In this document: one piece after another, positions 1-64,000 of the stretch
Layout of the letters: each line of letters begins with the position of its first letter
How positions within the stretch are numbered: position 1 is the first letter of the stretch
From: Verrucomicrobiia bacterium
GTDB taxonomy: Bacteria > Verrucomicrobiota > Verrucomicrobiia > Verrucomicrobiales > DEV007
Assembly (NCBI GenBank): GCA_030427505.1
Contig: JAUICH010000019.1
Coordinates: 1 to 64,000, forward strand
Direction: 5' to 3'
Length of the DNA stretch: 64,000 bases
Notes under the pieces: model-generated
What the model was told of the DNA's origin: nothing
What the model saw: the letters and a program-made list of their open reading frames with translations, nothing else
The model's database searches: none
Made by a program: the position numbers and the translations under genes

Positions 1-292
1 GAGCGAGCGGGAACAAAGCCAGGCGAAAAATGGGCCGCGTCTCCAGATATTCGCCGCTTCGCGGCGCTGGGTTCTCTTTCCTTTTCCTCATTTCCGGTCC
101 GTTCTCCAATTTGTCCACACTGCCTAAAGATCCAGCACACAGGGCCACCAGCACCATCCTTAACCACGCCGCCGCCGTGAAAGACAGTCCCACGCCGGTT
201 CCCAACGCGACGTAGGCCGCGATACAGGCGGGACACTTTGGGAGCAACACCAACACCCCGGCTGGAACGGCCCACTGAACGAAGCCCAGCAT
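1..292 (-). CDS. Possible small membrane protein (partial, runs off window start); two predicted TM helices with a CPAC motif
   Basis: Hand-translation of minus strand from ATG (revcomp at 290-292): [55 protein letters not shown]... No stop before position 1, so it is absent from the supplied ORF track. MerT-like or DUF-like small membrane protein is possible. A spurious GC-rich ORF is also possible. Confidence 0.25.
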
Positions 293-477
293 TCGCCCGA
301 GCCAGGGATGATTCTGGCAGGGAGCAACGCGGCAACAACGAGAAGGGTGCATGGTGGTGGAAGCAATTCGTTCGGTCAGAAAGACGACGAACTAAGCCTT
401 CGGCCAAGGACAGCCCGGCCCGAAAACTTCACGGTCTGACAAGCTTCCCAAGCGAAAGGGCGGCTATTTCTTTGGGC

Positions 478-828
478 CTACTCCCGGATAATCGGCCGCA
501 CCTCCACGATCAGCCCGTGTTCCAGGCAGGGGTCGCCCTGGATGATTTCGGCGGCTTCATCCAGGCTGTCCGCCAGGACATACCAAAAGCCGCCGATGAG
601 CTCCTTTGCTTCCAGGAAAGGGCCGTCCGTCGCGGTTTTTCCCGCGGACACCACCCGCCCTTCATCTTCCAGGCGCTGGCCGCCCCGCATCTTGCCCTCG
701 GCAATCATGCGGTCGAACCATTCGTAGAAGTCCGCAAAGGCTTTCTCAATATCCTGGGGCGTCATGTCTTCATTCCACGCGCCCCGGCAGATGGCCAGGT
801 ATTCCTTCTTTTCGGCCGTGCCACTCAT
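478..828 (-). CDS. YciI-like (YCII-related/DGPF domain) protein
   Basis: 116 aa. Length and sequence pattern (…GPFLEAKELIGGFWYVLADSLDEAAEI…) match the YCII-related domain family. Confidence 0.55.
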   Translation of the reverse strand: MSGTAEKKEYLAICRGAWNEDMTPQDIEKAFADFYEWFDRMIAEGKMRGGQRLEDEGRVVSAGKTATDGPFLEAKELIGGFWYVLADSLDEAAEIIQGDPCLEHGLIVEVRPIIRE

Positions 829-840
829 GGCGGGAGAGCT

Positions 841-1308
841 TCAGGCCTTTCTTCCGAAGAGCAGATAGTCCAGCGAAAAGCGGCCCGGACCAACGGTAAG
901 AAGCACCAAAGAGAGGCAAAAGTACAAGGCCGAAAGCTCGTAGGACGGCTGTCCCATCTCCGTCGCCACAAAGGGAGCCTCCCACTCTACCGCCATCTTA
1001 TAGGTGGCCACCACCATGGTGCAGGCGATGCCCAGCGAAGCCAGTGGCGTGAGAAGTCCCAACACCCAGGCCAGGCCACCTCCAAACTCTGAAAGGGCGC
1101 CCAGAAATTGGAAAAAGCCCGGATAACCCTCCGGTCCCATCCAGGAAAACGGATGCTGAATCTTTCCCCAGCCGTGCATCATGAAGGCCACACCGGCGAC
1201 AATGCGAATCAGGAGAAGGGAAAGACTACCGAAAGTAGGTTGGGCCGGAGGCGCGAGACATGTCTTCAATTTCATGAGGGAGATAAGATTGGGAGTGATA
1301 CAATTCAA
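841..1308 (-). CDS. DoxX family membrane protein
   Basis: About 150 aa. Hydrophobic helices with the characteristic LLIRIVAGVAFMMHGWGKI and LGAL.EFGGGL motifs. Start is ambiguous (alternative ATG at 1275). Confidence 0.55.
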   Translation of the reverse strand: MNCITPNLISLMKLKTCLAPPAQPTFGSLSLLLIRIVAGVAFMMHGWGKIQHPFSWMGPEGYPGFFQFLGALSEFGGGLAWVLGLLTPLASLGIACTMVVATYKMAVEWEAPFVATEMGQPSYELSALYFCLSLVLLTVGPGRFSLDYLLFGRKA

Positions 1309-1424
1309 ACGCTGGAAGACTTTCGCCCCGGTCTCAGGGCTTCTTCAGCATCAACGATATAGGTTCATGGAAAATTAGGGGAACCAGCCTCGTCAGTCGA
1401 GCAGGTTCTGGACTTTGACCCTTC

Positions 1425-1985
1425 TCAGGTTTGAGATTTGGGAAAACCGTTCGCGGAAACTGATTCCGCGCGAGCCTTCAACTGGGCCAGGCCCGTTTCA
1501 AACTGACTCCCACACATTTTGTCCATGTCCATGAACAGACACATGGCCTTGCCCACGAAATTGTTCTCGCCCCGCATGTTCCAGGTGACCTCCGTTTGTT
1601 CGTTTACCGGCAGAAATGTGAACTCCACTTGAGAGACACCGGCCATGGGCTTGAAAAACTCAAGCCGCATCCGGATGAGTTCATTGGGACGGCTTTCCTC
1701 GATGGTCATTCTTCCCTCGCCAACCTGGCTGTTTCCCACCCAGGCATAAACGGCTCCCTCTCCCGCGGGCGGTCCTTCAAAAGTGCGCTGCATTTCAGAA
1801 TCCAGGTTTTCCCAGGGCGACCAGGATTCCCATTCCCGCAGGTGGTTCACCAGCGGAAACACCACGGATGGCGAAACGGCCATGGCCGTGGAGCGCGTCA
1901 CCTGGAATTCGGAAGGCCGGGTGGCGACAAAGATCGCGAAGAGCCCCACGAGAGCGGCAACGATCAAGAGAATTTTAACTAACAT
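1425..1985 (-). CDS. SRPBCC family (polyketide cyclase/AHSA1-like) protein with N-terminal TM anchor
   Basis: Internal ATG chosen at the hydrophobic N-terminus MLVKILLIVAALVG. The remainder has the SRPBCC-like pattern (…ESRPNELIRMRLEF…VEFTF…). The track ORF extends upstream to 2201 but that overlaps the neighbouring gene region. Confidence 0.5.
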   Translation of the reverse strand: MLVKILLIVAALVGLFAIFVATRPSEFQVTRSTAMAVSPSVVFPLVNHLREWESWSPWENLDSEMQRTFEGPPAGEGAVYAWVGNSQVGEGRMTIEESRPNELIRMRLEFFKPMAGVSQVEFTFLPVNEQTEVTWNMRGENNFVGKAMCLFMDMDKMCGSQFETGLAQLKARAESVSANGFPKSQT

Positions 1986-2040
1986 AGCAGGACTAAAATT
2001 GAAGTCTTTGCTCAATACGAAAATACCACGCTCACCCGCC

Positions 2041-2490
2041 TCATCGCTCGAGATCCAGCAGGGCCTTGCCCCCTTCCATGTCAAAGGGAGCGGAAAAGTG
2101 TTCGTGTGCGATGAGCCAGCGTCCGCCCGTCTTGCGATAGCAGGCCGTTCCGCGCAACCAACTGGCTTTTTCTTCGCCCGTCTCCGTATCGATCCCTCCA
2201 CAGCGGGTCAGGAAGAACGCAAACGCCACCTCTTCCCCCGCGGTCACGTTCAGGTCGTGAACCTCAAAAATCATCGGCCCCGGGCACAGGGTCATGCAGT
2301 CTTCCCATTGCTTGCGGTAGGCTTCTTTCCCTTGAAATCGAAGCTCAGAAGCCGCGTCAAACGCTACCACGTCCGGCAGGTAGTGGGACATGATGGCGTC
2401 GAAATCGACGGCTTGGACGGCCGCCAGCCAACTGCTGACGGTATCGCGCACTTCGGCCTCGGAAACCGAGAAGGTCACTTGGTCATTCAT
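2041..2490 (-). CDS. Nuclear transport factor 2-like (SnoaL/DUF4440-like) protein
   Basis: 149 aa. Sequence VSSWLAAVQAVDFDAIMSHYLPDVVAFDA…GGRWLIAHEHFS is typical of NTF2-like/ketosteroid isomerase-like folds. Confidence 0.5.
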   Translation of the reverse strand: MNDQVTFSVSEAEVRDTVSSWLAAVQAVDFDAIMSHYLPDVVAFDAASELRFQGKEAYRKQWEDCMTLCPGPMIFEVHDLNVTAGEEVAFAFFLTRCGGIDTETGEEKASWLRGTACYRKTGGRWLIAHEHFSAPFDMEGGKALLDLER

Positions 2491-2563
2491 ATGTCGTTAG
2501 TCAAGTAGTGGATTGTTAGGACAGGCGGCCCGATGGCTCCTTCGTTCCTGGTGCGAGGGTCTC

Positions 2564-3334
2564 TCAGTGGCAGGATTTCTTCTCCCCACAGCCACAGCCT
2601 TCGTACTTATCATGGTGGCGCACCCAGCTCATGGGGCCGTCTTCGTTGCGGCCTTTGGGAGTAAAATCCAGAAACATGTAGGCGCCCAGCAGCGGCTCCA
2701 GGCCACGGGTATAGGCGGAGTAGGTGTGATAAATCGCGCCATCCTCCCCCAGGCAAAAGACGCTGAGCCCGGGCTGCTCCTGCATCTGAAAGTCATCCAT
2801 TTCTTCAAAGTTGTAGAACATCTTTCCCGCGGCCATTTCCTCATCGGTGGCGGACGCTTGGAAGTCGTAGTTGAAGTCGCTTTCGTGAGACGACACCCAG
2901 GTAAAGTTCCACCCCATGCGTTTCTTAAAGGGCAGGATCTCAGCCAGAGGGGCCCGCGAAACGCAGACGAGATTCACGTCGTGATGGCGAAGATGCTGAA
3001 GCGGGCCTTCCATGTGATCGGCCACAAACGAACATCCGTTACAGCCCTCTTCCCAACCCGGACCCAGCATGAAGTGATAGACGATCAGTTGGCTGCGTCC
3101 GTCGAAGAGATCGCGCAGGGGCACTTTTCCCTCCGGCCCTTCAAAGACGTAGTCTTTTTCCAGCCGCACCCACGGGAGTTTCAGGCGCTCAGCCCTGAGC
3201 CGGTCGTATTCCCGGGTCAGAGCCTTCTCTTTTTTCAGCAGTTCCTGGCGGGCGGCCAGCCATTCGTCCCGGCTGGCGACAGCGTGTTCCGGAGTGTCTC
3301 CGGCCTTGGCGGGGGTTTGGGTGTCCGTGCTCAT
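2564..3334 (-). CDS. DUF899 thioredoxin-like family protein
   Basis: CNGC (CxxC) motif and the conserved DUF899 signature (…LIVYHFMLGPGWEEGCNGCSF…VCVSRAPL). Start set at internal ATG (MSTDTQ); the track ORF begins 13 codons earlier. Confidence 0.55.
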   Translation of the reverse strand: MSTDTQTPAKAGDTPEHAVASRDEWLAARQELLKKEKALTREYDRLRAERLKLPWVRLEKDYVFEGPEGKVPLRDLFDGRSQLIVYHFMLGPGWEEGCNGCSFVADHMEGPLQHLRHHDVNLVCVSRAPLAEILPFKKRMGWNFTWVSSHESDFNYDFQASATDEEMAAGKMFYNFEEMDDFQMQEQPGLSVFCLGEDGAIYHTYSAYTRGLEPLLGAYMFLDFTPKGRNEDGPMSWVRHHDKYEGCGCGEKKSCH

Positions 3335-3482
3335 GACGTGTTCGTTCGCTTGGTTGATTTGAAATTCCACCAATGTAACGAACAGCCCGCCATCTTGAGG
3401 ACAGTACCATGAAAAAAAAATCCAAGGGAATTCCGGCCCCCACTCCCCCAGTCTCGTCTGGCCTGAATTCTAACCGGACCGG

Positions 3483-5636
3483 TTAAACTTCTTCGCGAGC
3501 AATGCTTTCGCAGCTTTTGATATCCAACTTCCCAGACGCCAAAGTGGGGATTTCCTCCACCTCGACGACTTTCTTGGGCACCCAGAGATTGGAAACTCCA
3601 TTCTGCAGGAGGCGGTAGCGCAGTTCCGTCAGATCCACTCCGACGGAGGAGATCAAGATCAGGGCCTCGCCCTTCGATTCATCGGGCACGCCCACGACGG
3701 CCAGTTTCCGCTCGGACTCGCTGTCCAGCCCCAGGACCTTACCAATTTCGTCTTCCACGGTTTCGTGGGGCACCATTTCACCGCCGATCTTCGAGAACCG
3801 GGAGAGGCGCCCTTCGATATATAAGAAGCCATCTTCATCCATGCGGCCGATATCGCCCGTGCGGAACCAGCCGTCCTTGATGACCTCGTCAGTCTTGGCT
3901 GGCTGATTGAGATACCCGCCGAAAATATTAGGCCCGCGCAGCCAGATCATGCCGCTTTCGTGAAGAGACATGGGCCGGTCCGTGTTCGGATCCGTGATTC
4001 GCACGGCCACGCCGGGAATGGGCTGACCCACCGAGCCGAGCCGGCGGTTCGGCAGCACGGGCAAGCCATCTTCGCGGTCCGGAACCGGGTCCGGCAGGTT
4101 TACGTTGGAAACCGGAGAGGTCTCCGTCAGGCCATAGCCTTCCAAGACGGGTTTCCCAAGTTTCTTTTCGAAGGTTTCCGCAATCTTCAACGGCAATTTC
4201 TCCGCCCCAGTCACCACCAGCTTGGCGGACTCGAACTGTTTCGGAGTGGCCTTGCGGAGGTAACCGCGCAGGAAAGTGGGCGTGGCCAGAATGAGGTTGG
4301 CGTGGTGCTTGTAAATCAACTCGGCCAGGGTGTTGGCGTCCAGGGGATTCGGGTAGGTCACCATGGTGACGCCCTCGATCATGGGATACCACAGCGTGAC
4401 GGTACAGCCGAAGCTGTGAAACAGCGGCAGGCAAGCCAGCACCCGGTCGGTGGAACTCAAATCAATCCGGGCGCCAAACTGGTTCACGTTGGCCAGGAGG
4501 TTCTGGTGGGTCAGCACGACCCCCTTCGGATCGCCCGCGCTGCCGCTGGTAAAGAGCAGCACGGCCTCCTTGTCCCCCCCCTTGGTGGGAACGCCCAGGA
4601 GCATGGCCAAGAGACGCGCGGGGAGGAGCTTGCTCAGAACGAACCACCGGGTGGCCCGTTTCTTCAGCGTAGGCAAGGTGCGCTCGATATAGATGAGCTG
4701 TTTGTTCGGAGGCCAGTTAAAGCGGGTCATCTTCCGCACAAACGGATCGGCGGTGATGAAGCGATCCAGGCCGGCCTGCGCGATGCTGGAGGTCACCGCC
4801 TTGTCCCCAGCGGTGAAGTTCAGGTTTACGGGAATCTTTCCGGCCAGCAGGACCGCCAGGTTGGCCACCACGCCGGCCCGGCCGGGCGGCAGCACAATGC
4901 CCACGCGTGGCTGGTCCGTGGCTTTCTTGATATATTCGCTGAACGCAATGGCTCCCGCCAGCAGCCGGTCGAAACGCACCTCTTCACCGTCATTGCCATC
5001 AATAACCTTGGTCGCCCCACCGTGTTTCTTCAGCCCCTTGAGCAAAGCATAGGGCAGGCTCATTTTCAGGATGGGGCGGCGGCTGAAGACTTCTTCCCCC
5101 ACTGCCAGAAGACTCTCCCGGTAGTTTGCCAGGTTCGCGGCTTCCCGCTCCAGCGGCTTACCGAAAGCAAACACCATGCACTCGGTGTGCGACCGGCTCT
5201 CTATGGAAAGCCGGGTCTCTTCCGGATGATCCACAAACAGAGGCGTCACTGGAGCCCCTCCACTCAATAGAAACTTCAAAACGGCGGAGGGAACTCTGGT
5301 CAATTGGCCCGCGCAAACGTGCGCGTGGCTGGGGACGAAGACAATCGCTTCCCCCTTGGAGACACGTTCCGTCAGCTCTTTCCGGAAGGGTTCCTGATGG
5401 TCCTCACCGCGTTCGAACTCGAATGCCGAGACCTCTTCCCGGTTCAGGTGCGCCTGCAGGAGCGGGTCGTATTCTCCATGCCGGTCGATCAAAAAGGTGA
5501 TTTTCCGCTCATCTAAGCACTGCTCCAAATGAAGCAGATCCTGAAAGGACAACTGGTTCGGAATCACAAACACCCCGTCCTTGGGAAGTTGCTCGATTCC
5601 AATGACTTCAGTCTTACTGGAGGGTGCGTTTGCCAT
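3483..5636 (-). CDS. Fusion protein: N-terminal acyltransferase-like domain plus C-terminal AMP-binding (acyl-CoA/acyl-ACP synthetase-like) adenylation domain (Aas-like architecture)
   Basis: 717 aa. Adenylation motifs TSGSAGDPKGVVLTH and YGLTETSP…GWFRTGDIG…LSRFSKIGGEMV are present. The N-terminal roughly 230 aa are reminiscent of PlsC-type acyltransferase but have no clean HX4D motif. Confidence 0.7.
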   Translation of the reverse strand: MANAPSSKTEVIGIEQLPKDGVFVIPNQLSFQDLLHLEQCLDERKITFLIDRHGEYDPLLQAHLNREEVSAFEFERGEDHQEPFRKELTERVSKGEAIVFVPSHAHVCAGQLTRVPSAVLKFLLSGGAPVTPLFVDHPEETRLSIESRSHTECMVFAFGKPLEREAANLANYRESLLAVGEEVFSRRPILKMSLPYALLKGLKKHGGATKVIDGNDGEEVRFDRLLAGAIAFSEYIKKATDQPRVGIVLPPGRAGVVANLAVLLAGKIPVNLNFTAGDKAVTSSIAQAGLDRFITADPFVRKMTRFNWPPNKQLIYIERTLPTLKKRATRWFVLSKLLPARLLAMLLGVPTKGGDKEAVLLFTSGSAGDPKGVVLTHQNLLANVNQFGARIDLSSTDRVLACLPLFHSFGCTVTLWYPMIEGVTMVTYPNPLDANTLAELIYKHHANLILATPTFLRGYLRKATPKQFESAKLVVTGAEKLPLKIAETFEKKLGKPVLEGYGLTETSPVSNVNLPDPVPDREDGLPVLPNRRLGSVGQPIPGVAVRITDPNTDRPMSLHESGMIWLRGPNIFGGYLNQPAKTDEVIKDGWFRTGDIGRMDEDGFLYIEGRLSRFSKIGGEMVPHETVEDEIGKVLGLDSESERKLAVVGVPDESKGEALILISSVGVDLTELRYRLLQNGVSNLWVPKKVVEVEEIPTLASGKLDIKSCESIAREEV

Positions 5637-5799
5637 GGTGGCTTGAATATGTCCCTTGCTGGGCTTGGATTCAGCGCTGAACTGTCTGGCGGAGATTTGT
5701 TCTTCCCTTGGAAGAACGGTTTCTGTTTAGTGGTTGCTTTCTCTTTAGCCCGCCTAGTTTACGGGCGTCAAATTTACCCATACAACATCTTAATTCCTT

Positions 5800-6084
5800 A
5801 TGGCCGAAAAAAACTCCGGCGACAAGCAAGCGGCATTGGCTGAAAAGCATCGCGTTTATTGGAAGAAGAACCTGACCTGCGTCTCCGTTCTTTTGATCAT
5901 CTGGTTCGTGGTCTCCTACGGGTTCGGGATTCTCTTCGTCGACCAGCTCAACAAGATCCAGTTTGGAGGGTTCAAGCTGGGCTTCTGGTTCGCTCAGCAG
6001 GGTAGCATTTACGTTTTTGTGGTCCTCATCGCCGTTTATGTCGGCTTGATGAACAAGTTCGACCGGGAAGTCGAACAGCGGTAG
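5800..6084 (+). CDS. DUF4212 small membrane protein (putative small subunit of sodium:solute symporter)
   Basis: 94 aa with two TM helices. Motif KLGFWFAQQGSIYVFVVLIAVYV is typical of DUF4212 proteins encoded immediately upstream of ActP-like SSS transporters. Confidence 0.65.
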   Translation: MAEKNSGDKQAALAEKHRVYWKKNLTCVSVLLIIWFVVSYGFGILFVDQLNKIQFGGFKLGFWFAQQGSIYVFVVLIAVYVGLMNKFDREVEQR

Positions 6085-6134
6085 CAGCCAAGCCGTCTCG
6101 CGTATCCGCACAACTCTCTACCCTCCTTAATTTC

Positions 6135-7952
6135 ATGGACCCTATTCAACTCTGGACCCTCGGCATCGTTGTCGCCACGTTCATTCTTTACATCGCCATC
6201 GCCATTTGGTCGCGGGCTTCTTCCACCAGCGAATTCTTCGTGGCCGGCAAGGGCGTTCCCTCTCTGGCTAATGGAATGGCTACGGCGGCGGACTGGATGT
6301 CGGCCGCTTCTTTCATCTCCATGGCGGGCATTATTTCCTTCGATGGATTCGATGGCTCACGCTACCTCATGGGCTGGACGGGCGGCTATGTGCTGCTGGC
6401 TCTCCTCTTGGCGCCCTACCTGCGAAAGTTCGGGAAGTTCACCGTGCCGGACTTTGTGGGGGACCGCTACTACTCCAGCACCGCCCGCGTGGTGGCCGTC
6501 ATCTGCGCCATCTTCGTTTCCTTTACTTATGTCTGCGGTCAGATGCAGGGCGTGGGCATCGTCTTTTCCCGCTTCCTGGAGGTGGACGTGGACCTCGGCG
6601 TCGGCATCGGCATGCTGATCGTCTTTTTCTACGCCGTGCTCGGCGGGATGAAGGGCATCACCTACACCCAGGTGGCTCAGTACTGCGTGCTGATCTTCGC
6701 CTTCATGGTGCCGGCGATTTTCATCTCCATCCAAATGACCGGCAGCCCGATTCCGCAGGTCGGCTTTGGCGGGGAGTTCAAGGACACGGGCATGTCCGTG
6801 CTGGAACGGTTGGACGGCCTGAACCAGGAACTCGGCTTCAGCGCCTACACGACGGGTAAGTTTTCCACCATCAACCTCTTCTGCATCACGGCGGCCCTCA
6901 TGCTGGGTACCGCCGGGCTGCCCCACGTCATCGTCCGCTTTTACACGGTGCGCCGGGTGAGCAATGCGCGGACCTCCGCGTTCTGGGCGCTTTTCTTCAT
7001 CGCCATCCTTTACACCACCGCTCCGGCCGTGGCCGCCTTTGCCCGGACGAACCTGATCGAGTCCGTCAACGAGGTGGAATACACCAGCGTTCCTCAGTGG
7101 TTCAAAAACTGGGAAAAAACCAAGCTGGTCGCCTGGGTGGACAAGAACGGAGACGGCAAGATCCAATACCGCAGCGGCGCTCCCTTTGAAGGGAAAGAGC
7201 CTGTTCTCCAAATGGAGGGGGACAATCCGGTCTTGGGTGAATCCGGCCAGGTGCTGGTCACCAATGCGCTGACGGACAACGAAAACGAACTCTTCGTGAA
7301 CCGGGACATCATGGTGCTGGCCAACCCGGAGATCGCCGGGCTGCCGGACTGGGTTATCGGTTTGGTGGCGGCGGGCGGACTGGCGGCGGCGCTTTCCACC
7401 GCGGCGGGTCTGCTACTGGTCATTTCCACCGCCTTTGCCCATGACCTAGTGAAGAAGACCTTCAAACCGGACCTAAGCGAAAAACACGAACTCGCCCTGG
7501 CCCGTATCGGCGCGGGGGTCGCCGTGGTGGTGGCCGGTTACTTCGGGATGAACCCACCCGGCTTCGTGGCCCAGGTGGTCGCCTTTGCCTTCGGTCTGGC
7601 GGCATCCACCTTCTTCCCCATCATCATCATGGGGATTTTCTCCAAGCGCATGAACAAGCATGGGGCCATCTGGGGCATGATCGCCGGCCTGCTGTTCACG
7701 GGCATTTACATCATCCACTTCCGCATCGGCTTTAAGTGGTTCGGCATGGAAGCGGGCGCGGAAGAGAACTGGCTCTTCGGCATTTCGCCTGAAGGCATCG
7801 GCACGATTGGCATGCTGCTGAACTTTGCCGTGGCTCTGGTGATTTCCGCCCTGACCCCGGCCCCGCCGCGGGAAGTGCAGGAACTGGTGGAACGCATCCG
7901 CCTGCCGGAAGAACCGGAAGAAGCAGCCGAGGCTTTCGACGCTTCCGTCTAA
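6135..7952 (+). CDS. Sodium:solute symporter family transporter (cation/acetate symporter ActP-like)
   Basis: 605 aa, about 13 TM helices. SSS-family signature regions are present, and the gene is paired with an upstream DUF4212 gene as in VC_2705-type loci. Confidence 0.8.
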   Translation: MDPIQLWTLGIVVATFILYIAIAIWSRASSTSEFFVAGKGVPSLANGMATAADWMSAASFISMAGIISFDGFDGSRYLMGWTGGYVLLALLLAPYLRKFGKFTVPDFVGDRYYSSTARVVAVICAIFVSFTYVCGQMQGVGIVFSRFLEVDVDLGVGIGMLIVFFYAVLGGMKGITYTQVAQYCVLIFAFMVPAIFISIQMTGSPIPQVGFGGEFKDTGMSVLERLDGLNQELGFSAYTTGKFSTINLFCITAALMLGTAGLPHVIVRFYTVRRVSNARTSAFWALFFIAILYTTAPAVAAFARTNLIESVNEVEYTSVPQWFKNWEKTKLVAWVDKNGDGKIQYRSGAPFEGKEPVLQMEGDNPVLGESGQVLVTNALTDNENELFVNRDIMVLANPEIAGLPDWVIGLVAAGGLAAALSTAAGLLLVISTAFAHDLVKKTFKPDLSEKHELALARIGAGVAVVVAGYFGMNPPGFVAQVVAFAFGLAASTFFPIIIMGIFSKRMNKHGAIWGMIAGLLFTGIYIIHFRIGFKWFGMEAGAEENWLFGISPEGIGTIGMLLNFAVALVISALTPAPPREVQELVERIRLPEEPEEAAEAFDASV

Positions 7953-7974
7953 AGGAAAAAGAAAGATTGCGCGC

Positions 7975-8013
7975 TAAAACGGGGCGGCGGACCGGCAACG
8001 GGACGCCGCCCTT
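7975..8013. terminator. Bidirectional Rho-independent terminator between convergent genes
   Basis: GC stem GGGGCGGCG…CGCCGCCC followed by TTTTTTCG on the plus strand and an A-run (T-run on the minus strand) on the other side. It sits between the symporter (+) and the HTH gene (-). Confidence 0.5.
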
Positions 8014-8019
8014 TTTTCG

Positions 8020-8508
8020 TTATTTGGCCGCTTTCCCCGCTTCCTGTAGTTCCTTCTGAATCTGCTGGAAGTCCCCTTCCTCGCAGCAACGCACAAAGCC
8101 CTCAGTGTAGGACTTCAGCTTGTCCCAGGTGCGCCGGATCATCTTGGATTCTTCCGCCGTGATGGTGTTGTCCAGGGCGGCTTGGGAAATGATGGAGAGC
8201 AGAGCGGCAAACTGCTGGACGATCTCATGGGTGGCGGGCACCACTTCGTAGCCTTTTTCGCAACTGCTGTGAGGATTCCTGACAAAATACCCATTGGCCC
8301 GTTCGCACAGCCACTCGATGAGCTTGGCGTCGTCCGTGATTTCCAGGAGCCGCGCCACCCGGTCCAGGGGATTGCGACTACCGGAACCGGTCTCCGTATT
8401 GGGCTGCGCCCACTTGTAAACCAGCGAAAGCGAGATACCCAGTTCGGAGGCTATTTCCTTCGGGCTGGTCTTTTCAAAGGTCTTCTTGATGACCTCGTGC
8501 GAATCCAT
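8020..8508 (-). CDS. Hypothetical protein with predicted helix-turn-helix (possible transcriptional regulator)
   Basis: Segment SPKEIASELGISLSLVYKWAQP looks like an HTH. It lies divergently upstream of the NfeD-flotillin operon. Start at internal ATG (MDSHEV). Confidence 0.3.
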   Translation of the reverse strand: MDSHEVIKKTFEKTSPKEIASELGISLSLVYKWAQPNTETGSGSRNPLDRVARLLEITDDAKLIEWLCERANGYFVRNPHSSCEKGYEVVPATHEIVQQFAALLSIISQAALDNTITAEESKMIRRTWDKLKSYTEGFVRCCEEGDFQQIQKELQEAGKAAK

Positions 8509-8721
8509 GCTTCGGAGTTTCGCTGATGCCGCCCCCCTTGACAAGCGCGCAGGCAGGCAGGTTACAAACCCCTTGCCCCTTTGTAATGGTTCAGTTAGTC
8601 CAATCAGCTATCATCGCCGACAATTAGAGAGCGCAAGGGCTCCGCCCGGCCAGCCAGGCTGGAACAGAAACCTCCCGGCTCTCTCCGCGGCCCCGAACCG
8701 CCTGAAAGGAGAACCACCGCC

Positions 8722-9393
8722 ATGGAATTTTTTGCCGAAGCCTTCAACGCCCTGAACCTCCCCGTCACGATCCTCCTGGGGCTGGTCATGCTCTACTGGG
8801 TGATCTCTCTCCTGGGGGTCATCGACTTTGAGTTCCTGGATGGACTGGCCGATCTGGACCCGGACGTGGAGGTAGACGCGGATACCGAACTGGAGACCGA
8901 TTCCGCCCGGACCTCCGGCGGCGGTATCCTTCACTCGGTGCTGAATTTCCTAAACGCCACGGATGTGCCGCTGCTGTTCGTCATTTCTCTCATCGTGCTG
9001 TGCCTCTGGGTCCTGAACCTGGTGGGCAACCACTACTTGAACCCTGAAAGTGACGCCTTGATTGCCTCCGGCGTCACCGTCGGCTCCCTCATCGGCGCGG
9101 TGTTCCTGACAAAGTTTCTCACCCGCCCGCTAACCCCGCTGATGCGGTCTTTCAAGATCAGCGAGGAACACCAGGAGCCCATCGTCGGCCGGGAAGGCGT
9201 GGTCCGTTCTTCGGAGGTCTCCCAGACCTACGGTCAAGTGGAGGTGGCCTCGAAAGGCGCTCCCCTGCTCCTGCACGCCCGGGTCGGCGAAGGCCGCGCC
9301 CCCATCCCCAAGGGAGAAAAAATCATCGTCATCGCCAAACAGGAAAACGGCGGCGCCTACCTGGTCCGCTCCCTGGAGGAGAAGACATCCTAA
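8722..9393 (+). CDS. yqiJ: NfeD-like / YqiJ-family (DUF1449) membrane protein with C-terminal OB-fold, flotillin partner
   Basis: 223 aa. N-terminal TM helices, acidic loop and a C-terminal beta-rich domain, the same architecture as E. coli YqiJ. AGGAG RBS 8 nt upstream. Immediately followed by a flotillin gene. Confidence 0.6.
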   Translation: MEFFAEAFNALNLPVTILLGLVMLYWVISLLGVIDFEFLDGLADLDPDVEVDADTELETDSARTSGGGILHSVLNFLNATDVPLLFVISLIVLCLWVLNLVGNHYLNPESDALIASGVTVGSLIGAVFLTKFLTRPLTPLMRSFKISEEHQEPIVGREGVVRSSEVSQTYGQVEVASKGAPLLLHARVGEGRAPIPKGEKIIVIAKQENGGAYLVRSLEEKTS

Positions 9394-9417
9394 CCAAACA
9401 ACCCTAGAACAAAAAAT

Positions 9418-11430
9418 ATGGACGCTCCCTTCATCGTCAAAGCCGTCGTAGCCGGCGTCGGCCTGGCGTTTTTCATCCTGGTCACCGTGGTGGTGATCTA
9501 TGCGAAACTCCTTCACAAGGTCAAAAAAGGCACCGCGCTGGTCCGAACCGGACAGGGTGGCACCAAGGTGGCCTTCGACCGCATGATGGTCGTGCCCGTG
9601 GTGCACCGCGTGGAGGCCATTGATATCTCCGTCAAACGGATCGAGATCGACCGCAGCGGAGGCGGCGGCTTGATCTGCAAAGACAATATGCGCGCCGACA
9701 TCCGGGTGACCTTCTTCGTCAGGGTCAACAACGCGGCGGAAGATGTGCTGAAAGTCGCCGAGTCCATCGGCTGCGAACGCGCTTCCAGCGAGCAAGCGAT
9801 TCGCGAACTCTTTGACGCGAAGTTCTCGGAGGCCCTCAAGACCGTCGGCAAACGCTTTGAGTTCATTGAGCTCTATGAAGAGCGGGACACCTTCCGCGAC
9901 GAGATCATGAAGGTCATCGGCACGGACCTGAATGGTTTCGTGCTGGACGACGCAGCCATCGACCACCTGGAGCAAACGCCTATCGAGGCGCTCGATCCGG
10001 ACAACATTCTGGATGCCGAGGGTATCAAGAAGATCACCGAACTGACCGCACGCCAAGCCAAGCTGGCCAACGAAATTCAGCGGGACAAAGAAAAGGTCAT
10101 CAAGCAACAGGACGTGTTGGCCCGCGAGGCCATCCTGGAACTCGAACGCCAGCAGGCCGAGGCGGAAGCCAAGCAGGCCCGCGAAGTTTCCGTCATCCGG
10201 TCCCGCGAAGAAGCGGAAGCCGCCAAGGTACACGAAGAGGAACGCCTGAAATCAGAGCGCGCCCGCATTGCCACGGAGGAAGAAGTGGAAGTCGCCACGC
10301 AGAACAAGGACCGCCAGGTCCTGGTGGCGCAGCGGAACAAGGAACGCACCGACGTGGTGGAACAAGAGCGCGTCCTGCGCGACCAGGAGTTGGAGTCCAT
10401 CGAGCGCGAGCGCGTGACCCAACTCAAGTCCATCGAGAAAGAGAAAGCCGTCGAAGTTGAAAAGAAGAACATCCAGGACGTCATCAAAGAACGCGTCATG
10501 GTGGAAAAGACTGTAGTCGAAGAACAGCAGAAGATCCTCGACACCGAAGCCTACGCGCAGGCCGAGCGGCAGAAGAAAGTGGCCATCACTCTGGCCGAGA
10601 AAGAAGCCCAGGAATCCCTGGTGAAGAAAATCAAGGAAGCGGAAGCCGCCAAGGAAGCCGCCCAACTGGCCGCGGATCAGGCGCTCTACGACCGGGTGCG
10701 CAAGGCGGAAGCCGACAAGCAGGCCGCCGAACTGCACGCGGAAGAAGTCGTCGTGGCCGCGGAGGCGGAGCAGTCCGCCGCCGAGAAGCAGTCCGCCGCG
10801 AAGAAGATGCTGGCCGAAGGAGTGACCGCCGAATCCGCCGCGCCTGGCTTGGGCGAAGCCCAGGTCATCAGCGCCAAAGCGGACGCCGAAGCCACCGGCA
10901 TTACCGCCAAGGCGGAGGCCATGAAGAAGCTGGACGCCGTCGGCCGCGAACACGAAGAGTTCAAACTGGAACTCGAAAAAGAGAAAGCCGTCGAGCTGGC
11001 GCACATCAACGTGCAGGCGGACATCGCGGCGCGTCAGGCGGAAGTCGTCGGCGAAGCCCTCAAGCGCGCCAACATCGACATCGTGGGTGGCGAAACCACC
11101 TTCTTCGACCGCATCACCAACGCCATCACCACCGGCAAGGCCTTCGACCGCGCCGTGGAGAACAGCGCCACGCTGTCGGACATCAAGGAGACCTTCTTCA
11201 ATTCGGATCCGGACTACTTTAAGAGTCAGGTGCAGGCCTGGGTCGACCGCTTCGGCGTCAGTAGCGACGATCTGAAGAACCTCTCCATTGCGGCTTTGTT
11301 AGGCCGCATGGCGAAAGAGGCAAAGGACGACAAGACGCGGGGCGAAATCCGGTCTCTCCTCGGCGCCGCGGAACGTTTCGGGTTCGACGGCAACAACGCG
11401 GGCGATACCATCAAGCGTCTCACGTCTTGA
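9418..11430 (+). CDS. yqiK: Flotillin family SPFH/Band-7 protein (YqiK-like) with long coiled-coil region
   Basis: 670 aa. The N-terminal TM and SPFH domain (VRTGQGGTKVAFDRMMVVPVVHRVE…DAEGIKKITELTARQAKLANEIQRDKE) align well with my recollection of E. coli YqiK. Followed by an E/A/K-rich coiled coil. Confidence 0.85.
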   Translation: MDAPFIVKAVVAGVGLAFFILVTVVVIYAKLLHKVKKGTALVRTGQGGTKVAFDRMMVVPVVHRVEAIDISVKRIEIDRSGGGGLICKDNMRADIRVTFFVRVNNAAEDVLKVAESIGCERASSEQAIRELFDAKFSEALKTVGKRFEFIELYEERDTFRDEIMKVIGTDLNGFVLDDAAIDHLEQTPIEALDPDNILDAEGIKKITELTARQAKLANEIQRDKEKVIKQQDVLAREAILELERQQAEAEAKQAREVSVIRSREEAEAAKVHEEERLKSERARIATEEEVEVATQNKDRQVLVAQRNKERTDVVEQERVLRDQELESIERERVTQLKSIEKEKAVEVEKKNIQDVIKERVMVEKTVVEEQQKILDTEAYAQAERQKKVAITLAEKEAQESLVKKIKEAEAAKEAAQLAADQALYDRVRKAEADKQAAELHAEEVVVAAEAEQSAAEKQSAAKKMLAEGVTAESAAPGLGEAQVISAKADAEATGITAKAEAMKKLDAVGREHEEFKLELEKEKAVELAHINVQADIAARQAEVVGEALKRANIDIVGGETTFFDRITNAITTGKAFDRAVENSATLSDIKETFFNSDPDYFKSQVQAWVDRFGVSSDDLKNLSIAALLGRMAKEAKDDKTRGEIRSLLGAAERFGFDGNNAGDTIKRLTS

Positions 11431-11514
11431 AGGTTCCCCGGCTTCTTCCCCTAACGCCCATGTCCATGAAGAGAGTAAAGGCCAACCCTGGCTCTCTTCC
11501 CTCCGACCAATCCC

Positions 11515-14500
11515 GTGGCTGATAACACGACAGAATCGCCGGCAAAAGCCGGCCCGGAGACTGAAGCCAAGCCAGCCGGCCGGACTCCGTTGGAAGGCGG
11601 CGCTTACGAAATCATCCGCGCCCGCCTGGAAACGCACGGCGCGGACCTGCGCCAGCGGCTGACCGCCCTGAACACGGAGCGCCAGTCGGTCTTTGGCGCG
11701 GTGGAGCCCGCCCTCATCGCCACGGACCGCATCAGCACGCAGAACAGCTGCGTCCCACGGGACATCGTGGCGCTCGGCGGGAACCGTTTTCTTTTCGGCT
11801 ACAACGTCCACATCGGCTTGAAGTCCACCACGGATCTCAAGGACGTGTTCGGTGTCTATGAGTACGACGCTGAGGAGCACGCTTTCCGCGAAACGGATCT
11901 CGGTCTGTTGCGTTCGGGTGATTTCGAAAGCGATTTTGCTTACCTCTACAAGTACTACAAAGAGACCACCTTCGTTAAGTTCATGGTCATCGGACCGCAT
12001 CTCTACATGGCCTTCCGGGTGGGCCGGGCCGTGGAAGATGTGAAGACCTTCAAGTGGCTTCTCGGCGGCGGCGAACCTCAGTACCTTGGCAACCGTTCCG
12101 ATCACGAATACGTCTTTCCCCCGCAGCAGGAATTCGAATGGATACGCGCCCACCGGGGCATGCACCGGGCCGGGGTGCATCCACACGTTTCCATAGAAGA
12201 CCGCCTGTTCGTGGAAACCGTCGGCGGCGACCTGACCATCAAGATTGAGGACAACACCTCCTCCGGCGAAGGCATCTACGCGGAGGCCGTCACCAACAGC
12301 GACCAGACCCTGGATGACGCGGAGATTTTTTACGCCACCGTCGGCAGCCTGATCCTCCTGAAGATTCTTCCCTACCAAGAGAAACACTACCGTTACCTGG
12401 TCTACAACGAAAAGGTTAAGAAGGTCACCCGTATCGACTCCATCGCCACCTCCTGCGTGCTGTTGCCGGACGAACACGGGCTCATTTTTTCGGACGGTTA
12501 CTACCTTCAGACGGGCGAGCTGAAGCGTTTTGAAAGCGGCCTCCGCGACATGCTGTTCGAACGCCGCATCGCCTCCCCCAACGGCGAGGACTACCTCTAC
12601 GCTTTCTACAACCGGCGGGACGGCGTTTACATCCTGATGTCTTATAACGTCATCGACCAATCGGTTGAGACGCCCATCATCTGCAACGGCTACACCACCT
12701 TTCCGGACGGCGAACTGGTTTACTTCAAATCTGAAGATCAGCCGCAGAAACATCACACGCTCCAAGTCTGGCAGACGCCCTACATGCAGGGCGAATTTCG
12801 CGCCAGCGAACAGACGGATTCCTACCTCTACAAGGTGGGAAACCCGGACATCGTCCGCTGCATGGCGGAGTGTCACGAGGTGCTCAACCTCCTGGGCAAG
12901 GAAGATACCTACGCGGATCTCTACGTGGACCTGGCCCGAAAGTCGGGGGACATCGTGGACTCCTATTTCTGGGTCGGCGACGAGCGGGCGGGCAACCTGA
13001 AACCCGCCCTGTTGGAAATCCGTTCCGCCGCTCAGGCCGCCATCGCGGAATTCGACAAAGTGCAACGCCTGCGCCGATCCACGGCGGAGGAAACCACGCG
13101 CACGTCGGACAAAGCCCGGAAGTTGGTCGCCAAAGCCCGCAACACCCGGCCGGACGACATCCTCGGCTTTGTCGACAGCCTGGCTCAACTGCGCACGGTT
13201 CGCGGGGAGGTCATCTCGCTTAAAGACCTCCGCTACGCGGACACGGCGTCGATCGAACAGCTCGAAAAAGAGATCGCCGGCGCCACGGAAACAGTGTCGG
13301 AAAATTGCGTCACCTTCTTGCTCAAACCGGAAGCACTCGATCCCTACCAAAAGAAGGTCGAACAGTTGGGCAGTGAGATCGAACCGCTGGGTAAAGTCGC
13401 CGGCGCGGATGCCTTGGAGGAGCGGGTTGCCAAGGCGGGCAGCGAACTGGAGATGCTCATCGAAATCGTGGGCAACCTGAAGATCGCGGACGCCACTCAA
13501 ACCACTCAGATCATCGACGGCATTTCCGCCATCTACTCCGAGCTGAACAAGGTGCGGGTGGCGCTTAAGAACCGGAAGAAAGACCTCGCCCGCCAGGAAG
13601 GGGCCGCCGAGTTTGGCGCGCAGATGAAGCTCTTGAACCAGGCGGTCGTCAACTACCTGGAAATCTGTGACACGCCGGAGAAGTGCGAAGAATACCTCTC
13701 CAAGCTGATGATCCAGCTCGAAGAGCTGGAAGGCCGCTTCAGCGACTTCGACGAGTACCTGGAGCAAATCTCCGGGAAACGCGACGAACTCTACAACGCG
13801 TTTGAGGCCCGGAAGCTGACTCTCATCGAAGCCCGCGGCCGCCGGGCCACTTCCTTAGTCAAGTCAGGCGAGCGCATCCTGAATACCATTCGCCACCGCC
13901 TCGATGGTTTTGAAACCATTCCCGAGATCAATGGCTACATGGCTGGCGACCTGATGCTGGAGAAGGTCCGTAACCTCATCGGCCAGCTCAAGAACCTGGG
14001 CGACAGCGTCAAGGCGGACGATCTCCAGACGCGGCTCAAGACCATTCACGAAGACTCCGTCCGCCAGTTGAAGGACCGGAAAGAACTCTTCGTCGACGGG
14101 CGGAACGTCATTCAGTTCGGAAAGCACAAGTTCTCGGTTAACCACCAAGAACTTCAGCTTTCCATCGTCCCGCACGATGGCGAAATGTGCTTTCACCTGG
14201 CGGGGACAAACTTTTTCGAAGCGGTCCACGACGAAGCCTTTCTCGCCACCCGCGACGTTTGGGACCAGGAAACCGTTTCCGAAAACAGCGATGTCTATCG
14301 CGGCGAATATCTGGCCTGGCAGATTCTCAAGGAACTCACCACCGGCGCCGGCGGCGAGAACGGATTGGAAGGCGTAACCGCCGCTCAGTGGCTGGAACTG
14401 GCAGAACCGGAGCGGCTCGCACTCGTGCAGCGCTTTATGGCGCCGCGCTACCAGGAAGGCTACACCAAGGGTGTCCACGGTCACGACGCCACCCGGCTGC

Positions 14501-16761
14501 TCGACCGGCTGGTTTCGGTTCACCAGGCCGTGGGTCTGCTTCGCTTTGCTCCAGCGGACCGGGCGCTGGCCCTGCTCTTCTGGGCCCACTGGCCTGAGCA
14601 GGATGAGGAAAAGGGGCGCTTCGACCAAAAAGTTAAAGCCTATGGGCTGATGAGCGAAGCCTTCGGGCCCGGCGGCCACCAGGATACTTATGTTGAGTTT
14701 CTTCGCGACCGGCTGAGCACCTTTCACCGGGCCCATGGGGAAGTCTGCGCTCACCTCTCCGGGAGCGATCCCGGCGAAGCGGCTGAGTATCTTTTCCTTG
14801 AACTCCAGGACCACTCCCCGTTCGCGGTCTCTCCCGAGGCGTCCGCGCTCGTCGCACACCTTCGCCATGTCCTGACCTCCAAGCGCTTGGAGAAGCAATT
14901 CGCCGAAGCCCAGAGCGGTCTGGAGGGGCACCCGGTATCCGCCTACGAAATCGCCCGTGACTGGCTCAGCGGAGTTCTGTGCGAGCCGTTCTCCGGTCAG
15001 GAAAACGCCTCGGCCTCCGGCACCGCGCGGCAGTACCGCCGCTACATCGTGGAAGCCGCCGCGCACCTGGCCAAGGGAGGCTTCGAGCTGCTGGACGTCC
15101 GCCACGTGGAAACCACCGCGACCCTGGAAGGGCTGCTGGGCAGCCACGCCCGGATCGATAAAGAGGCTTACCAATTTGATTACCTGGATTTCACCCAGCG
15201 CCTCCGGCGTTTCGAACGCGACGTGGTCCCTCGCTTCCGTACCTGTCACGAACGGAAGACCCGGTTGGTCAGCGATCAGCGGAATTCGCTTCGCCTGGAT
15301 GAATTCAAGCCGCGGGTGATGAGTTCCTTTGTCCGCAACCGCTTGCTGGACCGCGTTTATCTGCCCCTGATTGGAGACAACCTCGCAAAACAGATGGGTA
15401 CTGCCGGAGACGACACCCGGACGGACCGCATGGGCCTGCTCCTGCTCATTTCCCCGCCCGGCTACGGCAAAACCACGCTCATGGAATACGTGGCGAACCG
15501 CCTGGGCGTGACCTTCATGAAGATCAACGGCCCCGCCATCGGTCACGACGTGAAGTCGCTCGATCCCGAGGACGCGCCGAACGCCAGCGCCCGCGAGGAA
15601 ATTCACAAGCTGAACCTGGCCCTCGAAATGGGGGACAACGTGATGATCTACCTGGATGACATCCAGCACTGTCATCCTGAGTTCCTTCAGAAATTCATTT
15701 CTCTTTGCGACGCACAGCGGAAGATCGAGGGCGTCTTTCGGGGCCGCCCGCGCACCTATGATCTGCGCGGAAAGAAGGTCTGCGTGGTCATGGCGGGAAA
15801 TCCCTATACCGAAAGCGGCGGTAAGTTCCAGATACCCGACATGCTCGCCAACCGGGCGGATACTTACAACCTGGGCGACATCCTCGGCGGCCACCAGGCG
15901 GACTTCGAAGCCAGCTACCTGGAAAACTGCCTGACCTCCAGCCCGGCGCTGAGCCGCCTGGCCAGCCGGAGCCAGGCGGATGTGTATGCCATCATGAAGA
16001 TCGCCGCGGGAAGTTCTCAGGAGGGTATCGACTTCGAAGGGAACTATTCCGTGGAGGAGATCGAGGAGATGACCGCCGTCATGAAGAAACTCATGCGCGT
16101 GCGCGATACCATCCTTCGCGTGAACTTGGAATACATCCGCTCCGCCGCCATGGAGGACGCCTACCGCACCGAGCCGCCTTTCAAGCTCCAGGGCTCCTAT
16201 CGGAACATGAACCGCATCGCCGAAAAGATCCTGCCCATCATGACGGACCAGGAAGTCGAGGCCGTGATTCTCGATCACTACGAAAACGAAGCCCAGACCC
16301 TCACCACCGGCGCGGAGGCGAATCTGCTCAAGTTCCGCGAACTGGAAAACCTGCTCACCGAAGAAGAAACCGCCCGCTGGGAGGAGATCCGGCGCCGCTT
16401 CGGCCGCAACCTGCTGATGGGCAGCGGCGGAAAGGACAACGATCCCGTCTCCCGCGTGGTCGGCACACTCGCCACCTTTGCCGATGGGCTCAGCCGCATC
16501 GAAGGCGTCATGAGCCGCGCCGTCGAACACCAGACTCAACCCGCCACCCTGGCGGACGTGACGGTGGAAAGATTGGAACAACTCATCGCCGGCCTGCGCG
16601 CCGTTCCGGTGGAAGTGGAGATCAAAGTTGTGCCCGTCCAGGAAGCACCTGACAGCGACCAGAAGTCAACATCCGCGAAAAAGAAAGCCTCAACGAAAAA
16701 AGCCTCTTCTTCCCCCGAACTTCCGGTGGACATCCAGTCCCGGACCGAGCAAAAGGAGTAG
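11515..16761 (+). CDS. Giant (1748 aa) uncharacterised protein: N-terminal globular region, extensive coiled coils, AAA+ ATPase domain near C-terminus, Lys-rich tail
   Basis: GTG start 85 nt after flotillin on the same strand. Walker A LLLISPPGYGKTTL at nt 15460-15477, Walker B VMIYLDDIQH around nt 15644-15670, downstream VCVVMAGNP…ANRADTY typical of MoxR/AAA_5-like cores. C-terminal KSTSAKKKASTKKASS tail. Confidence 0.8.
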   Translation: MADNTTESPAKAGPETEAKPAGRTPLEGGAYEIIRARLETHGADLRQRLTALNTERQSVFGAVEPALIATDRISTQNSCVPRDIVALGGNRFLFGYNVHIGLKSTTDLKDVFGVYEYDAEEHAFRETDLGLLRSGDFESDFAYLYKYYKETTFVKFMVIGPHLYMAFRVGRAVEDVKTFKWLLGGGEPQYLGNRSDHEYVFPPQQEFEWIRAHRGMHRAGVHPHVSIEDRLFVETVGGDLTIKIEDNTSSGEGIYAEAVTNSDQTLDDAEIFYATVGSLILLKILPYQEKHYRYLVYNEKVKKVTRIDSIATSCVLLPDEHGLIFSDGYYLQTGELKRFESGLRDMLFERRIASPNGEDYLYAFYNRRDGVYILMSYNVIDQSVETPIICNGYTTFPDGELVYFKSEDQPQKHHTLQVWQTPYMQGEFRASEQTDSYLYKVGNPDIVRCMAECHEVLNLLGKEDTYADLYVDLARKSGDIVDSYFWVGDERAGNLKPALLEIRSAAQAAIAEFDKVQRLRRSTAEETTRTSDKARKLVAKARNTRPDDILGFVDSLAQLRTVRGEVISLKDLRYADTASIEQLEKEIAGATETVSENCVTFLLKPEALDPYQKKVEQLGSEIEPLGKVAGADALEERVAKAGSELEMLIEIVGNLKIADATQTTQIIDGISAIYSELNKVRVALKNRKKDLARQEGAAEFGAQMKLLNQAVVNYLEICDTPEKCEEYLSKLMIQLEELEGRFSDFDEYLEQISGKRDELYNAFEARKLTLIEARGRRATSLVKSGERILNTIRHRLDGFETIPEINGYMAGDLMLEKVRNLIGQLKNLGDSVKADDLQTRLKTIHEDSVRQLKDRKELFVDGRNVIQFGKHKFSVNHQELQLSIVPHDGEMCFHLAGTNFFEAVHDEAFLATRDVWDQETVSENSDVYRGEYLAWQILKELTTGAGGENGLEGVTAAQWLELAEPERLALVQRFMAPRYQEGYTKGVHGHDATRLLDRLVSVHQAVGLLRFAPADRALALLFWAHWPEQDEEKGRFDQKVKAYGLMSEAFGPGGHQDTYVEFLRDRLSTFHRAHGEVCAHLSGSDPGEAAEYLFLELQDHSPFAVSPEASALVAHLRHVLTSKRLEKQFAEAQSGLEGHPVSAYEIARDWLSGVLCEPFSGQENASASGTARQYRRYIVEAAAHLAKGGFELLDVRHVETTATLEGLLGSHARIDKEAYQFDYLDFTQRLRRFERDVVPRFRTCHERKTRLVSDQRNSLRLDEFKPRVMSSFVRNRLLDRVYLPLIGDNLAKQMGTAGDDTRTDRMGLLLLISPPGYGKTTLMEYVANRLGVTFMKINGPAIGHDVKSLDPEDAPNASAREEIHKLNLALEMGDNVMIYLDDIQHCHPEFLQKFISLCDAQRKIEGVFRGRPRTYDLRGKKVCVVMAGNPYTESGGKFQIPDMLANRADTYNLGDILGGHQADFEASYLENCLTSSPALSRLASRSQADVYAIMKIAAGSSQEGIDFEGNYSVEEIEEMTAVMKKLMRVRDTILRVNLEYIRSAAMEDAYRTEPPFKLQGSYRNMNRIAEKILPIMTDQEVEAVILDHYENEAQTLTTGAEANLLKFRELENLLTEEETARWEEIRRRFGRNLLMGSGGKDNDPVSRVVGTLATFADGLSRIEGVMSRAVEHQTQPATLADVTVERLEQLIAGLRAVPVEVEIKVVPVQEAPDSDQKSTSAKKKASTKKASSSPELPVDIQSRTEQKE

Positions 16762-16805
16762 GCGGCGCCGCCAATGGCACACCGTCGCCTCTCGACTCGA
16801 CCGGC

Positions 16806-17987
16806 TCAGGATTCCGCGTTCACGGTCTCGATCCCACCGCAATCTTCGCAAACCGTAGCGGCGGCTTTCGTCCCATACACGGTCAGACACCGGGGACAAT
16901 AATGGGGGATCGCTCCTTCGGCGAAGTCATCTTTCTCGATAGACGGTGTCTTAACGATATCCCAATCCGATCGCCCGAGGAAAGCTTCCAAAGATGGCTT
17001 CACATATACAGTGTGAAAGAGGCTGGCGTTCTCCAGAGCTTTCCGGGCAGTTTCGCTCTGGCTGGGATCGAGAAGGAAGGGCACCGGATATTCCGCGTCC
17101 CTCCAGACGCTCGAGACGATCTCCCGCGCCTCTTCTTTCCGGCACAGCACCTTCGCCACGGCGGCGGGATGAGCGCTTCGCAGGAGGTCTCGCGACAGGG
17201 CATCCATGGAGCGGATGGCATGCTGTGGCAACGTGAGTGAAAGGAACGCATACTGCCAGCGTTCGCCTTTCAGGCCGGGGAAAAGACGCCGGTGCAAGAA
17301 GAAATACTCCAGGGTCACCTGCCACATCAGGGCCCAAGACACCACCAAAGCGTAAAAGAATGGCAGGCTGGCCCCGAAACGCCAATAGGCAAACGGCACG
17401 AACAGGAAGGTCGCTACGAATAGCAGACTATCGACGTAGCGCGGCCAGCGGGTGGCCCTCAATAACAGGGACATCCGGCGGCGCACTCTCGACGGATTCA
17501 GCGACCGCGCCACCAGCTTCTGGATGGCGTCGTGACGATCTGAAGCAGGTAAATCAACCAGCGTTCCCACGGTCTCTGCCGTCCAATGCGCCAAAAAGGG
17601 GTCCGGCATCTTCAGGACACGCTTCCGGTTAATCTCCAGCCAACGGCGGTCCGTGGTCACCGATTCTATCTCCTCCCAGGCGGCGAAAAACGCCGTCTGA
17701 TGAGGCCGCGGTCCCGGGTTGGAGCACGCCACGGTCAGAGTTCCCACTCCTTTTTCTGTCAACGAAACCGGAAACGGCTCGGCCACGAAGATCGAGCCCA
17801 GCGGCGGCAGCGGCATCGCCACGACCAGTCCGCCTTTTGCGGTTCCCGCCACGGGTATGGGCCGTTTGCGCGTCCAGTTCCGGTTGAATACGGAGAGGAA
17901 AGCCACGCCATGAGGCCCCAACCAGACCAAGCAATCGCTGACGTAGATCAGGATGAAAATGAACAGAAAAAGTTGCCCGTCAGACAT
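16806..17987 (-). CDS. Hypothetical multi-pass membrane protein with C-terminal zinc-ribbon-like CPRC…CEDC motif
   Basis: About 394 aa from internal ATG (MSDGQLFLFIF). Several hydrophobic helices. C-terminus HYCPRCLTVYGTKAAATVCEDCGG. Convergent with the giant ATPase gene. Confidence 0.4.
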   Translation of the reverse strand: MSDGQLFLFIFILIYVSDCLVWLGPHGVAFLSVFNRNWTRKRPIPVAGTAKGGLVVAMPLPPLGSIFVAEPFPVSLTEKGVGTLTVACSNPGPRPHQTAFFAAWEEIESVTTDRRWLEINRKRVLKMPDPFLAHWTAETVGTLVDLPASDRHDAIQKLVARSLNPSRVRRRMSLLLRATRWPRYVDSLLFVATFLFVPFAYWRFGASLPFFYALVVSWALMWQVTLEYFFLHRRLFPGLKGERWQYAFLSLTLPQHAIRSMDALSRDLLRSAHPAAVAKVLCRKEEAREIVSSVWRDAEYPVPFLLDPSQSETARKALENASLFHTVYVKPSLEAFLGRSDWDIVKTPSIEKDDFAEGAIPHYCPRCLTVYGTKAAATVCEDCGGIETVNAES

Positions 17988-18065
17988 GAAGTTAAGGGCT
18001 CGTTGACCAGAGGTGTCGTGGGTTGGCGAATCGGAATATGTCCCGCTACCAGCTTCATGCAAAAC

Positions 18066-18089
18066 CGCCGGACCCGAAGGTCCGGCGGC
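18066..18089 (-). terminator. Rho-independent terminator for the DUF2167-like gene
   Basis: Perfect 10-bp stem CCGCCGGACC-CGAA-GGTCCGGCGG, followed on the minus strand by TTTT. Confidence 0.5.
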
Positions 18090-18144
18090 AATGTTCAGAT
18101 TGTCAATTTTCGCGTGACTCTCGCCAAGTCACTCAGGGCCGACA

Positions 18145-19077
18145 CTATCGGCGGGTAAAGATTCGCTTCAGAAAGGCGCCTACCGCAACGACGCCCACCG
18201 CGACTAGCTTCCAGGCTTTGGCAAGAAACTTTCCGATCACCGCAAACAGACCAGCCTTGGCGGCCAAGGCCGCGCCACCACCTCCGATGAGCGCCAGCAG
18301 TCCGTATTTCGCAATCTTGTCCCCCTCTTTGTATTCCGCGTAGGTGTTACCTGGCTTGTAAGAAAATCCGGCAATCAGGTTCTGGTAGGTAGGAAGCAGC
18401 TCATCCAATTGGCCCGGATCGCAGACCAGGGTAGAGTCCATCACTCCGTGGCGGCCCAGGAGTTTGGTGTTGAAGTTCACCACCCGGTTTCCGTCCGCAT
18501 CTTGTAAGTCGAGAGCCCATTCCAGGTTATTGGTGGCTTCATTATAGTTGGGCTCAACCGCCCAACCCATGACGTACATTTCCTGAAGACCGTTCTCTCT
18601 CCGGTACTCGTTGGAAAGTTCCTGGTTCTCTTTTTTCTCCTTCAGAATTTTTGCGGGATTGATCTTATCTTTCTCGTCATCTTTTACGTAGCCGCTGTCT
18701 TCGAACCGGAAGAGAACGAACCAATTCAGATCCTCCGGGGCGATCACGCCGGTCTCGGTCTCCGAACTCGGGTTGCCGTAGATCTCCATCAGTTGGGCAG
18801 CGCCGTCTCCTTCCGTGAACCGGAAGCCCTGCGGGATCTTGATTTCCGCCCACTTGTCCAGGTCACCCACCCCCTGCCGCTTCCAGCCAAGATCTTCCAC
18901 CATCTTCATGAAGACCTGCTCCTGTTGCTCCGGAGTCAACTGGTCAAAGTCGGCCTCACTATCCGAATCCTGTGCAACCACTGAAAGAAACGAACACCAG
19001 AGCAGGGCAAATGCGGAGACACAGGGCAGCCATGCCCCTCTCCCTGCAAACCAATTGGACAGGCGTGTACAAGTCAT
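18145..19077 (-). CDS. DUF2167-like membrane-anchored protein
   Basis: 310 aa. N-terminal signal/anchor, acidic central region, C-terminal Gly/Ala-rich TM segment (LLALIGGGGAALAAKAGLFAVIG). Family assignment is from memory. Confidence 0.4.
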   Translation of the reverse strand: MTCTRLSNWFAGRGAWLPCVSAFALLWCSFLSVVAQDSDSEADFDQLTPEQQEQVFMKMVEDLGWKRQGVGDLDKWAEIKIPQGFRFTEGDGAAQLMEIYGNPSSETETGVIAPEDLNWFVLFRFEDSGYVKDDEKDKINPAKILKEKKENQELSNEYRRENGLQEMYVMGWAVEPNYNEATNNLEWALDLQDADGNRVVNFNTKLLGRHGVMDSTLVCDPGQLDELLPTYQNLIAGFSYKPGNTYAEYKEGDKIAKYGLLALIGGGGAALAAKAGLFAVIGKFLAKAWKLVAVGVVAVGAFLKRIFTRR

Positions 19078-19335
19078 AGGACGCCTCTTATGCGGAGCGT
19101 CTTCTCGAATTACAAGTAATTCCGTGGGAAAATGCTTTCACAGACTATTTCCTGCCTTTCGCGGCTTTCGATTCCTTCGCTCGCGGCGGCGGCGCGCCTG
19201 ACAGCTCTTTCGTCTCGATCATTCCGGAAGAAACTTCCGCAATCGGACCTGTCGCAAAGAAAATGGCGAACCTTGTCAGGCCCGCCATTTTCTTAACAAC
19301 CAGATAAGTAACTAATTTGTCTCTCCCTGAGATCT

Positions 19336-19962
19336 TCAGAAATAAATTCGCGTTCCCACCAGCACCGACTGCTCGTCTTCGCCCAGCAGTCCGCCAACCT
19401 TCAGGGCCACGCGCTCGGTGAGCTTGCAGGTGATGCCCACGTTCACGTCCCAGCCTTCACCACTGTCGAAATGGTAGTAGTAGACATTGGCAAACACTTC
19501 ACAAGAACGGCAGACCGCGTAGCGGAAACCCGGTCCCACGGAGAAGCCGAATTCGTCGTCGTCTCCAAAGTCCGCTTCGGTGCGGCTCCAGATACCGGCG
19601 GCTTCCACGTTCAGGTGGAACCGTTCGGTAACCGGAAAGTAACACCCGAGGCCGGCTGAGCCGCCAAACAGATCCGCGTCCGACCCATCGGTATTCGCGT
19701 GCACCCATTCAAAGGAACCGGTGGCATACATGGGGCCCCAGAGGGCCTTGGACACATTGGCCCCGGCCCCATGACCTTCATCCCAACCAGGATAGTCAAA
19801 ATTCCGGTAAATGTAGTGGGTGTCAGCGAAGTCATAGGTGAGCCAGGGCTCCTCCACTTCGCACATGGTACAGACGGTTTTTCCGGACGGCGCTTCGCCG
19901 GCTTGGAGTCCGCTGAGCGTCAGCCCGGAAAGGGCGGTAATAAATAAGATATGGCGCTTCAT
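19336..19962 (-). CDS. Outer-membrane beta-barrel protein (OmpW/OmpA-like small porin family)
   Basis: Signal peptide MKRHILFITALSGLTLSGLQA, alternating amphipathic beta-strand pattern, C-terminal aromatic residue (…GTRIYF). Confidence 0.5.
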   Translation of the reverse strand: MKRHILFITALSGLTLSGLQAGEAPSGKTVCTMCEVEEPWLTYDFADTHYIYRNFDYPGWDEGHGAGANVSKALWGPMYATGSFEWVHANTDGSDADLFGGSAGLGCYFPVTERFHLNVEAAGIWSRTEADFGDDDEFGFSVGPGFRYAVCRSCEVFANVYYYHFDSGEGWDVNVGITCKLTERVALKVGGLLGEDEQSVLVGTRIYF

Positions 19963-20350
19963 AAGATTTGAGCAGGTTGATGAATCCTTGAAGATCAATG
20001 ATTCACTACCACGAACAAATCTTTAAGACCACTAAAATATCAATAATGTTTAAAATTATAGCTAAACGGCTTGGTATCCGTCTAGCGGGCCTCCCTGGTC
20101 CGCCAAGGCAGCCGCGCCGCGCGCCGTATCCTGAGGGAAAGATTTCCTTCTCCGGCCTGGAAAACCCTTCTCGCAATGAGAGGCCCCTCTCGCGGCCCGC
20201 GCCCTGGTAAGGGCGCTCGCGAGCGGGTCTCCAGCCCGCGACTTCCGGGGACCGAAATTTCCAGGCCTAAAGGCCTGCACTTTGGGCGACCGGCCCTTCA
20301 GGCCGGAGAAGCTCGCTAGACGGACACGCGCTTGACCGCCTTTCGAGAAC

Positions 20351-21145
20351 CTACTTCATCGGAGAAAAGTCCAGCGGCTTCAGAAAGGTGTTCTTCACCC
20401 CGCCCTTGATCAGGATTTTTCCGTTTTCTTCCGAGGCCTTCCGGGCCGCCTGCCAGTCCGGATCTCCAGCGAAAGCTTTAAAAGAAGCATCCCGGGTCTC
20501 CAGATCGGGATGCGCCAGGAGGTACACCAGCGTGTGGCCCGCGGTTTCTTCTCCTTCCACCGGATGAAAGTAGGCCACGTTCGTCATGCCGTGCTTCTCG
20601 AACAGATCCACGGTGTGATCGCGAAACCGCGCGTCCAGGTCCGTCAACTTGCCCGGATTCGTCGTGTAGATCCGCAACTCGAAGAGCCGTTCGGGATCTT
20701 TCGGTTCGATTTTCAGTTCCGGTGAGTAGTCCGTCATTTCCAAAAACAGCTGATCCACTTTTCCCACCAGTTTTCCGTCCGCGGTGGAAGCCGCGTAGGC
20801 AGCTTTCCAGTCCGGGTCGTCTTTGAAGGCCTTCCACATGGCATCCCGCGCTTCCCGGTTGGGATAAGCCATCAGATAAACCAGCACGCTCTCGCTATTG
20901 TCCGTGGGCACCCAGTAAGCCACGTTCGTCATGCCATGCTTCTCAAACAGGGCCACGGTGTGATCGCGGAAGCGTTTTTCCAGGGCTTCCAATTTGCCTT
21001 GGTTGGCGTGGTAGGTTCGTAGTTCGAAAATACGCGAATCTTCCGCCCGCGCCGTGAGGACCGGGAGGACGAGAAGGAAAAGCAAAGCCACGAACGGCGC
21101 GGCGAACACAGGGCGAAATCGATTAGGATATTGGGAATGGATCAT
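20351..21145 (-). CDS. NIPSNAP family protein (tandem NIPSNAP domains) with signal peptide
   Basis: Two internal repeats, each with FELRTYH…GKL…L…RF.DHTV.LFEKHGMTNVAY, typical of NIPSNAP/Dabb-like domains. Confidence 0.6.
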   Translation of the reverse strand: MIHSQYPNRFRPVFAAPFVALLFLLVLPVLTARAEDSRIFELRTYHANQGKLEALEKRFRDHTVALFEKHGMTNVAYWVPTDNSESVLVYLMAYPNREARDAMWKAFKDDPDWKAAYAASTADGKLVGKVDQLFLEMTDYSPELKIEPKDPERLFELRIYTTNPGKLTDLDARFRDHTVDLFEKHGMTNVAYFHPVEGEETAGHTLVYLLAHPDLETRDASFKAFAGDPDWQAARKASEENGKILIKGGVKNTFLKPLDFSPMK

Positions 21146-21197
21146 TTCAACGGGGGGTTCTGGAGGGTTCTTCTATATTTGGTGTGAAAGCGCCGCA

Positions 21198-22712
21198 TCA
21201 ACTGTCCGGCAAAGCGCCTTTCCAGCCTTTGGCCAGTTGGCCGGCCAGTTCCTTGACCTTGGTCTCGTATTCCGGAAGCACGGCCAGGTTGGTGTTTTCT
21301 TCCGGATCGGACTGCAGATCGTACAGCTCGTATTCGCGGAATTTGTCGGACGCTTTCATTGGCCGCCACTCCACCAGGTGGTAGCGCTCCGTGCGCATGC
21401 CAAAACCCAGCGCGGAGCCATGATCGGGAATCTTTCGCGGATAGACGTGAAAGACCGCTTTCTTCCAGGGGCGGTCCGGCTTGTCCATCACTGGTTTCAA
21501 GGAAATACCCTCCAGACCGTCGGGAATGTCCAGCCCACACAGATCCGCCAGAGTCGGGAACACATCCACAAACTCCACCAGCGCTTCGCTCCGCGCTCCC
21601 GGGTTGGCCTGGCCCGGCGCATAAAAGATCAGCGGCGCGCGCACCGCCACGTCATAGTTCGTGTGCTTGCACCAGAAGCTATGGTCGCGCAGTTGCCAGC
21701 CGTGGTCGCCCCATAGCACGATGACTGTGTTGCCGGTCAGCCCTTCTTCTTCCAACGCCGCGATCAGGCGGCCCACGCAGGCATCCACATAGCTGGTGGC
21801 CGCATAGTAGCCATGCACCATGTTCCGCTCCTGGCCGGCGGACAGCGGTCCCTTGGAGGGGATGCCCTGGTAGGCGCGCAGTTCACCCCAGGACGTCGCG
21901 GCATAGGAAGGCGCGTCCTTGGGAGTAAAGTTGTTCGCCGCGGGATCCATGTCCGCCGGATCGTAGAGATCCCAATACCTCTTCGGCGCCACGAAGGGCA
22001 GGTGAGGATTCAGGAAACCCACGCCCAGGAAGAAGGGTTTTCCCTTTTCCTTATACTCTTTGATCAACTGAATGGCGGTGGCGGTGTTCGAGCCGTCCGT
22101 CAGCTCGTCGTCCCCCAGTTCAGGCGCTTCCCAGGGCAGGCCCCTAACTTTGTCTTTGCCGTTCTTCGGATCGCCACCCTTCGCCTTCACTTCGGCCACC
22201 AGGTTCTTGTAAAGTTCCTGGGCTTCCGGACTGAAGCGCGGAGCGCTGGGGTAGTTTTTCATCCGGCTCCAGGAAAACTTATCGTCCCGGTTCCCATGAC
22301 CGGTGTGGAAGATCTTACCGAGCCGCTCGGTGTGGTAGCCGTTATTCTTGAAATGTTGTGCCACGGTGACGGCATCCGGCACCTTGTCCCGGAAGTGCGT
22401 GGGCAGATCGAAAACGCCGGTGGTCTCCGGCCGCAGGCTCGTCATGAGGGACGCGCGAGAGGGATTGCACACGGCCTGCTGGCAATAGGAGTTCAGAAAC
22501 GTGGTTCCCCGCGCCGCCAAGGCATCGATGTTCGGCGTAATGGCGCGTTCGTCTCCGTAGCAGCCCAGCGCGGGCCGTAAATCATCGACAGCAATGAAAA
22601 GGACATTCAGCGCCTCCGGTTTCTTGCTCGCGTCCTGACCGCGGGCCATTCCAGAGAAAACAAGAGCGCTAACCAGGCACAAGATCGCAACGGGTTTCGA
22701 AAGAGTCTTCAT
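21198..22712 (-). CDS. Sulfatase (formylglycine-dependent, iduronate-2-sulfatase/arylsulfatase-like)
   Basis: 504 aa. Signal peptide. The N-terminal VLFIAVDDLR and the CNPSRASLMTS (C-x-P-x-R) motif are diagnostic for type I sulfatases. Confidence 0.85.
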   Translation of the reverse strand: MKTLSKPVAILCLVSALVFSGMARGQDASKKPEALNVLFIAVDDLRPALGCYGDERAITPNIDALAARGTTFLNSYCQQAVCNPSRASLMTSLRPETTGVFDLPTHFRDKVPDAVTVAQHFKNNGYHTERLGKIFHTGHGNRDDKFSWSRMKNYPSAPRFSPEAQELYKNLVAEVKAKGGDPKNGKDKVRGLPWEAPELGDDELTDGSNTATAIQLIKEYKEKGKPFFLGVGFLNPHLPFVAPKRYWDLYDPADMDPAANNFTPKDAPSYAATSWGELRAYQGIPSKGPLSAGQERNMVHGYYAATSYVDACVGRLIAALEEEGLTGNTVIVLWGDHGWQLRDHSFWCKHTNYDVAVRAPLIFYAPGQANPGARSEALVEFVDVFPTLADLCGLDIPDGLEGISLKPVMDKPDRPWKKAVFHVYPRKIPDHGSALGFGMRTERYHLVEWRPMKASDKFREYELYDLQSDPEENTNLAVLPEYETKVKELAGQLAKGWKGALPDS

Positions 22713-22970
22713 AGGGGGAGGATGTGAAGCGCGGGAACTTCGGCGGGATTCTGCCCCACCATGTGGAGTTCAACAATCAATACCTGCTGGCGTAATGACG
22801 TGCGGCTCCAGCCCGCAACGGACCTCACACAGCCGCCTCATTCGTAACCATTTCTGACGCAAAGGGAGGGAAGCGAAAAGAAATAAAGGACGGCGCCGCC
22901 CGTCCATCACCGGAGCATTTCACCAGCTCCACAGACTGAACCCAACCCCCTCGAAACGAGTAATCTCCCC

Positions 22971-23360
22971 ATGAAACACCTGATCCTCCTTCCCTTGGTG
23001 GCGCTTGGTTCTCTGGCGCTCACCTCATGTTACTACCATGGCGCCCCTCACCACTACGGGCAAAACCGCCACGCCACCCGCGGCGCGGTCACCGGCGGCC
23101 TCGTGGGGGCTGGCGCGGGCGCCATTATCGGCAATCAGTCCGACCGCCCCCTGGAAGGCGCCGCCATCGGCGGTGTCCTCGGCGCCCTGGCCGGTGGAGC
23201 TCTCGGCAGCTCCCGAGATGGGTACTACCACCCCTCAGACCGCTACTACTCCCGGCCTTCGGCCCGGTACTACTACTACGAAAGCCGCCGGCCTTCGTAC
23301 TATGACAATGGCTATGGCTACCGGCGGCACCATCACAGCCACCGCCGTCACTACTGGTAG
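22971..23360 (+). CDS. Glycine-zipper lipoprotein with Tyr/His/Arg-rich C-terminal tail
   Basis: Lipobox LALTSC, glycine-zipper segment GGLVGAGAGAIIGN…GGVLGALAGGALG, then YYSRPSARYYYYESRRPSYYDNGYGYRRHHHSHRRHYW. Confidence 0.5.
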   Translation: MKHLILLPLVALGSLALTSCYYHGAPHHYGQNRHATRGAVTGGLVGAGAGAIIGNQSDRPLEGAAIGGVLGALAGGALGSSRDGYYHPSDRYYSRPSARYYYYESRRPSYYDNGYGYRRHHHSHRRHYW

Positions 23361-23503
23361 GAGCCTGCTACCCCAAGCCCGACCAGCCCTGGCCCGCCCC
23401 CAATAAAACCCATGGCTACTATGGACAGCCAGGTCTCAAAAAGCGTAACTTGGACCGGTATCTCCCTCCGGGAATCCAGGACGACCTCACCCGAGACTTC
23501 TCC

Positions 23504-23776
23504 ATGAAAGGCTATTTTCTCCTTCCCGCGGCGGCTTTGGCGGCGCTGTTTCTAGCTTCCTCCTGCTGCTACTTCCAGCCCTGTCACGCTCCTACCCCGT
23601 GTGACGATCCCGCGCCGGTCTGCGGCAGACCCACGAACGGTCTGACAGACCCGTGCTACACCTTTGGCCCCGGCCACGCGCGGCACGACTACTACCGCTC
23701 CCGGCAGGACTGCTACGAAGGCGCCCCTGGAAGCTGCTGCGGCACGGGGGAATACGTCCCCGCCTCCAACAAGTAG
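23504..23776 (+). CDS. Small Cys-rich secreted or lipoprotein (hypothetical)
   Basis: About 90 aa from internal ATG (MKGYFLLPAAALAALFLASSCC). Eleven Cys residues. No recognisable family. Confidence 0.3.
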   Translation: MKGYFLLPAAALAALFLASSCCYFQPCHAPTPCDDPAPVCGRPTNGLTDPCYTFGPGHARHDYYRSRQDCYEGAPGSCCGTGEYVPASNK

Positions 23777-23801
23777 CGCTCGCCTGTGAGCTGATTCAAT
23801 T

Positions 23802-25403
23802 CTAGGGGCGCTTCTCAGCGGTCCCAGCGTCCTGAGCTGGGGCAGGCGCTCTCGCCGCCGCGGTCTCTCCACTGGGTTCCTGCATCCACACACTGAGCCG
23901 GGCCCAGCGGTCTTTGGGATCCTGCAAATACATCCCACCCGCCACGATGTCCGGCAGGCCATCTCCATTGAAATCCGCCAGGTCAAAGGTGGCCAGGTTG
24001 GTCGGGTCGTAGGAAATCTTCTTCCGCGTGAAATTTTCCTGCCCGTCATTTTCCAGGAAAATGAGACTGGGCAGATCGTGCGTCTCCCAGTCGAAGTACA
24101 TGTTGGACGCCACGATATCCAGGTCGCCATCCCCATCCATGTCGCGGGCCAGCGCCCGGTAGCAACTGTGGTAGCGGCAAATATCCCGCAGACGGAAGTT
24201 CAGGTTCCCATCGTTCTCCAGCCACTGAATGCCGTGATAAGGCTTAGTGGTGGAACCGGTATCCATGTTATCTCCGTTGGAATAGAGAATGTCAGTATCT
24301 CCGTCCTGATCCAAATCCACCAGGGTCAGCCCGGAGGAGCCGTAGGCGGGATTGTCCGCTTTGCCGATGAGGTGAATGTCAAACTTCCCCTCGCCGAGGT
24401 TCATGCAGCGCAGCACCATCTCATGCTGTTGCGAGACCAGCGCCACAAAGTCCATCCGGCCGTCATGGTCCAAATCTTCGGTTTCCAGGCGCATGACCCC
24501 ATTCAGCCTCAGCATGTTATGAAGTTGAAACTTCTCCGGGCTGACCTGCTCCAGCCAACCGAGCATGCCCGTGGTGCGCCAGCCAAACATGGCCAGGACA
24601 AAGTCGTAGTCGCCGTCGCCGTCCAAGTCGGCGGGCTGCACGTCTGAAATGCGGGGCACGCCTCCGATGAGGCGCTTGGGCTCAAAGTGTTGCTCGCCAT
24701 CATTGACGAGCACGATCGCGGCCCCTTGCAGTTCGTCGTTCGGCCACATGAAACCCATGGTGGCCACCGCAATGTCCAGATCTCCATCGCCCTCAAAGTC
24801 GAACGTCTCCGTGCGCACGGGCGCTTTCAATTCGGCCAGCACGGTTTCCTCCCACGATCCATCCTCCAGCCGCCGCAGCCAGGTCAGGCGGTCGAACCAG
24901 TTGTCGCACACCAGCACGTCTTCCCGGCCGTCCTGGTCCAGGTCCGTGACATTGACGTTGGAAATCTGGGGCCGCGGCCCGGGCTCGAGTCCCACGGTTT
25001 GCTTCGTGAAGCTCAGTGGGCAGGGCAGAAAATTGTCCGGCCGGCGGTAAAGTTCCTCCCGGGCATAAGCCTGGTAGTAGGTAACCAGTGCGCCGATCTC
25101 CTGGCGGGACAGGTATCGCTCCTGGTCGATCATCAAGTCCGCCATTTCCAGGATAATGCGCTCCCACGCGTCCCGCCGTTCCATGTAGGGTTCGGGGAGC
25201 GCGTGGCACCCACTGCACGCTTTCACCTTCAGGGCCAGCATCTGGGGCGACGGAGGGGGCAGGGCAGCCGGATCCGTCGCGTCCTGTGCCTGGGTAGCAG
25301 GGTTCGCCAGACCACCTCCCATAGCCACCGCCGCCAACACGCGCGGCACGAGTATGCGAAAAGACTTACTGACCGCGGCCAGTCTGGAGATGTGGGGGAT
25401 CAC
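23802..25403 (-). CDS. FG-GAP/VCBS repeat protein with N-terminal CxxCH (putative heme c) motif
   Basis: 533 aa. Repeated DLDxDGxxD calcium-binding-like FG-GAP motifs (DLDQDGREDV, DFEGDGDLDI, DLDGDGDYD, DLDHDGRMD, DLDQDGDTD, DMDGDGDLD, DFNGDGLPD). CSGCH near the N-terminus. Confidence 0.65.
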   Translation of the reverse strand: MIPHISRLAAVSKSFRILVPRVLAAVAMGGGLANPATQAQDATDPAALPPPSPQMLALKVKACSGCHALPEPYMERRDAWERIILEMADLMIDQERYLSRQEIGALVTYYQAYAREELYRRPDNFLPCPLSFTKQTVGLEPGPRPQISNVNVTDLDQDGREDVLVCDNWFDRLTWLRRLEDGSWEETVLAELKAPVRTETFDFEGDGDLDIAVATMGFMWPNDELQGAAIVLVNDGEQHFEPKRLIGGVPRISDVQPADLDGDGDYDFVLAMFGWRTTGMLGWLEQVSPEKFQLHNMLRLNGVMRLETEDLDHDGRMDFVALVSQQHEMVLRCMNLGEGKFDIHLIGKADNPAYGSSGLTLVDLDQDGDTDILYSNGDNMDTGSTTKPYHGIQWLENDGNLNFRLRDICRYHSCYRALARDMDGDGDLDIVASNMYFDWETHDLPSLIFLENDGQENFTRKKISYDPTNLATFDLADFNGDGLPDIVAGGMYLQDPKDRWARLSVWMQEPSGETAAARAPAPAQDAGTAEKRP

Positions 25404-25479
25404 CGGGAGGAAAGAATCCCCTTACCTTTCCCCCAATGTCCCGCCGTGTCGAGCCATGCCAGCCATTAATTGAGTCGGC

Positions 25480-26796
25480 CTAGAGTTTGACCGGCAGCTT
25501 CTCGATCTTCTCCAGTCCGGTGATGATGCGGGCGCCGCGCTGGTAATGAATGTAGGCATAGAACCACTGAAGCAGGACCGCTAATTTGTTCCGGAAACCC
25601 ACCAGGAACATCAGGTGGACGAACAGCCACATAAGCCAGGCGATGAATCCGGTGAACTTCAGGCCCATGCTGCTGGCCACGGCCGCCGAACGCCCAATGG
25701 TGGCCATGCTGCCTTTGTCGAAATAAGAAAAGGCTTCCCGCTCCTTTGGCTGGGGTTGCAGAAGGATCTCCCGCTCCACTTCATTCGCGATGACCTTCGC
25801 CGCGTGACGGCCCATCTGCATGGCGGCGGGACAGAGGCCGGGCACATTCCGGCCTTTCGCGTCGATACAGGCGGCGATGTCTCCCGCCACGAACACTTCC
25901 GGATGCCCGGGAATACTGAGATCCTGATTCACCTTGATGCGTCCGGCCCGGTCGGTTTCCACGCCCAGTTTCGAGGTTAGCTCCGGCGCCTTGATCCCGG
26001 CGGCCCAGATGACGTTCGCGGCCCGCACGGTCTCGTCCCCAAATTCCACGACATCATCCTCCACGCGCTTTACCGGGCTGTTAAGCTTCACGGTCACCCC
26101 CATCTTCTCCAGGTGCCGCCGAGTGTATTCCGAAAGCTTTTCGTCAAACATGCCCAGAAGCCGGGGCGCGGCTTCCACCAGGTAGATGTGGGCTTCGGCG
26201 GTGTCGGTACGTCGGAAGTCTTTTTTCAAGACCCGGCGCGAGAGTTCGGCGAACGACCCGGCCATTTCGACACCAGTCGGGCCACCACCCACGACCACGA
26301 TGTTCATGAGGCGCCGCTTTTCTTCCGGATCTTCACACATCTCCGCCCGCTCGAAAGCCAGCAGAACATTCCGCCGGATGGCCATGGCATCGTCCAGAGT
26401 CTTCAGGCCGGGAGCATCCTTGGCCCACTCGTCATGCCCGAAGTAGCCCGTCTTCACCCCCAGCCCGATGACCAGGTAGTCGTAGGTGAGCGTATGCTCT
26501 TTGCAGTGCACCTCCCGGCTCCTCAAGTCCACGCTCGTCACCTCATCCATCAGCGTGGTGACGTTCGGGTATTCGGTGAATATAGCGCGAACCGCGCGGG
26601 CAATCTCTGGCGCCGCCAGTCCCGCGGTGGCCACCTGGTAGAGCAGGGGTTGAAAGAGGTGGTAGTTCTGCCGGTCGATCAAGGTGACACGCACCGGCAC
26701 GTCTTTCATGGCTTTGCAAAATTCCAGGCCCGCGAAACCGGCCCCCAGCATGACGATGTGTTTTCGTTTGTTTTCAGGGTCCTCTTCAGTGTTCAT
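25480..26796 (-). CDS. ndh: Type II NADH dehydrogenase (NDH-2), FAD/NAD(P)-binding
   Basis: 438 aa. GAGFAG and GGGPTG dinucleotide-binding motifs. Overall NDH-2 architecture with a C-terminal membrane-anchoring region. Confidence 0.8.
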   Translation of the reverse strand: MNTEEDPENKRKHIVMLGAGFAGLEFCKAMKDVPVRVTLIDRQNYHLFQPLLYQVATAGLAAPEIARAVRAIFTEYPNVTTLMDEVTSVDLRSREVHCKEHTLTYDYLVIGLGVKTGYFGHDEWAKDAPGLKTLDDAMAIRRNVLLAFERAEMCEDPEEKRRLMNIVVVGGGPTGVEMAGSFAELSRRVLKKDFRRTDTAEAHIYLVEAAPRLLGMFDEKLSEYTRRHLEKMGVTVKLNSPVKRVEDDVVEFGDETVRAANVIWAAGIKAPELTSKLGVETDRAGRIKVNQDLSIPGHPEVFVAGDIAACIDAKGRNVPGLCPAAMQMGRHAAKVIANEVEREILLQPQPKEREAFSYFDKGSMATIGRSAAVASSMGLKFTGFIAWLMWLFVHLMFLVGFRNKLAVLLQWFYAYIHYQRGARIITGLEKIEKLPVKL

Positions 26797-26901
26797 GGCA
26801 GCGGCACTAGGTTTGGGAAAGTCTGACAGCTAAGCGAGTTATCCTCGTGATAGATAACGGCGTTCGCGCTATTCTTGATTCCTACTTCTCACGTTTCCCT
26901 C

Positions 26902-27687
26902 ATGAAGTCGATTCCAACACCCTTCCGCCTTTCGCCCCTCTGGACCAAGGGGCTGTCCTGGTTCTTCCGCGGTTGCGGGGCCCTCTGCCTGTCCGCCGCC
27001 ATGGCCGCGCCGGAAGCCGCGGACACCGCTTCCACCGGTCAGGACGAGCCTCTGAAAGTACCCCAGGTCCAGCGTCTGGGTGAGAACCGCTACCGGCTGG
27101 GCGAAATCGAGTTCAACAGCAAGACGCGCGAGATCCGCGTTCCAGCCGAGGTAAACTTGCAGCAGGGCCTGGTGGAATATTACCTCGTCCACGAGACGGG
27201 TAAGATTCACGAGAGCGTATTCTGCACCAAGGTCCGGCCCCTGGAACTCCAAATGGTGCTCAAGCTATGCCGCTACCAAGAAGGCGAAGGCGACCTGTTT
27301 GACGTGTTTTACCCGGACGAGGAGCGCAAGGAGCGGGAAAAACAGGAGCGCGCGCGGGGCGAGGCCATTGCGATCGAGGTGCAGTGGGAAAAAGACGGCC
27401 AGACGGTCACCCACCCCGGCGCGAGTTGCGTGCGGAACCTGGCCAGGTCCGCCCCCATGACGGACGGCCCCTGGATCTACACCGGATCGGTCGTGGATCA
27501 GGGCGACTTCATCGCGGAGATCGAGGGCTCCATCGTGGCGGTTTACCTCGACATCTATGCCATGCTCAACAGTCCGCGCGAAGGCGCGGAGGACGACGAG
27601 CGCTGGGTCAGCAACGCGGAAATTCTTCCTGACATCGGCACGCCGGTCGTGGTATTGATGAAACCCGTATCCGAACTGCCCAAATGA
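26902..27687 (+). CDS. Hypothetical secreted protein
   Basis: Signal-like N-terminus. No recognisable family. Its stop overlaps the start of the next gene (ATGA), suggesting an operon with the prenyltransferase-like protein. Confidence 0.4.
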   Translation: MKSIPTPFRLSPLWTKGLSWFFRGCGALCLSAAMAAPEAADTASTGQDEPLKVPQVQRLGENRYRLGEIEFNSKTREIRVPAEVNLQQGLVEYYLVHETGKIHESVFCTKVRPLELQMVLKLCRYQEGEGDLFDVFYPDEERKEREKQERARGEAIAIEVQWEKDGQTVTHPGASCVRNLARSAPMTDGPWIYTGSVVDQGDFIAEIEGSIVAVYLDIYAMLNSPREGAEDDERWVSNAEILPDIGTPVVVLMKPVSELPK

Positions 27688-28883
27688 GAACCACATCTTT
27701 GCTTTCCCTCTTTGCCCTTTCCGCTTCTCTAGCCATCGCGCTGCCCGCGCAAGCTCAACAGGCAGCGGTACCTGTTTCGGAAAAACACTCTCTGAAACTG
27801 GAGATCGAACACGTCATCGACACGGGCGTGAAGTGGCTGATTGAAAATCAAAATGCCGAAAATGGTTCCTGGAGCGACGCGGAGCACCCGGCCATTTCCG
27901 CCCTCGCGCTGTCCGCCATCATGGGCCATCCGGAAAGGGAAGAGAGCAAAGCTCTCACCGACGCGCTCAACAAAGGCTACTCTTTCATCCTTTCCAATCA
28001 GAAGCCGGACGGCGGCATCTACGCCAAGGGACTGGCCAACTACAACACCGCACTCTCTCTGATGGCGCTGCTGGCCTCCGGCAAGGACGAGAACCTTCCC
28101 TCCATCCGTCAGGCGCGCAGTTTCCTGATCAAGCAGCAAGCGGACTTCGACACTCCAGGAAAGACCGACAACATCCTGGATGGCGGCCTCGGCTACGGAG
28201 ATGGATCCGCGCACGCGGACCTTTCGAACTCCCGCTTTTCCATTGAGGCGCTCTACTACTCAAAGAAAGCCCTGGCCGACACCGCCGGCGGCACGGGAGG
28301 CGAAGATCTCGACTGGGACGCGGCGATCCAGTTCATCGAACGCTGTCAGAATTCCGAAAAGACCGTTCAGACGCTGAAGGAAAAGGGTGACGAGCGGAAC
28401 CTGACCTTGCGCGAGGAAGACAAGGGCGGCTTCGTTTACAAACCCGGCAACTCCAAAGCGGGCGAAGTGACCCTGGAGAACGGAAAGATCGCCCTCCGCT
28501 CCTACGGCAGCATGACCTACGCGGGCTTGTTGAGCTTTATCTACGCGGACATGGACCGGGGCGACCCGCGCATCCAGTCGGCGATGACCTGGCTGCGCGA
28601 AAACTACACCCTGGAAGAAAACCCGGGCATGGAAGCCCAGGGGCTCTACTACTACTACCTGACCATGGCCAAAGGCCTGACCGTAGCGAACGTGAAAGAA
28701 CTGGAACTGGCAGACGGAACGAAGATCGACTGGCGGGAAAAGCTGGCCGTGAAACTCTTCGATCTTCAGAAGCAGGACGGCTCCTGGATCAATGAAGGCT
28801 CCAGCCGCTGGCGCGAGAACGATCCCGCCCTGGTCACGGCCTACACCGTGCTGGCCCTGGAGCACGTGCACAAGAGTCTGTAA
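27684..28883 (+). CDS. Prenyltransferase/squalene-oxidase-repeat (alpha-alpha toroid) domain protein, secreted
   Basis: Signal peptide. Repeated QxxDGSW/QKPDGG motifs (QNAENGSWS, QKPDGGIY, QKQDGSWI) typical of terpene-cyclase-like repeats that are common in PVC bacteria. Confidence 0.5.
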   Translation: MRTTSLLSLFALSASLAIALPAQAQQAAVPVSEKHSLKLEIEHVIDTGVKWLIENQNAENGSWSDAEHPAISALALSAIMGHPEREESKALTDALNKGYSFILSNQKPDGGIYAKGLANYNTALSLMALLASGKDENLPSIRQARSFLIKQQADFDTPGKTDNILDGGLGYGDGSAHADLSNSRFSIEALYYSKKALADTAGGTGGEDLDWDAAIQFIERCQNSEKTVQTLKEKGDERNLTLREEDKGGFVYKPGNSKAGEVTLENGKIALRSYGSMTYAGLLSFIYADMDRGDPRIQSAMTWLRENYTLEENPGMEAQGLYYYYLTMAKGLTVANVKELELADGTKIDWREKLAVKLFDLQKQDGSWINEGSSRWRENDPALVTAYTVLALEHVHKSL

Positions 28884-29081
28884 GAACCTCTCTCCAGGCT
28901 GCTTTGCCCGGGGAAAGACACAGCTACGCCTGGGACCCACCCTCCTTTTCCCCTCCGCCCACGTCCCGCTCCTGATTCCGGCTGAGAGCGGGGCGTTGGA
29001 GGATTTCAGTTCGAAATGGGGAGGCATTCTCCCGGAAACGGCCTATGATCGAGAACCCGCCACGGGACTCTCTCGAACAGC

Positions 29082-32000
29082 ATGATGGGACGACGTTTTC
29101 TCTTCACCTTCCTCTTTGCCGGACTCCTCTGGGGCGGCGCCCACCCTTTAAGAGCGCAGGAAACGCCGGTGGCGGCGCCGGCAGCCGCCGCGCCGGCGGA
29201 GGCGCCCCTCACCGTTGAAGGCATTGAGAACCGGCTGAGCGAAATCGAAGCCGACACGAGCCTCGACGACACCGCAAAAAACTCGCTTACGGAGCGCTAC
29301 CGGAGCGCGCTGGAGTATCTGAATCAAGCTGCGGAGTACCGGGCCCGGGAAAGCGAGTACCGCCAAGCCCTGGAGGAAGGTCCGGCGGAGGTCGAGCGGA
29401 TCCGAAAGGACATCGAACACCTCAAGACTTCCGGAGCGGAACCCGCCGCGGCCCCAGGGCGGCGGGTCGACTCTGTCTCGCACGAGGCGCTCCAGTCGGC
29501 GTTGGCACAGGAGCAGGTGTACCTGACGAACCTGAAGTCCGAGCTGAAAGAGCTGGAGACGGAGCGGACCCAGTTGCAGACCCGTCCCGCTCAAACCCGG
29601 GACCGTTCCGTCGCGGCCACGGCGGAACTGAAGAGCATTCAAACCGACATCAGCGGCCGCGCGGCCCTGAGCGAAACCCAGGAGATCAGCCGCGGCGAAC
29701 GCGCGGACCTCGCGCGGTTACGGGCACAACGCCAGATGCTGGAGGCGGAGATCGCCATGCTAGCGCAGGAGGACCTGAGCAACGAAATCCGCGCGACCCT
29801 CAACGAAGCCTCCCGCGACCTGACGCAACTGAGGATCGAGGCCTCGGAACAACGAATCGCCAAGCTCCAGGCGGAAGCTTCCTCGCTTTTGACAGACGCC
29901 TACAGCCAGGCGGAAAACTTGATCCAGCAGATCCGGGCGAAGGCTGGGGAAACGCCCCCCTCTCAGGTGGAGGCCTCTCTCACGGAATTGACGGACTTGG
30001 TCGCGGAAGCCCGGCGGGTCAGCCAAGCCGTGAAGTCCGTGGGCCAACGGGCCAGCGAACGCGAAGCGGAACGCAAGCGTGTGGCGGAGGCCTACGACAG
30101 CGTAACCCAACAGTTCGACCTGGGACTCCTGGGCGACACACTGGCTCAGGTGCTGCTGGATCAGCTCCAACGGCTTCCCGACCAACGGGTGGCCAATCAA
30201 TGGTTGACCGCCACTCAAACGGAAATCGTTGAGGCCCGGAGCGGCCAGTTCCAGCTGGACAACGCCACCCGCCTTCCATCCGGCCGCGACGGCAGCGGAG
30301 CCCGCTCCCCGGAAGAGGCCGGCGTCTCGGCATTCCAAGAAGAAATCGCCGCCCTGGAATCCACCAGAACCTCTCTGCGGGAAGACCTTCGTTCTGGCTA
30401 CCGCCAATGGATTCGCGAACTAGGCGAACTGGATCAGGTGGAACGCGAGATCCTGGTGGTGAGCCAGGAATTCCGCAACTTCGCCATGGAAAAGCTCTTC
30501 TGGGTGCGCAGCTCGCCCATGATTGGCCCCAACACGTTTCTCACCTTGCCGGGTGGTCTGGCCTACTGCTACGGCCCGAACCGGTTCGCCGAACTGCGCG
30601 CCGCGCTGGCCCGGATACCCTTGTTCCTTTACCTCGTCCTGGGCGCTCTGTTGGCGGGGCTGCTGGTACCCCGGCGCCGCTTTTCACGGTGGCTGAACGA
30701 GACGGGCCGGAAGACCAAGCGCATTTCCACGGACCACTACGGCCACACCATCACCGCCCTGGCGATGACGTTTCTGCTGGCCGCTCCCGTGCCCGTGCTT
30801 TGCGTGTTTCTGGGCCTGGCGTTGAAGCACCAGAAGGATGCCACGTCCTGGAGCTTTGGCCTGGGACACGGGCTGGTGGACACCGGTTTGTTTCTCTTCC
30901 TAGTGGGTTTTCTGAGGGTGCTCTGCCGACGGGACGGGATGGGCGAACGCCACTTTGGCTGGAACCCGGTCATGCTCCGGCGGTTCCGGCGCCTGGCCGG
31001 CTGGTCGATCCCCATTTACGTGCCTGTCACCCTGACGATAACACTGATCGTGACGCAGGCAGGTGTCCCCTATCTGAACGGACTGGGCCGGATATCCGGG
31101 CTGGCCTTTGTTCTCGGAATCGGCCTGATCTTTGCCTGGATCATGCACCCGGATAGAGGCATCGCGGCGGCGATCCACGAAATTTCGGCCCGGTCCTGGT
31201 TCGGCCGCCTGCGGAAGGCCTGGTTTGGGCTCTCCTTTGTAGTCATGCTAGTGTTGGTGGGGCTGCTGACGTCTGGCTATGTGTTTACCGCGTTGCTGCT
31301 GGTGGACCAAATCGAAAAGAGCCTGACGGCGATGTTCGCTTCCGCGATCGTTTTCGGTCTGGTTCTCCGTTGGTTCTCCATCCGGGAAAGAAAGCTGGCC
31401 TTGAGCGAGCTTTTGGAACAGCGCAAAACCCGCCTGGAAGCCGCCCGCAAAGCGGCCAAAGCGGCGGAGAATCCGCCCGAAGAAAAGACCGGCAACGCTC
31501 CCCCTAAAGGAAACGCTGAAGAAACCAACATCCCGGACATCAATGAAGCCGAGGCCATGAATATGGCTGAGGTCAGTGGGCAGACCCGGCGGCTCATCGG
31601 TTTCCTCATCAGCATCGGGCTGCTGGTGCAGCTCTACCTGATCTGGACGCAGTTCGGACCCATCGTGGAATTTCTGGACCACCTGGCCGCTGTCGGAAGC
31701 ATCAGCATTCGCGACGTGGCGGTGGTGATCGTAGTTATTGCGGTGACGATGGCCACCACGCGAAACCTGCCCGGACTCTTGGAAGTGCTGGTGCTGAGGC
31801 GCCTGGATCTGGACACCGGCACGCGCAACGCCATCACCACGCTGGCGAAGTACGTCGCGATCGCTATCGGCGCGGTCTTTCTCTTTCAGAACCTGGGCGT
31901 GGACTGGTCTCAGTTTGGCTGGATCGTCGCGGCACTCAGCGTGGGCTTGGGATTCGGTCTGCAGGAGGTGGTGGCGAATTTCATCAGCGGCATCATCCTG

Positions 32001-32525
32001 CTGTTCGAGCGGCCCATCCGCGTGGGCGACGTGGTCACCATCGATGGCATCGACGGCGTGGTCTCCCGCATCCAGATCCGCGCCACCACCATCACCAACT
32101 GGGACCGGAAGGAATTCATCGTGCCGAACAAGCAGTTCGTCACCGGCACCCTGCTGAACTGGACGCTGAGCAATCCGGTTAACCGCATCACCATCCCCAT
32201 CGGCGTGGCATACGGCAGCGACACGGAGCAGGCGCTAAAAATTCTCCTGGAGACCGCCAGCAATCACCCGCTAATCATGCCAGACCCGGCCCCACTGGCC
32301 ACCTTCGAAGCCTTCGGCGATAGTTCTCTCCTCCTGAAGCTGCGCTGTTACCTGCCCAACATGGACAACCGCCTGCGGGTGCTCACCGACCTTCACACGG
32401 AGATCGACAGCCGTTTCAAAGCCGCCGGCCTGGAGATCGCCTTTCCGCAGCTTGACGTGCACGTGCGGGACGCGGCGGAGTTCCGTATCGAGCATGTGGA
32501 ACGAACAGAATCGCCAAACTCTTGA
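29082..32525 (+). CDS. mscK: Mechanosensitive channel, MscK/KefA-like (large periplasmic coiled-coil N-terminus plus MscS domain)
   Basis: 1147 aa. Signal peptide, about 500-aa coiled-coil region, multiple TM helices, C-terminal MscS core (GDVVTIDGIDGVVSRIQIRATTITNWDRKEFIVPN). Confidence 0.8.
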   Translation: MMGRRFLFTFLFAGLLWGGAHPLRAQETPVAAPAAAAPAEAPLTVEGIENRLSEIEADTSLDDTAKNSLTERYRSALEYLNQAAEYRARESEYRQALEEGPAEVERIRKDIEHLKTSGAEPAAAPGRRVDSVSHEALQSALAQEQVYLTNLKSELKELETERTQLQTRPAQTRDRSVAATAELKSIQTDISGRAALSETQEISRGERADLARLRAQRQMLEAEIAMLAQEDLSNEIRATLNEASRDLTQLRIEASEQRIAKLQAEASSLLTDAYSQAENLIQQIRAKAGETPPSQVEASLTELTDLVAEARRVSQAVKSVGQRASEREAERKRVAEAYDSVTQQFDLGLLGDTLAQVLLDQLQRLPDQRVANQWLTATQTEIVEARSGQFQLDNATRLPSGRDGSGARSPEEAGVSAFQEEIAALESTRTSLREDLRSGYRQWIRELGELDQVEREILVVSQEFRNFAMEKLFWVRSSPMIGPNTFLTLPGGLAYCYGPNRFAELRAALARIPLFLYLVLGALLAGLLVPRRRFSRWLNETGRKTKRISTDHYGHTITALAMTFLLAAPVPVLCVFLGLALKHQKDATSWSFGLGHGLVDTGLFLFLVGFLRVLCRRDGMGERHFGWNPVMLRRFRRLAGWSIPIYVPVTLTITLIVTQAGVPYLNGLGRISGLAFVLGIGLIFAWIMHPDRGIAAAIHEISARSWFGRLRKAWFGLSFVVMLVLVGLLTSGYVFTALLLVDQIEKSLTAMFASAIVFGLVLRWFSIRERKLALSELLEQRKTRLEAARKAAKAAENPPEEKTGNAPPKGNAEETNIPDINEAEAMNMAEVSGQTRRLIGFLISIGLLVQLYLIWTQFGPIVEFLDHLAAVGSISIRDVAVVIVVIAVTMATTRNLPGLLEVLVLRRLDLDTGTRNAITTLAKYVAIAIGAVFLFQNLGVDWSQFGWIVAALSVGLGFGLQEVVANFISGIILLFERPIRVGDVVTIDGIDGVVSRIQIRATTITNWDRKEFIVPNKQFVTGTLLNWTLSNPVNRITIPIGVAYGSDTEQALKILLETASNHPLIMPDPAPLATFEAFGDSSLLLKLRCYLPNMDNRLRVLTDLHTEIDSRFKAAGLEIAFPQLDVHVRDAAEFRIEHVERTESPNS

Positions 32526-32527
32526 GA

Positions 32528-33154
32528 ATGGATAGCTGGACTCACATCCTCCTTCTTACGTATTCCACTCTGTTCCCAATCACCAACCCCTTGGGCAACG
32601 CAGGAATTTTCCTTTCCCTAACCTCGGACCAGGACAAGGCAACCAAACGCAAGCAAGCTCTTCGTGGCGCCATTTACGCTTTCTTCATTCTTGAAGCCTT
32701 CTTTTTTGGCGGGAGTTACATCCTGAATTTCTTTGGCCTGAGTCTCGATGGAATCAGAATCGCCGGAGGAATATTGATCGCCAAGTTTGGCTTCGACCAG
32801 CTTCAGCCACGCCGGGAGACTACCCATTCAGACGAAGAACACCAGGAGGCCAAGCAGATGGACGATATCTCTTTCTCCCCCTTGGCCATGCCCTTGCTTG
32901 CGGGTCCTGGGGCCATCGCTTCCGTCATTGGAATCACCTCGGTCATTAAGCCCACGCTTTTCAGTCACCTCATTGTCAGCATCGGGATAGCCGCGACGTG
33001 TCTGACCTGCTGGATCATCTTGAGAGAATCAGAACGGCTGATGAGATTTCTCGGCATCAATGGCGCCAACGCTCTCACCAAAATCATGGGCTTCCTGCTC
33101 CTCTGCATCGGTGTGCAACTGGTCGTCGACGGCATCGAACATCTCGTCAAATAG
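32528..33154 (+). CDS. MarC family (UPF0056) integral membrane protein
   Basis: About 208 aa. FPITNPLGNAGIFLSL signature of MarC/UPF0056. Its start overlaps the mscK-like stop. Confidence 0.7.
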   Translation: MDSWTHILLLTYSTLFPITNPLGNAGIFLSLTSDQDKATKRKQALRGAIYAFFILEAFFFGGSYILNFFGLSLDGIRIAGGILIAKFGFDQLQPRRETTHSDEEHQEAKQMDDISFSPLAMPLLAGPGAIASVIGITSVIKPTLFSHLIVSIGIAATCLTCWIILRESERLMRFLGINGANALTKIMGFLLLCIGVQLVVDGIEHLVK

Positions 33155-33216
33155 GGATCGCTCACCACTCCCTCGCCGCGTGCCAGAAAATCATGGCACC
33201 GGTGCACGAGACTTCT

Positions 33217-34875
33217 TCAATTTCCCTTTTTCAAATAAGCCACTCCGTAGTCTTGCGGCAGGGGCGTCACTTGGTTCCCCGCCGCCCATTGGTTCCACAG
33301 GGCTGACAAGCGTTCCACCTCTTCCGCGTTCCCCGATGCCACGTCACTGAGCTCCGTCCGGTCAGCGCTCACATCGTACAGCTCCCAAGGCGCATCCCTC
33401 AGGGCCACCAGCTTCCACTTCCCTTCCCGGACCGCCCGGTTCCCTTCGTGTTCGAAAAACAGCGGCCTCGGCTCCGGTTCTCCCATATGTTGCCTAATCA
33501 GGCTCCGGCCCGGGTACGGTGCCCCTCCCCCAGAGCTCACTTGCGTTCCCGCCGCTTCCAGCGCCGTCGCCATCAAGTCGATCAAGTGCGCGGGCTCTTC
33601 GCTAACCTTTCCTGTAAGCTCACCCAACCGTTGCGGCCAATGCACAATACAGGGCACCGCGATGCCTCCTTCATGGTTGAAGTGCTTGTAGAGCCGCCAC
33701 GGAGTGTTCGAGGCGTTGGCCCAGCCAGAGCCCATACTGTGAAACGTCCCCATGCTGCCCATCTTCTCCAGTTCCGCGCCCGTGTGCAGGATGTTTTGAT
33801 TGCTGGACACGATGTCGAAGCCCCTCGGGTCCCACTCCGCGCAGGCTCCGTTGTCGGAAGTGAAGACGATGAGTGTGTTCTCCCACTGGCCGCGGGCTCG
33901 GACGACCTCAAAGACGCGTCCGATCTGTTGATCCATGCGGTCCACCATGGCGGCGTAGATGGCCATGCGACGGGCCAGGTCGGCGCGGCGGTCTTGAGGC
34001 AAGGTGTCCCAGGCGGGGTTCGTTCCCGTCTCGGTTTCGCCATAGTTCCAGTAGGGCGAACGCGGGGTGAGTTCGGTCGCCGCTGGCACGATACCGAGTT
34101 CCTTCATTCGGGTCAGGCGCTCCTCCCGCAACTTGTCCCAACCGCCCTGGTATCGGTCCGCGTACTTGGCGATTTCCTCCGGCGGGGCCTGGAGGGGAAA
34201 GTGTGGCGCGTTATAGGCCAGGTAGAGGAACCACGGCCGGTCCGGCGTTTCGGCGGCTAGGTCCAGGAAGTCCAGGGCGTAATCCGTCACCGCGTCTGTC
34301 GCGTAAAATTCGCCCTCCGCGTAGGTCCGTGCCTTCCGCCCCTCCGGCCGGCGGGTCATGTGATCCGGATCGAAGAAAGTCTTCGCGCTGACCAGCGTTC
34401 CGTAAAATTCCTCGAACCCATGCTGGGTGGGGTCTTCGGTTCCCAGGTGCCATTTGCCACTGATGAAGCAGCGGTAGTTCGCTACGTCGCTCAACACATT
34501 GGCAATCGTCGGCGTGCCCGGCGCCAACCGCCCCCGGTAGCCGGGTTGACCGATGTCCACCGTCATGTGTCCCAGGCCCACGGCATGCGGGTACCTTCCC
34601 GTCAGCAGGCAGGCCCGCGAAGGACAGCAGCGCCCCATGGAATAGAACTGCGTCAGCCGCACCCCCTCCGCCGCCAGGCCGTCGAGGTTCGGTGTGGCAA
34701 TTTCACTCCCGTAACAGCCCAGATCGCTGAACCCCAAATCATCCGCGACGATGTAGAGGATGTTGGCGGGAGGACCGGAAGTCTCAGAATTCGCCGCCGG
34801 GCTCGGCATCGTGATTCCTATACACAATCCAAGGCCGGTCAGTAATCCGAGGAACCAATTTCGAAGGGGGATCAT
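33217..34875 (-). CDS. Sulfatase (arylsulfatase family)
   Basis: 552 aa. Signal peptide. The ILYIVADDLGFSDLGCYGS and CCPSRACLLTGRYPH motifs (C-x-P-x-R) are diagnostic. Confidence 0.85.
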   Translation of the reverse strand: MIPLRNWFLGLLTGLGLCIGITMPSPAANSETSGPPANILYIVADDLGFSDLGCYGSEIATPNLDGLAAEGVRLTQFYSMGRCCPSRACLLTGRYPHAVGLGHMTVDIGQPGYRGRLAPGTPTIANVLSDVANYRCFISGKWHLGTEDPTQHGFEEFYGTLVSAKTFFDPDHMTRRPEGRKARTYAEGEFYATDAVTDYALDFLDLAAETPDRPWFLYLAYNAPHFPLQAPPEEIAKYADRYQGGWDKLREERLTRMKELGIVPAATELTPRSPYWNYGETETGTNPAWDTLPQDRRADLARRMAIYAAMVDRMDQQIGRVFEVVRARGQWENTLIVFTSDNGACAEWDPRGFDIVSSNQNILHTGAELEKMGSMGTFHSMGSGWANASNTPWRLYKHFNHEGGIAVPCIVHWPQRLGELTGKVSEEPAHLIDLMATALEAAGTQVSSGGGAPYPGRSLIRQHMGEPEPRPLFFEHEGNRAVREGKWKLVALRDAPWELYDVSADRTELSDVASGNAEEVERLSALWNQWAAGNQVTPLPQDYGVAYLKKGN

Positions 34876-35292
34876 CGGTCCACGCTAGAAGATGGCGGAG
34901 ACGCCGTCAAAGCCAGAGCGCGGTCTCAAGTCTCTCCCGCGGGTAGTGTGCTTGACATCCACGCCGTTCCGGGCGATCCATACTTGCAATGCTCATCAAG
35001 CACCCAACCGGAATCACTTGCTCCGCGACGCGGCCTTTCGCCGCTTCGTCACGGATGGGTTCCGCCTCTTTCGAGGTGCTGAAGCTGTCCATTTCCTGAG
35101 GCAGTCCGGCCCGTCACCCTTTGTTCTGGCGGCCTGAAGAAACCGAAGAAGGGCACCACTGCCCGCTTCCTTTCGCCGCACTGCCTGCCCCTACCCTGAC
35201 CACACGGGTCTGGCGTGCCGTCGCGTATGCCTGTCTCCGTGTCCTCAGCCCGGGTGGGCCGTGGGGCGCTATCCCAAAACCAAAAGCAAACC

Positions 35293-37434
35293 ATGAAAAC
35301 ACAAGAACGCACTCGCCAGAAATCCGGCCGCACTTATGATCCCGCGATCGTGAAGATGCGCAATATCGGTATCGTCGCCCACGTCGACGCCGGGAAGACC
35401 ACGCTCACCGAGCGGGTGCTTTTCTACACTGGCGCCATCCATCAAGTGGGAGACGTGAATGCCGGTAACACCACGACCGACTTCGATCCCATCGAGCAAC
35501 GCAAAGGCATTACCATCAATGCCGCCGCCATCTCGTGTACTTGGATCCGGACACCCGAGCCCGGCTCCGCGCCGGATCTGCCCTACCAGATCAGCATCAT
35601 CGACACGCCCGGCCATGTGGACTTCACCGCCGAGGTGGAGCGCACCATGCGCGTGCTGGACGGCGTCATCGCTGTGTTCAGCGGAGTCGATGGCGTGCAG
35701 CCGCAGTCGGAACGCGTCTGGCGTCAGGCCGAACGCTACGGCGTCCCGCGCCTGGCCTTCATCAACAAGATGGACCGCACCGGCGCGGACTTTGACGCCG
35801 CTCTGCAAGACCTGCGCGAAAAGCTCCAGGCCAACGCGGCCGCCATCCTGCTGCCCCTGGGCAGCGAGGACGGTCTCCGCGGCCAGCTGGACGTGCTCAA
35901 TCAACGGGCCATCCTGTTCGACGAACCGGACGGTTCACGCTACCGCTATGCCCCGGTTCCAGCCGAAGAACAGGCCCGCGTGGAAGCCGCGCGACAGGAT
36001 CTGGTCGACCGTCTCATCGATCTCGATGAAGACCTGGCTGAGGTGTATCTGCTCGATGGCACGCTCACGGCTGACCAGCTTCGTCAGGCCATCCGCCGGC
36101 AAACGCTGGCTCGTGCCTTCGTGCCCGTCGCTGCCGGGTCCGCGTTCAAGAACCTTGGCGTCCAGCCTCTGCTGGACGCGGTCGTCGACTATTTGCCGAG
36201 CCCTCTGGACGTGACGCCCGCTCCCGGGCGGCATCCCGAGACCGAAGAGTCCATCGCTGTTCGCTCAGCGCCGGACGCGCCCCTTCGTGCCCTGGTGTTC
36301 AAGATCGCTTCGGACGAATACTCTCGCCGCCGTGCCTTTGTGCGCGTTTACTCCGGCCGTCTCGTTTCGGGTGACGTGGTGCTCAATGCCACCACGGGGA
36401 AAACTCTGCGTCTTAGCCGACTGGTCAAACTCCAGGCGGACCAGGAGAGACGGATCGACTCCGCCGAAGCGGGCGAGATTGTTGCGCTGGTTGGCGCCAA
36501 GGGCGTCGTCACGGGTCATACCCTGTGTGCCCTAGACAGTCCCGTGCTTCTCGAGCCTCCCACGTTTCCGGATCCGGTCATCTCCATGGCCATCGAACCG
36601 AAAACCCGTGAGGACCGGGAACGACTGGGCTTTGCCCTGCAACAACTCGCCGAAGAGGACCCAACCTTCCAGGTCACCGTTAATCCGGAGACGGGGCAGA
36701 CCCTCATCGCCGGTATGGGCGAGCTTCACCTGGCGGTCCTGCGAGAGCGGATGTCCGAAAACTACCGCGTGGAAACCACCGCCGGTGAACCGAGAATCGC
36801 TTACCGCGAAACGGCGACACAAGCCGCGCGCGGGGAAGAGAAATACGTTCACCAGCGGGGTGGCCCCGGCATGTACGGTCATGTCGTGCTCGAGCTTCGC
36901 CCAGCGGAGCGCGGGACTGGCGTGGTCATCCAAGACCGCACGATAGGAGGCAGCATTCCCCGGCATTTCATTGGTGCCTGTCAAAAGGGCATCCATGAAG
37001 CCTTGGCAAACGGCGTGTTAGCAGGCTATCCGATTGTGGATGTGGCCATCGACATTGTTGATGGTTCCATACACGAGCAGGATTCCACCGAACGAGCCTT
37101 CGCCATCGCGGCTTCGCGAGCGCTGAAGGACGCCATGGGCCGTGCGGGTGCCGTGTTGCTGGAGCCCATCATGCGGGTGGAATGCATCACGCCGCCAGAA
37201 CACCAGGGCGACCTGGTGGGTGACCTTACCCGCCGGCGGGGACAGGTGCTGAACATGCGGGCCAGGGGTCTGACCTCGATCATTGAATCGCTGGTTCCTC
37301 TGGTTCGAATGTCCGGCTACGCCACGGTCATTCGGACGCTCTCCAAAGGGCGCGCCGAATTCTCCATGGAACCTTCCCACTTTGAGGAAGTGCCCGCCGC
37401 GCTCGCCGCGAAGGTAGTGGGAAGTCATTCCTAA
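35293..37434 (+). CDS. Elongation factor G paralog (EF-G-like translational GTPase)
   Basis: G1 AHVDAGKTT, DTPGH, NKMD motifs and full EF-G domain order (G, II, III, IV, V). Basic N-terminal extension. Not in an str operon context (no rpsL/rpsG/tuf neighbours). Start set at ATG 35293 (MKTQERTR). Confidence 0.85.
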   Translation: MKTQERTRQKSGRTYDPAIVKMRNIGIVAHVDAGKTTLTERVLFYTGAIHQVGDVNAGNTTTDFDPIEQRKGITINAAAISCTWIRTPEPGSAPDLPYQISIIDTPGHVDFTAEVERTMRVLDGVIAVFSGVDGVQPQSERVWRQAERYGVPRLAFINKMDRTGADFDAALQDLREKLQANAAAILLPLGSEDGLRGQLDVLNQRAILFDEPDGSRYRYAPVPAEEQARVEAARQDLVDRLIDLDEDLAEVYLLDGTLTADQLRQAIRRQTLARAFVPVAAGSAFKNLGVQPLLDAVVDYLPSPLDVTPAPGRHPETEESIAVRSAPDAPLRALVFKIASDEYSRRRAFVRVYSGRLVSGDVVLNATTGKTLRLSRLVKLQADQERRIDSAEAGEIVALVGAKGVVTGHTLCALDSPVLLEPPTFPDPVISMAIEPKTREDRERLGFALQQLAEEDPTFQVTVNPETGQTLIAGMGELHLAVLRERMSENYRVETTAGEPRIAYRETATQAARGEEKYVHQRGGPGMYGHVVLELRPAERGTGVVIQDRTIGGSIPRHFIGACQKGIHEALANGVLAGYPIVDVAIDIVDGSIHEQDSTERAFAIAASRALKDAMGRAGAVLLEPIMRVECITPPEHQGDLVGDLTRRRGQVLNMRARGLTSIIESLVPLVRMSGYATVIRTLSKGRAEFSMEPSHFEEVPAALAAKVVGSHS

Positions 37435-37583
37435 CTTCCTAACTCTCCTCAACCAAATCAGCCAGCCGGTTCACCCCGGCTGGCTGAATTCGTTTTCTAC
37501 GCCATGAGACAGCCGTCTCGTCTCACATGCTTGTAGCAATCGTGTCTATTGCGTTAGCCAATAGTCGAAGAATGCCAGCGCCA

Positions 37584-37763
37584 AGGTGGAACGCGATCTC
37601 CGAAGGCGTTCGCGAAAGCAGAGTGTGGCTGCATTTCACCTTTGTTTGGAAATCTAGCTTTCCTTTGCGAAATTTTCTCTTTCGCTCTCAGCGCGAATCA
37701 ATCACCGCTAAAGATTGCCCGCCCGGCCCGCGAGTTCCTCGCCCGGAGGTCGAGGACCACCTT
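37584..37763 (+). repeat. Intergenic repeat element copy A (module 1 at 37584-37656, module 2 at 37718-37763)
   Basis: Module 1 AAGGTGGAACGCGATCTCCGAAGGCGTTCGCGAAAGCAGAG…TTTGTTTGGAAATCT is near-identical to sequences at 41063 and 48634. Module 2 GCCCGGCCCGCGAGTTCCTCGCCCGGAGGTCGAGGACCACCTT recurs at 41224. Confidence 0.5.
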
Positions 37764-37913
37764 TTGCCATGGTGCGCCCGAACAAATCCTAGAGCTTGAC
37801 GCACATTATCCGGTTCAATCATCTAGCAGTAAGTGGGGAGGCTAAGACACGCATTCACGTCATGTAAGGTTTTCCGCTTCCGTTTCAGTGCGCTAAGCCT
37901 CAATCTCTCCCCC

Positions 37914-38879
37914 ATGAAATCCCCCCATTTCACGCTCTCCCTCCGTTCCCACTTCGGCGTCAGCCTTTGCCTGGCGTTCCTCATGCTTGCCGGCCTCCTC
38001 TCGCCACACACAAGAGCCGACGTGCTACCACCGAAACCGGACGCCAAACACCAGCCCATCTGGCCGGACCTCGCTCCGGGCGAAACGACCAAGGAAACCG
38101 GCACCGCGCTTCCTCCCAGAGAAGGCGAGACCAAGCCCATCACGCGCGTCGAGAACGTCACCTGCCCCACCTTTACGGTTCACCTCGCGCCCAAACCGAA
38201 CGGCGCCGCGATGGTCATCCTGCCGGGCGGAGGATTCAGCAAAGTGGTTCCCGACCTGGAAGGCACGGAGGCAGCGGACTGGCTGAACGAGCACGGCATT
38301 TCCGCCTTCGTTCTTTCCTACCGTACCACCTCAGCCCCCGGTGAGCCCGGCTGGCCCGAAGCGCTTCAGGATGCCCAACGCGCCATGGCGGTCATCCGCT
38401 CCCGCGCGGGGGAATGGGGGCTGAAGAAAGACCGCATCGGACTCTTGGGTTTTTCCGCCGGAGGTCAAGTCGCTGCCCGGCTGCTAAGCACGGGCGACTC
38501 CCTCACCTATGAGCCGGTGGACGAAATCGACCGGACCACCTCGCCCTACCCGGACTTCGCCATCCTCATCTATCCTTGGCGCATCTACGATGGCGCGAAA
38601 GACTCCCTCATCGACGGCGTCTCCGTCCCCCCGAATTGTCCGCCGACGTTTCTGGTCCACACCGGCGACGACAAATCCTCTTCCTTGGGCGCGGTGCTTT
38701 TTTATGCCGGTCTGAAAAAGCAGAACATCCCGGCTGAACTACACGTTTACGGAAACGGCGGACACGGCTACGGCTTACGCGAAAGGGAAGGCTCGGAGAT
38801 TTCCTCCTGGCCGGGCCACGCCGCTCATTGGCTGGTGCGCACGTTGGAGACAATGGACATGGCGGGGAAAAACCGGTAG
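37914..38879 (+). CDS. Alpha/beta hydrolase (esterase/lipase-like, secreted)
   Basis: Signal peptide. GFSAGG nucleophile elbow (G-x-S-x-G), downstream TGDDK…GGHGY typical of carbohydrate esterase/BD-FAE-like hydrolases. Confidence 0.7.
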   Translation: MKSPHFTLSLRSHFGVSLCLAFLMLAGLLSPHTRADVLPPKPDAKHQPIWPDLAPGETTKETGTALPPREGETKPITRVENVTCPTFTVHLAPKPNGAAMVILPGGGFSKVVPDLEGTEAADWLNEHGISAFVLSYRTTSAPGEPGWPEALQDAQRAMAVIRSRAGEWGLKKDRIGLLGFSAGGQVAARLLSTGDSLTYEPVDEIDRTTSPYPDFAILIYPWRIYDGAKDSLIDGVSVPPNCPPTFLVHTGDDKSSSLGAVLFYAGLKKQNIPAELHVYGNGGHGYGLREREGSEISSWPGHAAHWLVRTLETMDMAGKNR

Positions 38880-38896
38880 CTCACCTTCTGAGCTTT
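38880..38896 (+). terminator. Weak hairpin after hydrolase gene
   Basis: AGCTCA-CCTTC-TGAGCT followed by TT…; low confidence. Confidence 0.25.
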
Positions 38897-39029
38897 CCGC
38901 CATTCCTGGTTAACAAAGAAGAAATCCATAGTTTTTAAGAAATATATCATCGCAATGCTTGACTACTTTTAGAACTGTGGCTCATTGCCCGCCCCCCCGA
39001 TTTTATTCACCTCTACCGCTCCCCAGGCG

Positions 39030-39569
39030 ATGAACACAGTATTCCTATCGGGGTCTCAGGGCATCACGCACCTGAACGGCCAAGTCCGCTCCCGGCTGGA
39101 CGCTCTCTTGCAGAAGTCCGCCCACATCCTCATTGGTGACGCGAATGGCGTCGACCGCTCCATCCAGATGTACCTGGCCGGTAAAGGCTACCGGCAGGTC
39201 ACCGTCTATTGCTCCGGTTCTCAGTTCCGGAACAATGTGGGCTCCTGGAAGACCAAGCGCATTTCCGTTCCCTCCCACCTTCGTGGGCGGGACTTCTATA
39301 CCCGCAAGGACAAGGCCATGGCGGAGGACGCGGATCGCGGCTTCGTTATTTGGGACGGCTCCAGCGCGGGTTCCATCGAGAACGTGCTGGAACTCCTGAA
39401 ACGCGGAAAGAAGGCCACGGTCTATCTGGAACCCAAGGATCAGTTCTTCCTCGTCAATAGCGTGGAACCGCTGAAGCTCCTCCTTTCCAACGTATCTGGC
39501 GGCGCCATGGCCGCCATCGAACGAAAGGTGGGCCTGAGCGACGCGCTGAAAGCGCTTCAATCCAGCTGA
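39030..39569 (+). CDS. Hypothetical protein, possible SLOG/DprA-LOG-like Rossmann fold
   Basis: About 180 aa. VFLSGSQ…ILIGDANGVDRSIQMYLAGKG…VTVYCSG…FVIWDGSSAGS resembles the GxxRGxD-type nucleotide-binding SLOG superfamily (DprA/LOG/YpsA). Family assignment is from memory only. AT-rich region upstream. Confidence 0.35.
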   Translation: MNTVFLSGSQGITHLNGQVRSRLDALLQKSAHILIGDANGVDRSIQMYLAGKGYRQVTVYCSGSQFRNNVGSWKTKRISVPSHLRGRDFYTRKDKAMAEDADRGFVIWDGSSAGSIENVLELLKRGKKATVYLEPKDQFFLVNSVEPLKLLLSNVSGGAMAAIERKVGLSDALKALQSS

Positions 39570-39637
39570 GCAGCGCAGCGGGACGGGGCGGGATCGAGTC
39601 CCTTGATGGAGAATCGGCCCGCTCCTAAGATGGGAGC

Positions 39638-41020
39638 ATGACGAATTTCCGAAGCCCCCGCTCCGACTTCTGGATCTCCTTCCTGGTGCTGTTGGCCGTC
39701 GCGGTTTCAATAGTGGCCTGCAAGCTTGTGGCAGCGCCCACCGGCACGGAACGCCCTAACATGGTTCTCATCCTGGCGGACGACCTGGGCTATGGCTCCC
39801 TGGGCTGTTACGGCAGCACGGCGGTGAAGACCCCTAACATTGACGCCCTTGCCGCGGACGGGATGCGCTTCACCGATTTCCACAGCAATGGCGCCCTCTG
39901 CACGCCCACCCGCGCCGCGCTGCTCACGGGCCGCTACCAGCAGCGGGCGGCCTGGGTGGATGACGCGCTCCTGTCTCCGGAATTTCGCGAACAACGCGCC
40001 GCCAATCTGAAACAACGCTGGGCCTGGGGCCTGGCGCTGGATGAGCTGACCGTGGCTGACGTCCTCCGCTCCGCCGGTTACCGAACCGCGCTGTTTGGAA
40101 AGTGGCACCAGGGCTACGACCACCGCTTTCATCCCATGGAGCAAGGCTTCGACGAATTCCGCGGCTTCATCGGTGGCGCGGTGGACTACCACACCCACGT
40201 CGGCCATCACGGCCTGAAGGAACTGGACTGGTGGAAGGACAGGAAAATCCACAACGAGCCCGGCTACACCACGGACCTGCTGGCAGGTTACGCGGTGGAC
40301 TTCATCCGCCGCCAAGGGGACGCGGGCCAGCCTTTCTTTTGCTACATCACTCACGGCGCGCCCCACGGTCCCTGGCAAGGCCGCGACCCGGACTCCACGA
40401 GACCGGAAGTGGAGATCTACCGGGAGATCATCGAAGTCCTCGACGAGTCCGTCGGCCGGGTGCGGGACGCCGTCCGGGAAAGAGGACTCGAAGCTAACAC
40501 ACTCTTCATCTTCTGCTCCGACAACGGTCCCGATGCGCCAAAGGATTTCCCCTCCCCAAACGGACCGCTTCAGGGAAAGAAGGGCAAGCTCTTGGAAGGC
40601 GGCCACCGGGAACCCTGCCTCGCCGTCTGGCCGGGCGTCATTCCGGCGGGCACGGTCTGTGATGAGACGGTCATGATGATGGACTTGCTGCCTACCTTCG
40701 CCGCCCTCGCGGGTGTGGAGAATGCCATCCCAGAGGAACGGGAAATCGATGGGGTAAACCTTCTGCCCTTATTGAAAGGTGAAAAAACCGAACTCTCTGA
40801 TCGAGTGCTGCACTGGGAGCAAGGCGGCCTCTGGGCCGTGCGAGAGGGTCCCTGGAAACTCATGGGGAAGGAGGAAGAAGCTCAGACCCTGGTGAACTTG
40901 GACGAGGACCTCGGCGAGACCACTAACCTCCTTGCCGAAAAGCCAGAACTGGCTGAAAAGCTGCACACCCTGCACCGCGCGTGGGCGGAAGACGTGGGTA
41001 TGGGCGAACCACCGAAGTGA
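39638..41020 (+). CDS. Sulfatase (arylsulfatase family)
   Basis: 460 aa. LILADDLGYGSLGCYGS and CTPTRAALLTGRY (C-x-P-x-R). Confidence 0.85.
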   Translation: MTNFRSPRSDFWISFLVLLAVAVSIVACKLVAAPTGTERPNMVLILADDLGYGSLGCYGSTAVKTPNIDALAADGMRFTDFHSNGALCTPTRAALLTGRYQQRAAWVDDALLSPEFREQRAANLKQRWAWGLALDELTVADVLRSAGYRTALFGKWHQGYDHRFHPMEQGFDEFRGFIGGAVDYHTHVGHHGLKELDWWKDRKIHNEPGYTTDLLAGYAVDFIRRQGDAGQPFFCYITHGAPHGPWQGRDPDSTRPEVEIYREIIEVLDESVGRVRDAVRERGLEANTLFIFCSDNGPDAPKDFPSPNGPLQGKKGKLLEGGHREPCLAVWPGVIPAGTVCDETVMMMDLLPTFAALAGVENAIPEEREIDGVNLLPLLKGEKTELSDRVLHWEQGGLWAVREGPWKLMGKEEEAQTLVNLDEDLGETTNLLAEKPELAEKLHTLHRAWAEDVGMGEPPK

Positions 41021-41062
41021 AACTCAAGCTGGGATAGCCATTCCCATAGGTCATTAAGCGAT

Positions 41063-41266
41063 CCCACTCGTAAAGGTGGAACGCGATCTTCGAGGGCGTT
41101 CGCGAAAAGCACAGCAAGTCAGCTTTCCTTCCTTGTTAGGACATTGAACCCACCCTGCCCCCGCAGTCCTGCCTGTTTGATTCACGCATTTGAGCAAACC
41201 AGAGCGCCGTCGAAAACACTGGTGCCCGGTTCCCGAGTTCCTCGCCCGGAGGTCGAGGACCACCTT
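41063..41266 (+). repeat. Intergenic repeat element copy B (module 1 at 41063-41137, module 2 at 41224-41266)
   Basis: AAGGTGGAACGCGATCTTCGAGGGCGTTCGCGAAAAGCACAG…CCTTGTTAGGACATTG and GCCCGGTTCCCGAGTTCCTCGCCCGGAGGTCGAGGACCACCTT. See copy A. Confidence 0.5.
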
Positions 41267-41320
41267 CCTCCATTCGCGTCGCGGGCGACACCGATAATGA
41301 TACTGAGTCCCATTCTTTAG

Positions 41321-41339
41321 AATTAGAATAGTTCTAATT
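41321..41339. promoter_or_regulatory. Perfect 8-3-8 inverted repeat AATTAGAA-TAG-TTCTAATT upstream of the P-type ATPase (candidate operator)
   Basis: Read directly from the sequence. It lies in an AT-rich stretch about 47 nt upstream of the ATPase start codon. Confidence 0.4.
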
Positions 41340-41385
41340 TAGATTGATTCCGGCGGAAAACTGCACACGTTGATGCCGCAATCCC

Positions 41386-43716
41386 GTGTCTCAGTCACCC
41401 GTCATCCCCAAAAGTTCCTCTACTGGAGCGGACTCCGTCCGGCGCCAGCCGTCCCCTACCGGCTCAACCTCTCCAGAGTGGGTCGCCCGTCTCACGGACT
41501 TTCTTTCCGGAGAAAAACAGGTGGAAGCCATTCTCGTCGATGCCCAGACACACCGGGTGTCCGTGGCTACCTTGGGCAAGGTGGACGAGACGCGCCTGAA
41601 GGAAAAGCTGGATGCCGTGCTCCGCACCCTGGACGAGACGGTCTTCTCCACCCCGCCCACCGCTGGCGCAGGCGGCGGAGGCACCGGGATCATCCAGGTC
41701 CGGCAGTTGCCCCACGAAACGCTGCTGGAAAAACCGTCCTGCCCCACGGCCCCTCTCTTCTGGAAATGGCGGGAATTCGCTTGGCCGGAAGCCGACGAGT
41801 TGGAGGCCCAGACGCAGGAAGAATGGAAAGCCATGGCCTGGCAGGCAGGCATCTGTGGAGTGTCCCTCGTCGGCGCCTGGGCCCTCGCGAAAACCGGTAC
41901 CGGACCGGCATGGTTACCCATTGCGTTTTACTCCGTCTCTCTGCTGTCCGGCGGCTGGGACGCGGCCATCGATACCTGGGCAAAGTTGCGCCAGGGCCAG
42001 TTGGACATTCACTTCCTCATGCTGGCCGTGGCGGCGGGTGCCGTAGCCATCGGCGCCTGGGCGGAGGGCGCGCTGCTCTTGTTCCTCTTCTCGCTGTCCG
42101 GCGCTCTCGAGCACTACGCCCTGCACCGCACCCACCGGGAGATCAATGCCCTCACCAAAGCCTCGCCCAAGACCGCGCGTGTGGTGTTGCCTTCCGGAGA
42201 AACGGAAACCCGCGCCGTGGCCCTCCTTGAGCCGGGCGACCTTATCATTGTTAAACCCGATGAGACCTTCCCCGTGGACGGCGAAATCCTGGAGGGCAAG
42301 ACCGCCGCGGACGAGTCCAACCTGACCGGCGAATCCCACCCCGTGCCAAAGGAAGTGGGCGATAAAGTCTTTAGCGGCACGCTGAATGAATGGGGCCTGG
42401 TGCGGGTAGAGGTCACCCGCCTGGCTTCGGAAAGCGCCCTCCAGAAAATCATCGCTCTCATCCAGCAAGCCCAGCATCTGAAGGCGCCCAGCCAACGCTT
42501 CACCGATCGCTTCGGCACGCACTACACCTACGTCATCTTGAGCGTTACGCTCATCATGTTCCTGGTCTGGTGGCTGGTACTGAAGGTACCGCCCTTTGAA
42601 AACACGGAAGCCACCGGCTTCTCCGCCTTTTACCGCGCCATGACCCTGCTGGTGGTGGCCAGCCCCTGCGCGCTGGTGCTGTCCATCCCCTCCGCCATCC
42701 TGGCGGCCATCGCCTGGGGCGCGAAGCACGGCATTCTCTTTCGCGGTGGCGCAGCCATCGAGAAACTGGCGGAGGTGGACGCCGTGGCGCTGGACAAGAC
42801 CGGCACCCTGACCACCGGCGAACTGACGGTGCACGCCGTCGAAAGCTTTCCCGAAGGCCGCGAAGACGACGTGGCGGCCATCGCCTACACCCTGGAATCC
42901 CAGTCGAACCACCCCATCGCCCGCGCCATCACGGAGTATGGGAAAAAGCACGGCCTGGCGTCCCGCGATCTGGATGAATTTCAGTCCCTCTCCGGCAAGG
43001 GTCTGCGGGGCAAGGTAGACGAAAAAGTCTGCTACCTGGGCCGGCGCGAGTTGATGGAATCTGGCGCTCTGAAAGACTTCATCGCCCAGGCGCCCGAGCC
43101 TCCCGTGGAGTTCGCCGAGGTGTGGGTGGTGCACGAAGACCTCATCGGCCGCGTGCTCCTGAAAGATCAGATCCGCCAGGAAAGCAAAGGCGTCCTGGCC
43201 GCGTTAAAAGCCAGCGGCGTCACCACCATCATGCTCACCGGCGACCGGCGCGGCGCGGCGGAAAAGGTGGCCCACGAACTGGGCGTGGACGACGTCCGCG
43301 CCGGGCTGCACCCCGAAGACAAAGTCAAAGCCATCCAGGAACTTGCTGAAGCCGGTCACAAGGTCGCCATGGTCGGCGATGGCGTGAACGATGCCCCCAG
43401 CCTGGCCGCCGCCTACGTCTCCGTCGCCATGGGCGGCAAAGGCAGCGACGCCGCCCTCGAACAAAGCGACGTGGTCCTGATGAAAGACCGCATCGAAAAA
43501 CTCCTCACTGCCCGCTCCCTCAGCCTCTCCGCCCGCCACGTCATCCACCAAAACCTCGCCATCTCCCTCGGCACCGTGCTCCTGATGGTCAGCCTGGCGC
43601 TACTGGGGAACGTGCATCTCACCCTGGGCGTTATGGCCCACGAAGGCAGCACGGTGCTGGTGTGCTTGAATAGCTTGCGGTTGTTATTTGGGCGGGAAAA
43701 ATCACCCGCAAACTAA
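41386..43716 (+). CDS. Heavy-metal translocating P1B-type ATPase (P1B-4-like, Co2+/Zn2+/Cd2+; SPC motif, no N-terminal HMA domain)
   Basis: DKTGTLT phosphorylation site, TGDRRGAAEKVA, GDGVNDAP hinge, TM6 SPC motif (VVASPCALVLSIP). No CxxC metal-binding domain at the N-terminus. Confidence 0.85.
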   Translation: MSQSPVIPKSSSTGADSVRRQPSPTGSTSPEWVARLTDFLSGEKQVEAILVDAQTHRVSVATLGKVDETRLKEKLDAVLRTLDETVFSTPPTAGAGGGGTGIIQVRQLPHETLLEKPSCPTAPLFWKWREFAWPEADELEAQTQEEWKAMAWQAGICGVSLVGAWALAKTGTGPAWLPIAFYSVSLLSGGWDAAIDTWAKLRQGQLDIHFLMLAVAAGAVAIGAWAEGALLLFLFSLSGALEHYALHRTHREINALTKASPKTARVVLPSGETETRAVALLEPGDLIIVKPDETFPVDGEILEGKTAADESNLTGESHPVPKEVGDKVFSGTLNEWGLVRVEVTRLASESALQKIIALIQQAQHLKAPSQRFTDRFGTHYTYVILSVTLIMFLVWWLVLKVPPFENTEATGFSAFYRAMTLLVVASPCALVLSIPSAILAAIAWGAKHGILFRGGAAIEKLAEVDAVALDKTGTLTTGELTVHAVESFPEGREDDVAAIAYTLESQSNHPIARAITEYGKKHGLASRDLDEFQSLSGKGLRGKVDEKVCYLGRRELMESGALKDFIAQAPEPPVEFAEVWVVHEDLIGRVLLKDQIRQESKGVLAALKASGVTTIMLTGDRRGAAEKVAHELGVDDVRAGLHPEDKVKAIQELAEAGHKVAMVGDGVNDAPSLAAAYVSVAMGGKGSDAALEQSDVVLMKDRIEKLLTARSLSLSARHVIHQNLAISLGTVLLMVSLALLGNVHLTLGVMAHEGSTVLVCLNSLRLLFGREKSPAN

Positions 43717-43858
43717 CCTGCGGATCTTCACAAGTATTCGTGGCGAGACATCGAGAAGCCAGTACCGGCATGCTGCGGCGGTGAACTGGCAAAAAAAGAA
43801 ACACAAGCAGGGCCATGGTTATGGCCTTCATTCATCGATTCTGGTGTAAAACCGTTCG

Positions 43859-44164
43859 TCACTCCTTCCAAGTGGCGTCACGCTTTTTCCAATAGCCAGG
43901 CTTTCTGCTCTGGTGCATCACGGCAATGATCCGGACGGTGTCTCCCTTGATTTCATAGATCAATTGGTAGGAAAACCGGCGAGTCGCGACCTTGCGATAG
44001 GGGGAATCAAATTGACGAGCACGTTCCGGTTCCTCCGCGATTAGCCGAGCCGCCGCCATGGCTTCATCTATAAACTCCTCTCCCAGCCCTGGCTGCCGTT
44101 GCTCGTAAAAAATCGCTGCATCCACCATTTCCCGCTCCGTGGCGGGATGCCAGATCAAAGTCAT
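43859..44164 (-). CDS. Type II toxin, RelE/ParE family
   Basis: About 101 aa. …FSYQLIYEIKGDTVRIIAVMHQSRKPGYW is typical of the ParE/RelE fold. Tightly coupled to the upstream antitoxin gene (antitoxin stop TGA overlaps an alternative GTG start at 44173). Confidence 0.7.
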   Translation of the reverse strand: MTLIWHPATEREMVDAAIFYEQRQPGLGEEFIDEAMAAARLIAEEPERARQFDSPYRKVATRRFSYQLIYEIKGDTVRIIAVMHQSRKPGYWKKRDATWKE

Positions 44165-44169
44165 GCGAC

Positions 44170-44424
44170 TCACTCCGGTGATGTCACATGGCGGAACTTC
44201 TCACGGACGCGCGACATCATCTCTTCATGGGAGACTCCCTCCACTCTACCTTCATCCAGGTCCCGGCTACGTCGATCCAACTCAGCTTTCCATTCCGGAT
44301 CGAGAGGACCATCATTTTCGAGTCGTTCGATCTCCGCCTTGATCACCTGAAACTCATCCCAAGGGATCTGGGCAGCCACGGGCTTTCCCTCCGCGTCAGT
44401 GACAATCTGGTGAGTGATGGTCAT
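44170..44424 (-). CDS. Antitoxin (putative addiction-module component, partner of the RelE/ParE-type toxin)
   Basis: 84 aa, acidic. …EWKAELDRRSRDLDEGRVEGVSHEEMMSRVREKF matches the CHP02574-like antitoxin family found upstream of RelE/ParE toxins. Confidence 0.6.
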   Translation of the reverse strand: MTITHQIVTDAEGKPVAAQIPWDEFQVIKAEIERLENDGPLDPEWKAELDRRSRDLDEGRVEGVSHEEMMSRVREKFRHVTSPE

Positions 44425-44587
44425 TCTCTGAAGCTACTCCATCGATGAATTTCTTTCCAGTCGCTTTGCAGAGTGCGAAATGAGCCAAATTCGCCACGGA
44501 GTGGCCGGACCGCGCTTTCAGGTCAGGCAACGATCTCCTCTAAGGAAAGAACTCGTTGGGTACGACAGAGAAAGAAACGCTTCGCCG

Positions 44588-47227
44588 TTACTCAAACGTA
44601 ATCGCCGCCGGCGCCGGCAGCTTCACACGGCTTTCGCGGGCGGAGGGCATTTCCAGGGCCGGGAAACCTTCCGCGGATTGGGACTCGGAGTCATCGGAAG
44701 TTGAAGCCTCTGGCGAAGTTTCGTCTCCGTCTCCATCGACACTGCCGGCTTGCTGCCCCGATTCTTCTTCATCTCCGCTTGAGGCGAAACTTTCGTCCGG
44801 GGACGGCCCCTTGGGTTTTGGGCTGGCGATGTTTACCACGCGGGCCCGGATGACGGGGGTAACCGCATTGTAAGGATCGTCTCCCAGGATGGTGGGTCCC
44901 ACCGGCAGGACGGGGGCGGAGTTGGCCACCCGGGCGCGGAGGGGGGAAGACGTCATGTTCATCGACAGGAGATTTTCCACCGGTGCGGGTCCAATGGCGC
45001 CGGGGAGCGGCTCGCCAGAATGGATGGTGCAGATGCGGGTGATCGGCGTGTCGGGGCGGACGTATTCCACGTAGGCCGTGGCCCTTCTTTCGGTGGGCAT
45101 CCCGGGGCCATCGGACACGTTCTCAAAGCAGGCGTCCGTGGCCAGACCACCGGAGATCTTGCACAGCTTCACCTTCTGCGCGCCCTCTGGCGGGGCGAAT
45201 GCCTCGGGCGGATAGATCTCCGCGGCGGCGTTCATTGCGTCCACCCAGATGGGCAGGACGGTGGTATTACTGAAGGCGCCTTTGTAGATGGTCTTCGGCG
45301 TATCAAAGCCCGCCCACACGGCGCAGGTGACCCGGTCGGTAAAGCCGACGAACCAGTTGTCCGTGTAGGCGTATTCCGTGCCGGTTTTACCCGCCACGGG
45401 GAAATCTTTCAGTCCGTATTCGGTGTAGGCCTTCCGGCCGGTGCCTTCCTTCAAGGCGTCTTCCAGACAACTGGTGATCTGGTAGGCCGTGACGGTATCG
45501 ACAATGCTCTCTTCCTTGAAGTCCAGGTGTTCCCCCTCGGGGATGGATTTGCCTTGCCCGTCTTCGATCCGGGAAATGATGAAGGTTTCGCGCGGGCGGC
45601 TGCCACCATTCGGAAAGACGGTGTAGGCCAGGCACATCTCGCTCAAGGTTGCCTCGCTACGACCGAGCAGCGTGGCGTTGTAGTTCTTGATATCGCTCAG
45701 GAAATGGATGCCGGCATTCTGCGCCAGCCCGACCACATTGGACAGTCCCGCGGAAATCCCCAGGCGCACGGTGGCGGCGATCTTCGACTGCGTGAGAGCC
45801 CGCCGGGCACTGATGGAGCCTTCGTGGAAGTCCTTGGCCAGGGTCTCCACGCCCCACTCTCCAAGAATACCGCTCATGCCGCCGATCATGACGCGGCGGT
45901 TGTCGATCGGGGAATCGTCCACTTCGGTGCCCGGGAAGTCGCCCTGCTGAAAGGCCGCGGCATAGACGAAAGGAAGGAAAGCCGTGCCAGGAGGCCGGCG
46001 GGCCATCGTAGTGCGGTCGAACATGCTGTCGGAGAAATCCCGTCCACCCACGGACGCGAGGATGGCGCCGGACCGGTTGTCGATCAGCAGGAGCGCCCCC
46101 TGGAGGTATTCCGGCGCGGGCGGAGACTTGTCCGCCGGCTGGCTCGTCTTACTCCACTCTTCTTTGAGCGTTTTGTATTCCTTAATCGTCTGGTGCTTGT
46201 ACCCCGTGACAGACTCCTCCACCACGGCGAGATGGGTCTTGATGCTGTTTTCCGCCAGCTTTTGCAGGTGGTTGTCGATGGTGGTGTAGATGCGGAAGCC
46301 CCCTTCGTAAGCCCGTTCGTAGCCCAGCAAGTCTATGACCTTCTGGCGCACCTGCTCGTAAACGTAGTTGCTGCGATTGGCGCGGTTCTGTTTCGGGACG
46401 GTATGAAGCGGTTCCCCGGAGAGCTTCAGCACCTGGTCGTAGCCGATCTTGCTCTCTTCATACATCCGCCGGAAGATGAAGTTCCGGGTCTTCAGAGAGC
46501 CTTCGGGATTGTTGAAGGGAGAAAGGCGATTCGGGCTCTTGATCAACCCACAGAGGGTGGCGCTGTCGGCGACGGTCAGTTCGCTGGTCGTCTTGCCGAA
46601 ATAGCCTTCCGCCGCCGCCTCGATTCCGTAGAAGCCGCTCCCGAAATAAATGCGGTTGAAGTACAGTTCCAGGATCTCTTCCTTCTTGAAGCGTTCCTCC
46701 AGCCGCGCCGCCAGGAAGGCCTCCACGAGTTTTCGCTCCAGGGTACGTTCCCGCAGTTCGAAGGCATTCCGGGCCAGCTGCTGGGTAATAGTACTGGCGC
46801 CCTGGGTAACCTCTCCCGCCTGGAGGTTCAGGACAACCGCGCGGGCGATGCCTTGGTAGTCCACCCCCCGGTGCTCGAAAAAGCGGGAGTCCTCCGCCGA
46901 GGTCAGAGCATCCACGAGATGCTGCGGAATCTCCGCGTAGGTGATGGGCTGCCGGTTCTGGACATATATGCGGCCGATTTCTTCCCCGTTCCGGTCGTAA
47001 ATGAGGCTGGCCTTCTCCAGCTTGTAAACGTCGTTCAGGTCGAAGAGCGCGGCCTTTTCCTTGAACTGCCCCAAGTAGAACAGGACGCAGACGCCCCCCA
47101 TGGCCACAAACACCATGAAAATGCCGGACAAGATGGCCAGCCATTTCGCCACTCTCACCCAGGCCTTCCGGTTCCGCCGGTGGACGCGAGGCTCGAGAAA
47201 CAGGGATCGGGAGACTTCGTCAGGCAC
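44588..47227 (-). CDS. Penicillin-binding protein 1A (bifunctional glycosyltransferase/transpeptidase, class A PBP) with low-complexity C-terminal tail
   Basis: N-terminal TM anchor. GT51 motifs (EDSRFFEHRGVD, GASTITQQLARN, RKLVEAFLAARLE). Transpeptidase STxK (GTAFLPF…SASV.. region) and KTGT motif (AGKTGTEYAYTDNWFVGF). Ser/Asp/Glu-rich tail. Confidence 0.85.
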   Translation of the reverse strand: MPDEVSRSLFLEPRVHRRNRKAWVRVAKWLAILSGIFMVFVAMGGVCVLFYLGQFKEKAALFDLNDVYKLEKASLIYDRNGEEIGRIYVQNRQPITYAEIPQHLVDALTSAEDSRFFEHRGVDYQGIARAVVLNLQAGEVTQGASTITQQLARNAFELRERTLERKLVEAFLAARLEERFKKEEILELYFNRIYFGSGFYGIEAAAEGYFGKTTSELTVADSATLCGLIKSPNRLSPFNNPEGSLKTRNFIFRRMYEESKIGYDQVLKLSGEPLHTVPKQNRANRSNYVYEQVRQKVIDLLGYERAYEGGFRIYTTIDNHLQKLAENSIKTHLAVVEESVTGYKHQTIKEYKTLKEEWSKTSQPADKSPPAPEYLQGALLLIDNRSGAILASVGGRDFSDSMFDRTTMARRPPGTAFLPFVYAAAFQQGDFPGTEVDDSPIDNRRVMIGGMSGILGEWGVETLAKDFHEGSISARRALTQSKIAATVRLGISAGLSNVVGLAQNAGIHFLSDIKNYNATLLGRSEATLSEMCLAYTVFPNGGSRPRETFIISRIEDGQGKSIPEGEHLDFKEESIVDTVTAYQITSCLEDALKEGTGRKAYTEYGLKDFPVAGKTGTEYAYTDNWFVGFTDRVTCAVWAGFDTPKTIYKGAFSNTTVLPIWVDAMNAAAEIYPPEAFAPPEGAQKVKLCKISGGLATDACFENVSDGPGMPTERRATAYVEYVRPDTPITRICTIHSGEPLPGAIGPAPVENLLSMNMTSSPLRARVANSAPVLPVGPTILGDDPYNAVTPVIRARVVNIASPKPKGPSPDESFASSGDEEESGQQAGSVDGDGDETSPEASTSDDSESQSAEGFPALEMPSARESRVKLPAPAAITFE

Positions 47228-47424
47228 GATTTGATTGGGAGAAATTGAGATCCGTCGCCAGATAAGAAAGCCGAATACCCGCAGCTTGAGGCAGTTGATT
47301 TCCAGGTTCTAAGTTCATCCTGCGCAAGCGTCCGGGATCCGTTTCGATAATCCGTTTAAACTAAGGCCGGGCAATATGCGGTGCAACCCGCCTCAGAGCA
47401 AGTATCTGTCGGGTCTGGAAGATC

Positions 47425-48597
47425 ATGGAAGGAAATCACAGCCAAACGTTAGAGGACCTTATCAAAGGGAAAATACGGGCGCAGGGAGGCCTTTCTTTCC
47501 CGGAATTCATGGAACTCGCGCTCTATGAGCCAGAGTATGGCTATTACAGCCGCACCCCGGCCATCGGGCGGCGGGAGGGCGATTTCTACACCAGCGTCAG
47601 CGTGGGACCGGTCTTTGGAATCTTGCTAGGCTACGCCCTGGAAGCCCAGTGGCGGCGCGATGGCGCCCCGGAAGACGGCTACTGGATTCTCGAACAAGGC
47701 GCGCACGACGGCCAGCTGGCGCTGGACATTCTGGATGGACTAGCCCAGCGGAACAGCCCCCTTCACGGTGTGCTCCGCTACGGCATCCTCGAAAGCCGTG
47801 CGCCCCAACGGACGTTGCTGGGGAAGCGGTTGGGCGAAAAGAACGTCACCCTTTTCGACTCCGTGGACGCTTTCATCCACGCCAATGGCAGCGGCGGTCA
47901 CCACGGCCTCTTTCTCTGCAACGAACTTGTGGACGCCTTCCCGGCTGCCCGGGTGCGTTTTAACGCGGACCAGGGCGAATGGGAGGAGCTGTATGTGGTG
48001 GAGGCTGCCGGGAAAGGGGCACTCGAAACAGAAACAAATGCCGTAGAGTCTCCATTCGTCTGGGAAACCCGCTCCCTGGAGACAAATGCCGCCCTGCGCG
48101 CCTGGGCGGAGAAAAAATTGGGCCCGGATTTTCCGGACGGCTACGTCACGGAGATCTGCCTGGCGGCCCGCGACTGGGTGCGGGAAATCGCCGGCCTCTT
48201 CGGCGGCCGGGGCGCGTGGTGGATCATCGACTACGGGATGGGGGTGGACGACTACCTGGCGCCGGAACGGCGGGACGGCACGCTGCGCTGCTACCGGGAT
48301 CACCGGGCCACGGACGATCCTTTTTCTGGCCTGGGTGAGACGGACATCACCACCCATGTCAATTTCACCTGGCTGGCGGAATGGGCGGAGGAAGCCGGGC
48401 TCAAAGCCACGCCTCTGGCGGATCAACACACCTTTCTGACCCGTGCCGCCATGCCCTGGCTTCAAGCGCTGGAACAAACCAGCGGCGCAACCGGTCTGAC
48501 CCAGGAGCAAAGCGCCCTGGTCCGCCAGTTCCAGACCCTCACCCATCCCGGCATGATGGGCCGGGTGTTCAAGGTGCTGGTGCTAGAGCGGCCTTAG
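47425..48597 (+). CDS. Class I SAM-dependent methyltransferase, MidA/NDUFAF7 (DUF185) family
   Basis: 390 aa. LSFPEFMELALYEPEYGYYS and …GPVFG… motifs characteristic of the MidA family. Confidence 0.7.
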   Translation: MEGNHSQTLEDLIKGKIRAQGGLSFPEFMELALYEPEYGYYSRTPAIGRREGDFYTSVSVGPVFGILLGYALEAQWRRDGAPEDGYWILEQGAHDGQLALDILDGLAQRNSPLHGVLRYGILESRAPQRTLLGKRLGEKNVTLFDSVDAFIHANGSGGHHGLFLCNELVDAFPAARVRFNADQGEWEELYVVEAAGKGALETETNAVESPFVWETRSLETNAALRAWAEKKLGPDFPDGYVTEICLAARDWVREIAGLFGGRGAWWIIDYGMGVDDYLAPERRDGTLRCYRDHRATDDPFSGLGETDITTHVNFTWLAEWAEEAGLKATPLADQHTFLTRAAMPWLQALEQTSGATGLTQEQSALVRQFQTLTHPGMMGRVFKVLVLERP

Positions 48598-48633
48598 AAT
48601 AAAGGGTACCATCTCCTAACGGCGTCGCGAAGC

Positions 48634-48707
48634 AAAGGTCGGACGCGATCTCCGAGCACGTTCGCGAAAGCAGAATAAGGTGTCTTTTCATCCCTGTTTG
48701 GACATCT
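48634..48707 (+). repeat. Intergenic repeat element copy C (module 1 only)
   Basis: AAAGGTCGGACGCGATCTCCGAGCACGTTCGCGAAAGCAGAAT…CCCTGTTTGGACATCT. It lies 37 nt downstream of the MidA stop. Confidence 0.45.
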
Positions 48708-48809
48708 CAACTACCGTTAGCCAGTCTGCCCCGTTCACGCCATTTGCATACCGGCCGCCACCATCAATACGGGAGTGCGGCCCGCGCGACGAAATGCCAG
48801 TACGCCCGT

Positions 48810-49298
48810 TTACTCCCCAATCTTGACGCTCGGCCCTTCAGGCTCGCCCTTGAGTTGCCAAATCTCCACCTGCCCATCAGCTCGCCCGGCGATCACATAG
48901 AAGTCGTCTCGATATTCCATCGGGACGCCAGAAATGAAGACGAGTTGTGGCGCAGTTGTTTCCACCGCCGTCATTGCGGGAACATAGGTAAAGGCTGCCC
49001 TGTCGCTTCCCAGGTTTCCGTACAAAAGGAGTGACTCCCCTTCTTCTCGAGAGATGTAGCCCGGAACCAATACGCGCAGTTCCGGTGGGAACGCACCATC
49101 GTGATCTCCAGCATAGCTCTGGCACGCGAGGATGAGCTGCCGGACATTGTTCCTATAGATCGTGAGCGGATTCCGGTCGGCTGTCCGGGTATAGCTTGGT
49201 AATAGCAACACCACCATCAGCGCCACGGTTGCAACCATGAGAACCAGCGTCCAAACAATCTTTTTGCGCAGGGATCTTAGGCCCGGGTCCGTCTCCAT
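48810..49298 (-). CDS. Hypothetical membrane-anchored protein
   Basis: Single N-terminal TM (IVWTLVLMVATVALMVVLLL). No recognisable family. Start is uncertain (49298 or 49337). Confidence 0.3.
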   Translation of the reverse strand: METDPGLRSLRKKIVWTLVLMVATVALMVVLLLPSYTRTADRNPLTIYRNNVRQLILACQSYAGDHDGAFPPELRVLVPGYISREEGESLLLYGNLGSDRAAFTYVPAMTAVETTAPQLVFISGVPMEYRDDFYVIAGRADGQVEIWQLKGEPEGPSVKIGE

Positions 49299-49453
49299 CA
49301 TGTTTGCATTCCAACTCCTGAAGCCAAGACCTACCACGCCGGGAAAGCCTTGGCCACTTCAAGCGGAGAGAGAATGTCCGGAGACCGAAGGGGTCTCCTC
49401 GCCGCCGGCAGGGGCGAAACTCCTAACATGCTTCCTTTGTCGTTAATACTGCC

Positions 49454-50635
49454 TTACTTCCGCTCTCCAGTGGTCAGCGGCGTCACGGGCGTTTCCTTTG
49501 GCTGCCGTTCCTGGATGATGTTCAGCTTGCCGGTTTTCAGCCGGGGCAGCACGTACTTCGCGAACAGCTCGCACTCTTCCTGGTGCGGGTAGCCCGACAT
49601 GATGAAGGCCCGCATGCCCATATCGACATACCTCTCCAGCTTGGCCACGATCTGGTCGGGATCGCCCACCAGCGCGCTGCCGCAGCCAGACCGGGCCCGG
49701 CCCACGCCACTCCACAGGTGCGGCTCCAGGTAGTCGCTGCCCGCGGCGGCCCGCAGGGCGTCCTGCCGCAGCACTCCGGCGGACTGATGATCCTGCGCCC
49801 GCGCCTTGATCTCCGCGCCCTTCGCCGCGTCCAGCTTGGAAAGCAGCCGGTCCGCCGCCGCCTGGGCCTCGGCTTCGGTTTCGCGCACGATCATGTGAAT
49901 CCGCAGCCCGAAATCGATGGTCCGGCCATACGCGGCGGCCTTTTCGCTCATGCTTTTCATTGTGGCGGCCAGGTTTTCCTCTGTCTCCGGCCACATCAGG
50001 AACACGTCGCAATGCTCCGCGCAGAGGTCCTGGGCGGAGGGCGAAATGCCGCCGAAGTAGAGCAACGGTCCGCCGTTCTGTTGCCAGGGCTTGACGGGCT
50101 CCGTGGAGGCAAGGTGCACGTTGTAGAATTCGCCCTCGAAGTCCACCGCTTCCTGCGTCCAGCACTGCTTCAGAATCTGGATGGCTTCGCGGGACCGCTG
50201 ATAGCGGGCCTCGGATTCTTCCTTCATTCCGGGCAGATCGGAGGAGATGATGTTGATGGTCAGACGGCCCTCCGCGATGTGGTCGATGGTGCTGATGTGC
50301 CGCGCCAGCATGGGGGGATGAATCTCGCCCATCCGGACGGCCACCAGTTGGTTGATCTGCTTCGTCTGCGCGGCCATGGCGGCGGCAAAGGGCAGCGGTT
50401 CCTGCCCGGCCTGCCAGGAAGACGGCAGGAGAATGTTTTGGTAGCCCAGCCGGTCGGCGGTCCGCACAATGTCGCCACAGTGCTGGTAGCTGCTGCGCAG
50501 GCGTCCATCGGGCACGCCCAGGTATTCATAGTCGTCGCCGCAAAGGGCGCTGAACCAGGCTGTTTCGATGGTGCGGGTCTCGGTGCGGATGGCGACCGGA
50601 GGCTTGGCGGGGGGGGTTATTGTCTGGCTGCTCAT
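49454..50635 (-). CDS. ssuD: LLM-class flavin-dependent monooxygenase, alkanesulfonate monooxygenase SsuD-like
   Basis: Blocks [39 protein letters not shown] and [46 protein letters not shown] align closely with my recollection of E. coli SsuD. MsuD/SfnG-type paralogs cannot be excluded. Confidence 0.7.
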
Positions 50636-50668
50636 AACGTGGCTCCAAGGTTCTGGTTACTTTATACG

Positions 50669-51838
50669 TCAGATCGTGAAGGATAAAAGCACGGTCAAGA
50701 CCACCACGGCAATGACCAGTGAAGCGACGGCGGCGGCGATGACGGGCCGCAGGCCGATCCCACGGAAACTGGCCAGCCGGGTCTGGAGGCCCACTCCCGC
50801 CATGCTCATGGCCAGGAGGAAGCCGGAGGCGATCTTGAAAAAGTGGCTGCTGTCCCCGGAGATTTCCGAGCCCGCCTCCGCCCAGGGCAGATGAGACCAG
50901 TTCAGCGTTATCTCCGGTAAAAGCCCAAAGGAACGCGCCAGGGCCATGGCCAGGAAACCCAGCACAAAAGTCGGGAACAGTTTCCAGGGCGAACGCTTCA
51001 GCCGATAGCGGGAGGTGTGGCCGGAGTCCGGCTGCCAGAGGGAGGCCATGAGGAGCGCCACCGGCGCCAGGAGACAAACGCGGGCCAGCTTCACAATGGT
51101 GGCCACCTCGCCCGCTTCCTGGCTCCAGGCAAATCCGGAAGCCACCACCTGCGGTGTCTGGTGAATGGTCAGCCCGGCCCAGATGCCATAGGCGCGGTCG
51201 GATAGATGAAAGAAAGATCCGATGATCGGCAGCAGCAGCATGGCGATTAATCCTAACAAAGTCACCAGGGCTACGCCCAGCACCACGTCCCGTTCCTTGG
51301 CTTTTAGAATGGGCGCCACCGCCACAATGGCCGTGCCTCCACAGATAGCCGTGCCAGTGGCCAGGAGAATCGCCACGGTTGTGTCCAGCTTCCAGAGTTT
51401 CCGGGGCAGGAAAAGCAGGAGAAACCCCGCAACCACCACGGCGGCGCTCAGCATCAGGCCCAGGGCGCCCAGGCGGATCACTTCGCCAAAGTGCAGCCGC
51501 GCTCCCAGCAGGATGACCCCGGCGGGCAGCAGTTTCTTTACCGAAAAACTGATGCCCGCCCGCGCCCAGCCCGTGGGCAGGAGGTTGGAAATGAGAATCC
51601 CCACCAGGATGCTCATCAGCACCGGATCGAAGAGGTGGGAGCCGTCCGGCAGGGTAAAGGGCCAGACCGGTAAGTGACTCAGGTAGCCCGCCCCCACCGC
51701 GATGGCAAAGGTCAGCAGGAGCCCCAGGGTCAGTTCCCGGGACGCGGGCTTGGGCAGTTCCCCACCCTCCATCCAGATGAGGTGTTCGCCCCAGTTCAGG
51801 GAGTCCTTACGTTGCCCGGCCTGCTTCATTGGGAACAT
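50669..51838 (-). CDS. YeiH-family (UPF0324) putative sulfate/sulfur-oxyanion exporter
   Basis: 389 aa, about 10 TM helices. Segments LLPAGVILLGARLHF and GLTIHQTPQVVASGFA are typical of the family. Confidence 0.65.
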   Translation of the reverse strand: MFPMKQAGQRKDSLNWGEHLIWMEGGELPKPASRELTLGLLLTFAIAVGAGYLSHLPVWPFTLPDGSHLFDPVLMSILVGILISNLLPTGWARAGISFSVKKLLPAGVILLGARLHFGEVIRLGALGLMLSAAVVVAGFLLLFLPRKLWKLDTTVAILLATGTAICGGTAIVAVAPILKAKERDVVLGVALVTLLGLIAMLLLPIIGSFFHLSDRAYGIWAGLTIHQTPQVVASGFAWSQEAGEVATIVKLARVCLLAPVALLMASLWQPDSGHTSRYRLKRSPWKLFPTFVLGFLAMALARSFGLLPEITLNWSHLPWAEAGSEISGDSSHFFKIASGFLLAMSMAGVGLQTRLASFRGIGLRPVIAAAVASLVIAVVVLTVLLSFTI

Positions 51839-51850
51839 CCATAGGGTGAA

Positions 51851-51878
51851 TTAATTCTATTTGCAATTAATTATTCGG
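51851..51878 (+). promoter_or_regulatory. AT-rich motif AATTAATTCTATTTGCAATTAATTATTC in divergent promoter (shared with 55447-55474)
   Basis: Near-identical 28-mer with identical internal spacing at both sites: AATTAATT-NNN-TTTGCAA-NTAANTTATNC. Confidence 0.4.
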
Positions 51879-51940
51879 TCACCCCGGGCTGGCCACCCGG
51901 AACGATTCGGGCTATCTCTGCTTTTTCCGCATTTTCACCC

Positions 51941-53074
51941 ATGGAAGCGCCCGCCATCCAGGCCGAAATTATCCGCGAAGTCCGCCGCCAGCGCGAGGTC
52001 TCCCGCAAAGACCTGGCGGAGGCCCTGGGCGTGGCCCGGTCCACCGCGGGCCGGCACGTGGACAGCCTGGTGGAAACGGGCCTTCTCCTGGAAACCGGCA
52101 AGGATTTTCCTGGCGGCGCGGGGCGGCCACGCATACTCCTCCGGCCCAATCCCCAGGGCGGCCGGTTCGTCGGCGTGGATTTCGAAGCCGGTCACCTCTA
52201 CGGCGTGGCGGTGGACTTCGACCAGCAGACCCTGACCCAGCGGCGCGTCAACGTGGGCCGTCAGGTGAAGGCGCCCGCCGTGGTTACCGCCATCCGCAAG
52301 CTCATCGTCACGCTGGAAAAGGACAGTCCCGGCTATGAAACCCTGGCCATCGGACTGGGCGTGCCCGGCTTGGTAAACCCGGAAACCGGCATGGCGCGGG
52401 AGTATCCCTACATCCCGGAATGGAAAGACATTCCCCTGGCCGCGAAGATCGCCTCCGCCACCGGCGCGCCGGTCTTCATCGAGAACAACGCCCGGACCAA
52501 CGCGCTGGCGGAACACTGGTTCGGCGAGGGCAAAGGCATCAACGAACTCGTCTGTCTGACGGTCCGCACCGGCATCTCCGCCGGCGTCATCACCGGCGGT
52601 CGCCTTCTCACCGGACGGCACGATGCGGCGGGAGAAATTCGCGGCTGGCTGACTCCGGATGGCAATGCCCTGGAAACCGTCGCCACCGCCCGGACTATCC
52701 TGGAAGACGGCCGCTACTACGTGGACGCCAGCGACGATCGCGAGACCGCTTGGCTACGCTTTGAAGACGAGTGCAATGCCGGAAAGGTCAAAGCCCTGGC
52801 CCTCCTCGACCGCGTCAGCGCCTTCCACGGCGCCGCGGCGGCCCAGCTCGGGCAACTCCTAGACCCGGAACTCATCTTTTTCTCCGGCCCCTTCGCCCGC
52901 CTCGGCGATCTCTGGATGGACCGCGTCCGCAAGTCCGCCGCGGAGCGCTACCGCAATCAGTACCTCGACCCGCCCCGCATCCTCGCCTCTCAGTTAGGCG
53001 AATTCTGCGGCGCCCTCGGCGCCGCCGCCCTAGCGCTGCAACTCTGGTCGCCGGGATTGCGGCGGAATTTTTGA
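51941..53074 (+). CDS. ROK family transcriptional regulator (NagC/XylR-like: N-terminal HTH plus sugar-kinase-like domain)
   Basis: Winged HTH (VSRKDLAEALGVARSTAGRHVDSLVETGLL), followed by a ROK fold (…LAIGLGVPGLV…FIENNARTNALAEHWFG…). Confidence 0.7.
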   Translation: MEAPAIQAEIIREVRRQREVSRKDLAEALGVARSTAGRHVDSLVETGLLLETGKDFPGGAGRPRILLRPNPQGGRFVGVDFEAGHLYGVAVDFDQQTLTQRRVNVGRQVKAPAVVTAIRKLIVTLEKDSPGYETLAIGLGVPGLVNPETGMAREYPYIPEWKDIPLAAKIASATGAPVFIENNARTNALAEHWFGEGKGINELVCLTVRTGISAGVITGGRLLTGRHDAAGEIRGWLTPDGNALETVATARTILEDGRYYVDASDDRETAWLRFEDECNAGKVKALALLDRVSAFHGAAAAQLGQLLDPELIFFSGPFARLGDLWMDRVRKSAAERYRNQYLDPPRILASQLGEFCGALGAAALALQLWSPGLRRNF

Positions 53075-53136
53075 AAAACCAATAAAACTAACCTCGAATT
53101 ACTCTGATAGCGCGATTCGCCCAAACACCTAACTCT

Positions 53137-53805
53137 ATGGCAATATCCGAGACGAAACTTAAGGCCGCGAGGAAGAAGGCCGCCAATAAGGGACAGTGGG
53201 CTTTGGCCGCGGCTTTTGACTCCCTATTGCGGGACACGGCGTGTCTGGATGCACGAATCAATTTGCTAGGGGCCATGCACGAAGTAGGCCTGCTCTCCAA
53301 CAGTCTCGCCCCCTACTGGAATGACTGGCGGTCCGCGGCGGCGGATCACGACCTGTGGGCCGAGCGCTGTCTTGATCGCCTCCAGGAAAGTGATGCCGAC
53401 TACTGGGCCGTTGCGGGACTGCTTGCAATGCCGCTTACCGCGGTCGCTTCGGCATTGAGTCAAAGAAACTACAAGCTTCTCTTTGTCCGCTTCGCGGACT
53501 CCTACAAGGATGGAAGATGGCACATTGCCACCTTTGCCGGACGGCACCAAGGCCGCGTCATTGCGCCCGTGATCGAACTTGGTTGGGATGATGAACGATC
53601 CATTGTCGAAGCGTCACGGTGGCGCGCGGTGATATTGGAGGAGCAGACCAATACCGGCGGCAGCGTTGCCGAGCACGGAAGCGGCTCCTACTTCCTGCGC
53701 GCCAAACTCCCCTATGGCTGCTGGAGAATCCACGACGAGCCCTTCGCGGTAAAGAATGAGTGGATGGTTCCCAAGGCTGAAACAGCCTTGGCCGACTATC
53801 CGTGA
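53137..53805 (+). CDS. Hypothetical protein
   Basis: 222 aa. No recognisable family. Codon usage is consistent with its neighbours. Confidence 0.35.
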   Translation: MAISETKLKAARKKAANKGQWALAAAFDSLLRDTACLDARINLLGAMHEVGLLSNSLAPYWNDWRSAAADHDLWAERCLDRLQESDADYWAVAGLLAMPLTAVASALSQRNYKLLFVRFADSYKDGRWHIATFAGRHQGRVIAPVIELGWDDERSIVEASRWRAVILEEQTNTGGSVAEHGSGSYFLRAKLPYGCWRIHDEPFAVKNEWMVPKAETALADYP

Positions 53806-53967
53806 TTGGGGCCGCATCTGTAACCAGACCCCGCTGTCACAGCCACGCGCTCGATGGGCCGTATGATGACTTAATCCATAGTTAGGATAAGCGTTAGCTT
53901 TGCTTTATTCTATCTGTGCCCTCTGTGTCATCTGTGGTTTCCCAATATTGTCGTTCCCTAAGGTCTC

Positions 53968-55320
53968 TCAGTACCAAACCTCGTAAGGCTTCGTCACCCC
54001 CGGCACGGCCACGGGGTACCAGCCGTCCGCGTCCGGCACGACGGGGGGCACGGTTTCGAAGCTGGCGATGTCGTCCGGCACAAGTTTCAGGTCTGAGGCC
54101 ATGGCGTCTTCCCAGGTGACCTCCTGGCCGGAGTAGTTCGCCAGGCGTCCCAAGATGGCGGTCATGGTGGCGTCCGCGCCAGCCTGAGCTTCGTTGTAGG
54201 GCAAGTCTTTGCGGATGGCGTCGAACAGCGGGTAGTGCTCCAGCTGGTGGCCGTCGTCGCCGGAACGCAAGCGCTGCTCCACCGCGTTCTTGCCGGTGAT
54301 CTGGTAGAAACGTTCTTCCAAATGAGCCGTGCCCAGGGATCCCAGAGCGCCTTCACTTACGCTGCGCCAGCAGTTCGGGATCTGGCGGGCCTGGCTGTAG
54401 AGAATGGTGCCGTCCGCGTACACGTACTCCACGAAATGGTGATCGAAGATCTGTCCGTTCTCTTTCTTGTTCCGCACCTGACGGCCGCCCATGCCACGGG
54501 CGATAGCGGGCGTTTCACCTTTGATCCAGTTCACGACATCCAGGTTATGCACGTGTTGCTCGACATTGTGGTCGCCGGACAGCCAGGTGAAGTAATACCA
54601 ATTCCGGATCTGGTACTGGAGTTCCGTTTCGCCGGGCAGACGTTCCTTACCCGCCCGGGCGGAGCCATTCCACAAAGCCCGGAAGGTGTTGATCTTTCCG
54701 ATGGCGCCGTCCTGGAGCCGCTTCACATATTCCTGGTAAGTCGGCTGGTGCCGGCGTTGCAGGCCGACGCCTACTTTCAAGTTCTTTTGCTTCGCTTCCT
54801 CAGCCGCGGCCAGGACGCGCTTGATACCCGCCACGTCGGTCGCCACTGGCTTTTCCATGAAGACATGTTTGCCCTGTCGCACGGCTTCCTCGAAATGCAG
54901 GGGCCGGAACCCGGGCGAGGTCGCCAGGATGACCACGTCGCACATCTCAATGACCCGCTTGTAGTCCTCGAACCCGCTAAAGATCGTGCCGTCATCCTTC
55001 ACGCCACCGGTCTGATTGGGGCGCTTCTTCTGAAGAATTTCCCGGGCGTTGCGGGCCACTTGTTCATCGACATCACACATGGCGACGAGTTGAATCTCAT
55101 CCCCGGCATCCATGGCCTGATTGGCGGCTCCGGTACCACGGCCCCCACAACCGACCATGCCGAGGCGGATGGTATTATCGGAAGCCGCGTGAACGTGAGG
55201 CACGGAATTCAGAGCCAGCCAACTCGCGGCGGCTCCGCCGGAGGCTTTCAGGAAACGGCGCCGGCCGGTTTCCTTGGATTCAAAGCGCAGAGAGGAATTC
55301 GGGGAGTTTGGGTCTTGCAT
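53968..55320 (-). CDS. Gfo/Idh/MocA family oxidoreductase with twin-arginine (TAT) signal peptide
   Basis: Start at internal ATG giving MQDPNSPNSSLRFESKETGRRRFLKASGGAAASWLA (RRRFLK TAT motif). Rossmann fold (LGMVGCGGRGTGAA) and the EKP motif (MEKPVAT) of the Gfo/Idh/MocA family. Confidence 0.75.
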   Translation of the reverse strand: MQDPNSPNSSLRFESKETGRRRFLKASGGAAASWLALNSVPHVHAASDNTIRLGMVGCGGRGTGAANQAMDAGDEIQLVAMCDVDEQVARNAREILQKKRPNQTGGVKDDGTIFSGFEDYKRVIEMCDVVILATSPGFRPLHFEEAVRQGKHVFMEKPVATDVAGIKRVLAAAEEAKQKNLKVGVGLQRRHQPTYQEYVKRLQDGAIGKINTFRALWNGSARAGKERLPGETELQYQIRNWYYFTWLSGDHNVEQHVHNLDVVNWIKGETPAIARGMGGRQVRNKKENGQIFDHHFVEYVYADGTILYSQARQIPNCWRSVSEGALGSLGTAHLEERFYQITGKNAVEQRLRSGDDGHQLEHYPLFDAIRKDLPYNEAQAGADATMTAILGRLANYSGQEVTWEDAMASDLKLVPDDIASFETVPPVVPDADGWYPVAVPGVTKPYEVWY

Positions 55321-55446
55321 GGTGAGTGTGCAGGTTGATTGAATGAGGCCGGTCAGGCCTTGGAGGTTTGCCGAAGTGAAAGGGTTTTTAAACGCGTAGG
55401 CGCGCCACTCTGAGGGAGAATTCTCGGGGTAAACGAGGAGACCATT

Positions 55447-55474
55447 AATTAATTTCGTTTGCAACTAAATTATC
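55447..55474 (+). promoter_or_regulatory. AT-rich motif AATTAATTTCGTTTGCAACTAAATTATC (second copy of the 51851 motif)
   Basis: It sits about 20 nt upstream of the FMN reductase start and in the same orientation as the first copy. Confidence 0.4.
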
Positions 55475-55493
55475 TACCGTCATCATGTCCCCC

Positions 55494-56030
55494 ATGAAAA
55501 TCGCCGTGATCAACAGTAACCTGAACGCCGGGGGCAAGACCGCCGTCCTCCACGGAGCCCTGCTGGACTGCTGCCGTGAAATGGAAGGCGTGGAGCCGCT
55601 GGACGTCTCCCTGGCCAGCACCTCCCTGCCCCATTGCGACGGCGCCCGCTGCTACCAGGATCCCGGCGTCATCGAACTGACCGGCAAACTTCAGGAATGC
55701 CAGGCCATGCTGCTATGTAGCCCCATCTACAACTACGACCTGAACGCCAGCGCCAAAAACCTGATCGAGCTGACCGGCAGCGCCTGGAAGGGCAAAGTCT
55801 TTGGCCTGGTGTGCGTCGCGGGCTCGGAGAAGTCCTACCTCTCCGCCCTGTCCTTCATCAACAGCCTGATGGTGGACTACCGCTGCCTCGTCATCCCCCG
55901 CTTCGTCTTCGCCCACCGGGCGGACTTTGGGGAAGGCAACGTGTTCCAGGAAACCAGCCAGATCCCGGCCCGTATCGAGCAATTAGTGAAAGCCGCCAAA
56001 GTGCTGGGCGAGGCCGTGGCGAAGCTATAG
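55494..56030 (+). CDS. NADPH-dependent FMN reductase family protein (SsuE-like flavin reductase partner for the two-component monooxygenase)
   Basis: About 178 aa. MKIAVINSNLNAGGKT…LLCSPIYNYDLNASAKNLIEL fits the flavodoxin-like NADPH-dependent FMN reductase family (PF03358). Functional pairing with the SsuD-like gene is inferred. Confidence 0.6.
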   Translation: MKIAVINSNLNAGGKTAVLHGALLDCCREMEGVEPLDVSLASTSLPHCDGARCYQDPGVIELTGKLQECQAMLLCSPIYNYDLNASAKNLIELTGSAWKGKVFGLVCVAGSEKSYLSALSFINSLMVDYRCLVIPRFVFAHRADFGEGNVFQETSQIPARIEQLVKAAKVLGEAVAKL

Positions 56031-56126
56031 AGGCTTTGGCCCGGCTTTTTCTCGCGGCTTTCCGGGCTCGGTTGACGCGGCATCACCGCGCGGCATTGGC
56101 AAACCTCAGCGCCTGAGTTCCTTTTC

Positions 56127-58043
56127 TCAGGAGTAGGCACCGTAGCCTCCGCCCGAGTACGAGTAATAGTACCCGTACTGCCCGAATGCCTTTCTCTGTG
56201 GCATGAAATTCGAAACGATACCGATCGGGTAGGTCTCGTTTTTCGACAAAAGGGTCAGCGCGCGCAGCAGTGCTTTTCGCGGTGTCTTGACCATGCCGAA
56301 TACCATGCAGACCGCATCGACGTGCTTAGCCATCAGCAAGGTATCGCTCACGACCAGAACCGGGGCGGTATCCAAGATGATGCGCTCATATCGTTGACCG
56401 AGGTGCTCCAAGAGTTGACCTATCTTGGCATCGTCCGGCAGGCGATCCTTGAAACGCATCTGACCAGCGGTCATCACGTCCAGGCCCGGAACTCTGTCGC
56501 AGGGTTGAATGACATCTTCAACGTAACTCCGGCCCGCGAGGCAATCATTGACCCCATTTCGCGTGGCATCCAGCCCCAGATAATTGTGGATAACCGGCCT
56601 CCGCAGATCGAGATCGATTAGCAAGACCTTCTCTCCCTGCGTGGCGATCGTGGCCGCCAGATTGCAGGAAATGGTGCTTTTGCCCTCACCAGGCGTGGAA
56701 CTGGTGATCACAATCGTTTTTGCATCCTTGGAGGACAGCAGAAGGCTGGCGCGCAAAGTCCGGAAGGACTCCGCCGCCTGAGAAGCCGAATCCAACGGAA
56801 TGGTTTTCATTTTCCCGGATTTCGGAACCACTGAAAAGACCGGCGAATTCGAAATGCGCTCCACATCCTCAATCCGCCGAACCGTGGAATCCATTAATCC
56901 CAACAGAAACGCGATCAGAAATCCGCCTCCCAAACCCAAAATGCCGTAGCGTATGTAAAACTTCACCGGGACCGGGCCAATGGGTTGGGGAAAAGTGTAG
57001 GGGGGTTGCACGATTTTGAATTCGGACTGCTCGAACTCGATTTCCACCCCCCCGCGTTTCACCTGGGAGAGTAGGGAATCATACAGTTCGGATTCGGTCT
57101 GAAAGTCGCGGTTGAGCATGTTGTTCCGTGCTTCAGCGGTCCGCAATTGGTAGGAAATGAGATCCTGTCCGTTCAGCGCGGCCATTTGCCCGGCATGTTC
57201 GTTCCAGAAAGCGTACTCAGTCTCCGAAGAGTCCGTAATGCGCCGCAATTCCTCGATGAACGATTGCTGCAATTGTTCCAGGTTGGATTTTTCCTGAACC
57301 AGTGGCGGCCACTTTTCGAGGTATTCCTGCTCCATTTCCCGGACCTTTGTCTCGCTTTTCTGAATTTCCTCCCGAATCCGGAGGGCATCCTTGTAAATCA
57401 CGAGAGACTTCTCCGAATCGCTCAGGTTTTTTCGGATGCGCTCCAGTTCCTTGGTCAAGAACTCCAGGTTTGCGTTCGACTCGCCAGCCCGGTTGGAAGA
57501 GCCGAGCTTGTCAAATTCAACGAGCATGCCCTCGATCACGTGGCGGGCGAGATTGGGGTCGGTGTAAATGGTCTCAATATCGATCAGAGTACTGCGGGGC
57601 CGCATCGTTACCGAGGTCCACATATTCATCTCCCGGGCCAGCGCCTGCCGGGCGGCTTCGTATTCTTCGGCCGGCACCGCCGCGGGATCGGGCAACAAGG
57701 CTGAGAACTCAGGCCTGGCCGTGACGGAGTGAAACAAACTATCCAGGCTGAGTTTCTGGGCGATCACGGCCACCATGTCGGTCTGCAAGGTCCGCCGCCG
57801 CTCCTCCGTGATGTCACCGGCGGCACGAAGATCCCGCTCCACTTCAATGGTGGAAGCGGCGCGAAAAGTCTCGGGAGTCCGACTTAGCTGATACTGGGCA
57901 AACACGCCGGCGCCAATCAGGCAGATGACAATGATCCACAAACGCTCCAGCAGGAGATAAAAGTAATCCACCAGTTCGCGCTGCGGCGCGAGATCCTCAG
58001 AGCTTTTCGAATCGCCAGTGCCGGTGTCAGGTGCTTCTGCCAT
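56127..58043 (-). CDS. wzc: Polysaccharide biosynthesis tyrosine autokinase / chain-length determinant (Wzc/GumC-like)
   Basis: N-terminal TM, periplasmic coiled coil, second TM, cytoplasmic Walker A TSSTPGEGKSTIS…LLIDLDLRRP, C-terminal Tyr-rich tail GQYGYYYSYSGGGYGAYS. Confidence 0.75.
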   Translation of the reverse strand: MAEAPDTGTGDSKSSEDLAPQRELVDYFYLLLERLWIIVICLIGAGVFAQYQLSRTPETFRAASTIEVERDLRAAGDITEERRRTLQTDMVAVIAQKLSLDSLFHSVTARPEFSALLPDPAAVPAEEYEAARQALAREMNMWTSVTMRPRSTLIDIETIYTDPNLARHVIEGMLVEFDKLGSSNRAGESNANLEFLTKELERIRKNLSDSEKSLVIYKDALRIREEIQKSETKVREMEQEYLEKWPPLVQEKSNLEQLQQSFIEELRRITDSSETEYAFWNEHAGQMAALNGQDLISYQLRTAEARNNMLNRDFQTESELYDSLLSQVKRGGVEIEFEQSEFKIVQPPYTFPQPIGPVPVKFYIRYGILGLGGGFLIAFLLGLMDSTVRRIEDVERISNSPVFSVVPKSGKMKTIPLDSASQAAESFRTLRASLLLSSKDAKTIVITSSTPGEGKSTISCNLAATIATQGEKVLLIDLDLRRPVIHNYLGLDATRNGVNDCLAGRSYVEDVIQPCDRVPGLDVMTAGQMRFKDRLPDDAKIGQLLEHLGQRYERIILDTAPVLVVSDTLLMAKHVDAVCMVFGMVKTPRKALLRALTLLSKNETYPIGIVSNFMPQRKAFGQYGYYYSYSGGGYGAYS

Positions 58044-58115
58044 GGGGTAATCTATAAGGGGACCAGACAGAACAAAGACGCAACCCAGCCAAGCTGACCT
58101 TTTCTCGTTTCTGCC

Positions 58116-58733
58116 TTAAAAAATGCGCTTGGCGACCGAGATTGTGTCCCCCGGCAAGAGCGTGAAACTCTCGGTACCGGTTTGCAGATCGGCGGCGTTC
58201 ACGTAAAAGGTCTGCGCCTTTCCTTCGGCTCCCTTTCGCTTCACGATCACGCGCTTGGGATTCGCCAAACTGGAGTAGCCGCCCGCCTTGGCCAAAGCGG
58301 TGAGGAGATCGATTCCCCGCCCTTCGAATTCCACCGTTCCCGGCCGCTCGACCTCCCCCAGAATGGTCACGAATTCCACCGGTTTCGGCGCGGCGGGCAT
58401 GATCGGTTTGACTTCTGGTTTCGCCACAAACTCCTCCACCACGCGGACGGTGACGTGGGCATCGCGGATGTAGTCTTTTTCCAGCCGCTCTTCGACCGTT
58501 TTGGCCACTTCGGTCGCCGTTTTCCCAACCACCTCCACGTTACCCACCAAGGGAAAATTGACGGAGCCGGAAGAGTCAATCTTCACCACGGCTCCCAGCG
58601 AGTCCTCTCCGAAGACGGTTAGCTCGATTTCGTCTCCCGTCTTGAGATGGCGTTCGTCGCCACGAGAGACCGCTGGGATAAAAAACGCTCCAGACAGGAG
58701 GGCAATCGTCAGACTGCCTAGGCAAAACCTCAT
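58116..58733 (-). CDS. wza: Polysaccharide export protein (Wza-like, PES motif plus SLBB domain)
   Basis: Signal peptide. GDEIELTVFGE…G.V.FPLVGNVEVVGKT (Poly_export) and a C-terminal SLBB-like segment (…LLPGDTISV). Confidence 0.7.
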   Translation of the reverse strand: MRFCLGSLTIALLSGAFFIPAVSRGDERHLKTGDEIELTVFGEDSLGAVVKIDSSGSVNFPLVGNVEVVGKTATEVAKTVEERLEKDYIRDAHVTVRVVEEFVAKPEVKPIMPAAPKPVEFVTILGEVERPGTVEFEGRGIDLLTALAKAGGYSSLANPKRVIVKRKGAEGKAQTFYVNAADLQTGTESFTLLPGDTISVAKRIF

Positions 58734-59248
58734 GGACTCGTAGGCGTTGCGGCCGGTTTCCCGGGATCGGAAGCCGCCGAAGATTCACCGTTTGTTCCCA
58801 AAACTTTTTGCGTGGAGGCTGGAGATTCCGAGCTTCCACCGTTGCTGTCATCCGTCAAAAAGGTCAAAAGCGTGCTGCGTTGCTGGTCCTCAACTCCCCC
58901 GCCCACGACCCACCGCTGAATGGCGACGCCGTTTGTCTGGGTAGCCAGCGCGTTTCCCAAATATTCCAAAGCCTCGGCGCTCGTAACCCGGTAGGTGATG
59001 CCCGTGGCTTCATTTTTCACCAATAAATAGGCACCGGGACCAAAAACGAACTCATCCCAATTGCTTTCGTCGATCACGGCCCCATCAGCCACGGCGTTTC
59101 CACCTGACGAGACCCCCTCGCCGCCGGTCACGGTCAGGTTAAACTCAATGACTTGCGACGCGGCTTGTGATTCGAGAACGGACAACATTGAGAGGACCAG
59201 TCCCAGAGCCAGCCCCCACACACCAGTTGGTATTAGATACGTTTTCAT
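58730..59248 (-). CDS. Hypothetical secreted protein (Gly/Ser/Thr-rich)
   Basis: Signal peptide (MKTYLIPTGVWGLALGLVLSMLSVLESQA). No family recognised. Overlaps the wza start by 4 nt. Confidence 0.3.
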   Translation of the reverse strand: MKTYLIPTGVWGLALGLVLSMLSVLESQAASQVIEFNLTVTGGEGVSSGGNAVADGAVIDESNWDEFVFGPGAYLLVKNEATGITYRVTSAEALEYLGNALATQTNGVAIQRWVVGGGVEDQQRSTLLTFLTDDSNGGSSESPASTQKVLGTNGESSAASDPGKPAATPTSP

Positions 59249-59285
59249 GCAAAAACGAGGCATATTTCGCTTTCAGTTCGCGAGG

Positions 59286-60575
59286 TTAAAACTCAAAGGC
59301 AATTTTCAGCCCAACCGTATTGTTTTGAAAGGACTGAAGAGCAAGAGACGAGTCATTCTCGAGGAAATTGTAAAACACGCTCACTTCGCCGCGATCGGTA
59401 ATCTCGTGCCCCAGCTCTATATAAGCGGAATAGTAATCGTCTTGCCGCGCGACGGAAACCCCGCTGACGGTGGAGTCATATTCAGACCAAGAATATGATC
59501 CGACCCCACGGACAAAGCAACTCCACAGGAACTCCTTGCGAATCGCCAGGGAAATCGTGGAAATCACGTAGTTCTGTCCATTGCTCGTAACGGAGGGCAG
59601 AACCGACCGGTCAAACGCCAGTTCGCTGGAAAACATTTCGTCCGGAGACCAGCGCAGCCCCGCCGCCCAAACAATCTCATCCGAGGTACCAGCGGCCCCA
59701 CTGCCTTCAAAATCGCGCGAGTCCACCCCCGCTTGCCCGTAGAAACTGGTGAGAGCCGAGTATTTCCACTCAACCCGGCCGCCGGCCTGAAACGCGTTCT
59801 GGTCCGCGTTGGCCTGGGCATCCACCCGTTCGTATCCGACATAGGGTCCAATGCGAGTAATCGCATCGCGGCCACCATAAAGTAAGGCCAATTCCGTGCC
59901 GTATGTCGCGTAGCTATTCAGTGTATCAAAGTCTGCGCGCTGGTAGCCGACCCTGAGATCCGCGTCCACCAGCGATGAAATCGCGTAATCGATATTCAAC
60001 TCCGCGCTGTAACGGTCACTTTCCGCCCGGCGCTGTTCCCGCAGAAACAGGGCCTCACCCTGCTTACTGAGATCCCGGCCATTGTTCCCTTCCACGTGGG
60101 AATACTGCCCCGTGAGCGTCACGATCGTCCGGCCCGAGTTCCACCGGTAAACCCCGTCGAAATCGTGGTTGATATTGAGGTCGTGATCGACGTCGTCGAA
60201 GTAAAGAGTGGGGCTGTATCCCACCGTTAACATCTGCTCCGTAAAATCGTCTCCCATCAGGCGGAAAAGCACGTCGGGCGAAAAAGTGTACGTAAATCCA
60301 TCCCGTTCGAAACCATCAGGCGCCAAGTCGATGTTTTCGTCATACCGAATATCCGCGTCAAAAGCCAATTCGACGCGCTGAGTGGTTGGCAAGTCCAGCG
60401 GGCCGCCAGCTTCGACGCTCTTCCCGGATGCGGCGTCCATCAAGTCGCCCCCGGCAATGGCCACAATGGATTTGCCTTCCGAGGAATCCGCTATCCCGAA
60501 TTCATTTTCTCCAGCGAAAGCTACTCCAAAACTCAGGAGAAATACGGCAATTGTAATAGCTTTGCTCTTTTTCAT
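59286..60575 (-). CDS. Outer-membrane beta-barrel protein (polysaccharide-locus associated)
   Basis: Signal peptide MKKSKAITIAVFLLSFGVAFA, amphipathic beta-strand periodicity, C-terminal F (…LKIAFEF). Confidence 0.5.
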   Translation of the reverse strand: MKKSKAITIAVFLLSFGVAFAGENEFGIADSSEGKSIVAIAGGDLMDAASGKSVEAGGPLDLPTTQRVELAFDADIRYDENIDLAPDGFERDGFTYTFSPDVLFRLMGDDFTEQMLTVGYSPTLYFDDVDHDLNINHDFDGVYRWNSGRTIVTLTGQYSHVEGNNGRDLSKQGEALFLREQRRAESDRYSAELNIDYAISSLVDADLRVGYQRADFDTLNSYATYGTELALLYGGRDAITRIGPYVGYERVDAQANADQNAFQAGGRVEWKYSALTSFYGQAGVDSRDFEGSGAAGTSDEIVWAAGLRWSPDEMFSSELAFDRSVLPSVTSNGQNYVISTISLAIRKEFLWSCFVRGVGSYSWSEYDSTVSGVSVARQDDYYSAYIELGHEITDRGEVSVFYNFLENDSSLALQSFQNNTVGLKIAFEF

Positions 60576-60646
60576 GCTGATGAATCGAGAATACGCAAGA
60601 TCCCAGAAGCATGAACCTTTCCATCTGTCGAGGCAAGCTTATTTAC

Positions 60647-62023
60647 TTAGGTATTTACTCGCCGGGAACTTATTTTTGTTGGATAACGATAATTGTAACC
60701 TCCGCAAATATTTGACGCAATAATGATTCCCGTCCACTGAAGCGAACCGATCTGAGCGGGAAAATCCACCACGGCCTGCACGGCGGCGGCAAGCAGTCCC
60801 ACCAGTGTCGCGGCGGTATAGAAATCCCCCCGTCTCAGCCCGCGAATTCCGGAAGCGATCACCATCCCCCCAAAGACCGCCCACAGGAACGCTCCCACGA
60901 AACCCCACTCGATCGCGGTTTGCAGGTAGTCCTCATGCGCGGTGTCCCAAAAAAAGTCCAAGGCACGTCCTTCATCCCCCACATAGTAGGGGAATACCGT
61001 CGCGAATACGCCAGGACCGAGCCCCCAAAACCCGCTTTTCGGCAGAATGCGCAGGCAGGTTCGATAGGTCTCCATCCGGGCCTCGTAGCTGGCGCCAAAG
61101 TCGGCCCAGCGGCTGACGGACGCGGAAAAAGTAAGGCCGGCCAGCGCCGCCAGCATGAGGGCACCCAGACCTCCGAGAACGGCCCCCGCCATGGCGGGCC
61201 GGGGATGGAGACGGACGAGTCCCATAATGGACCGGCGATACAGAAGCAGCCAGACCGGCACCATCGCCACGCCAAGTACTTGGCCCATCTTTGAGGTATT
61301 GACGAACACCGCGCCGAGAGTAAAAAACACGGCCGCTCCCCAGAGGGTGATCGCGAACGGCCCTTGGCCGCGGATTCTAGCCCTCAAAAACAGCATTCCG
61401 GCCACTGGCCACGCGAAGCTCAAGAGAGTGGCCGCGTTCCCATGGTAGCGATAGGCCGCGAAAAAGTGCCGCTCTGGCAGCGGGCCGTCAAAGAACAGCA
61501 TCTTGTCCGTCCCGGAGGCCTTTTGGAAAATACCGGCCAACGCCACCGTCAGACCGGCCAGCGCCACGATTCCCAACAGCCACCGCCGGTTGCGGCGGGA
61601 ACGGCAAAGGTCAGCCAACATGAAGAATCCTCCAAAAAGCACCGTGAGATGGGCCATCGCTTCCAGGGATCGCGGCCGGTCCACGGAACCAAAGAGCCAC
61701 CCAAGTCCCCAGGTCCCTTTCGCCTCGTAAAACGCGCCGCCTCCCTCCCAGGAGTGCACGTATTTCCCGTTCCCCACCGACACCCAGCCATAGATTAGAA
61801 TCAGCACCGGCAGGATCCAGAACAGAGGCGGAATGCCGGGCCTGCGCCGCTCTATCGCTAAACTCAGCCCCCAGGCAAAGGTCAGGCCCGCCAATCCAAG
61901 GTCAAACACTTGAAGCGTCTCCGGGGTCGTCAGACCGTAGGCCAGAACCGCATACCCGGTAAGCAGCGCAATACCAGCGAGTAAGAAGCTGTCGAAGGGG
62001 CGATGGTGTTGGCTCTCTGGCAT
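60647..62023 (-). CDS. O-antigen ligase/polymerase family (Wzy_C-like) membrane protein
   Basis: 458 aa, about 12 TM helices plus a large loop. Typical Wzy_C topology in a Wza/Wzc locus. Confidence 0.55.
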   Translation of the reverse strand: MPESQHHRPFDSFLLAGIALLTGYAVLAYGLTTPETLQVFDLGLAGLTFAWGLSLAIERRRPGIPPLFWILPVLILIYGWVSVGNGKYVHSWEGGGAFYEAKGTWGLGWLFGSVDRPRSLEAMAHLTVLFGGFFMLADLCRSRRNRRWLLGIVALAGLTVALAGIFQKASGTDKMLFFDGPLPERHFFAAYRYHGNAATLLSFAWPVAGMLFLRARIRGQGPFAITLWGAAVFFTLGAVFVNTSKMGQVLGVAMVPVWLLLYRRSIMGLVRLHPRPAMAGAVLGGLGALMLAALAGLTFSASVSRWADFGASYEARMETYRTCLRILPKSGFWGLGPGVFATVFPYYVGDEGRALDFFWDTAHEDYLQTAIEWGFVGAFLWAVFGGMVIASGIRGLRRGDFYTAATLVGLLAAAVQAVVDFPAQIGSLQWTGIIIASNICGGYNYRYPTKISSRRVNT

Positions 62024-62062
62024 TTGCGCGAGATTCTCGACAAGTTCCGGCTACCGGTCAAC

Positions 62063-63136
62063 CTAGCTGGACGGGGCGAACCGGCGCCGCGCCCAAAACC
62101 ACGGCCGGAGCATCACGTACAGCCAGCCAAAGCCGGCGGGAACCTTGACCTGATGCCAGTCGTCCGCCGCCGTCACGTATTCAGCCAGAATCTGCATCTT
62201 GTGCGAGAAGGACCGGTGCAAGGCCATGCCGGACAGAAGCGCCTCGGCGGAGTTCATTCCATGCCGGGAACGCACCAGATGCCGGCGGCCCCACGCGGCG
62301 AGCCTCTCCACCACCGCTTCTTGGGGAATACTGGTCTCCGGGTCGAAATTCAGAAATTCCGCCGCGAGTTTCCAAGTGGCGAACACCGCCCGTTCCGTGC
62401 CCAGACGGGTGGCGAGTTCCAGGATTTCCCGGGGACTCGGGACACCGTCCCTTTGGTGATATTCCACTATGTCCACCAGCCAGAACAGCCGCTCCCAAAG
62501 GTGCCGCGCCGCGTGGATATAGAGAAAGAGAAGATGGTCCGCGTCTCCCAAAGCCGGAATCTGAAACGACCCCGCGTCCTGAACGCGGCGGCGAGTATAG
62601 ACTTCTTCAAAAGAGTAGGGAAACAGCTCGCGGGCGGTTCCCAGCCGCCAATGAATTTCCAGCGAGACGCCGCTTCCCTCGTGGGTGTAGCCGATGTGGA
62701 ACTTTAGCTTCCGGTATTTCTCCTGAAAGTGCGGGGACAAGGTGGCGTAGCCTGTTTTGTGACGATGCCCGGCGCGGAGCAGGAGCCTGTCTATCCGGTC
62801 AATATCCTGCTCCGAAACCCAGAGATCGACATCGCCCGCATGCCGGTGCCCCACATCTCCGAAAAGTCGCAAGGCCAGTGGGAGCCCTTTGAAACAAAGA
62901 TACGGAACCCCCTCTTTATCAAAGCTTTCCGCCACCATCCGCAAATGACTCAGGTTTCGCAGAGCAAAGAGTCTATTGCGCTGGCGTGCCGCGCGAAGAG
63001 ATTCCGCGTTAATCCGGGCCACCAAACCGTGGTACTGCGCCAAATGGGCAAATGCCTCCCGCCGCGCGCCTGGATCCTCCTTCTCCACCGCACCCGCCTT
63101 CAGTGCGGCCAGTAGCCGTTCCCAATCACTCATCAT
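62063..63136 (-). CDS. Uncharacterised nucleotidyltransferase family protein (PF14907-like)
   Basis: GDVDLWV motif (nucleotidyltransferase GS/D.D-like) and overall similarity to the NTP_transf_5 family. Start set at internal ATG (MMSDWERL); 11-nt overlap with the upstream ABC gene stop. Confidence 0.45.
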   Translation of the reverse strand: MMSDWERLLAALKAGAVEKEDPGARREAFAHLAQYHGLVARINAESLRAARQRNRLFALRNLSHLRMVAESFDKEGVPYLCFKGLPLALRLFGDVGHRHAGDVDLWVSEQDIDRIDRLLLRAGHRHKTGYATLSPHFQEKYRKLKFHIGYTHEGSGVSLEIHWRLGTARELFPYSFEEVYTRRRVQDAGSFQIPALGDADHLLFLYIHAARHLWERLFWLVDIVEYHQRDGVPSPREILELATRLGTERAVFATWKLAAEFLNFDPETSIPQEAVVERLAAWGRRHLVRSRHGMNSAEALLSGMALHRSFSHKMQILAEYVTAADDWHQVKVPAGFGWLYVMLRPWFWARRRFAPSS

Positions 63137-64000
63137 CCGGGGCAAGCCCCTCGAATTTAGTCTTGGAAAGCTCAATTACCTGGCCGGCAATGTCGAGCAA
63201 TGAAACGCGATGAGAAATCAGGATCACCGTTCTTTCTTCCTTTTGCCGGAGCAGCACCTCCCGCACCAACGCCTCGTTCGCTCCGTCCAAAGCGCTGGTC
63301 GGCTCGTCAAAGATCAACAGCGTGGGCTTGCGGACAAGAGCCCGTGCGATGGCGATTCGCTGACGCTCGCCGCCGGAGAGCGAATCCCCCTTTTCGGCTA
63401 CCACGGTGTCGAGGCCGGAGGGAAGCTTCCTTACAAAATCCGCCGCCGCCGCGGATTCCAGGGCCGCCCACATCTCGGCTTCCGACGCGTCCGGCTGTCC
63501 CCACAGCAGGTTTTCGCGAATCGACTGGCTGAAGAGAAAACTTTCCTGAGGCACATAGCCGATGGCGTGTTTCCAGGCCTGGGGCAGCTTCGCCCCATCC
63601 ACCAGAATCTCGCCCGCGTCCGGTTCTATCAGCCCCAGCAACAGTTGGCAAAGCGTCGATTTTCCGCTTCCGGACTCCCCGGAAACGGCGGTGATTGTTT
63701 TGGCGGGCACTGTTGCCGAGAATCCGTCAAAGACAGCGCTTGTCTGGCCGGGCCACTGGAATCTCAACCCGCGAATTTCCATGGAAACTTCCAACCCAAC
63801 ACGTTTGCACGCGTCCGGAGCGGGATCCGCCAATTCGCCGCCGGTTTCCGCTTCGCGCGCCGCGATTGCCTTTACGGAAGGCAGGGTCGTCAAGATCTGC
63901 TGCCAGAAGTCCTGGACCTGAATCAGCATCGGCACCAGCCGCGAAAAGAGAAACACCAGAACAATGAGGCGCGCGGCGTCCACGGAGAAGTGAACCGTGG
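63126..64000 (-). CDS. ABC exporter, fused permease/ATP-binding protein (C-terminal part; N-terminus beyond window end)
   Basis: Walker A GESGSGKST, signature LSGGERQRIAIARAL, Walker B LLIFDEPTSALD, H-loop ILISHR. The N-terminal residues (…LIVLVFLFSRLVPMLIQVQDFWQQ…) are the end of a TM domain, so the gene continues past 64000. Confidence 0.75.
   Translation of the reverse strand, partial: TVHFSVDAARLIVLVFLFSRLVPMLIQVQDFWQQILTTLPSVKAIAAREAETGGELADPAPDACKRVGLEVSMEIRGLRFQWPGQTSAVFDGFSATVPAKTITAVSGESGSGKSTLCQLLLGLIEPDAGEILVDGAKLPQAWKHAIGYVPQESFLFSQSIRENLLWGQPDASEAEMWAALESAAAADFVRKLPSGLDTVVAEKGDSLSGGERQRIAIARALVRKPTLLIFDEPTSALDGANEALVREVLLRQKEERTVILISHRVSLLDIAGQVIELSKTKFEGLAPDDE

Follow-up and report, generated by a model that had tools for sequence, protein, structure and literature searches.

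The closest described relative of the locus reported here is an operon predicted in silico in association with PspA, which encodes a CesT/Tir-type protein, a YqiJ/YuaF-type protein, a band-7/flotillin protein and an ATPase (mSystems 2024, PMC11237479; bioRxiv 2020.09.24.301986). According to section 19 and Table S3 of that paper, the genes have the same order as here, and the ATPase has the same architecture, with a β-propeller, a coiled coil and an AAA+ module. The unit is often preceded by a CesT/Tir-PspA pair, and the short operons contain flotillin, YqiJ/YuaF and sometimes the ATPase (PMC11237479). The operon is treated there in one paragraph, which proposes a chaperone-like role in membrane dynamics and gives no census. 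The literature that we searched contained no experimental study of the three-gene unit, with interaction, localisation or phenotype reported for no member, and neither a mention of DUF3686 or PF12458 nor a “DNA repair ATPase” paired with flotillin.

The yqiJK unit of Escherichia coli and the yuaF-floT unit of Bacillus subtilis encode homologous proteins in the same order and with the same short gap, but they have no downstream ATPase gene; E. coli yqiK is followed by the sibD/ibsD small-RNA/toxin loci and then by hldE. The best mechanistic precedent for coupling an SPFH-family scaffold to an AAA+ ATPase is HflK/HflC-FtsH, where the AAA+ protease FtsH, which is membrane-anchored and carries a protease domain, is enclosed by a periplasm-facing HflK/C cage. 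The ATPase studied here differs from FtsH in that it is soluble, lacks a protease domain, is about 2.7 times longer and has a YqiK-type flotillin as its partner. The pspA-ydjGHI (samGHI) cluster of B. subtilis likewise combines an SPFH protein with PspA and small membrane partners, and the SPFH protein YdjI recruits PspA to the membrane and is required for its localisation there (PMC8581546; restated in PMC10936438). However, that cluster contains no giant ATPase, and its SPFH protein, YdjI, is short and cytosolic. PspA, a relative of ESCRT-III, is also genetically linked with AAA+ ATPases (PMC11237479, section 18), so that ESCRT-III/Vps4 offers a further likeness in the linkage of a remodelling polymer to a possibly recycling AAA+ ATPase. 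It differs in that Pfam and NCBIfam reported no MIT domain in the ATPase here, that the core of this protein is not Vps4-like, its best structural matches being RuvB, and that the invariant partner is flotillin rather than PspA.

The window, a 64-kb stretch of DNA, contains a gene for a YqiJ/YuaF-type NfeD-like membrane protein (8722..9393, 223 amino acids, ATG start), a gene for a YqiK-type flotillin/SPFH protein (9418..11430, 670 amino acids, ATG start) and a gene for an AAA+ ATPase of the DUF3686 family (11515..16761, 1748 amino acids, GTG start), all on the plus strand, as the earlier note had it. The gaps between the open reading frames are short but measure 24 and 84 nucleotides rather than the 25 and 85 given there. 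The yqiJ-like gene has a Shine-Dalgarno sequence, GAAAGGAG. The GTG at 11515 is the earliest possible start of the ATPase gene, and the only other candidate is a TTG at codon 26, directly 5′ of the conserved “LEGGAY”. No Shine-Dalgarno sequence is obvious at the GTG, in agreement with the earlier description, or at the TTG. A gene for a CII-like helix-turn-helix regulator lies on the minus strand upstream of the unit (8020..8508, 162 amino acids by the gene call on the source contig; 8020-8544, 174 amino acids as the longest open reading frame), and a zinc-ribbon gene lies on the minus strand downstream (16806-17987, 393 amino acids by the independent gene call; 16806-18062, 418 amino acids as the longest open reading frame). 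The independent gene call thus used shorter starts for both flanking genes. Further out, the flanks within the window consist of housekeeping genes, including a symporter, a sulfatase and NIPSNAP.

Both the order of the genes (cf. Table S3, row ANH61663.1) and the architecture of the ATPase, with β-propeller repeats, a coiled-coil/helical region and a C-terminal AAA+ module, are those of the operon in PMC11237479, and homologs of this ATPase are found in Bacteroidota and pQBR103 operons of that type. No PspA or CesT homolog was found in the 64-kb window, and for PspA this holds even at E ≤ 1. The window thus contains the short form without PspA, the “abbreviated” form of PMC11237479, and it also differs from the full operon in that a CII-like regulator replaces an XRE-HTH protein with a weak S24-like match. 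The proposal that this is an undescribed three-gene system is therefore superseded, as the system was described computationally in 2020 and 2024, including short forms without PspA (PMC11237479), although in the literature searched it is experimentally uncharacterised, as had been supposed.

The 223-residue protein scores above the Pfam YqiJ_N cut-off (24.5 versus 23 bits), and its family profile aligns end to end with E. coli YqiJ (hhalign probability 97.3, E 2e-11, columns 15-211) and matches the NfeD-like domain of B. subtilis YuaF in the PDB (2K14, E 0.0076); the Pfam NfeD model gives an E-value of only 0.36. Three transmembrane segments are predicted, with hydrophobic stretches at residues 9-39, 73-106 and 111-131. 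These profile matches confirm the yqiJ-like identity and indicate a protein of the YqiJ/YuaF NfeD-like type, with an N-terminal membrane part, a C-terminal β-domain and an adjoining SPFH gene. The 670-residue protein gave no Pfam, NCBIfam or PDB sequence match as a single query, and no match to the Pfam Band_7 or Flot models even at E ≤ 10. However, only two of 30 members of its family reach Band_7, and we read the missing match as a gap in the sensitivity of the models and not as an argument against homology. The family profile matches E. coli YqiK (hhalign probability 100, E 1.2e-42, 30% identity over 397 columns) and, weakly, the SPFH protein QmcA (8Z5G, E 6e-4). The protein has one N-terminal hydrophobic segment (residues 1-36), followed by the SPFH domain, a long helical region rich in Glu, Ala and Lys, and a conserved C-terminal domain. 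By its profile it is assigned to the YqiK-type flotillin/SPFH proteins from the N-terminal membrane segment onwards, which upholds its first identification, and the flotillins of this unit form a divergent branch that mostly escapes Band_7.

The ATPase has no predicted transmembrane segment, whereas both partner proteins are membrane proteins. Its Pfam layout consists of DUF3686 (residues 44-485), DUF7902 (606-689) and AAA (1309-1432). The N-terminal region, previously called unrecognisable, corresponds to DUF3686 (11644..12969, E 1.9e-185). It is modelled by AF2 as a helix (residues 31-60) followed by about 26 strands in residues 66-420, mostly with pLDDT values of 50-85, and Foldseek retrieves weak β-propeller matches from the PDB (CyRPA, GH43, prolyl oligopeptidase and Ycf48; E 1e-3 to 1e-2, TM about 0.33), suggesting that the N-terminus is propeller-like. 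The next region (residues 437-857, 12823..14085), which includes DUF7902, had been taken for a coiled coil of about 350 residues, but is modelled as consecutive helical bundles and not as one long coiled coil. It is followed by a small β-domain (residues 865-903) and an all-helical middle domain (residues ~930-1260; together 14107..15294 in the AF2 model). The middle domain has a pLDDT of about 85-93, and no relatives of it were apparent among the top 50 PDB Foldseek matches, which are all AAA+ ATPases.

The AAA+ module (15412..16014) contains a Walker A motif SPPGYGKT (K1319), a Walker B motif DDIQH (D1381-D1382), the sensor-1 residue N1429 and a conserved R1447, and these residues are invariant in an alignment of homologs with 30-53% identity. 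Its Walker B motif is Asp-Asp, not Asp-Glu. In the model, a β-hairpin lies between helix α3 and strand β4 (residues 1403-1416), before sensor 1, and there is no helix-2 insert. The aromatic residue of protein-threading AAA+ motors is absent from the loop after strand β2. The module had been labelled MoxR/AAA_5-like, which is not specifically supported: AAA (PF00004) scores 31.9 bits and AAA_5 27.5 bits (cut-off 22), with RuvB_N below its cut-off. The Foldseek matches of the core are all weak and are led by RuvB (E 3.6e-5, TM 0.36), followed by Skd3/ClpB, MCM, NorQ, FtsH and p97, with NorQ/CbbQ only at ranks 22-50. The modelled core appears to resemble RuvB most, and weakly, rather than MoxR. 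The C-terminal part (16051..16761) comprises a helical region (residues 1513-1694 in AF2) and a low-complexity Lys/Ser-rich tail. The Lys-rich tail noted earlier is present, with eight Lys in the last 58 residues, but its pLDDT is below 50 and it is not conserved in the ATPase alignment. An SMC/Rad50/RecN-type identity was rejected, since the protein has one C-terminal AAA+ module, no ABC head and a helical region of consecutive bundles; the sole SMC-like signal is a marginal coiled-coil match to JetC (E 0.0023).

The ATPase open reading frame is not a chance reading frame. It has more than 4280 homologs, and the family forms 764 clusters at 50% identity, the full-length members being about 1600-1900 residues long with the architecture kept. 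The closest among them are from Verrucomicrobiales (56-69% identity), and among the 120 best matches (56-100% identity), the taxon-named ones are all verrucomicrobial except one “soil metagenome” entry. The similarity broadly tracks taxonomy, no relatives were found in 2.9 million viral contigs, and the inheritance of the family looks mostly vertical. The family is confined to a minority of genomes and also occurs on megaplasmids.

Tabulation of the gene neighbourhoods, a check proposed in the earlier note, showed that in 141 of 150 informative loci (94%) the ATPase gene is directly preceded by a flotillin gene with the same orientation, that is, in 67 of 73 from genomes and in 74 of 77 from a deliberately divergent metagenome sample; the adjacent flotillin gene is missing for the other nine. 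The triad is also present in all five annotated replicons from other phyla (Pseudomonas pQBR103, Proteus, Vibrio, Streptomyces and Deinococcus). Together, these loci span at least nine phyla, and the adjacency holds down to about 30% identity. In the two samples, 53 and 54 loci have a yqiJ-like gene upstream of that for flotillin, and the median gap between the two is 18 nucleotides in the 53 loci from genomes where both are present. The pairwise distances of ATPases and flotillins are correlated (r = 0.85, Mantel p = 0.001, 101 loci). Co-inheritance of the three genes across phyla is thus well supported, the idea that they represent a real functional unit is strongly borne out by synteny, and it is almost certain that they make up one conserved unit of the type for which an in silico description exists. 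A single transcript, the further suggestion, is not established: at about half of the loci with homologs, the flotillin and ATPase genes are separated by small genes unrelated to them, so co-transcription of the two is not obligatory. Small toxin and selfish genes (PIN, RelE-like, endonuclease-like and IS200-like) are inserted into the locus in several genomes.

The link to PspA is looser. PspA-like genes occur in 16 of 80 and 13 of 80 loci, and this census centred on the ATPase shows a flotillin link that is nearly obligatory (94%) and a PspA link in a minority (~18% of the sampled loci). Genes for PspA_IM30 (E 6.5e-35) and CesT_Tir_1 (E 1.4e-52) are located just upstream of yqiJ in Bacteroidota, where 14-16 of the loci retrieved with this ATPase family, which did not include Dokdonia, the example in PMC11237479, have the order XRE-HTH/S24-like (minus strand), CesT_Tir_1, PspA_IM30, YqiJ and flotillin. 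Their regulator is an XRE-HTH protein with an S24 peptidase-like match below the cut-off. The YjfI, PspA, YqiJ-like, SPFH and ATPase genes of pQBR103 are all co-directional, and the cluster includes a rhomboid protease gene. Placement of the CesT/Tir-PspA pair in one co-directional cluster with the triad is well supported for a sizeable minority of loci. Other neighbours are also related to stress or membranes, such as LemA in Proteus, TerD in Streptomyces, and PLD-like and TelA genes directly 3′ of the ATPase gene in Vibrio, where the stop codon of the ATPase gene is immediately followed by the start of a gene for a PLDc_2 protein with a single HKD.

The divergent helix-turn-helix gene noted upstream is indeed present and encodes a CII-like protein (Pfam Phage_CP76, E 2.9e-8, 34.1 bits versus a cut-off of 26; NCBIfam YmfL below its cut-off). 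Homologs (E 1e-71 to 1e-85) adjoin the yqiJ-like gene in five Verrucomicrobiota/Kiritimatiellota loci, with divergent orientation in L002, L003, L007 and L013 and co-directional orientation in L024, and a further one lies 5.6 kb from this gene in L014. The regulator is lineage-specific, because it is absent from all other loci. A perfect inverted repeat, TTACAAA-N11-TTTGTAA (8562..8586), is located between the regulator gene and yqiJ and represents a candidate operator. It is unique in the window at up to two mismatches, with 0.06 occurrences expected by chance, and in the aligned intergenic regions of L002, L003 and L007 the TTACAAA arm is fully conserved and the second arm almost fully. The CII-like protein is probably the operon regulator in this lineage and would bind this palindrome. 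The convergent zinc-ribbon membrane gene is likewise present as noted, but was found at none of the 80 genome loci searched and is not part of the system, nor is there any conserved counterpart here of YdjG, the zinc-ribbon partner in B. subtilis.

The best-supported reading is a role in membrane remodelling or repair, as the earlier note had proposed among other options. We suggest a conserved envelope-stress module with an ATPase that remodels assemblies of flotillin or PspA, a mechanism inferred as a whole and with about even chances of being correct. Going by SPFH assemblies of solved structure, the flotillin would form a large ring or cage on the cytoplasmic side of the inner membrane, to which the NfeD-like partner would be bound. 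The ATPase would assemble as a ring, as is usual for AAA+ proteins, and its propeller-like and helical-bundle N-terminal half would dock on the flotillin cage or on recruited PspA polymers. Upon membrane damage, ATP would be used to open, disassemble or reshape the assembly, or to pull a client out of it, and here the divergent CII-like regulator probably controls the genes through the palindrome at 8562-8586. Against this mechanism stand the absence of a pspA gene from the window, the nine ATPase genes without a neighbouring flotillin gene, the frequent insertions between the two genes, the lack of an aromatic residue in the loop after strand β2, and the nearest AAA+ structures, those of RuvB, a DNA motor. 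AAA+ proteins that act as slow switches, DnaA for example, have an Asp-Asp Walker B, and motor function of the ATPase is uncertain because of this motif.

A related possibility, to which we give a modest share of probability, is that the ATPase acts not on the scaffold but on client membrane proteins, which, when damaged or mislocalised, it would extract or unfold on a flotillin platform in the manner of HflK/C-FtsH, but without proteolysis. The analogy itself (see also PMC13220708), the rhomboid protease gene of pQBR103, the β-hairpin before sensor 1, as in Clp/Lon/RuvB-type proteins, and the presence of ClpB, Skd3 and ClpA among the matches are all consistent with this. However, the protein has no protease domain and no aromatic pore loop, and most loci have no adjoining protease gene.

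It is rather improbable that the unit provides anti-phage defence or abortive infection, with flotillin/NfeD sensing the membrane perturbation of an infection and the ATPase triggering growth arrest or destroying phage material, in some lineages together with a nuclease or lipase of the PLD family. Defence systems commonly include giant ATPases with helical arms, the adjoining regulators belong to phage-type families (CII/CP76-like here, XRE-HTH with a weak S24-like match in Bacteroidota), and the PLDc_2 family encoded next to the ATPase in Vibrio includes nucleases. The toxin-like and IS200-like insertions and the occurrence in a minority of genomes and on megaplasmids point in the same direction. 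On the other hand, PADLOC-DB v2 (2023) has no match to the flotillin, YqiJ-like, CII-like or zinc-ribbon proteins, and the ATPase matches it only in a 29-residue P-loop (IetA, E 9e-4) and a coiled coil (JetC). The absence from viral contigs, the similarity that follows taxonomy, unlike typical defence genes, and the housekeeping genes that flank the unit in the window also argue against defence, and the partners that recur are stress genes (PspA/CesT, polyamine, TelA and TerD).

Less probable still is a genuine DNA-repair or chromosome-handling ATPase anchored at the membrane by flotillin, which would translocate DNA in the manner of RuvB and have long helical arms. The protein is named “DNA repair ATPase” by NCBI and described as “ATPase involved in DNA repair” by Pfam, which formally touches the earlier note's refuting condition that the protein belong to a well-characterised family such as a known DNA-repair ATPase. 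In both sequence and structure the core matches RuvB best, if weakly, the pore region has no aromatic loop, the tail is basic, and the weak S24 (LexA/CI-like) match in the Bacteroidota regulator could mean SOS control. However, nothing we found supports the name, including any paper in the literature searched, and it most likely stems from automated coiled-coil similarity to SbcC/RecN-type COGs. The ATPase is of the AAA+ type and not of the SMC/Rad50-type with an ABC head, Pfam and NCBIfam detected no DNA-binding domain, the basic tail is not conserved, and the genes conserved nearby encode membrane proteins, no repair genes being found in the clusters present in at least five loci. Lastly, coincidental adjacency of three genes without shared function, for which the frequent insertions and the nine ATPase genes lacking a flotillin neighbour might speak, has a negligible probability and is effectively refuted by the same-strand adjacency down to ~30% identity in at least nine phyla and by the correlated divergence.

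Returning to the envelope-stress module, the DUF3686 ATPase could be dedicated to the energy-driven opening or recycling of flotillin cages in bacteria, comparable to Vps4 on ESCRT-III polymers but for SPFH assemblies, which we propose only tentatively. A more speculative extension of this is that the ATPase may act as a coat-like membrane-shaping factor, given its modelled layout of propeller and helical repeats and faint, architecture-level Foldseek matches to IFT-A and nucleoporin coat proteins (E ~1e-4, TM below 0.12). If the cage-opener reading is true, the ATPase would be the first factor known to regulate the dynamics of SPFH microdomains actively, and it would operate in at least nine bacterial phyla.

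All the open reading frames proposed in the earlier note were found where it had placed them. The yqiJ-like gene (8722-9393, 223 aa, ATG start), the flotillin gene (9418-11430, 670 aa, ATG start) and the giant ATPase gene (11515-16761, 1748 aa, GTG start) are located on the forward strand, but the spacers, previously put at 25 and 85 nt, measure 24 nt between the yqiJ-like and flotillin genes and 84 nt between the flotillin and ATPase genes. A scan of the window for promoters and terminators gave a signal no better than that from shuffled sequence and is thus uninformative about the transcript structure.

To quantify the conservation of this arrangement, one genome per species was scanned with patterns from a 38-sequence alignment, which matched at least 579 loci, of which 80 were kept. 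The ORFs of these 80 genome loci were searched with profiles from the window proteins, and a locus counted as informative if its upstream sequence reached 700 bp or more. A flotillin-like ORF is located directly upstream of the ATPase gene on the same strand in 67 of the 73 informative loci, and 53 of the 67 have a YqiJ-like ORF further upstream. In a second sample, drawn from metagenomes and seeded with the most distant ATPase subfamily (sharing about 30% identity with the window protein), the flotillin gene is directly upstream in 74 of 77 loci, which brings the adjacency in both samples together to 141 of 150 loci (94%). The triad is also present in annotated records from the Pseudomonas fluorescens SBW25 plasmid pQBR103, Proteus mirabilis, Vibrio campbellii, Streptomyces and Deinococcus, and triad loci were recovered from Verrucomicrobiota, Planctomycetota, Kiritimatiellota, Bacteroidota, Desulfobacterota, Bacillota, Pseudomonadota, Actinomycetota and Deinococcota. 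In all, 165 ATPase genes of the DUF3686 family were sampled. Two Proteus mirabilis records in PLSDB (NZ_OL790811.1 and NZ_OL790812.1) are filed as plasmids, are chromosome-sized (4.08 Mb) and are almost unannotated there. Over 101 loci, the pairwise distances of the ATPases and flotillins correlate with r = 0.85 (Mantel p 0.001), a value to which shared species history contributes. The ATPase and flotillin genes thus travel together. The earlier note had regarded the adjacency as coincidental should synteny be missing elsewhere; the adjacency, the records from other phyla and the correlation of distances together show that the triad is a real unit.

The composition of the loci varies around this core, and clustering of neighbouring ORFs showed that no family other than those of the ATPase, the flotillin and YqiJ spans most of the sample. 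Five loci of Limisphaerales/Pedosphaera type (L044, L048, L049, L051 and L053) contain the flotillin and the ATPase, with no YqiJ-like gene detected, and share an unannotated Pro/Ala-rich ORF of about 290 aa downstream of the ATPase gene that has no Pfam match. An apparent fusion of flotillin and ATPase in locus L106 looks like a read-through of a GC-rich spacer rather than a genuine fusion. In roughly half of the loci, unrelated small genes are placed between the flotillin and ATPase genes, which implies that strict co-transcription is not required. These encode GxxExxY-like, DUF559-like endonuclease, IS200-like transposase, PIN, RelE-like and lipoprotein products, as named by reading the sequences, with cluster membership computed, and they are too heterogeneous to represent a fourth component. 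The spacer is a recurrent insertion site (L004, L006, L012, L023, L027, L032, L035, L037, L058, L066 and L080).

The 670-aa protein, used as a single query, had no match in Pfam, NCBIfam or PDB sequence searches, and gene calling on the source contig assigns it no Pfam family. Its identity was settled only by the family profile, which matched E. coli YqiK with a probability of 100 (E 1.2e-42, 30% identity over about 400 columns), and by sequence it represents a diverged YqiK-family branch and has a single, N-terminal membrane segment. In the flotillin family alignment, this branch is missed by the Pfam Band_7, Pfam Flot and NCBIfam models, and Band_7 is reached by only two of 30 relatives, leaving 28 without a match. 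The Band_7 model is thus largely blind to this YqiK-type branch, and Pfam-based domain annotation would not flag its members as SPFH proteins. The 223-aa protein, with three hydrophobic segments, is barely above the Pfam YqiJ_N cut-off, and BLASTP aligns it over its full length with E. coli YqiJ (E 3e-4). A profile of 22 family members matched E. coli YqiJ with an hhalign probability of 97.3 (E 2e-11) and the NfeD-like domain of B. subtilis YuaF, whose structure is known (2K14), with E 0.0076. The flotillin/NfeD assignment made from the sequence was therefore right.

The 1748-aa protein contains the Pfam families DUF3686 (residues 44-485, E 2e-185), DUF7902 (606-689) and AAA (1309-1432), and has no predicted transmembrane segment. 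Its closest homologues are 56-69% identical, the named ones being from Verrucomicrobiales, Akkermansiaceae, Rubritalea and Roseibacillus; the window itself is verrucomicrobial. AlphaFold2 models of residues 1-1150 (pLDDT 72) and 851-1748 (pLDDT 75, pTM 0.61) predict an N-terminal helix (31-60), a beta-rich domain (66-420), twelve helices (437-857), a small beta domain (865-903), a confident all-helical domain (about 930-1260), the AAA+ module (about 1300-1500), more helices up to about residue 1694 and, past these, a disordered Lys/Ser-rich tail at the C-terminal end. The beta-rich domain weakly resembles the beta-propellers CyRPA, GH43, prolyl oligopeptidase and Ycf48 (Foldseek E 1e-3 to 1e-2, TM about 0.33). 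The best 50 PDB matches in a Foldseek search with the C-terminal model were generic AAA+ modules only, RuvB being the top match (E 3.6e-5, TM 0.36), followed by Skd3/ClpB, MCM, NorQ, FtsH and p97, and none of them matched the confident helical domain. In the modelled core, a beta-hairpin separates helix alpha3 from strand beta4, and helix alpha2 contains no insert; with RuvB as the top match, the label "MoxR/AAA_5-like" given previously is not specifically supported. Walker A (SPPGYGKT), Walker B (DDIQH), sensor 1 (N1429) and R1447 are invariant in the 38-sequence alignment (30-53% identity). The Walker B motif has Asp-Asp in place of Asp-Glu, and the loop after strand beta2 contains no aromatic residue.

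The system had been presented as undescribed, but section 19 and Table S3 of a computational study (PMC11237479; mSystems 2024, bioRxiv 2020) already describe it in silico, in one paragraph, including a PLD hydrolase in the operon of some Proteobacteria and "abbreviated operons" with only flotillin, YqiJ/YuaF and sometimes the ATPase. Each described feature is reproduced by the loci sampled around homologues of the window ATPase, and the window locus is thus the short form of that system. In 14-16 Bacteroidota loci, the stretch just upstream of the triad adds a CesT_Tir_1 gene (E 1.4e-52), a PspA_IM30 gene (E 6.5e-35) and, in divergent orientation, an XRE-HTH gene that weakly matches S24. Linkage to PspA/CesT was seen in about 18% of the sampled loci, whereas that to flotillin/NfeD is nearly universal; the 64-kb window contains neither a PspA nor a CesT gene. 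On pQBR103, the co-directional order is YjfI, PspA, rhomboid, DUF2491, DUF350, DUF1190, glutathionylspermidine-synthase-like, YqiJ-like, SPFH and ATPase. This locus (L163, 84.4-97.6 kb) is the longest version of the cluster among the loci analysed, combining CesT/PspA and polyamine-type genes (YjfI, PspA, DUF350 and glutathionylspermidine-synthase-like), and the plasmid host, P. fluorescens SBW25, is genetically tractable.

Upstream of the triad in the window is a divergent CII-like regulator gene (8020-8508, reverse strand, 162 aa as called on the source contig), and this regulator recurs beside the operon in five Verrucomicrobiota/Kiritimatiellota loci. Between the CII-like gene and yqiJ there is a perfect palindrome, TTACAAA-N11-TTTGTAA (8562-8586), which is unique in the window, is conserved in three related Verrucomicrobiales loci and is a likely candidate operator. 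Downstream, the convergent zinc-ribbon gene (16806-17987, reverse strand, 393 aa, likewise as called on the contig) was rejected as a component, as was the window's DUF2167 gene: none of the 80 genome loci has a homologue of either. The zinc-ribbon protein, which belongs to no Pfam family, has an N-terminal hydrophobic segment, further hydrophobic stretches on visual inspection and, at its C-terminal end, a zinc-ribbon-like motif (CPRC...CEDC). It is an orphan unrelated to the operon.

By analogy with solved SPFH assemblies, the flotillin would form a dome together with its NfeD-like partner. The ATPase may assemble as a ring, with its propeller and helical-bundle arm engaging the dome, or PspA polymers recruited there, and ATP would drive opening, disassembly or client extraction under envelope stress. 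Precedents for the proposed mechanism are HflK/C with FtsH, ESCRT-III with Vps4 and the recruitment of PspA to the membrane by B. subtilis YdjI, as reported in PMC8581546. The Asp-Asp Walker B and the absent aromatic pore loop could indicate a slow switch instead of a threading motor. A variant of this model in which the ATPase extracts clients on the flotillin platform appears rather improbable. The membrane remodelling or repair, or defence, suggested from the sequence was a reasonable guess. We consider a defence system unlikely. Phage-type regulators beside the operon, toxin-gene insertions and a PLD-family gene next to the ATPase gene speak for it. The last of these, a single-HKD PLDc_2 gene in Vibrio campbellii (L164, 12834-14612), immediately follows the ATPase stop codon, with TelA next. 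Its product may act on lipids or be a nuclease, a distinction relevant to the choice between membrane and defence. Against a defence system, PADLOC gave no meaningful match for the window proteins, no relatives were found in viral contigs, and sequence similarity broadly tracks taxonomy. A genuine DNA-handling ATPase is very unlikely: the nearest AAA+ structures are those of a DNA motor (RuvB), a caveat to the membrane mechanism, but no support was found for the Pfam/NCBI name "DNA repair ATPase", which was presumably transferred from SbcC/RecN-type COG entries on the strength of coiled-coil similarity and has spread to many homologues.

Our literature searches turned up neither a mention of DUF3686 or PF12458, nor a paper linking the name "DNA repair ATPase" to flotillin, nor a relevant one on flotillin in anti-phage defence, nor any experiment on a member of the system. 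The papers on Shewanella SO1377 and on P. aeruginosa SPFH proteins deal with flotillins and other SPFH proteins and do not mention such an ATPase. The locus thus belongs to a system that is known computationally and apparently untouched by experiment. New here are the ATPase-centred census, which makes a one-paragraph in-silico remark a quantified, testable association, the domain map, the finding that the MoxR label lacks specific support, the doubt cast on the "DNA repair" label, the lineage-specific regulator with its candidate operator, and the list of tractable hosts that carry the triad, namely P. fluorescens SBW25 with pQBR103, Proteus mirabilis and Vibrio campbellii. Recent cryo-EM structures have revealed that SPFH proteins (HflK/C, QmcA, flotillin-1/2, prohibitins and erlins) form closed domes on membranes. 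To our knowledge, it has not been explained so far how clients enter and exit these domes, nor how such domes form and are dismantled. Since its gene almost always directly follows that of the flotillin, and in a substantial minority of cases shares a cluster with the membrane-repair protein PspA, the ATPase family is an evident candidate for the active part that is missing.

What the first reader, a model, noticed from the sequence alone, without database searches (positions are those of the whole stretch)
37584..48707. Family of conserved about 75-nt intergenic repeats (three copies) with an internal hairpin, plus a second about 45-nt module in two copies
Near-identical modules start at 37584, 41063 and 48634: AAGGT[GC]G[AG]ACGCGATCT[CT]CGA[AG]G[GC][CG]GTTCGCGAAA(A)GCA[GC]A, then about 10 variable nt, then TT[TC]C[ACT][TC][TC]TGTT[TA]GGA[AC]AT. 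Each contains a GAACGC…GCGTTC stem and the palindrome TTCGCGAA. A second module GCCCGG[CT][CT]CCGAGTTCCTCGCCCGGAGGTCGAGGACCACCTT occurs 60-85 nt downstream in copies A (37718) and B (41224) only. All copies sit shortly downstream of plus-strand genes (EF-G paralog, sulfatase, MidA). Copies A and B are also upstream of the hydrolase and the Co/Zn ATPase. Copy A is covered by a 90-aa ORF in the track, but copy B has an indel (AAAG versus AAAAG) that breaks that frame, which argues for a non-coding element. It could be a REP-like element, a small-RNA gene family, or a transcription-attenuation signal.
Basis: seen in the sequence. Interest (0 to 1): 0.6.

Follow-up and report, generated by a model that had tools for sequence, protein, structure and literature searches.

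The report
Small inverted-repeat intergenic repeat element
The two "modules" are the left and right ends of one non-coding repeat of about 185 bases with complementary ends, present as two complete copies and one cut-off copy in an uncultured Verrucomicrobiales genome; it most resembles a miniature transposon relic, and nothing here shows a regulatory role.

Summary
The repeats are real. Module 1 occurs three times (starts 37583, 41073, 48635, + strand) and module 2 twice (37721, 41224). No further copy exists in the 64-kb window.

The first 20 nt of module 1 (AAGGTGGAACGCGATCTCCG) are the reverse complement of the last 20 nt of module 2 (CGGAGGTCGAGGACCACCTT). A (37583-37763, 181 nt) and B (41073-41266, 194 nt) are therefore single units with terminal inverted repeats. 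C is cut off at its 3' end, keeping only the first ~10 nt of module 2.

Similarity starts and stops sharply at these termini. The ends are 84-100% identical, while the interior and flanks sit at background (49-61%).

- Every reading frame is broken in at least one copy.
- Rfam gives no hit.
- Module 1 alone folds no better than shuffled sequence.
- No promoter, terminator or conserved upstream sequence was found.
- Core-pattern scans of 185,579 species genomes, JGI metagenomes and viral contigs gave only chance hits inside genes.

Best reading (~0.45): a lineage-restricted MITE-like element. No target-site duplication or parent IS was found, and the genome-wide copy number could not be measured. 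A structured RNA remains possible (~0.25). Interest is modest.

The parts
37583..37763 (+). Element A, complete copy, 181 nt. Lies between the terminator of the EF-G paralog and the alpha/beta-hydrolase gene.
   Evidence: Inverted arms 37583-37602 and 37744-37763 (20 nt, 80% complementary). The MFE pairs the two ends on both strands.
37583..37655 (+). Module 1 of A. Left inverted repeat 37583-37614; weak hairpin with variable loop 37615-37639; conserved CU-rich/TGTTTGGAAAT stretch 37640-37655.
   Evidence: Left inverted repeat is 94% identical to B and 84% to C.
37721..37770 (+). Module 2 of A. Right inverted repeat; the pairing part is about 37728-37763.
   Evidence: The 32-nt core is 100% identical to B.
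41073..41266 (+). Element B, complete copy, 194 nt. Lies between the sulfatase gene and the promoter region of the P-type ATPase.
   Evidence: Inverted arms 41073-41092 and 41247-41266 (75% complementary).
41224..41273 (+). Module 2 of B (right inverted repeat).
   Evidence: Logan contigs from two independent runs end inside it, at 41254 and 41239.
48635..48790 (+). Element C, 3'-truncated copy. It holds module 1 (48635-48707), an interior weakly like that of B, and the first ~10 nt of module 2 (CGGCCCGCG, 48781-48790). It then runs into the 3' end of the convergent ORF 48810-49337(-).
   Evidence: B interior versus post-C reached by 26 of 500 shuffles; no inverted repeat; no module-2 hit.

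Best explanation
A, B and C are copies of one lineage-restricted, non-coding, MITE-like repeat of about 180-195 nt. It is a small non-autonomous element bounded by imperfect terminal inverted repeats (AAGGTGGAACGCGATCTCCG ... CGGAGGTCGAGGACCACCTT).

Inferred mechanism: a transposase encoded elsewhere in the genome recognises the two ends and moved or copied the element into intergenic DNA. Only the ends are needed in cis, so they stay conserved while the interior drifts or is replaced. Copy C lost its right end in a later rearrangement and is immobile.

Where a copy is read through from the upstream gene, the RNA would fold its two ends into a long imperfect helix. That could affect 3'-end stability or processing, as described for other bacterial MITEs. 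This last step is inference only.

Shown here: the repeat, its boundaries, the inverted termini, the lack of coding capacity, and the truncation of C. Inferred: mobility, the transposase, and any RNA-level effect.
For: - Similarity among copies begins and ends abruptly at the inverted termini. Flanks are at background: up/down 40 nt are 52-60% identical by gapped global alignment, and local alignments of the flanks are not significant.
- Terminal inverted repeats are detected independently in A and B. With gaps the complementarity extends to about 26 nt (6 of 500 shuffles for A).
- The ends are far better conserved than the interior. The left inverted repeat is 84-94% identical and the module-2 core is 100% over 32 nt. 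The interior is 49-61%, which equals background. A 32-nt perfect run next to unalignable sequence excludes neutral decay of an old duplication.
- The size is 181/194 nt, the location is intergenic, and every frame is broken in at least one copy.
- One copy is truncated at one end.
- The termini carry AAGGTG, and B's right end carries GGAAGGTG, at the same terminal position as the verified IS5 ends GGAAGGTGCGAA. This is a weak resemblance only.
- k=31 Logan contigs from two runs end 2-9 nt short of where copies A and B alone would force a branch. I infer that at least one more module-2-bearing sequence exists in those samples.
- No Rfam family matches and there are no RNA-gene signals.
Against: - No target-site duplication flanks A or B (read).
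- Only three copies are seen, all in one orientation and within 11 kb. For three uniformly placed points in 64 kb, p is about 0.08.
- No transposase or recombinase gene lies between 23 and 58 kb of the window.
- The inverted repeat is imperfect. B alone is not significant under DNA scoring (109 of 500).
- The left conserved block (75 nt) is much longer than the inverted repeat.
- The A and B interiors are unalignable despite near-identical ends.
- The core pattern was absent from 185,579 species genomes, JGI metagenomes and IMG/VR except for chance hits in coding regions. No parent IS or wider family was seen.
- The rest of this genome could not be searched.
Confidence: 0.45

Rival explanations
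1. A family of structured RNAs of about 190 nt (sibling sRNAs or cis-acting RNA elements) transcribed from the + strand. The 5' and 3' ends form a closing helix of 20-30 bp that competes with local hairpins in each module (GAACGC/GCGTTC and CCUCG/CGAGG). This gives two alternative states. A conserved CU-rich single-stranded stretch (YCYYUGUUWGGAMAU) could act as a seed.
For: - Conserved blocks are separated by an interior of variable length and sequence.
- The only difference between A and B inside the 20-nt terminal helix is C to U opposite G, which keeps pairing on the + strand only.
- All three copies are co-directional with the flanking + strand genes.
- Full-length A folds better than shuffles (z -2.8).
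Against: - Module 1 alone has z of -0.4, +0.3 and -0.8, and the three copies give inconsistent MFE folds.
- Full-length B has z of -1.3, and the minus strands fold about as well.
- The RNAalifold consensus is only -12 kcal/mol with 2 compensatory pairs among 3 sequences.
- There is no promoter-like site, no terminator-like site shared by the copies, and no conserved upstream sequence of the kind sibling sRNAs usually share.
- No Rfam hit appears even at E<=10.
- Copy C lacks the 3' partner yet keeps module 1.
Confidence: 0.25
2. DNA sites bound by a host protein, either a regulator or a site-specific recombinase. The left and right inverted repeats, with the palindromes TTCGCGAA and GCnTTCGCGAAnGC, would be recognised as double-stranded DNA. 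They would control the neighbouring genes or mark segment boundaries.
For: - Sequence conservation is strong while structure is weak.
- A perfect 8-bp palindrome is present in all three copies.
- A and B end at similar distances (151 and 120 nt) before the next + strand start codon.
- The three direct copies bracket two gene blocks.
Against: - The conserved blocks of 75 and 45 nt are much longer than typical operators.
- The spacing between the two inverted arms differs by 13 bp between A and B, so it is not helically phased.
- B's 1-nt insertion falls inside the extended palindrome.
- The downstream genes are unrelated (hydrolase, metal ATPase), and the ATPase has its own operator-like palindrome.
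- No recombinase gene is nearby, and the blocks contain core genes (PBP1A, MidA) whose pairing is conserved in relatives.
- The ECF-type reading fails: GGAAC-N14-CGTT has the wrong spacing, and AAC is not conserved in C.
Confidence: 0.15
3. Neutral remnants of a local segmental duplication, or an assembly artefact.
For: Only three copies are seen, clustered within 11 kb and in one orientation.
Against: - A 32-nt perfect match and a 94% identical left inverted repeat lie next to an interior and flanks at background identity. This is incompatible with uniform neutral decay.
- The flanking genes are not paralogous.
- Independent assemblies from two sequencing runs reproduce the sequence at 100% identity on both sides.
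Confidence: 0.05

Closest known systems
Bacterial MITEs such as Correia/NEMIS elements (Neisseria), ERIC/IRU (enterobacteria) and RUP (S. pneumoniae). Properties are from established knowledge and the reviews PMC10969869 and PMC3184786, which turned up but were not read.
   Same: Non-coding, 100-200 nt, intergenic, bounded by imperfect terminal inverted repeats. Copies can be truncated. They can fold into a long hairpin if transcribed.
   Different: No target-site duplication. No known cognate transposase. Only three clustered copies are seen. The interiors of two copies are unrelated although their ends are near-identical.
Pneumococcal BOX elements (modular boxA-boxB-boxC repeats)
   Same: Modular build. 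Conserved left and right modules have complementary ends, and a middle part varies between copies.
   Different: No sequence similarity. The middle part here is not a repeated boxB-type unit. The copy number is unknown.
IS5-family insertion sequences (terminal repeats GGAAGGTGCGAAYAAG, verified on an E. coli IS5)
   Same: The termini of the element carry AAGGTG(G)GAAC on the left and (GG)AAGGTG on the right, at the very ends.
   Different: Only 6-11 nt match. Local-alignment shuffles reach the score in 6-14 of 300 at best. There is no 4-bp YTAR-type duplication and no transposase gene. The resemblance may be chance.
Integron attC sites / CALIN arrays
   Same: Direct-oriented imperfect palindromic repeats lying just downstream of genes.
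   Different: The RYYYAAC / GTTRRRY core sites are not at the boundaries. The 'cassettes' hold 3-5 genes on both strands, including core genes. No integrase is present in the window.

Membership tests
MITE (miniature inverted-repeat transposable element) | Terminal inverted repeats at both ends | tested here: met
   20-nt arms, 80% (A) and 75% (B) complementary, located exactly at the limits of similarity; extends to about 26 nt with one gap.
MITE (miniature inverted-repeat transposable element) | Direct target-site duplication flanking the termini | tested here: not met
   Flanks read: GCGCC|...|TTGCC for A and TCGTA|...|CCTCC for B. No 2-9-nt duplication appears at any plausible terminus. 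It may have decayed.
MITE (miniature inverted-repeat transposable element) | Small size and no coding capacity | tested here: met
   181 and 194 nt. Six-frame translation shows a stop or frameshift in at least one copy for every frame. The 90-aa ORF has no Pfam hit and no protein hit.
MITE (miniature inverted-repeat transposable element) | Many dispersed copies in the genome | tested here: inconclusive
   Three copies in 64 kb, all within 11 kb. Logan contig ends hint at further copies.
MITE (miniature inverted-repeat transposable element) | An autonomous IS with matching termini in the same genome | not testable with these tools
   No transposase between 23 and 58 kb of the window.
REP/BIME (REPIN) elements | Imperfect GC-rich palindromes of 20-40 nt, often as inverted doublets, with a RAYT transposase | tested here: not met
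   The unit is about 185 nt. The local hairpins are weak. No RAYT-like gene was seen in the window region examined.
Integron attC | R'' RYYYAAC at the 5' boundary and R' GTTRRRY at the 3' boundary, with single-gene cassettes | tested here: not met
   The 5' end reads AAGGTGGAAC (GTGGAAC is RYRRAAC) and the 3' end reads GACCACCTT. The blocks between copies hold 3 and 5 genes.
Any Rfam 15 RNA family (6S, riboswitches, sRNAs, leaders) | Covariance-model score at or near the gathering threshold | tested here: not met
   0 hits at gathering score in the whole window. Nothing overlaps the elements in any meaningful way at E<=10.
Independent sRNA gene (sibling sRNAs) | Own promoter and intrinsic terminator, with conserved upstream region among paralogs | tested here: inconclusive
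   No sigma-70-like site around the copies. The only terminator-like sites touching or adjoining a copy are two weak 5-pair minus-strand stems, one inside module 1 of C (48655-48639) and one 27 nt upstream of B (41046-41030), with no equivalent in the other copies. Upstream 60 nt are not similar. Promoter types in this lineage are poorly known.
IS5-family-derived element | GGAAGGTGCGAA-type termini and a 4-bp (YTAR) target duplication | tested here: inconclusive
   The termini share 6-11 nt with verified IS5 ends. The duplication is absent.
ECF sigma-factor promoter | GGAAC -35 and CGT(T/C) -10 with a spacer of about 16-17 nt (from established knowledge) | tested here: not met
   The spacer is 14 nt. 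The -35 reads CGGAC in copy C.

The most novel reading that the evidence does not exclude
The element is a previously undescribed class of structured RNA of about 190 nt in an uncultured Verrucomicrobiales lineage. Its 5' and 3' conserved modules can either form local hairpins or pair with each other in a closing helix of 20-30 bp. This would make it a two-state switch or a sibling-sRNA family with a CU-rich seed, acting on neighbouring or distant genes.
Probability: 0.2. Interest if true: 0.6.

Novelty: new member of a known kind. Interest (0 to 1): 0.3.

Why it matters
If the MITE-like reading holds, this is routine genome furniture. It would be a lineage-specific mobile repeat, useful as an assembly-break marker and strain marker, and a pointer to an active or extinct IS in a poorly known Verrucomicrobiales lineage.

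It would matter more if the conserved ends prove to be under host-level selection, as RNA or as protein-binding DNA. Almost nothing is known about non-coding regulators in this phylum.

The practical gain here is the corrected anatomy. There is one element with paired ends plus a truncated copy. That tells anyone who follows up exactly what to search the full genome with.

Tried and rejected
- **Rfam.** Whole window at gathering score, and each copy at E<=10. Nothing relevant.
- **Core-pattern scans.** GTDB species genomes, JGI metagenomes and IMG/VR gave 2, 7 and 0 stretches. All lie inside long stop-free frames with no extended similarity, except L005 (stop-free stretch only 243 nt, at a contig end), which I read by eye as XdhC-like coding, so all are taken as chance hits. 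Module 2 and the left-terminus pattern in viral contigs gave 0.
- **blastn of element A against plasmids and phages.** Only short chance matches.
- **Protein search with the 90-aa ORF**, hoping to catch other copies miscalled as genes. Nothing.
- **Coding on either strand.** A minus-strand reading (…PN K..SAFANA.GDRVPP…) looked tempting. A has an in-frame stop, B has a frameshift and C has several stops, and amino-acid identity is no higher than expected from nucleotide identity.
- **Comparative genomics.** The nearest relatives are too distant: PBP1A 55% and hydrolase 74% identity. Five loci from relatives carry no element, and synteny is lost apart from the MidA-PBP1A pair.
- **Extending beyond the window through Logan contigs.** Five look-ups failed: four returned 'not on record' and one returned a contig that lies entirely inside the window.
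- **Other readings rejected by inspection.** An ECF promoter, a sigma-54 promoter, attC, Tn3-type 38-bp repeats, IS200/605-type subterminal hairpins, 6S RNA, a retron ncRNA and a tandem-island att site. Each was considered and set aside because it lacked the defining sequence features or the partner gene.
- **Literature search** for Verrucomicrobia intergenic repeats or MITEs. Nothing specific.
Full report
**Observation**

Reading the three places and aligning them confirms the repeat. The 27-nt core ACGCGATCTYCGARNNCGTTCGCGAAA occurs three times on the + strand, at 37591, 41081 and 48643. It occurs in none of 100 dinucleotide shuffles. The 32-nt module-2 core occurs twice without mismatch, at 37732 and 41235.

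The repeat finder gives the same families. Profile searches with nhmmer --max find no further copy of either module on either strand of the 64-kb window. Module 1 starts at 37583, 41073 (not 41063) and 48635. Module 2 starts at 37721 and 41224.

**Anatomy**

The first 20 nt of module 1 (AAGGTGGAACGCGATCTCCG) are the reverse complement of the last 20 nt of module 2 (CGGAGGTCGAGGACCACCTT). The repeat finder reports this independently in A and in B:
- A: arms 37583-37602 and 37744-37763, 80% complementary.
- B: arms 41073-41092 and 41247-41266, 75% complementary.

With a 2-nt gap the complementarity runs to about 26 nt. In the RNA fold of A it runs to about 30 pairs.

So A (37583-37763, 181 nt) and B (41073-41266, 194 nt) are single units with inverted termini.

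Copy C has no inverted partner. Its sequence after module 1 is weakly similar to the interior of B (reached by 26 of 500 shuffles). At the expected distance it carries CGGCCCGCG, the start of module 2 as in A. It then diverges into the 3' end of the convergent ORF 48810-49337(-). C is therefore a 3'-truncated copy.

**Conservation profile**

| Segment | Identity between copies |
|---|---|
| Left inverted repeat (32 nt) | 84-94% |
| CU-rich/TGTTWGGAMAT stretch | 69-81% |
| Interior | 49-61% |
| Module-2 core (A versus B) | 100% over 32 nt |
| Flanks (background for this gapped alignment) | 52-60% |

The flanks are also not significantly similar by local alignment. Similarity therefore begins and ends at the inverted termini, and the ends are selectively maintained or recently derived. 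A 32-nt perfect run beside unalignable sequence rules out uniform neutral decay of an old duplication.

**Not coding**

Six-frame translation shows a stop or a frameshift in at least one copy in every frame. One minus-strand frame gives similar peptides in A and C. It is interrupted in A, shifted in B and preceded by stops in C. Its amino-acid identity is what 78% nucleotide identity predicts. The 90-aa ORF over A has no Pfam match and no hit in the protein collection.

**RNA evidence is weak**

Rfam gives nothing at gathering score for the window. At E<=10 it gives nothing for copies A and C and only a weak, irrelevant partial match (E 4.3) over the end of B.

| Sequence folded | z-score against shuffles |
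|---|---|
| Module 1 alone (three copies) | -0.4, +0.3, -0.8 |
| Full-length A, + / - strand | -2.8 / -2.3 |
| Full-length B, + / - strand | -1.3 / -1.4 |

The three copies of module 1 give different MFE folds. The signal in the full-length folds is essentially the terminal helix. RNAalifold on three sequences gives -12 kcal/mol with two compensatory pairs.

The consensus scans find no promoter-like site around the copies. They find only two weak 5-pair minus-strand terminator-like stems, one inside module 1 of C and one just upstream of B, which do not recur in the other copies. Copy A lies after a canonical terminator at 37458-37487.

Copy B lies upstream of a promoter/operator-like site of the ATPase gene. 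That site reads TTTAGA-N18-TAGATT with an 8-bp perfect inverted repeat in the spacer, at 41316-41345 (read). B is therefore unlikely to be that gene's leader.

Points in favour of RNA:
- The one A/B difference inside the terminal helix is C to U opposite G.
- B's extra A can be drawn as a bulge in a hairpin whose loop is the variable stretch.

**Distribution**

Exact-pattern scans with the conserved core returned only chance hits:
- 2 stretches in 185,579 species genomes.
- 7 stretches in JGI metagenomes.
- None in IMG/VR.

No hit shows similarity beyond the pattern. Eight of the nine lie inside stop-free frames of 936-3510 nt. The ninth, L005, sits at a contig end where the stop-free stretch is only 243 nt; I read it by eye as XdhC-like coding. 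Plasmid and phage collections gave only short chance matches.

The organism is an uncultured Verrucomicrobiales bacterium. Its nearest homologs are annotated as Verrucomicrobiae or Verrucomicrobiales MAGs, and they are distant: hydrolase 74% and PBP1A 55% identity. One of the runs that contains it, SRR24442553, is cited in a biofloc aquaculture metagenome paper (PMC10582022).

Loci from relatives keep the divergent MidA-PBP1A pair but not the flanks, and none carries the element. The rest of this genome could not be reached.

Logan contigs (which I take to be k=31 assemblies) from two independent runs match the window at 100% identity and end inside module 2, at 37739, 41254 and 41239. These ends are 2-9 nt short of where copies A and B alone would force a branch. 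I infer that at least one more sequence sharing 30-mers with module 2 exists in those samples. This is a hint, not a count.

**Interpretation**

The following together fit a MITE-like non-autonomous element best (confidence about 0.45):
- sharp boundaries at inverted termini;
- small size and non-coding nature;
- intergenic location;
- ends conserved over the interior;
- one truncated copy.

The termini also begin with AAGGTG (GGAAGGTG at B's right end). I verified that this matches the start of the IS5 terminal repeats on an E. coli IS5 copy. The match is only 6-11 nt and may be chance.

Against the MITE reading:
- no target-site duplication;
- no transposase in the window;
- only three co-oriented, clustered copies;
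- an asymmetric left block of 75 nt;
- unrelated interiors in A and B.

Rivals:
- A structured RNA family with a closing helix that competes with local hairpins (about 0.25).
- Protein-bound DNA sites (about 0.15).
- Neutral duplication remnants or an artefact (about 0.05), disfavoured by the block pattern and by the independent assemblies.

I considered attC, REP/BIME, ECF and sigma-54 promoters, Tn3-type repeats, IS200/605 ends, 6S RNA and retron ncRNA. Each was rejected on a defining feature it lacks.

**Verdict**

The most likely identity is an ordinary kind of thing, a lineage-specific miniature inverted-repeat element with one decayed copy. It has no database relatives and no demonstrated function. 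The decisive test is a search of the full genome with the element and its termini, which these tools could not run. Interest is modest (0.3).

Noticed in passing
window 37458-37487: Strong intrinsic-terminator-like hairpin (12 pairs, 9 G-C, then ATTCGTTTTC), 24 nt after the stop of the EF-G paralog (35215-37434) and 96 nt before element A. It also scores on the minus strand.
   Followed up: partly
window 41316-41345: Upstream of the P-type metal ATPase (41386-43716): -35-like TTTAGA and -10-like TAGATT separated by 18 nt. The spacer holds a perfect 8-bp inverted repeat, AATTAGAA-TAG-TTCTAATT (41321-41339). It looks like a metal-regulator operator inside its promoter. The consensus scan did not flag it (8 of 12 matches).
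   Followed up: partly
window 43859-44424 (- strand): A RelB-like/Unstab_antitox antitoxin (44170-44424) and a ParE toxin (43859-44173) form a type II toxin-antitoxin pair between the ATPase and PBP1A genes. Relatives have other genes at this position.
   Followed up: partly
window 37739, 41254 and 41239 (ends of L003 and L011): Logan contigs (which I take to be k=31 assemblies) from runs ERR3428547 and SRR24442553 are 100% identical to the window and end inside module 2, a few nt short of where two copies alone would cause a branch. This suggests further module-2 copies or variants in those samples.
   Followed up: partly
window 20569-20683 and 20914-21028: A 115-nt direct repeat, 75% identical, spaced 345 nt (a multiple of 3), inside the minus-strand ORF 20351-21145. 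Probably an internal protein repeat.
   Followed up: no
window 44588-48597; L013 8345-12420; L015 8789-12655: The divergent gene pair MidA-like methyltransferase (PF02636) and class A PBP (transglycosylase plus transpeptidase) is conserved in distant Verrucomicrobiales relatives. Everything around it differs.
   Followed up: partly
window 33217-34875 (-) and 39638-41020 (+): Two sulfatase genes lie within 7 kb. There are two conserved-looking ORFs without Pfam hits: 39030-39569 (179 aa) and 48810-49337(-), which is called as 163 aa in the Logan contig.
   Followed up: no
L006 3331-3355, L007 2197-2221, L005 1705-1729: The 21-base core pattern recurs by chance inside conserved coding motifs of unrelated genes. 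In L006/L007 it encodes ...SRDLRRRSRM... in a pseudouridine-synthase-like ORF, and in L005 it falls in an XdhC-like ORF. This is a reminder that GC-rich palindromic cores give coding false positives in very large scans.
   Followed up: yes
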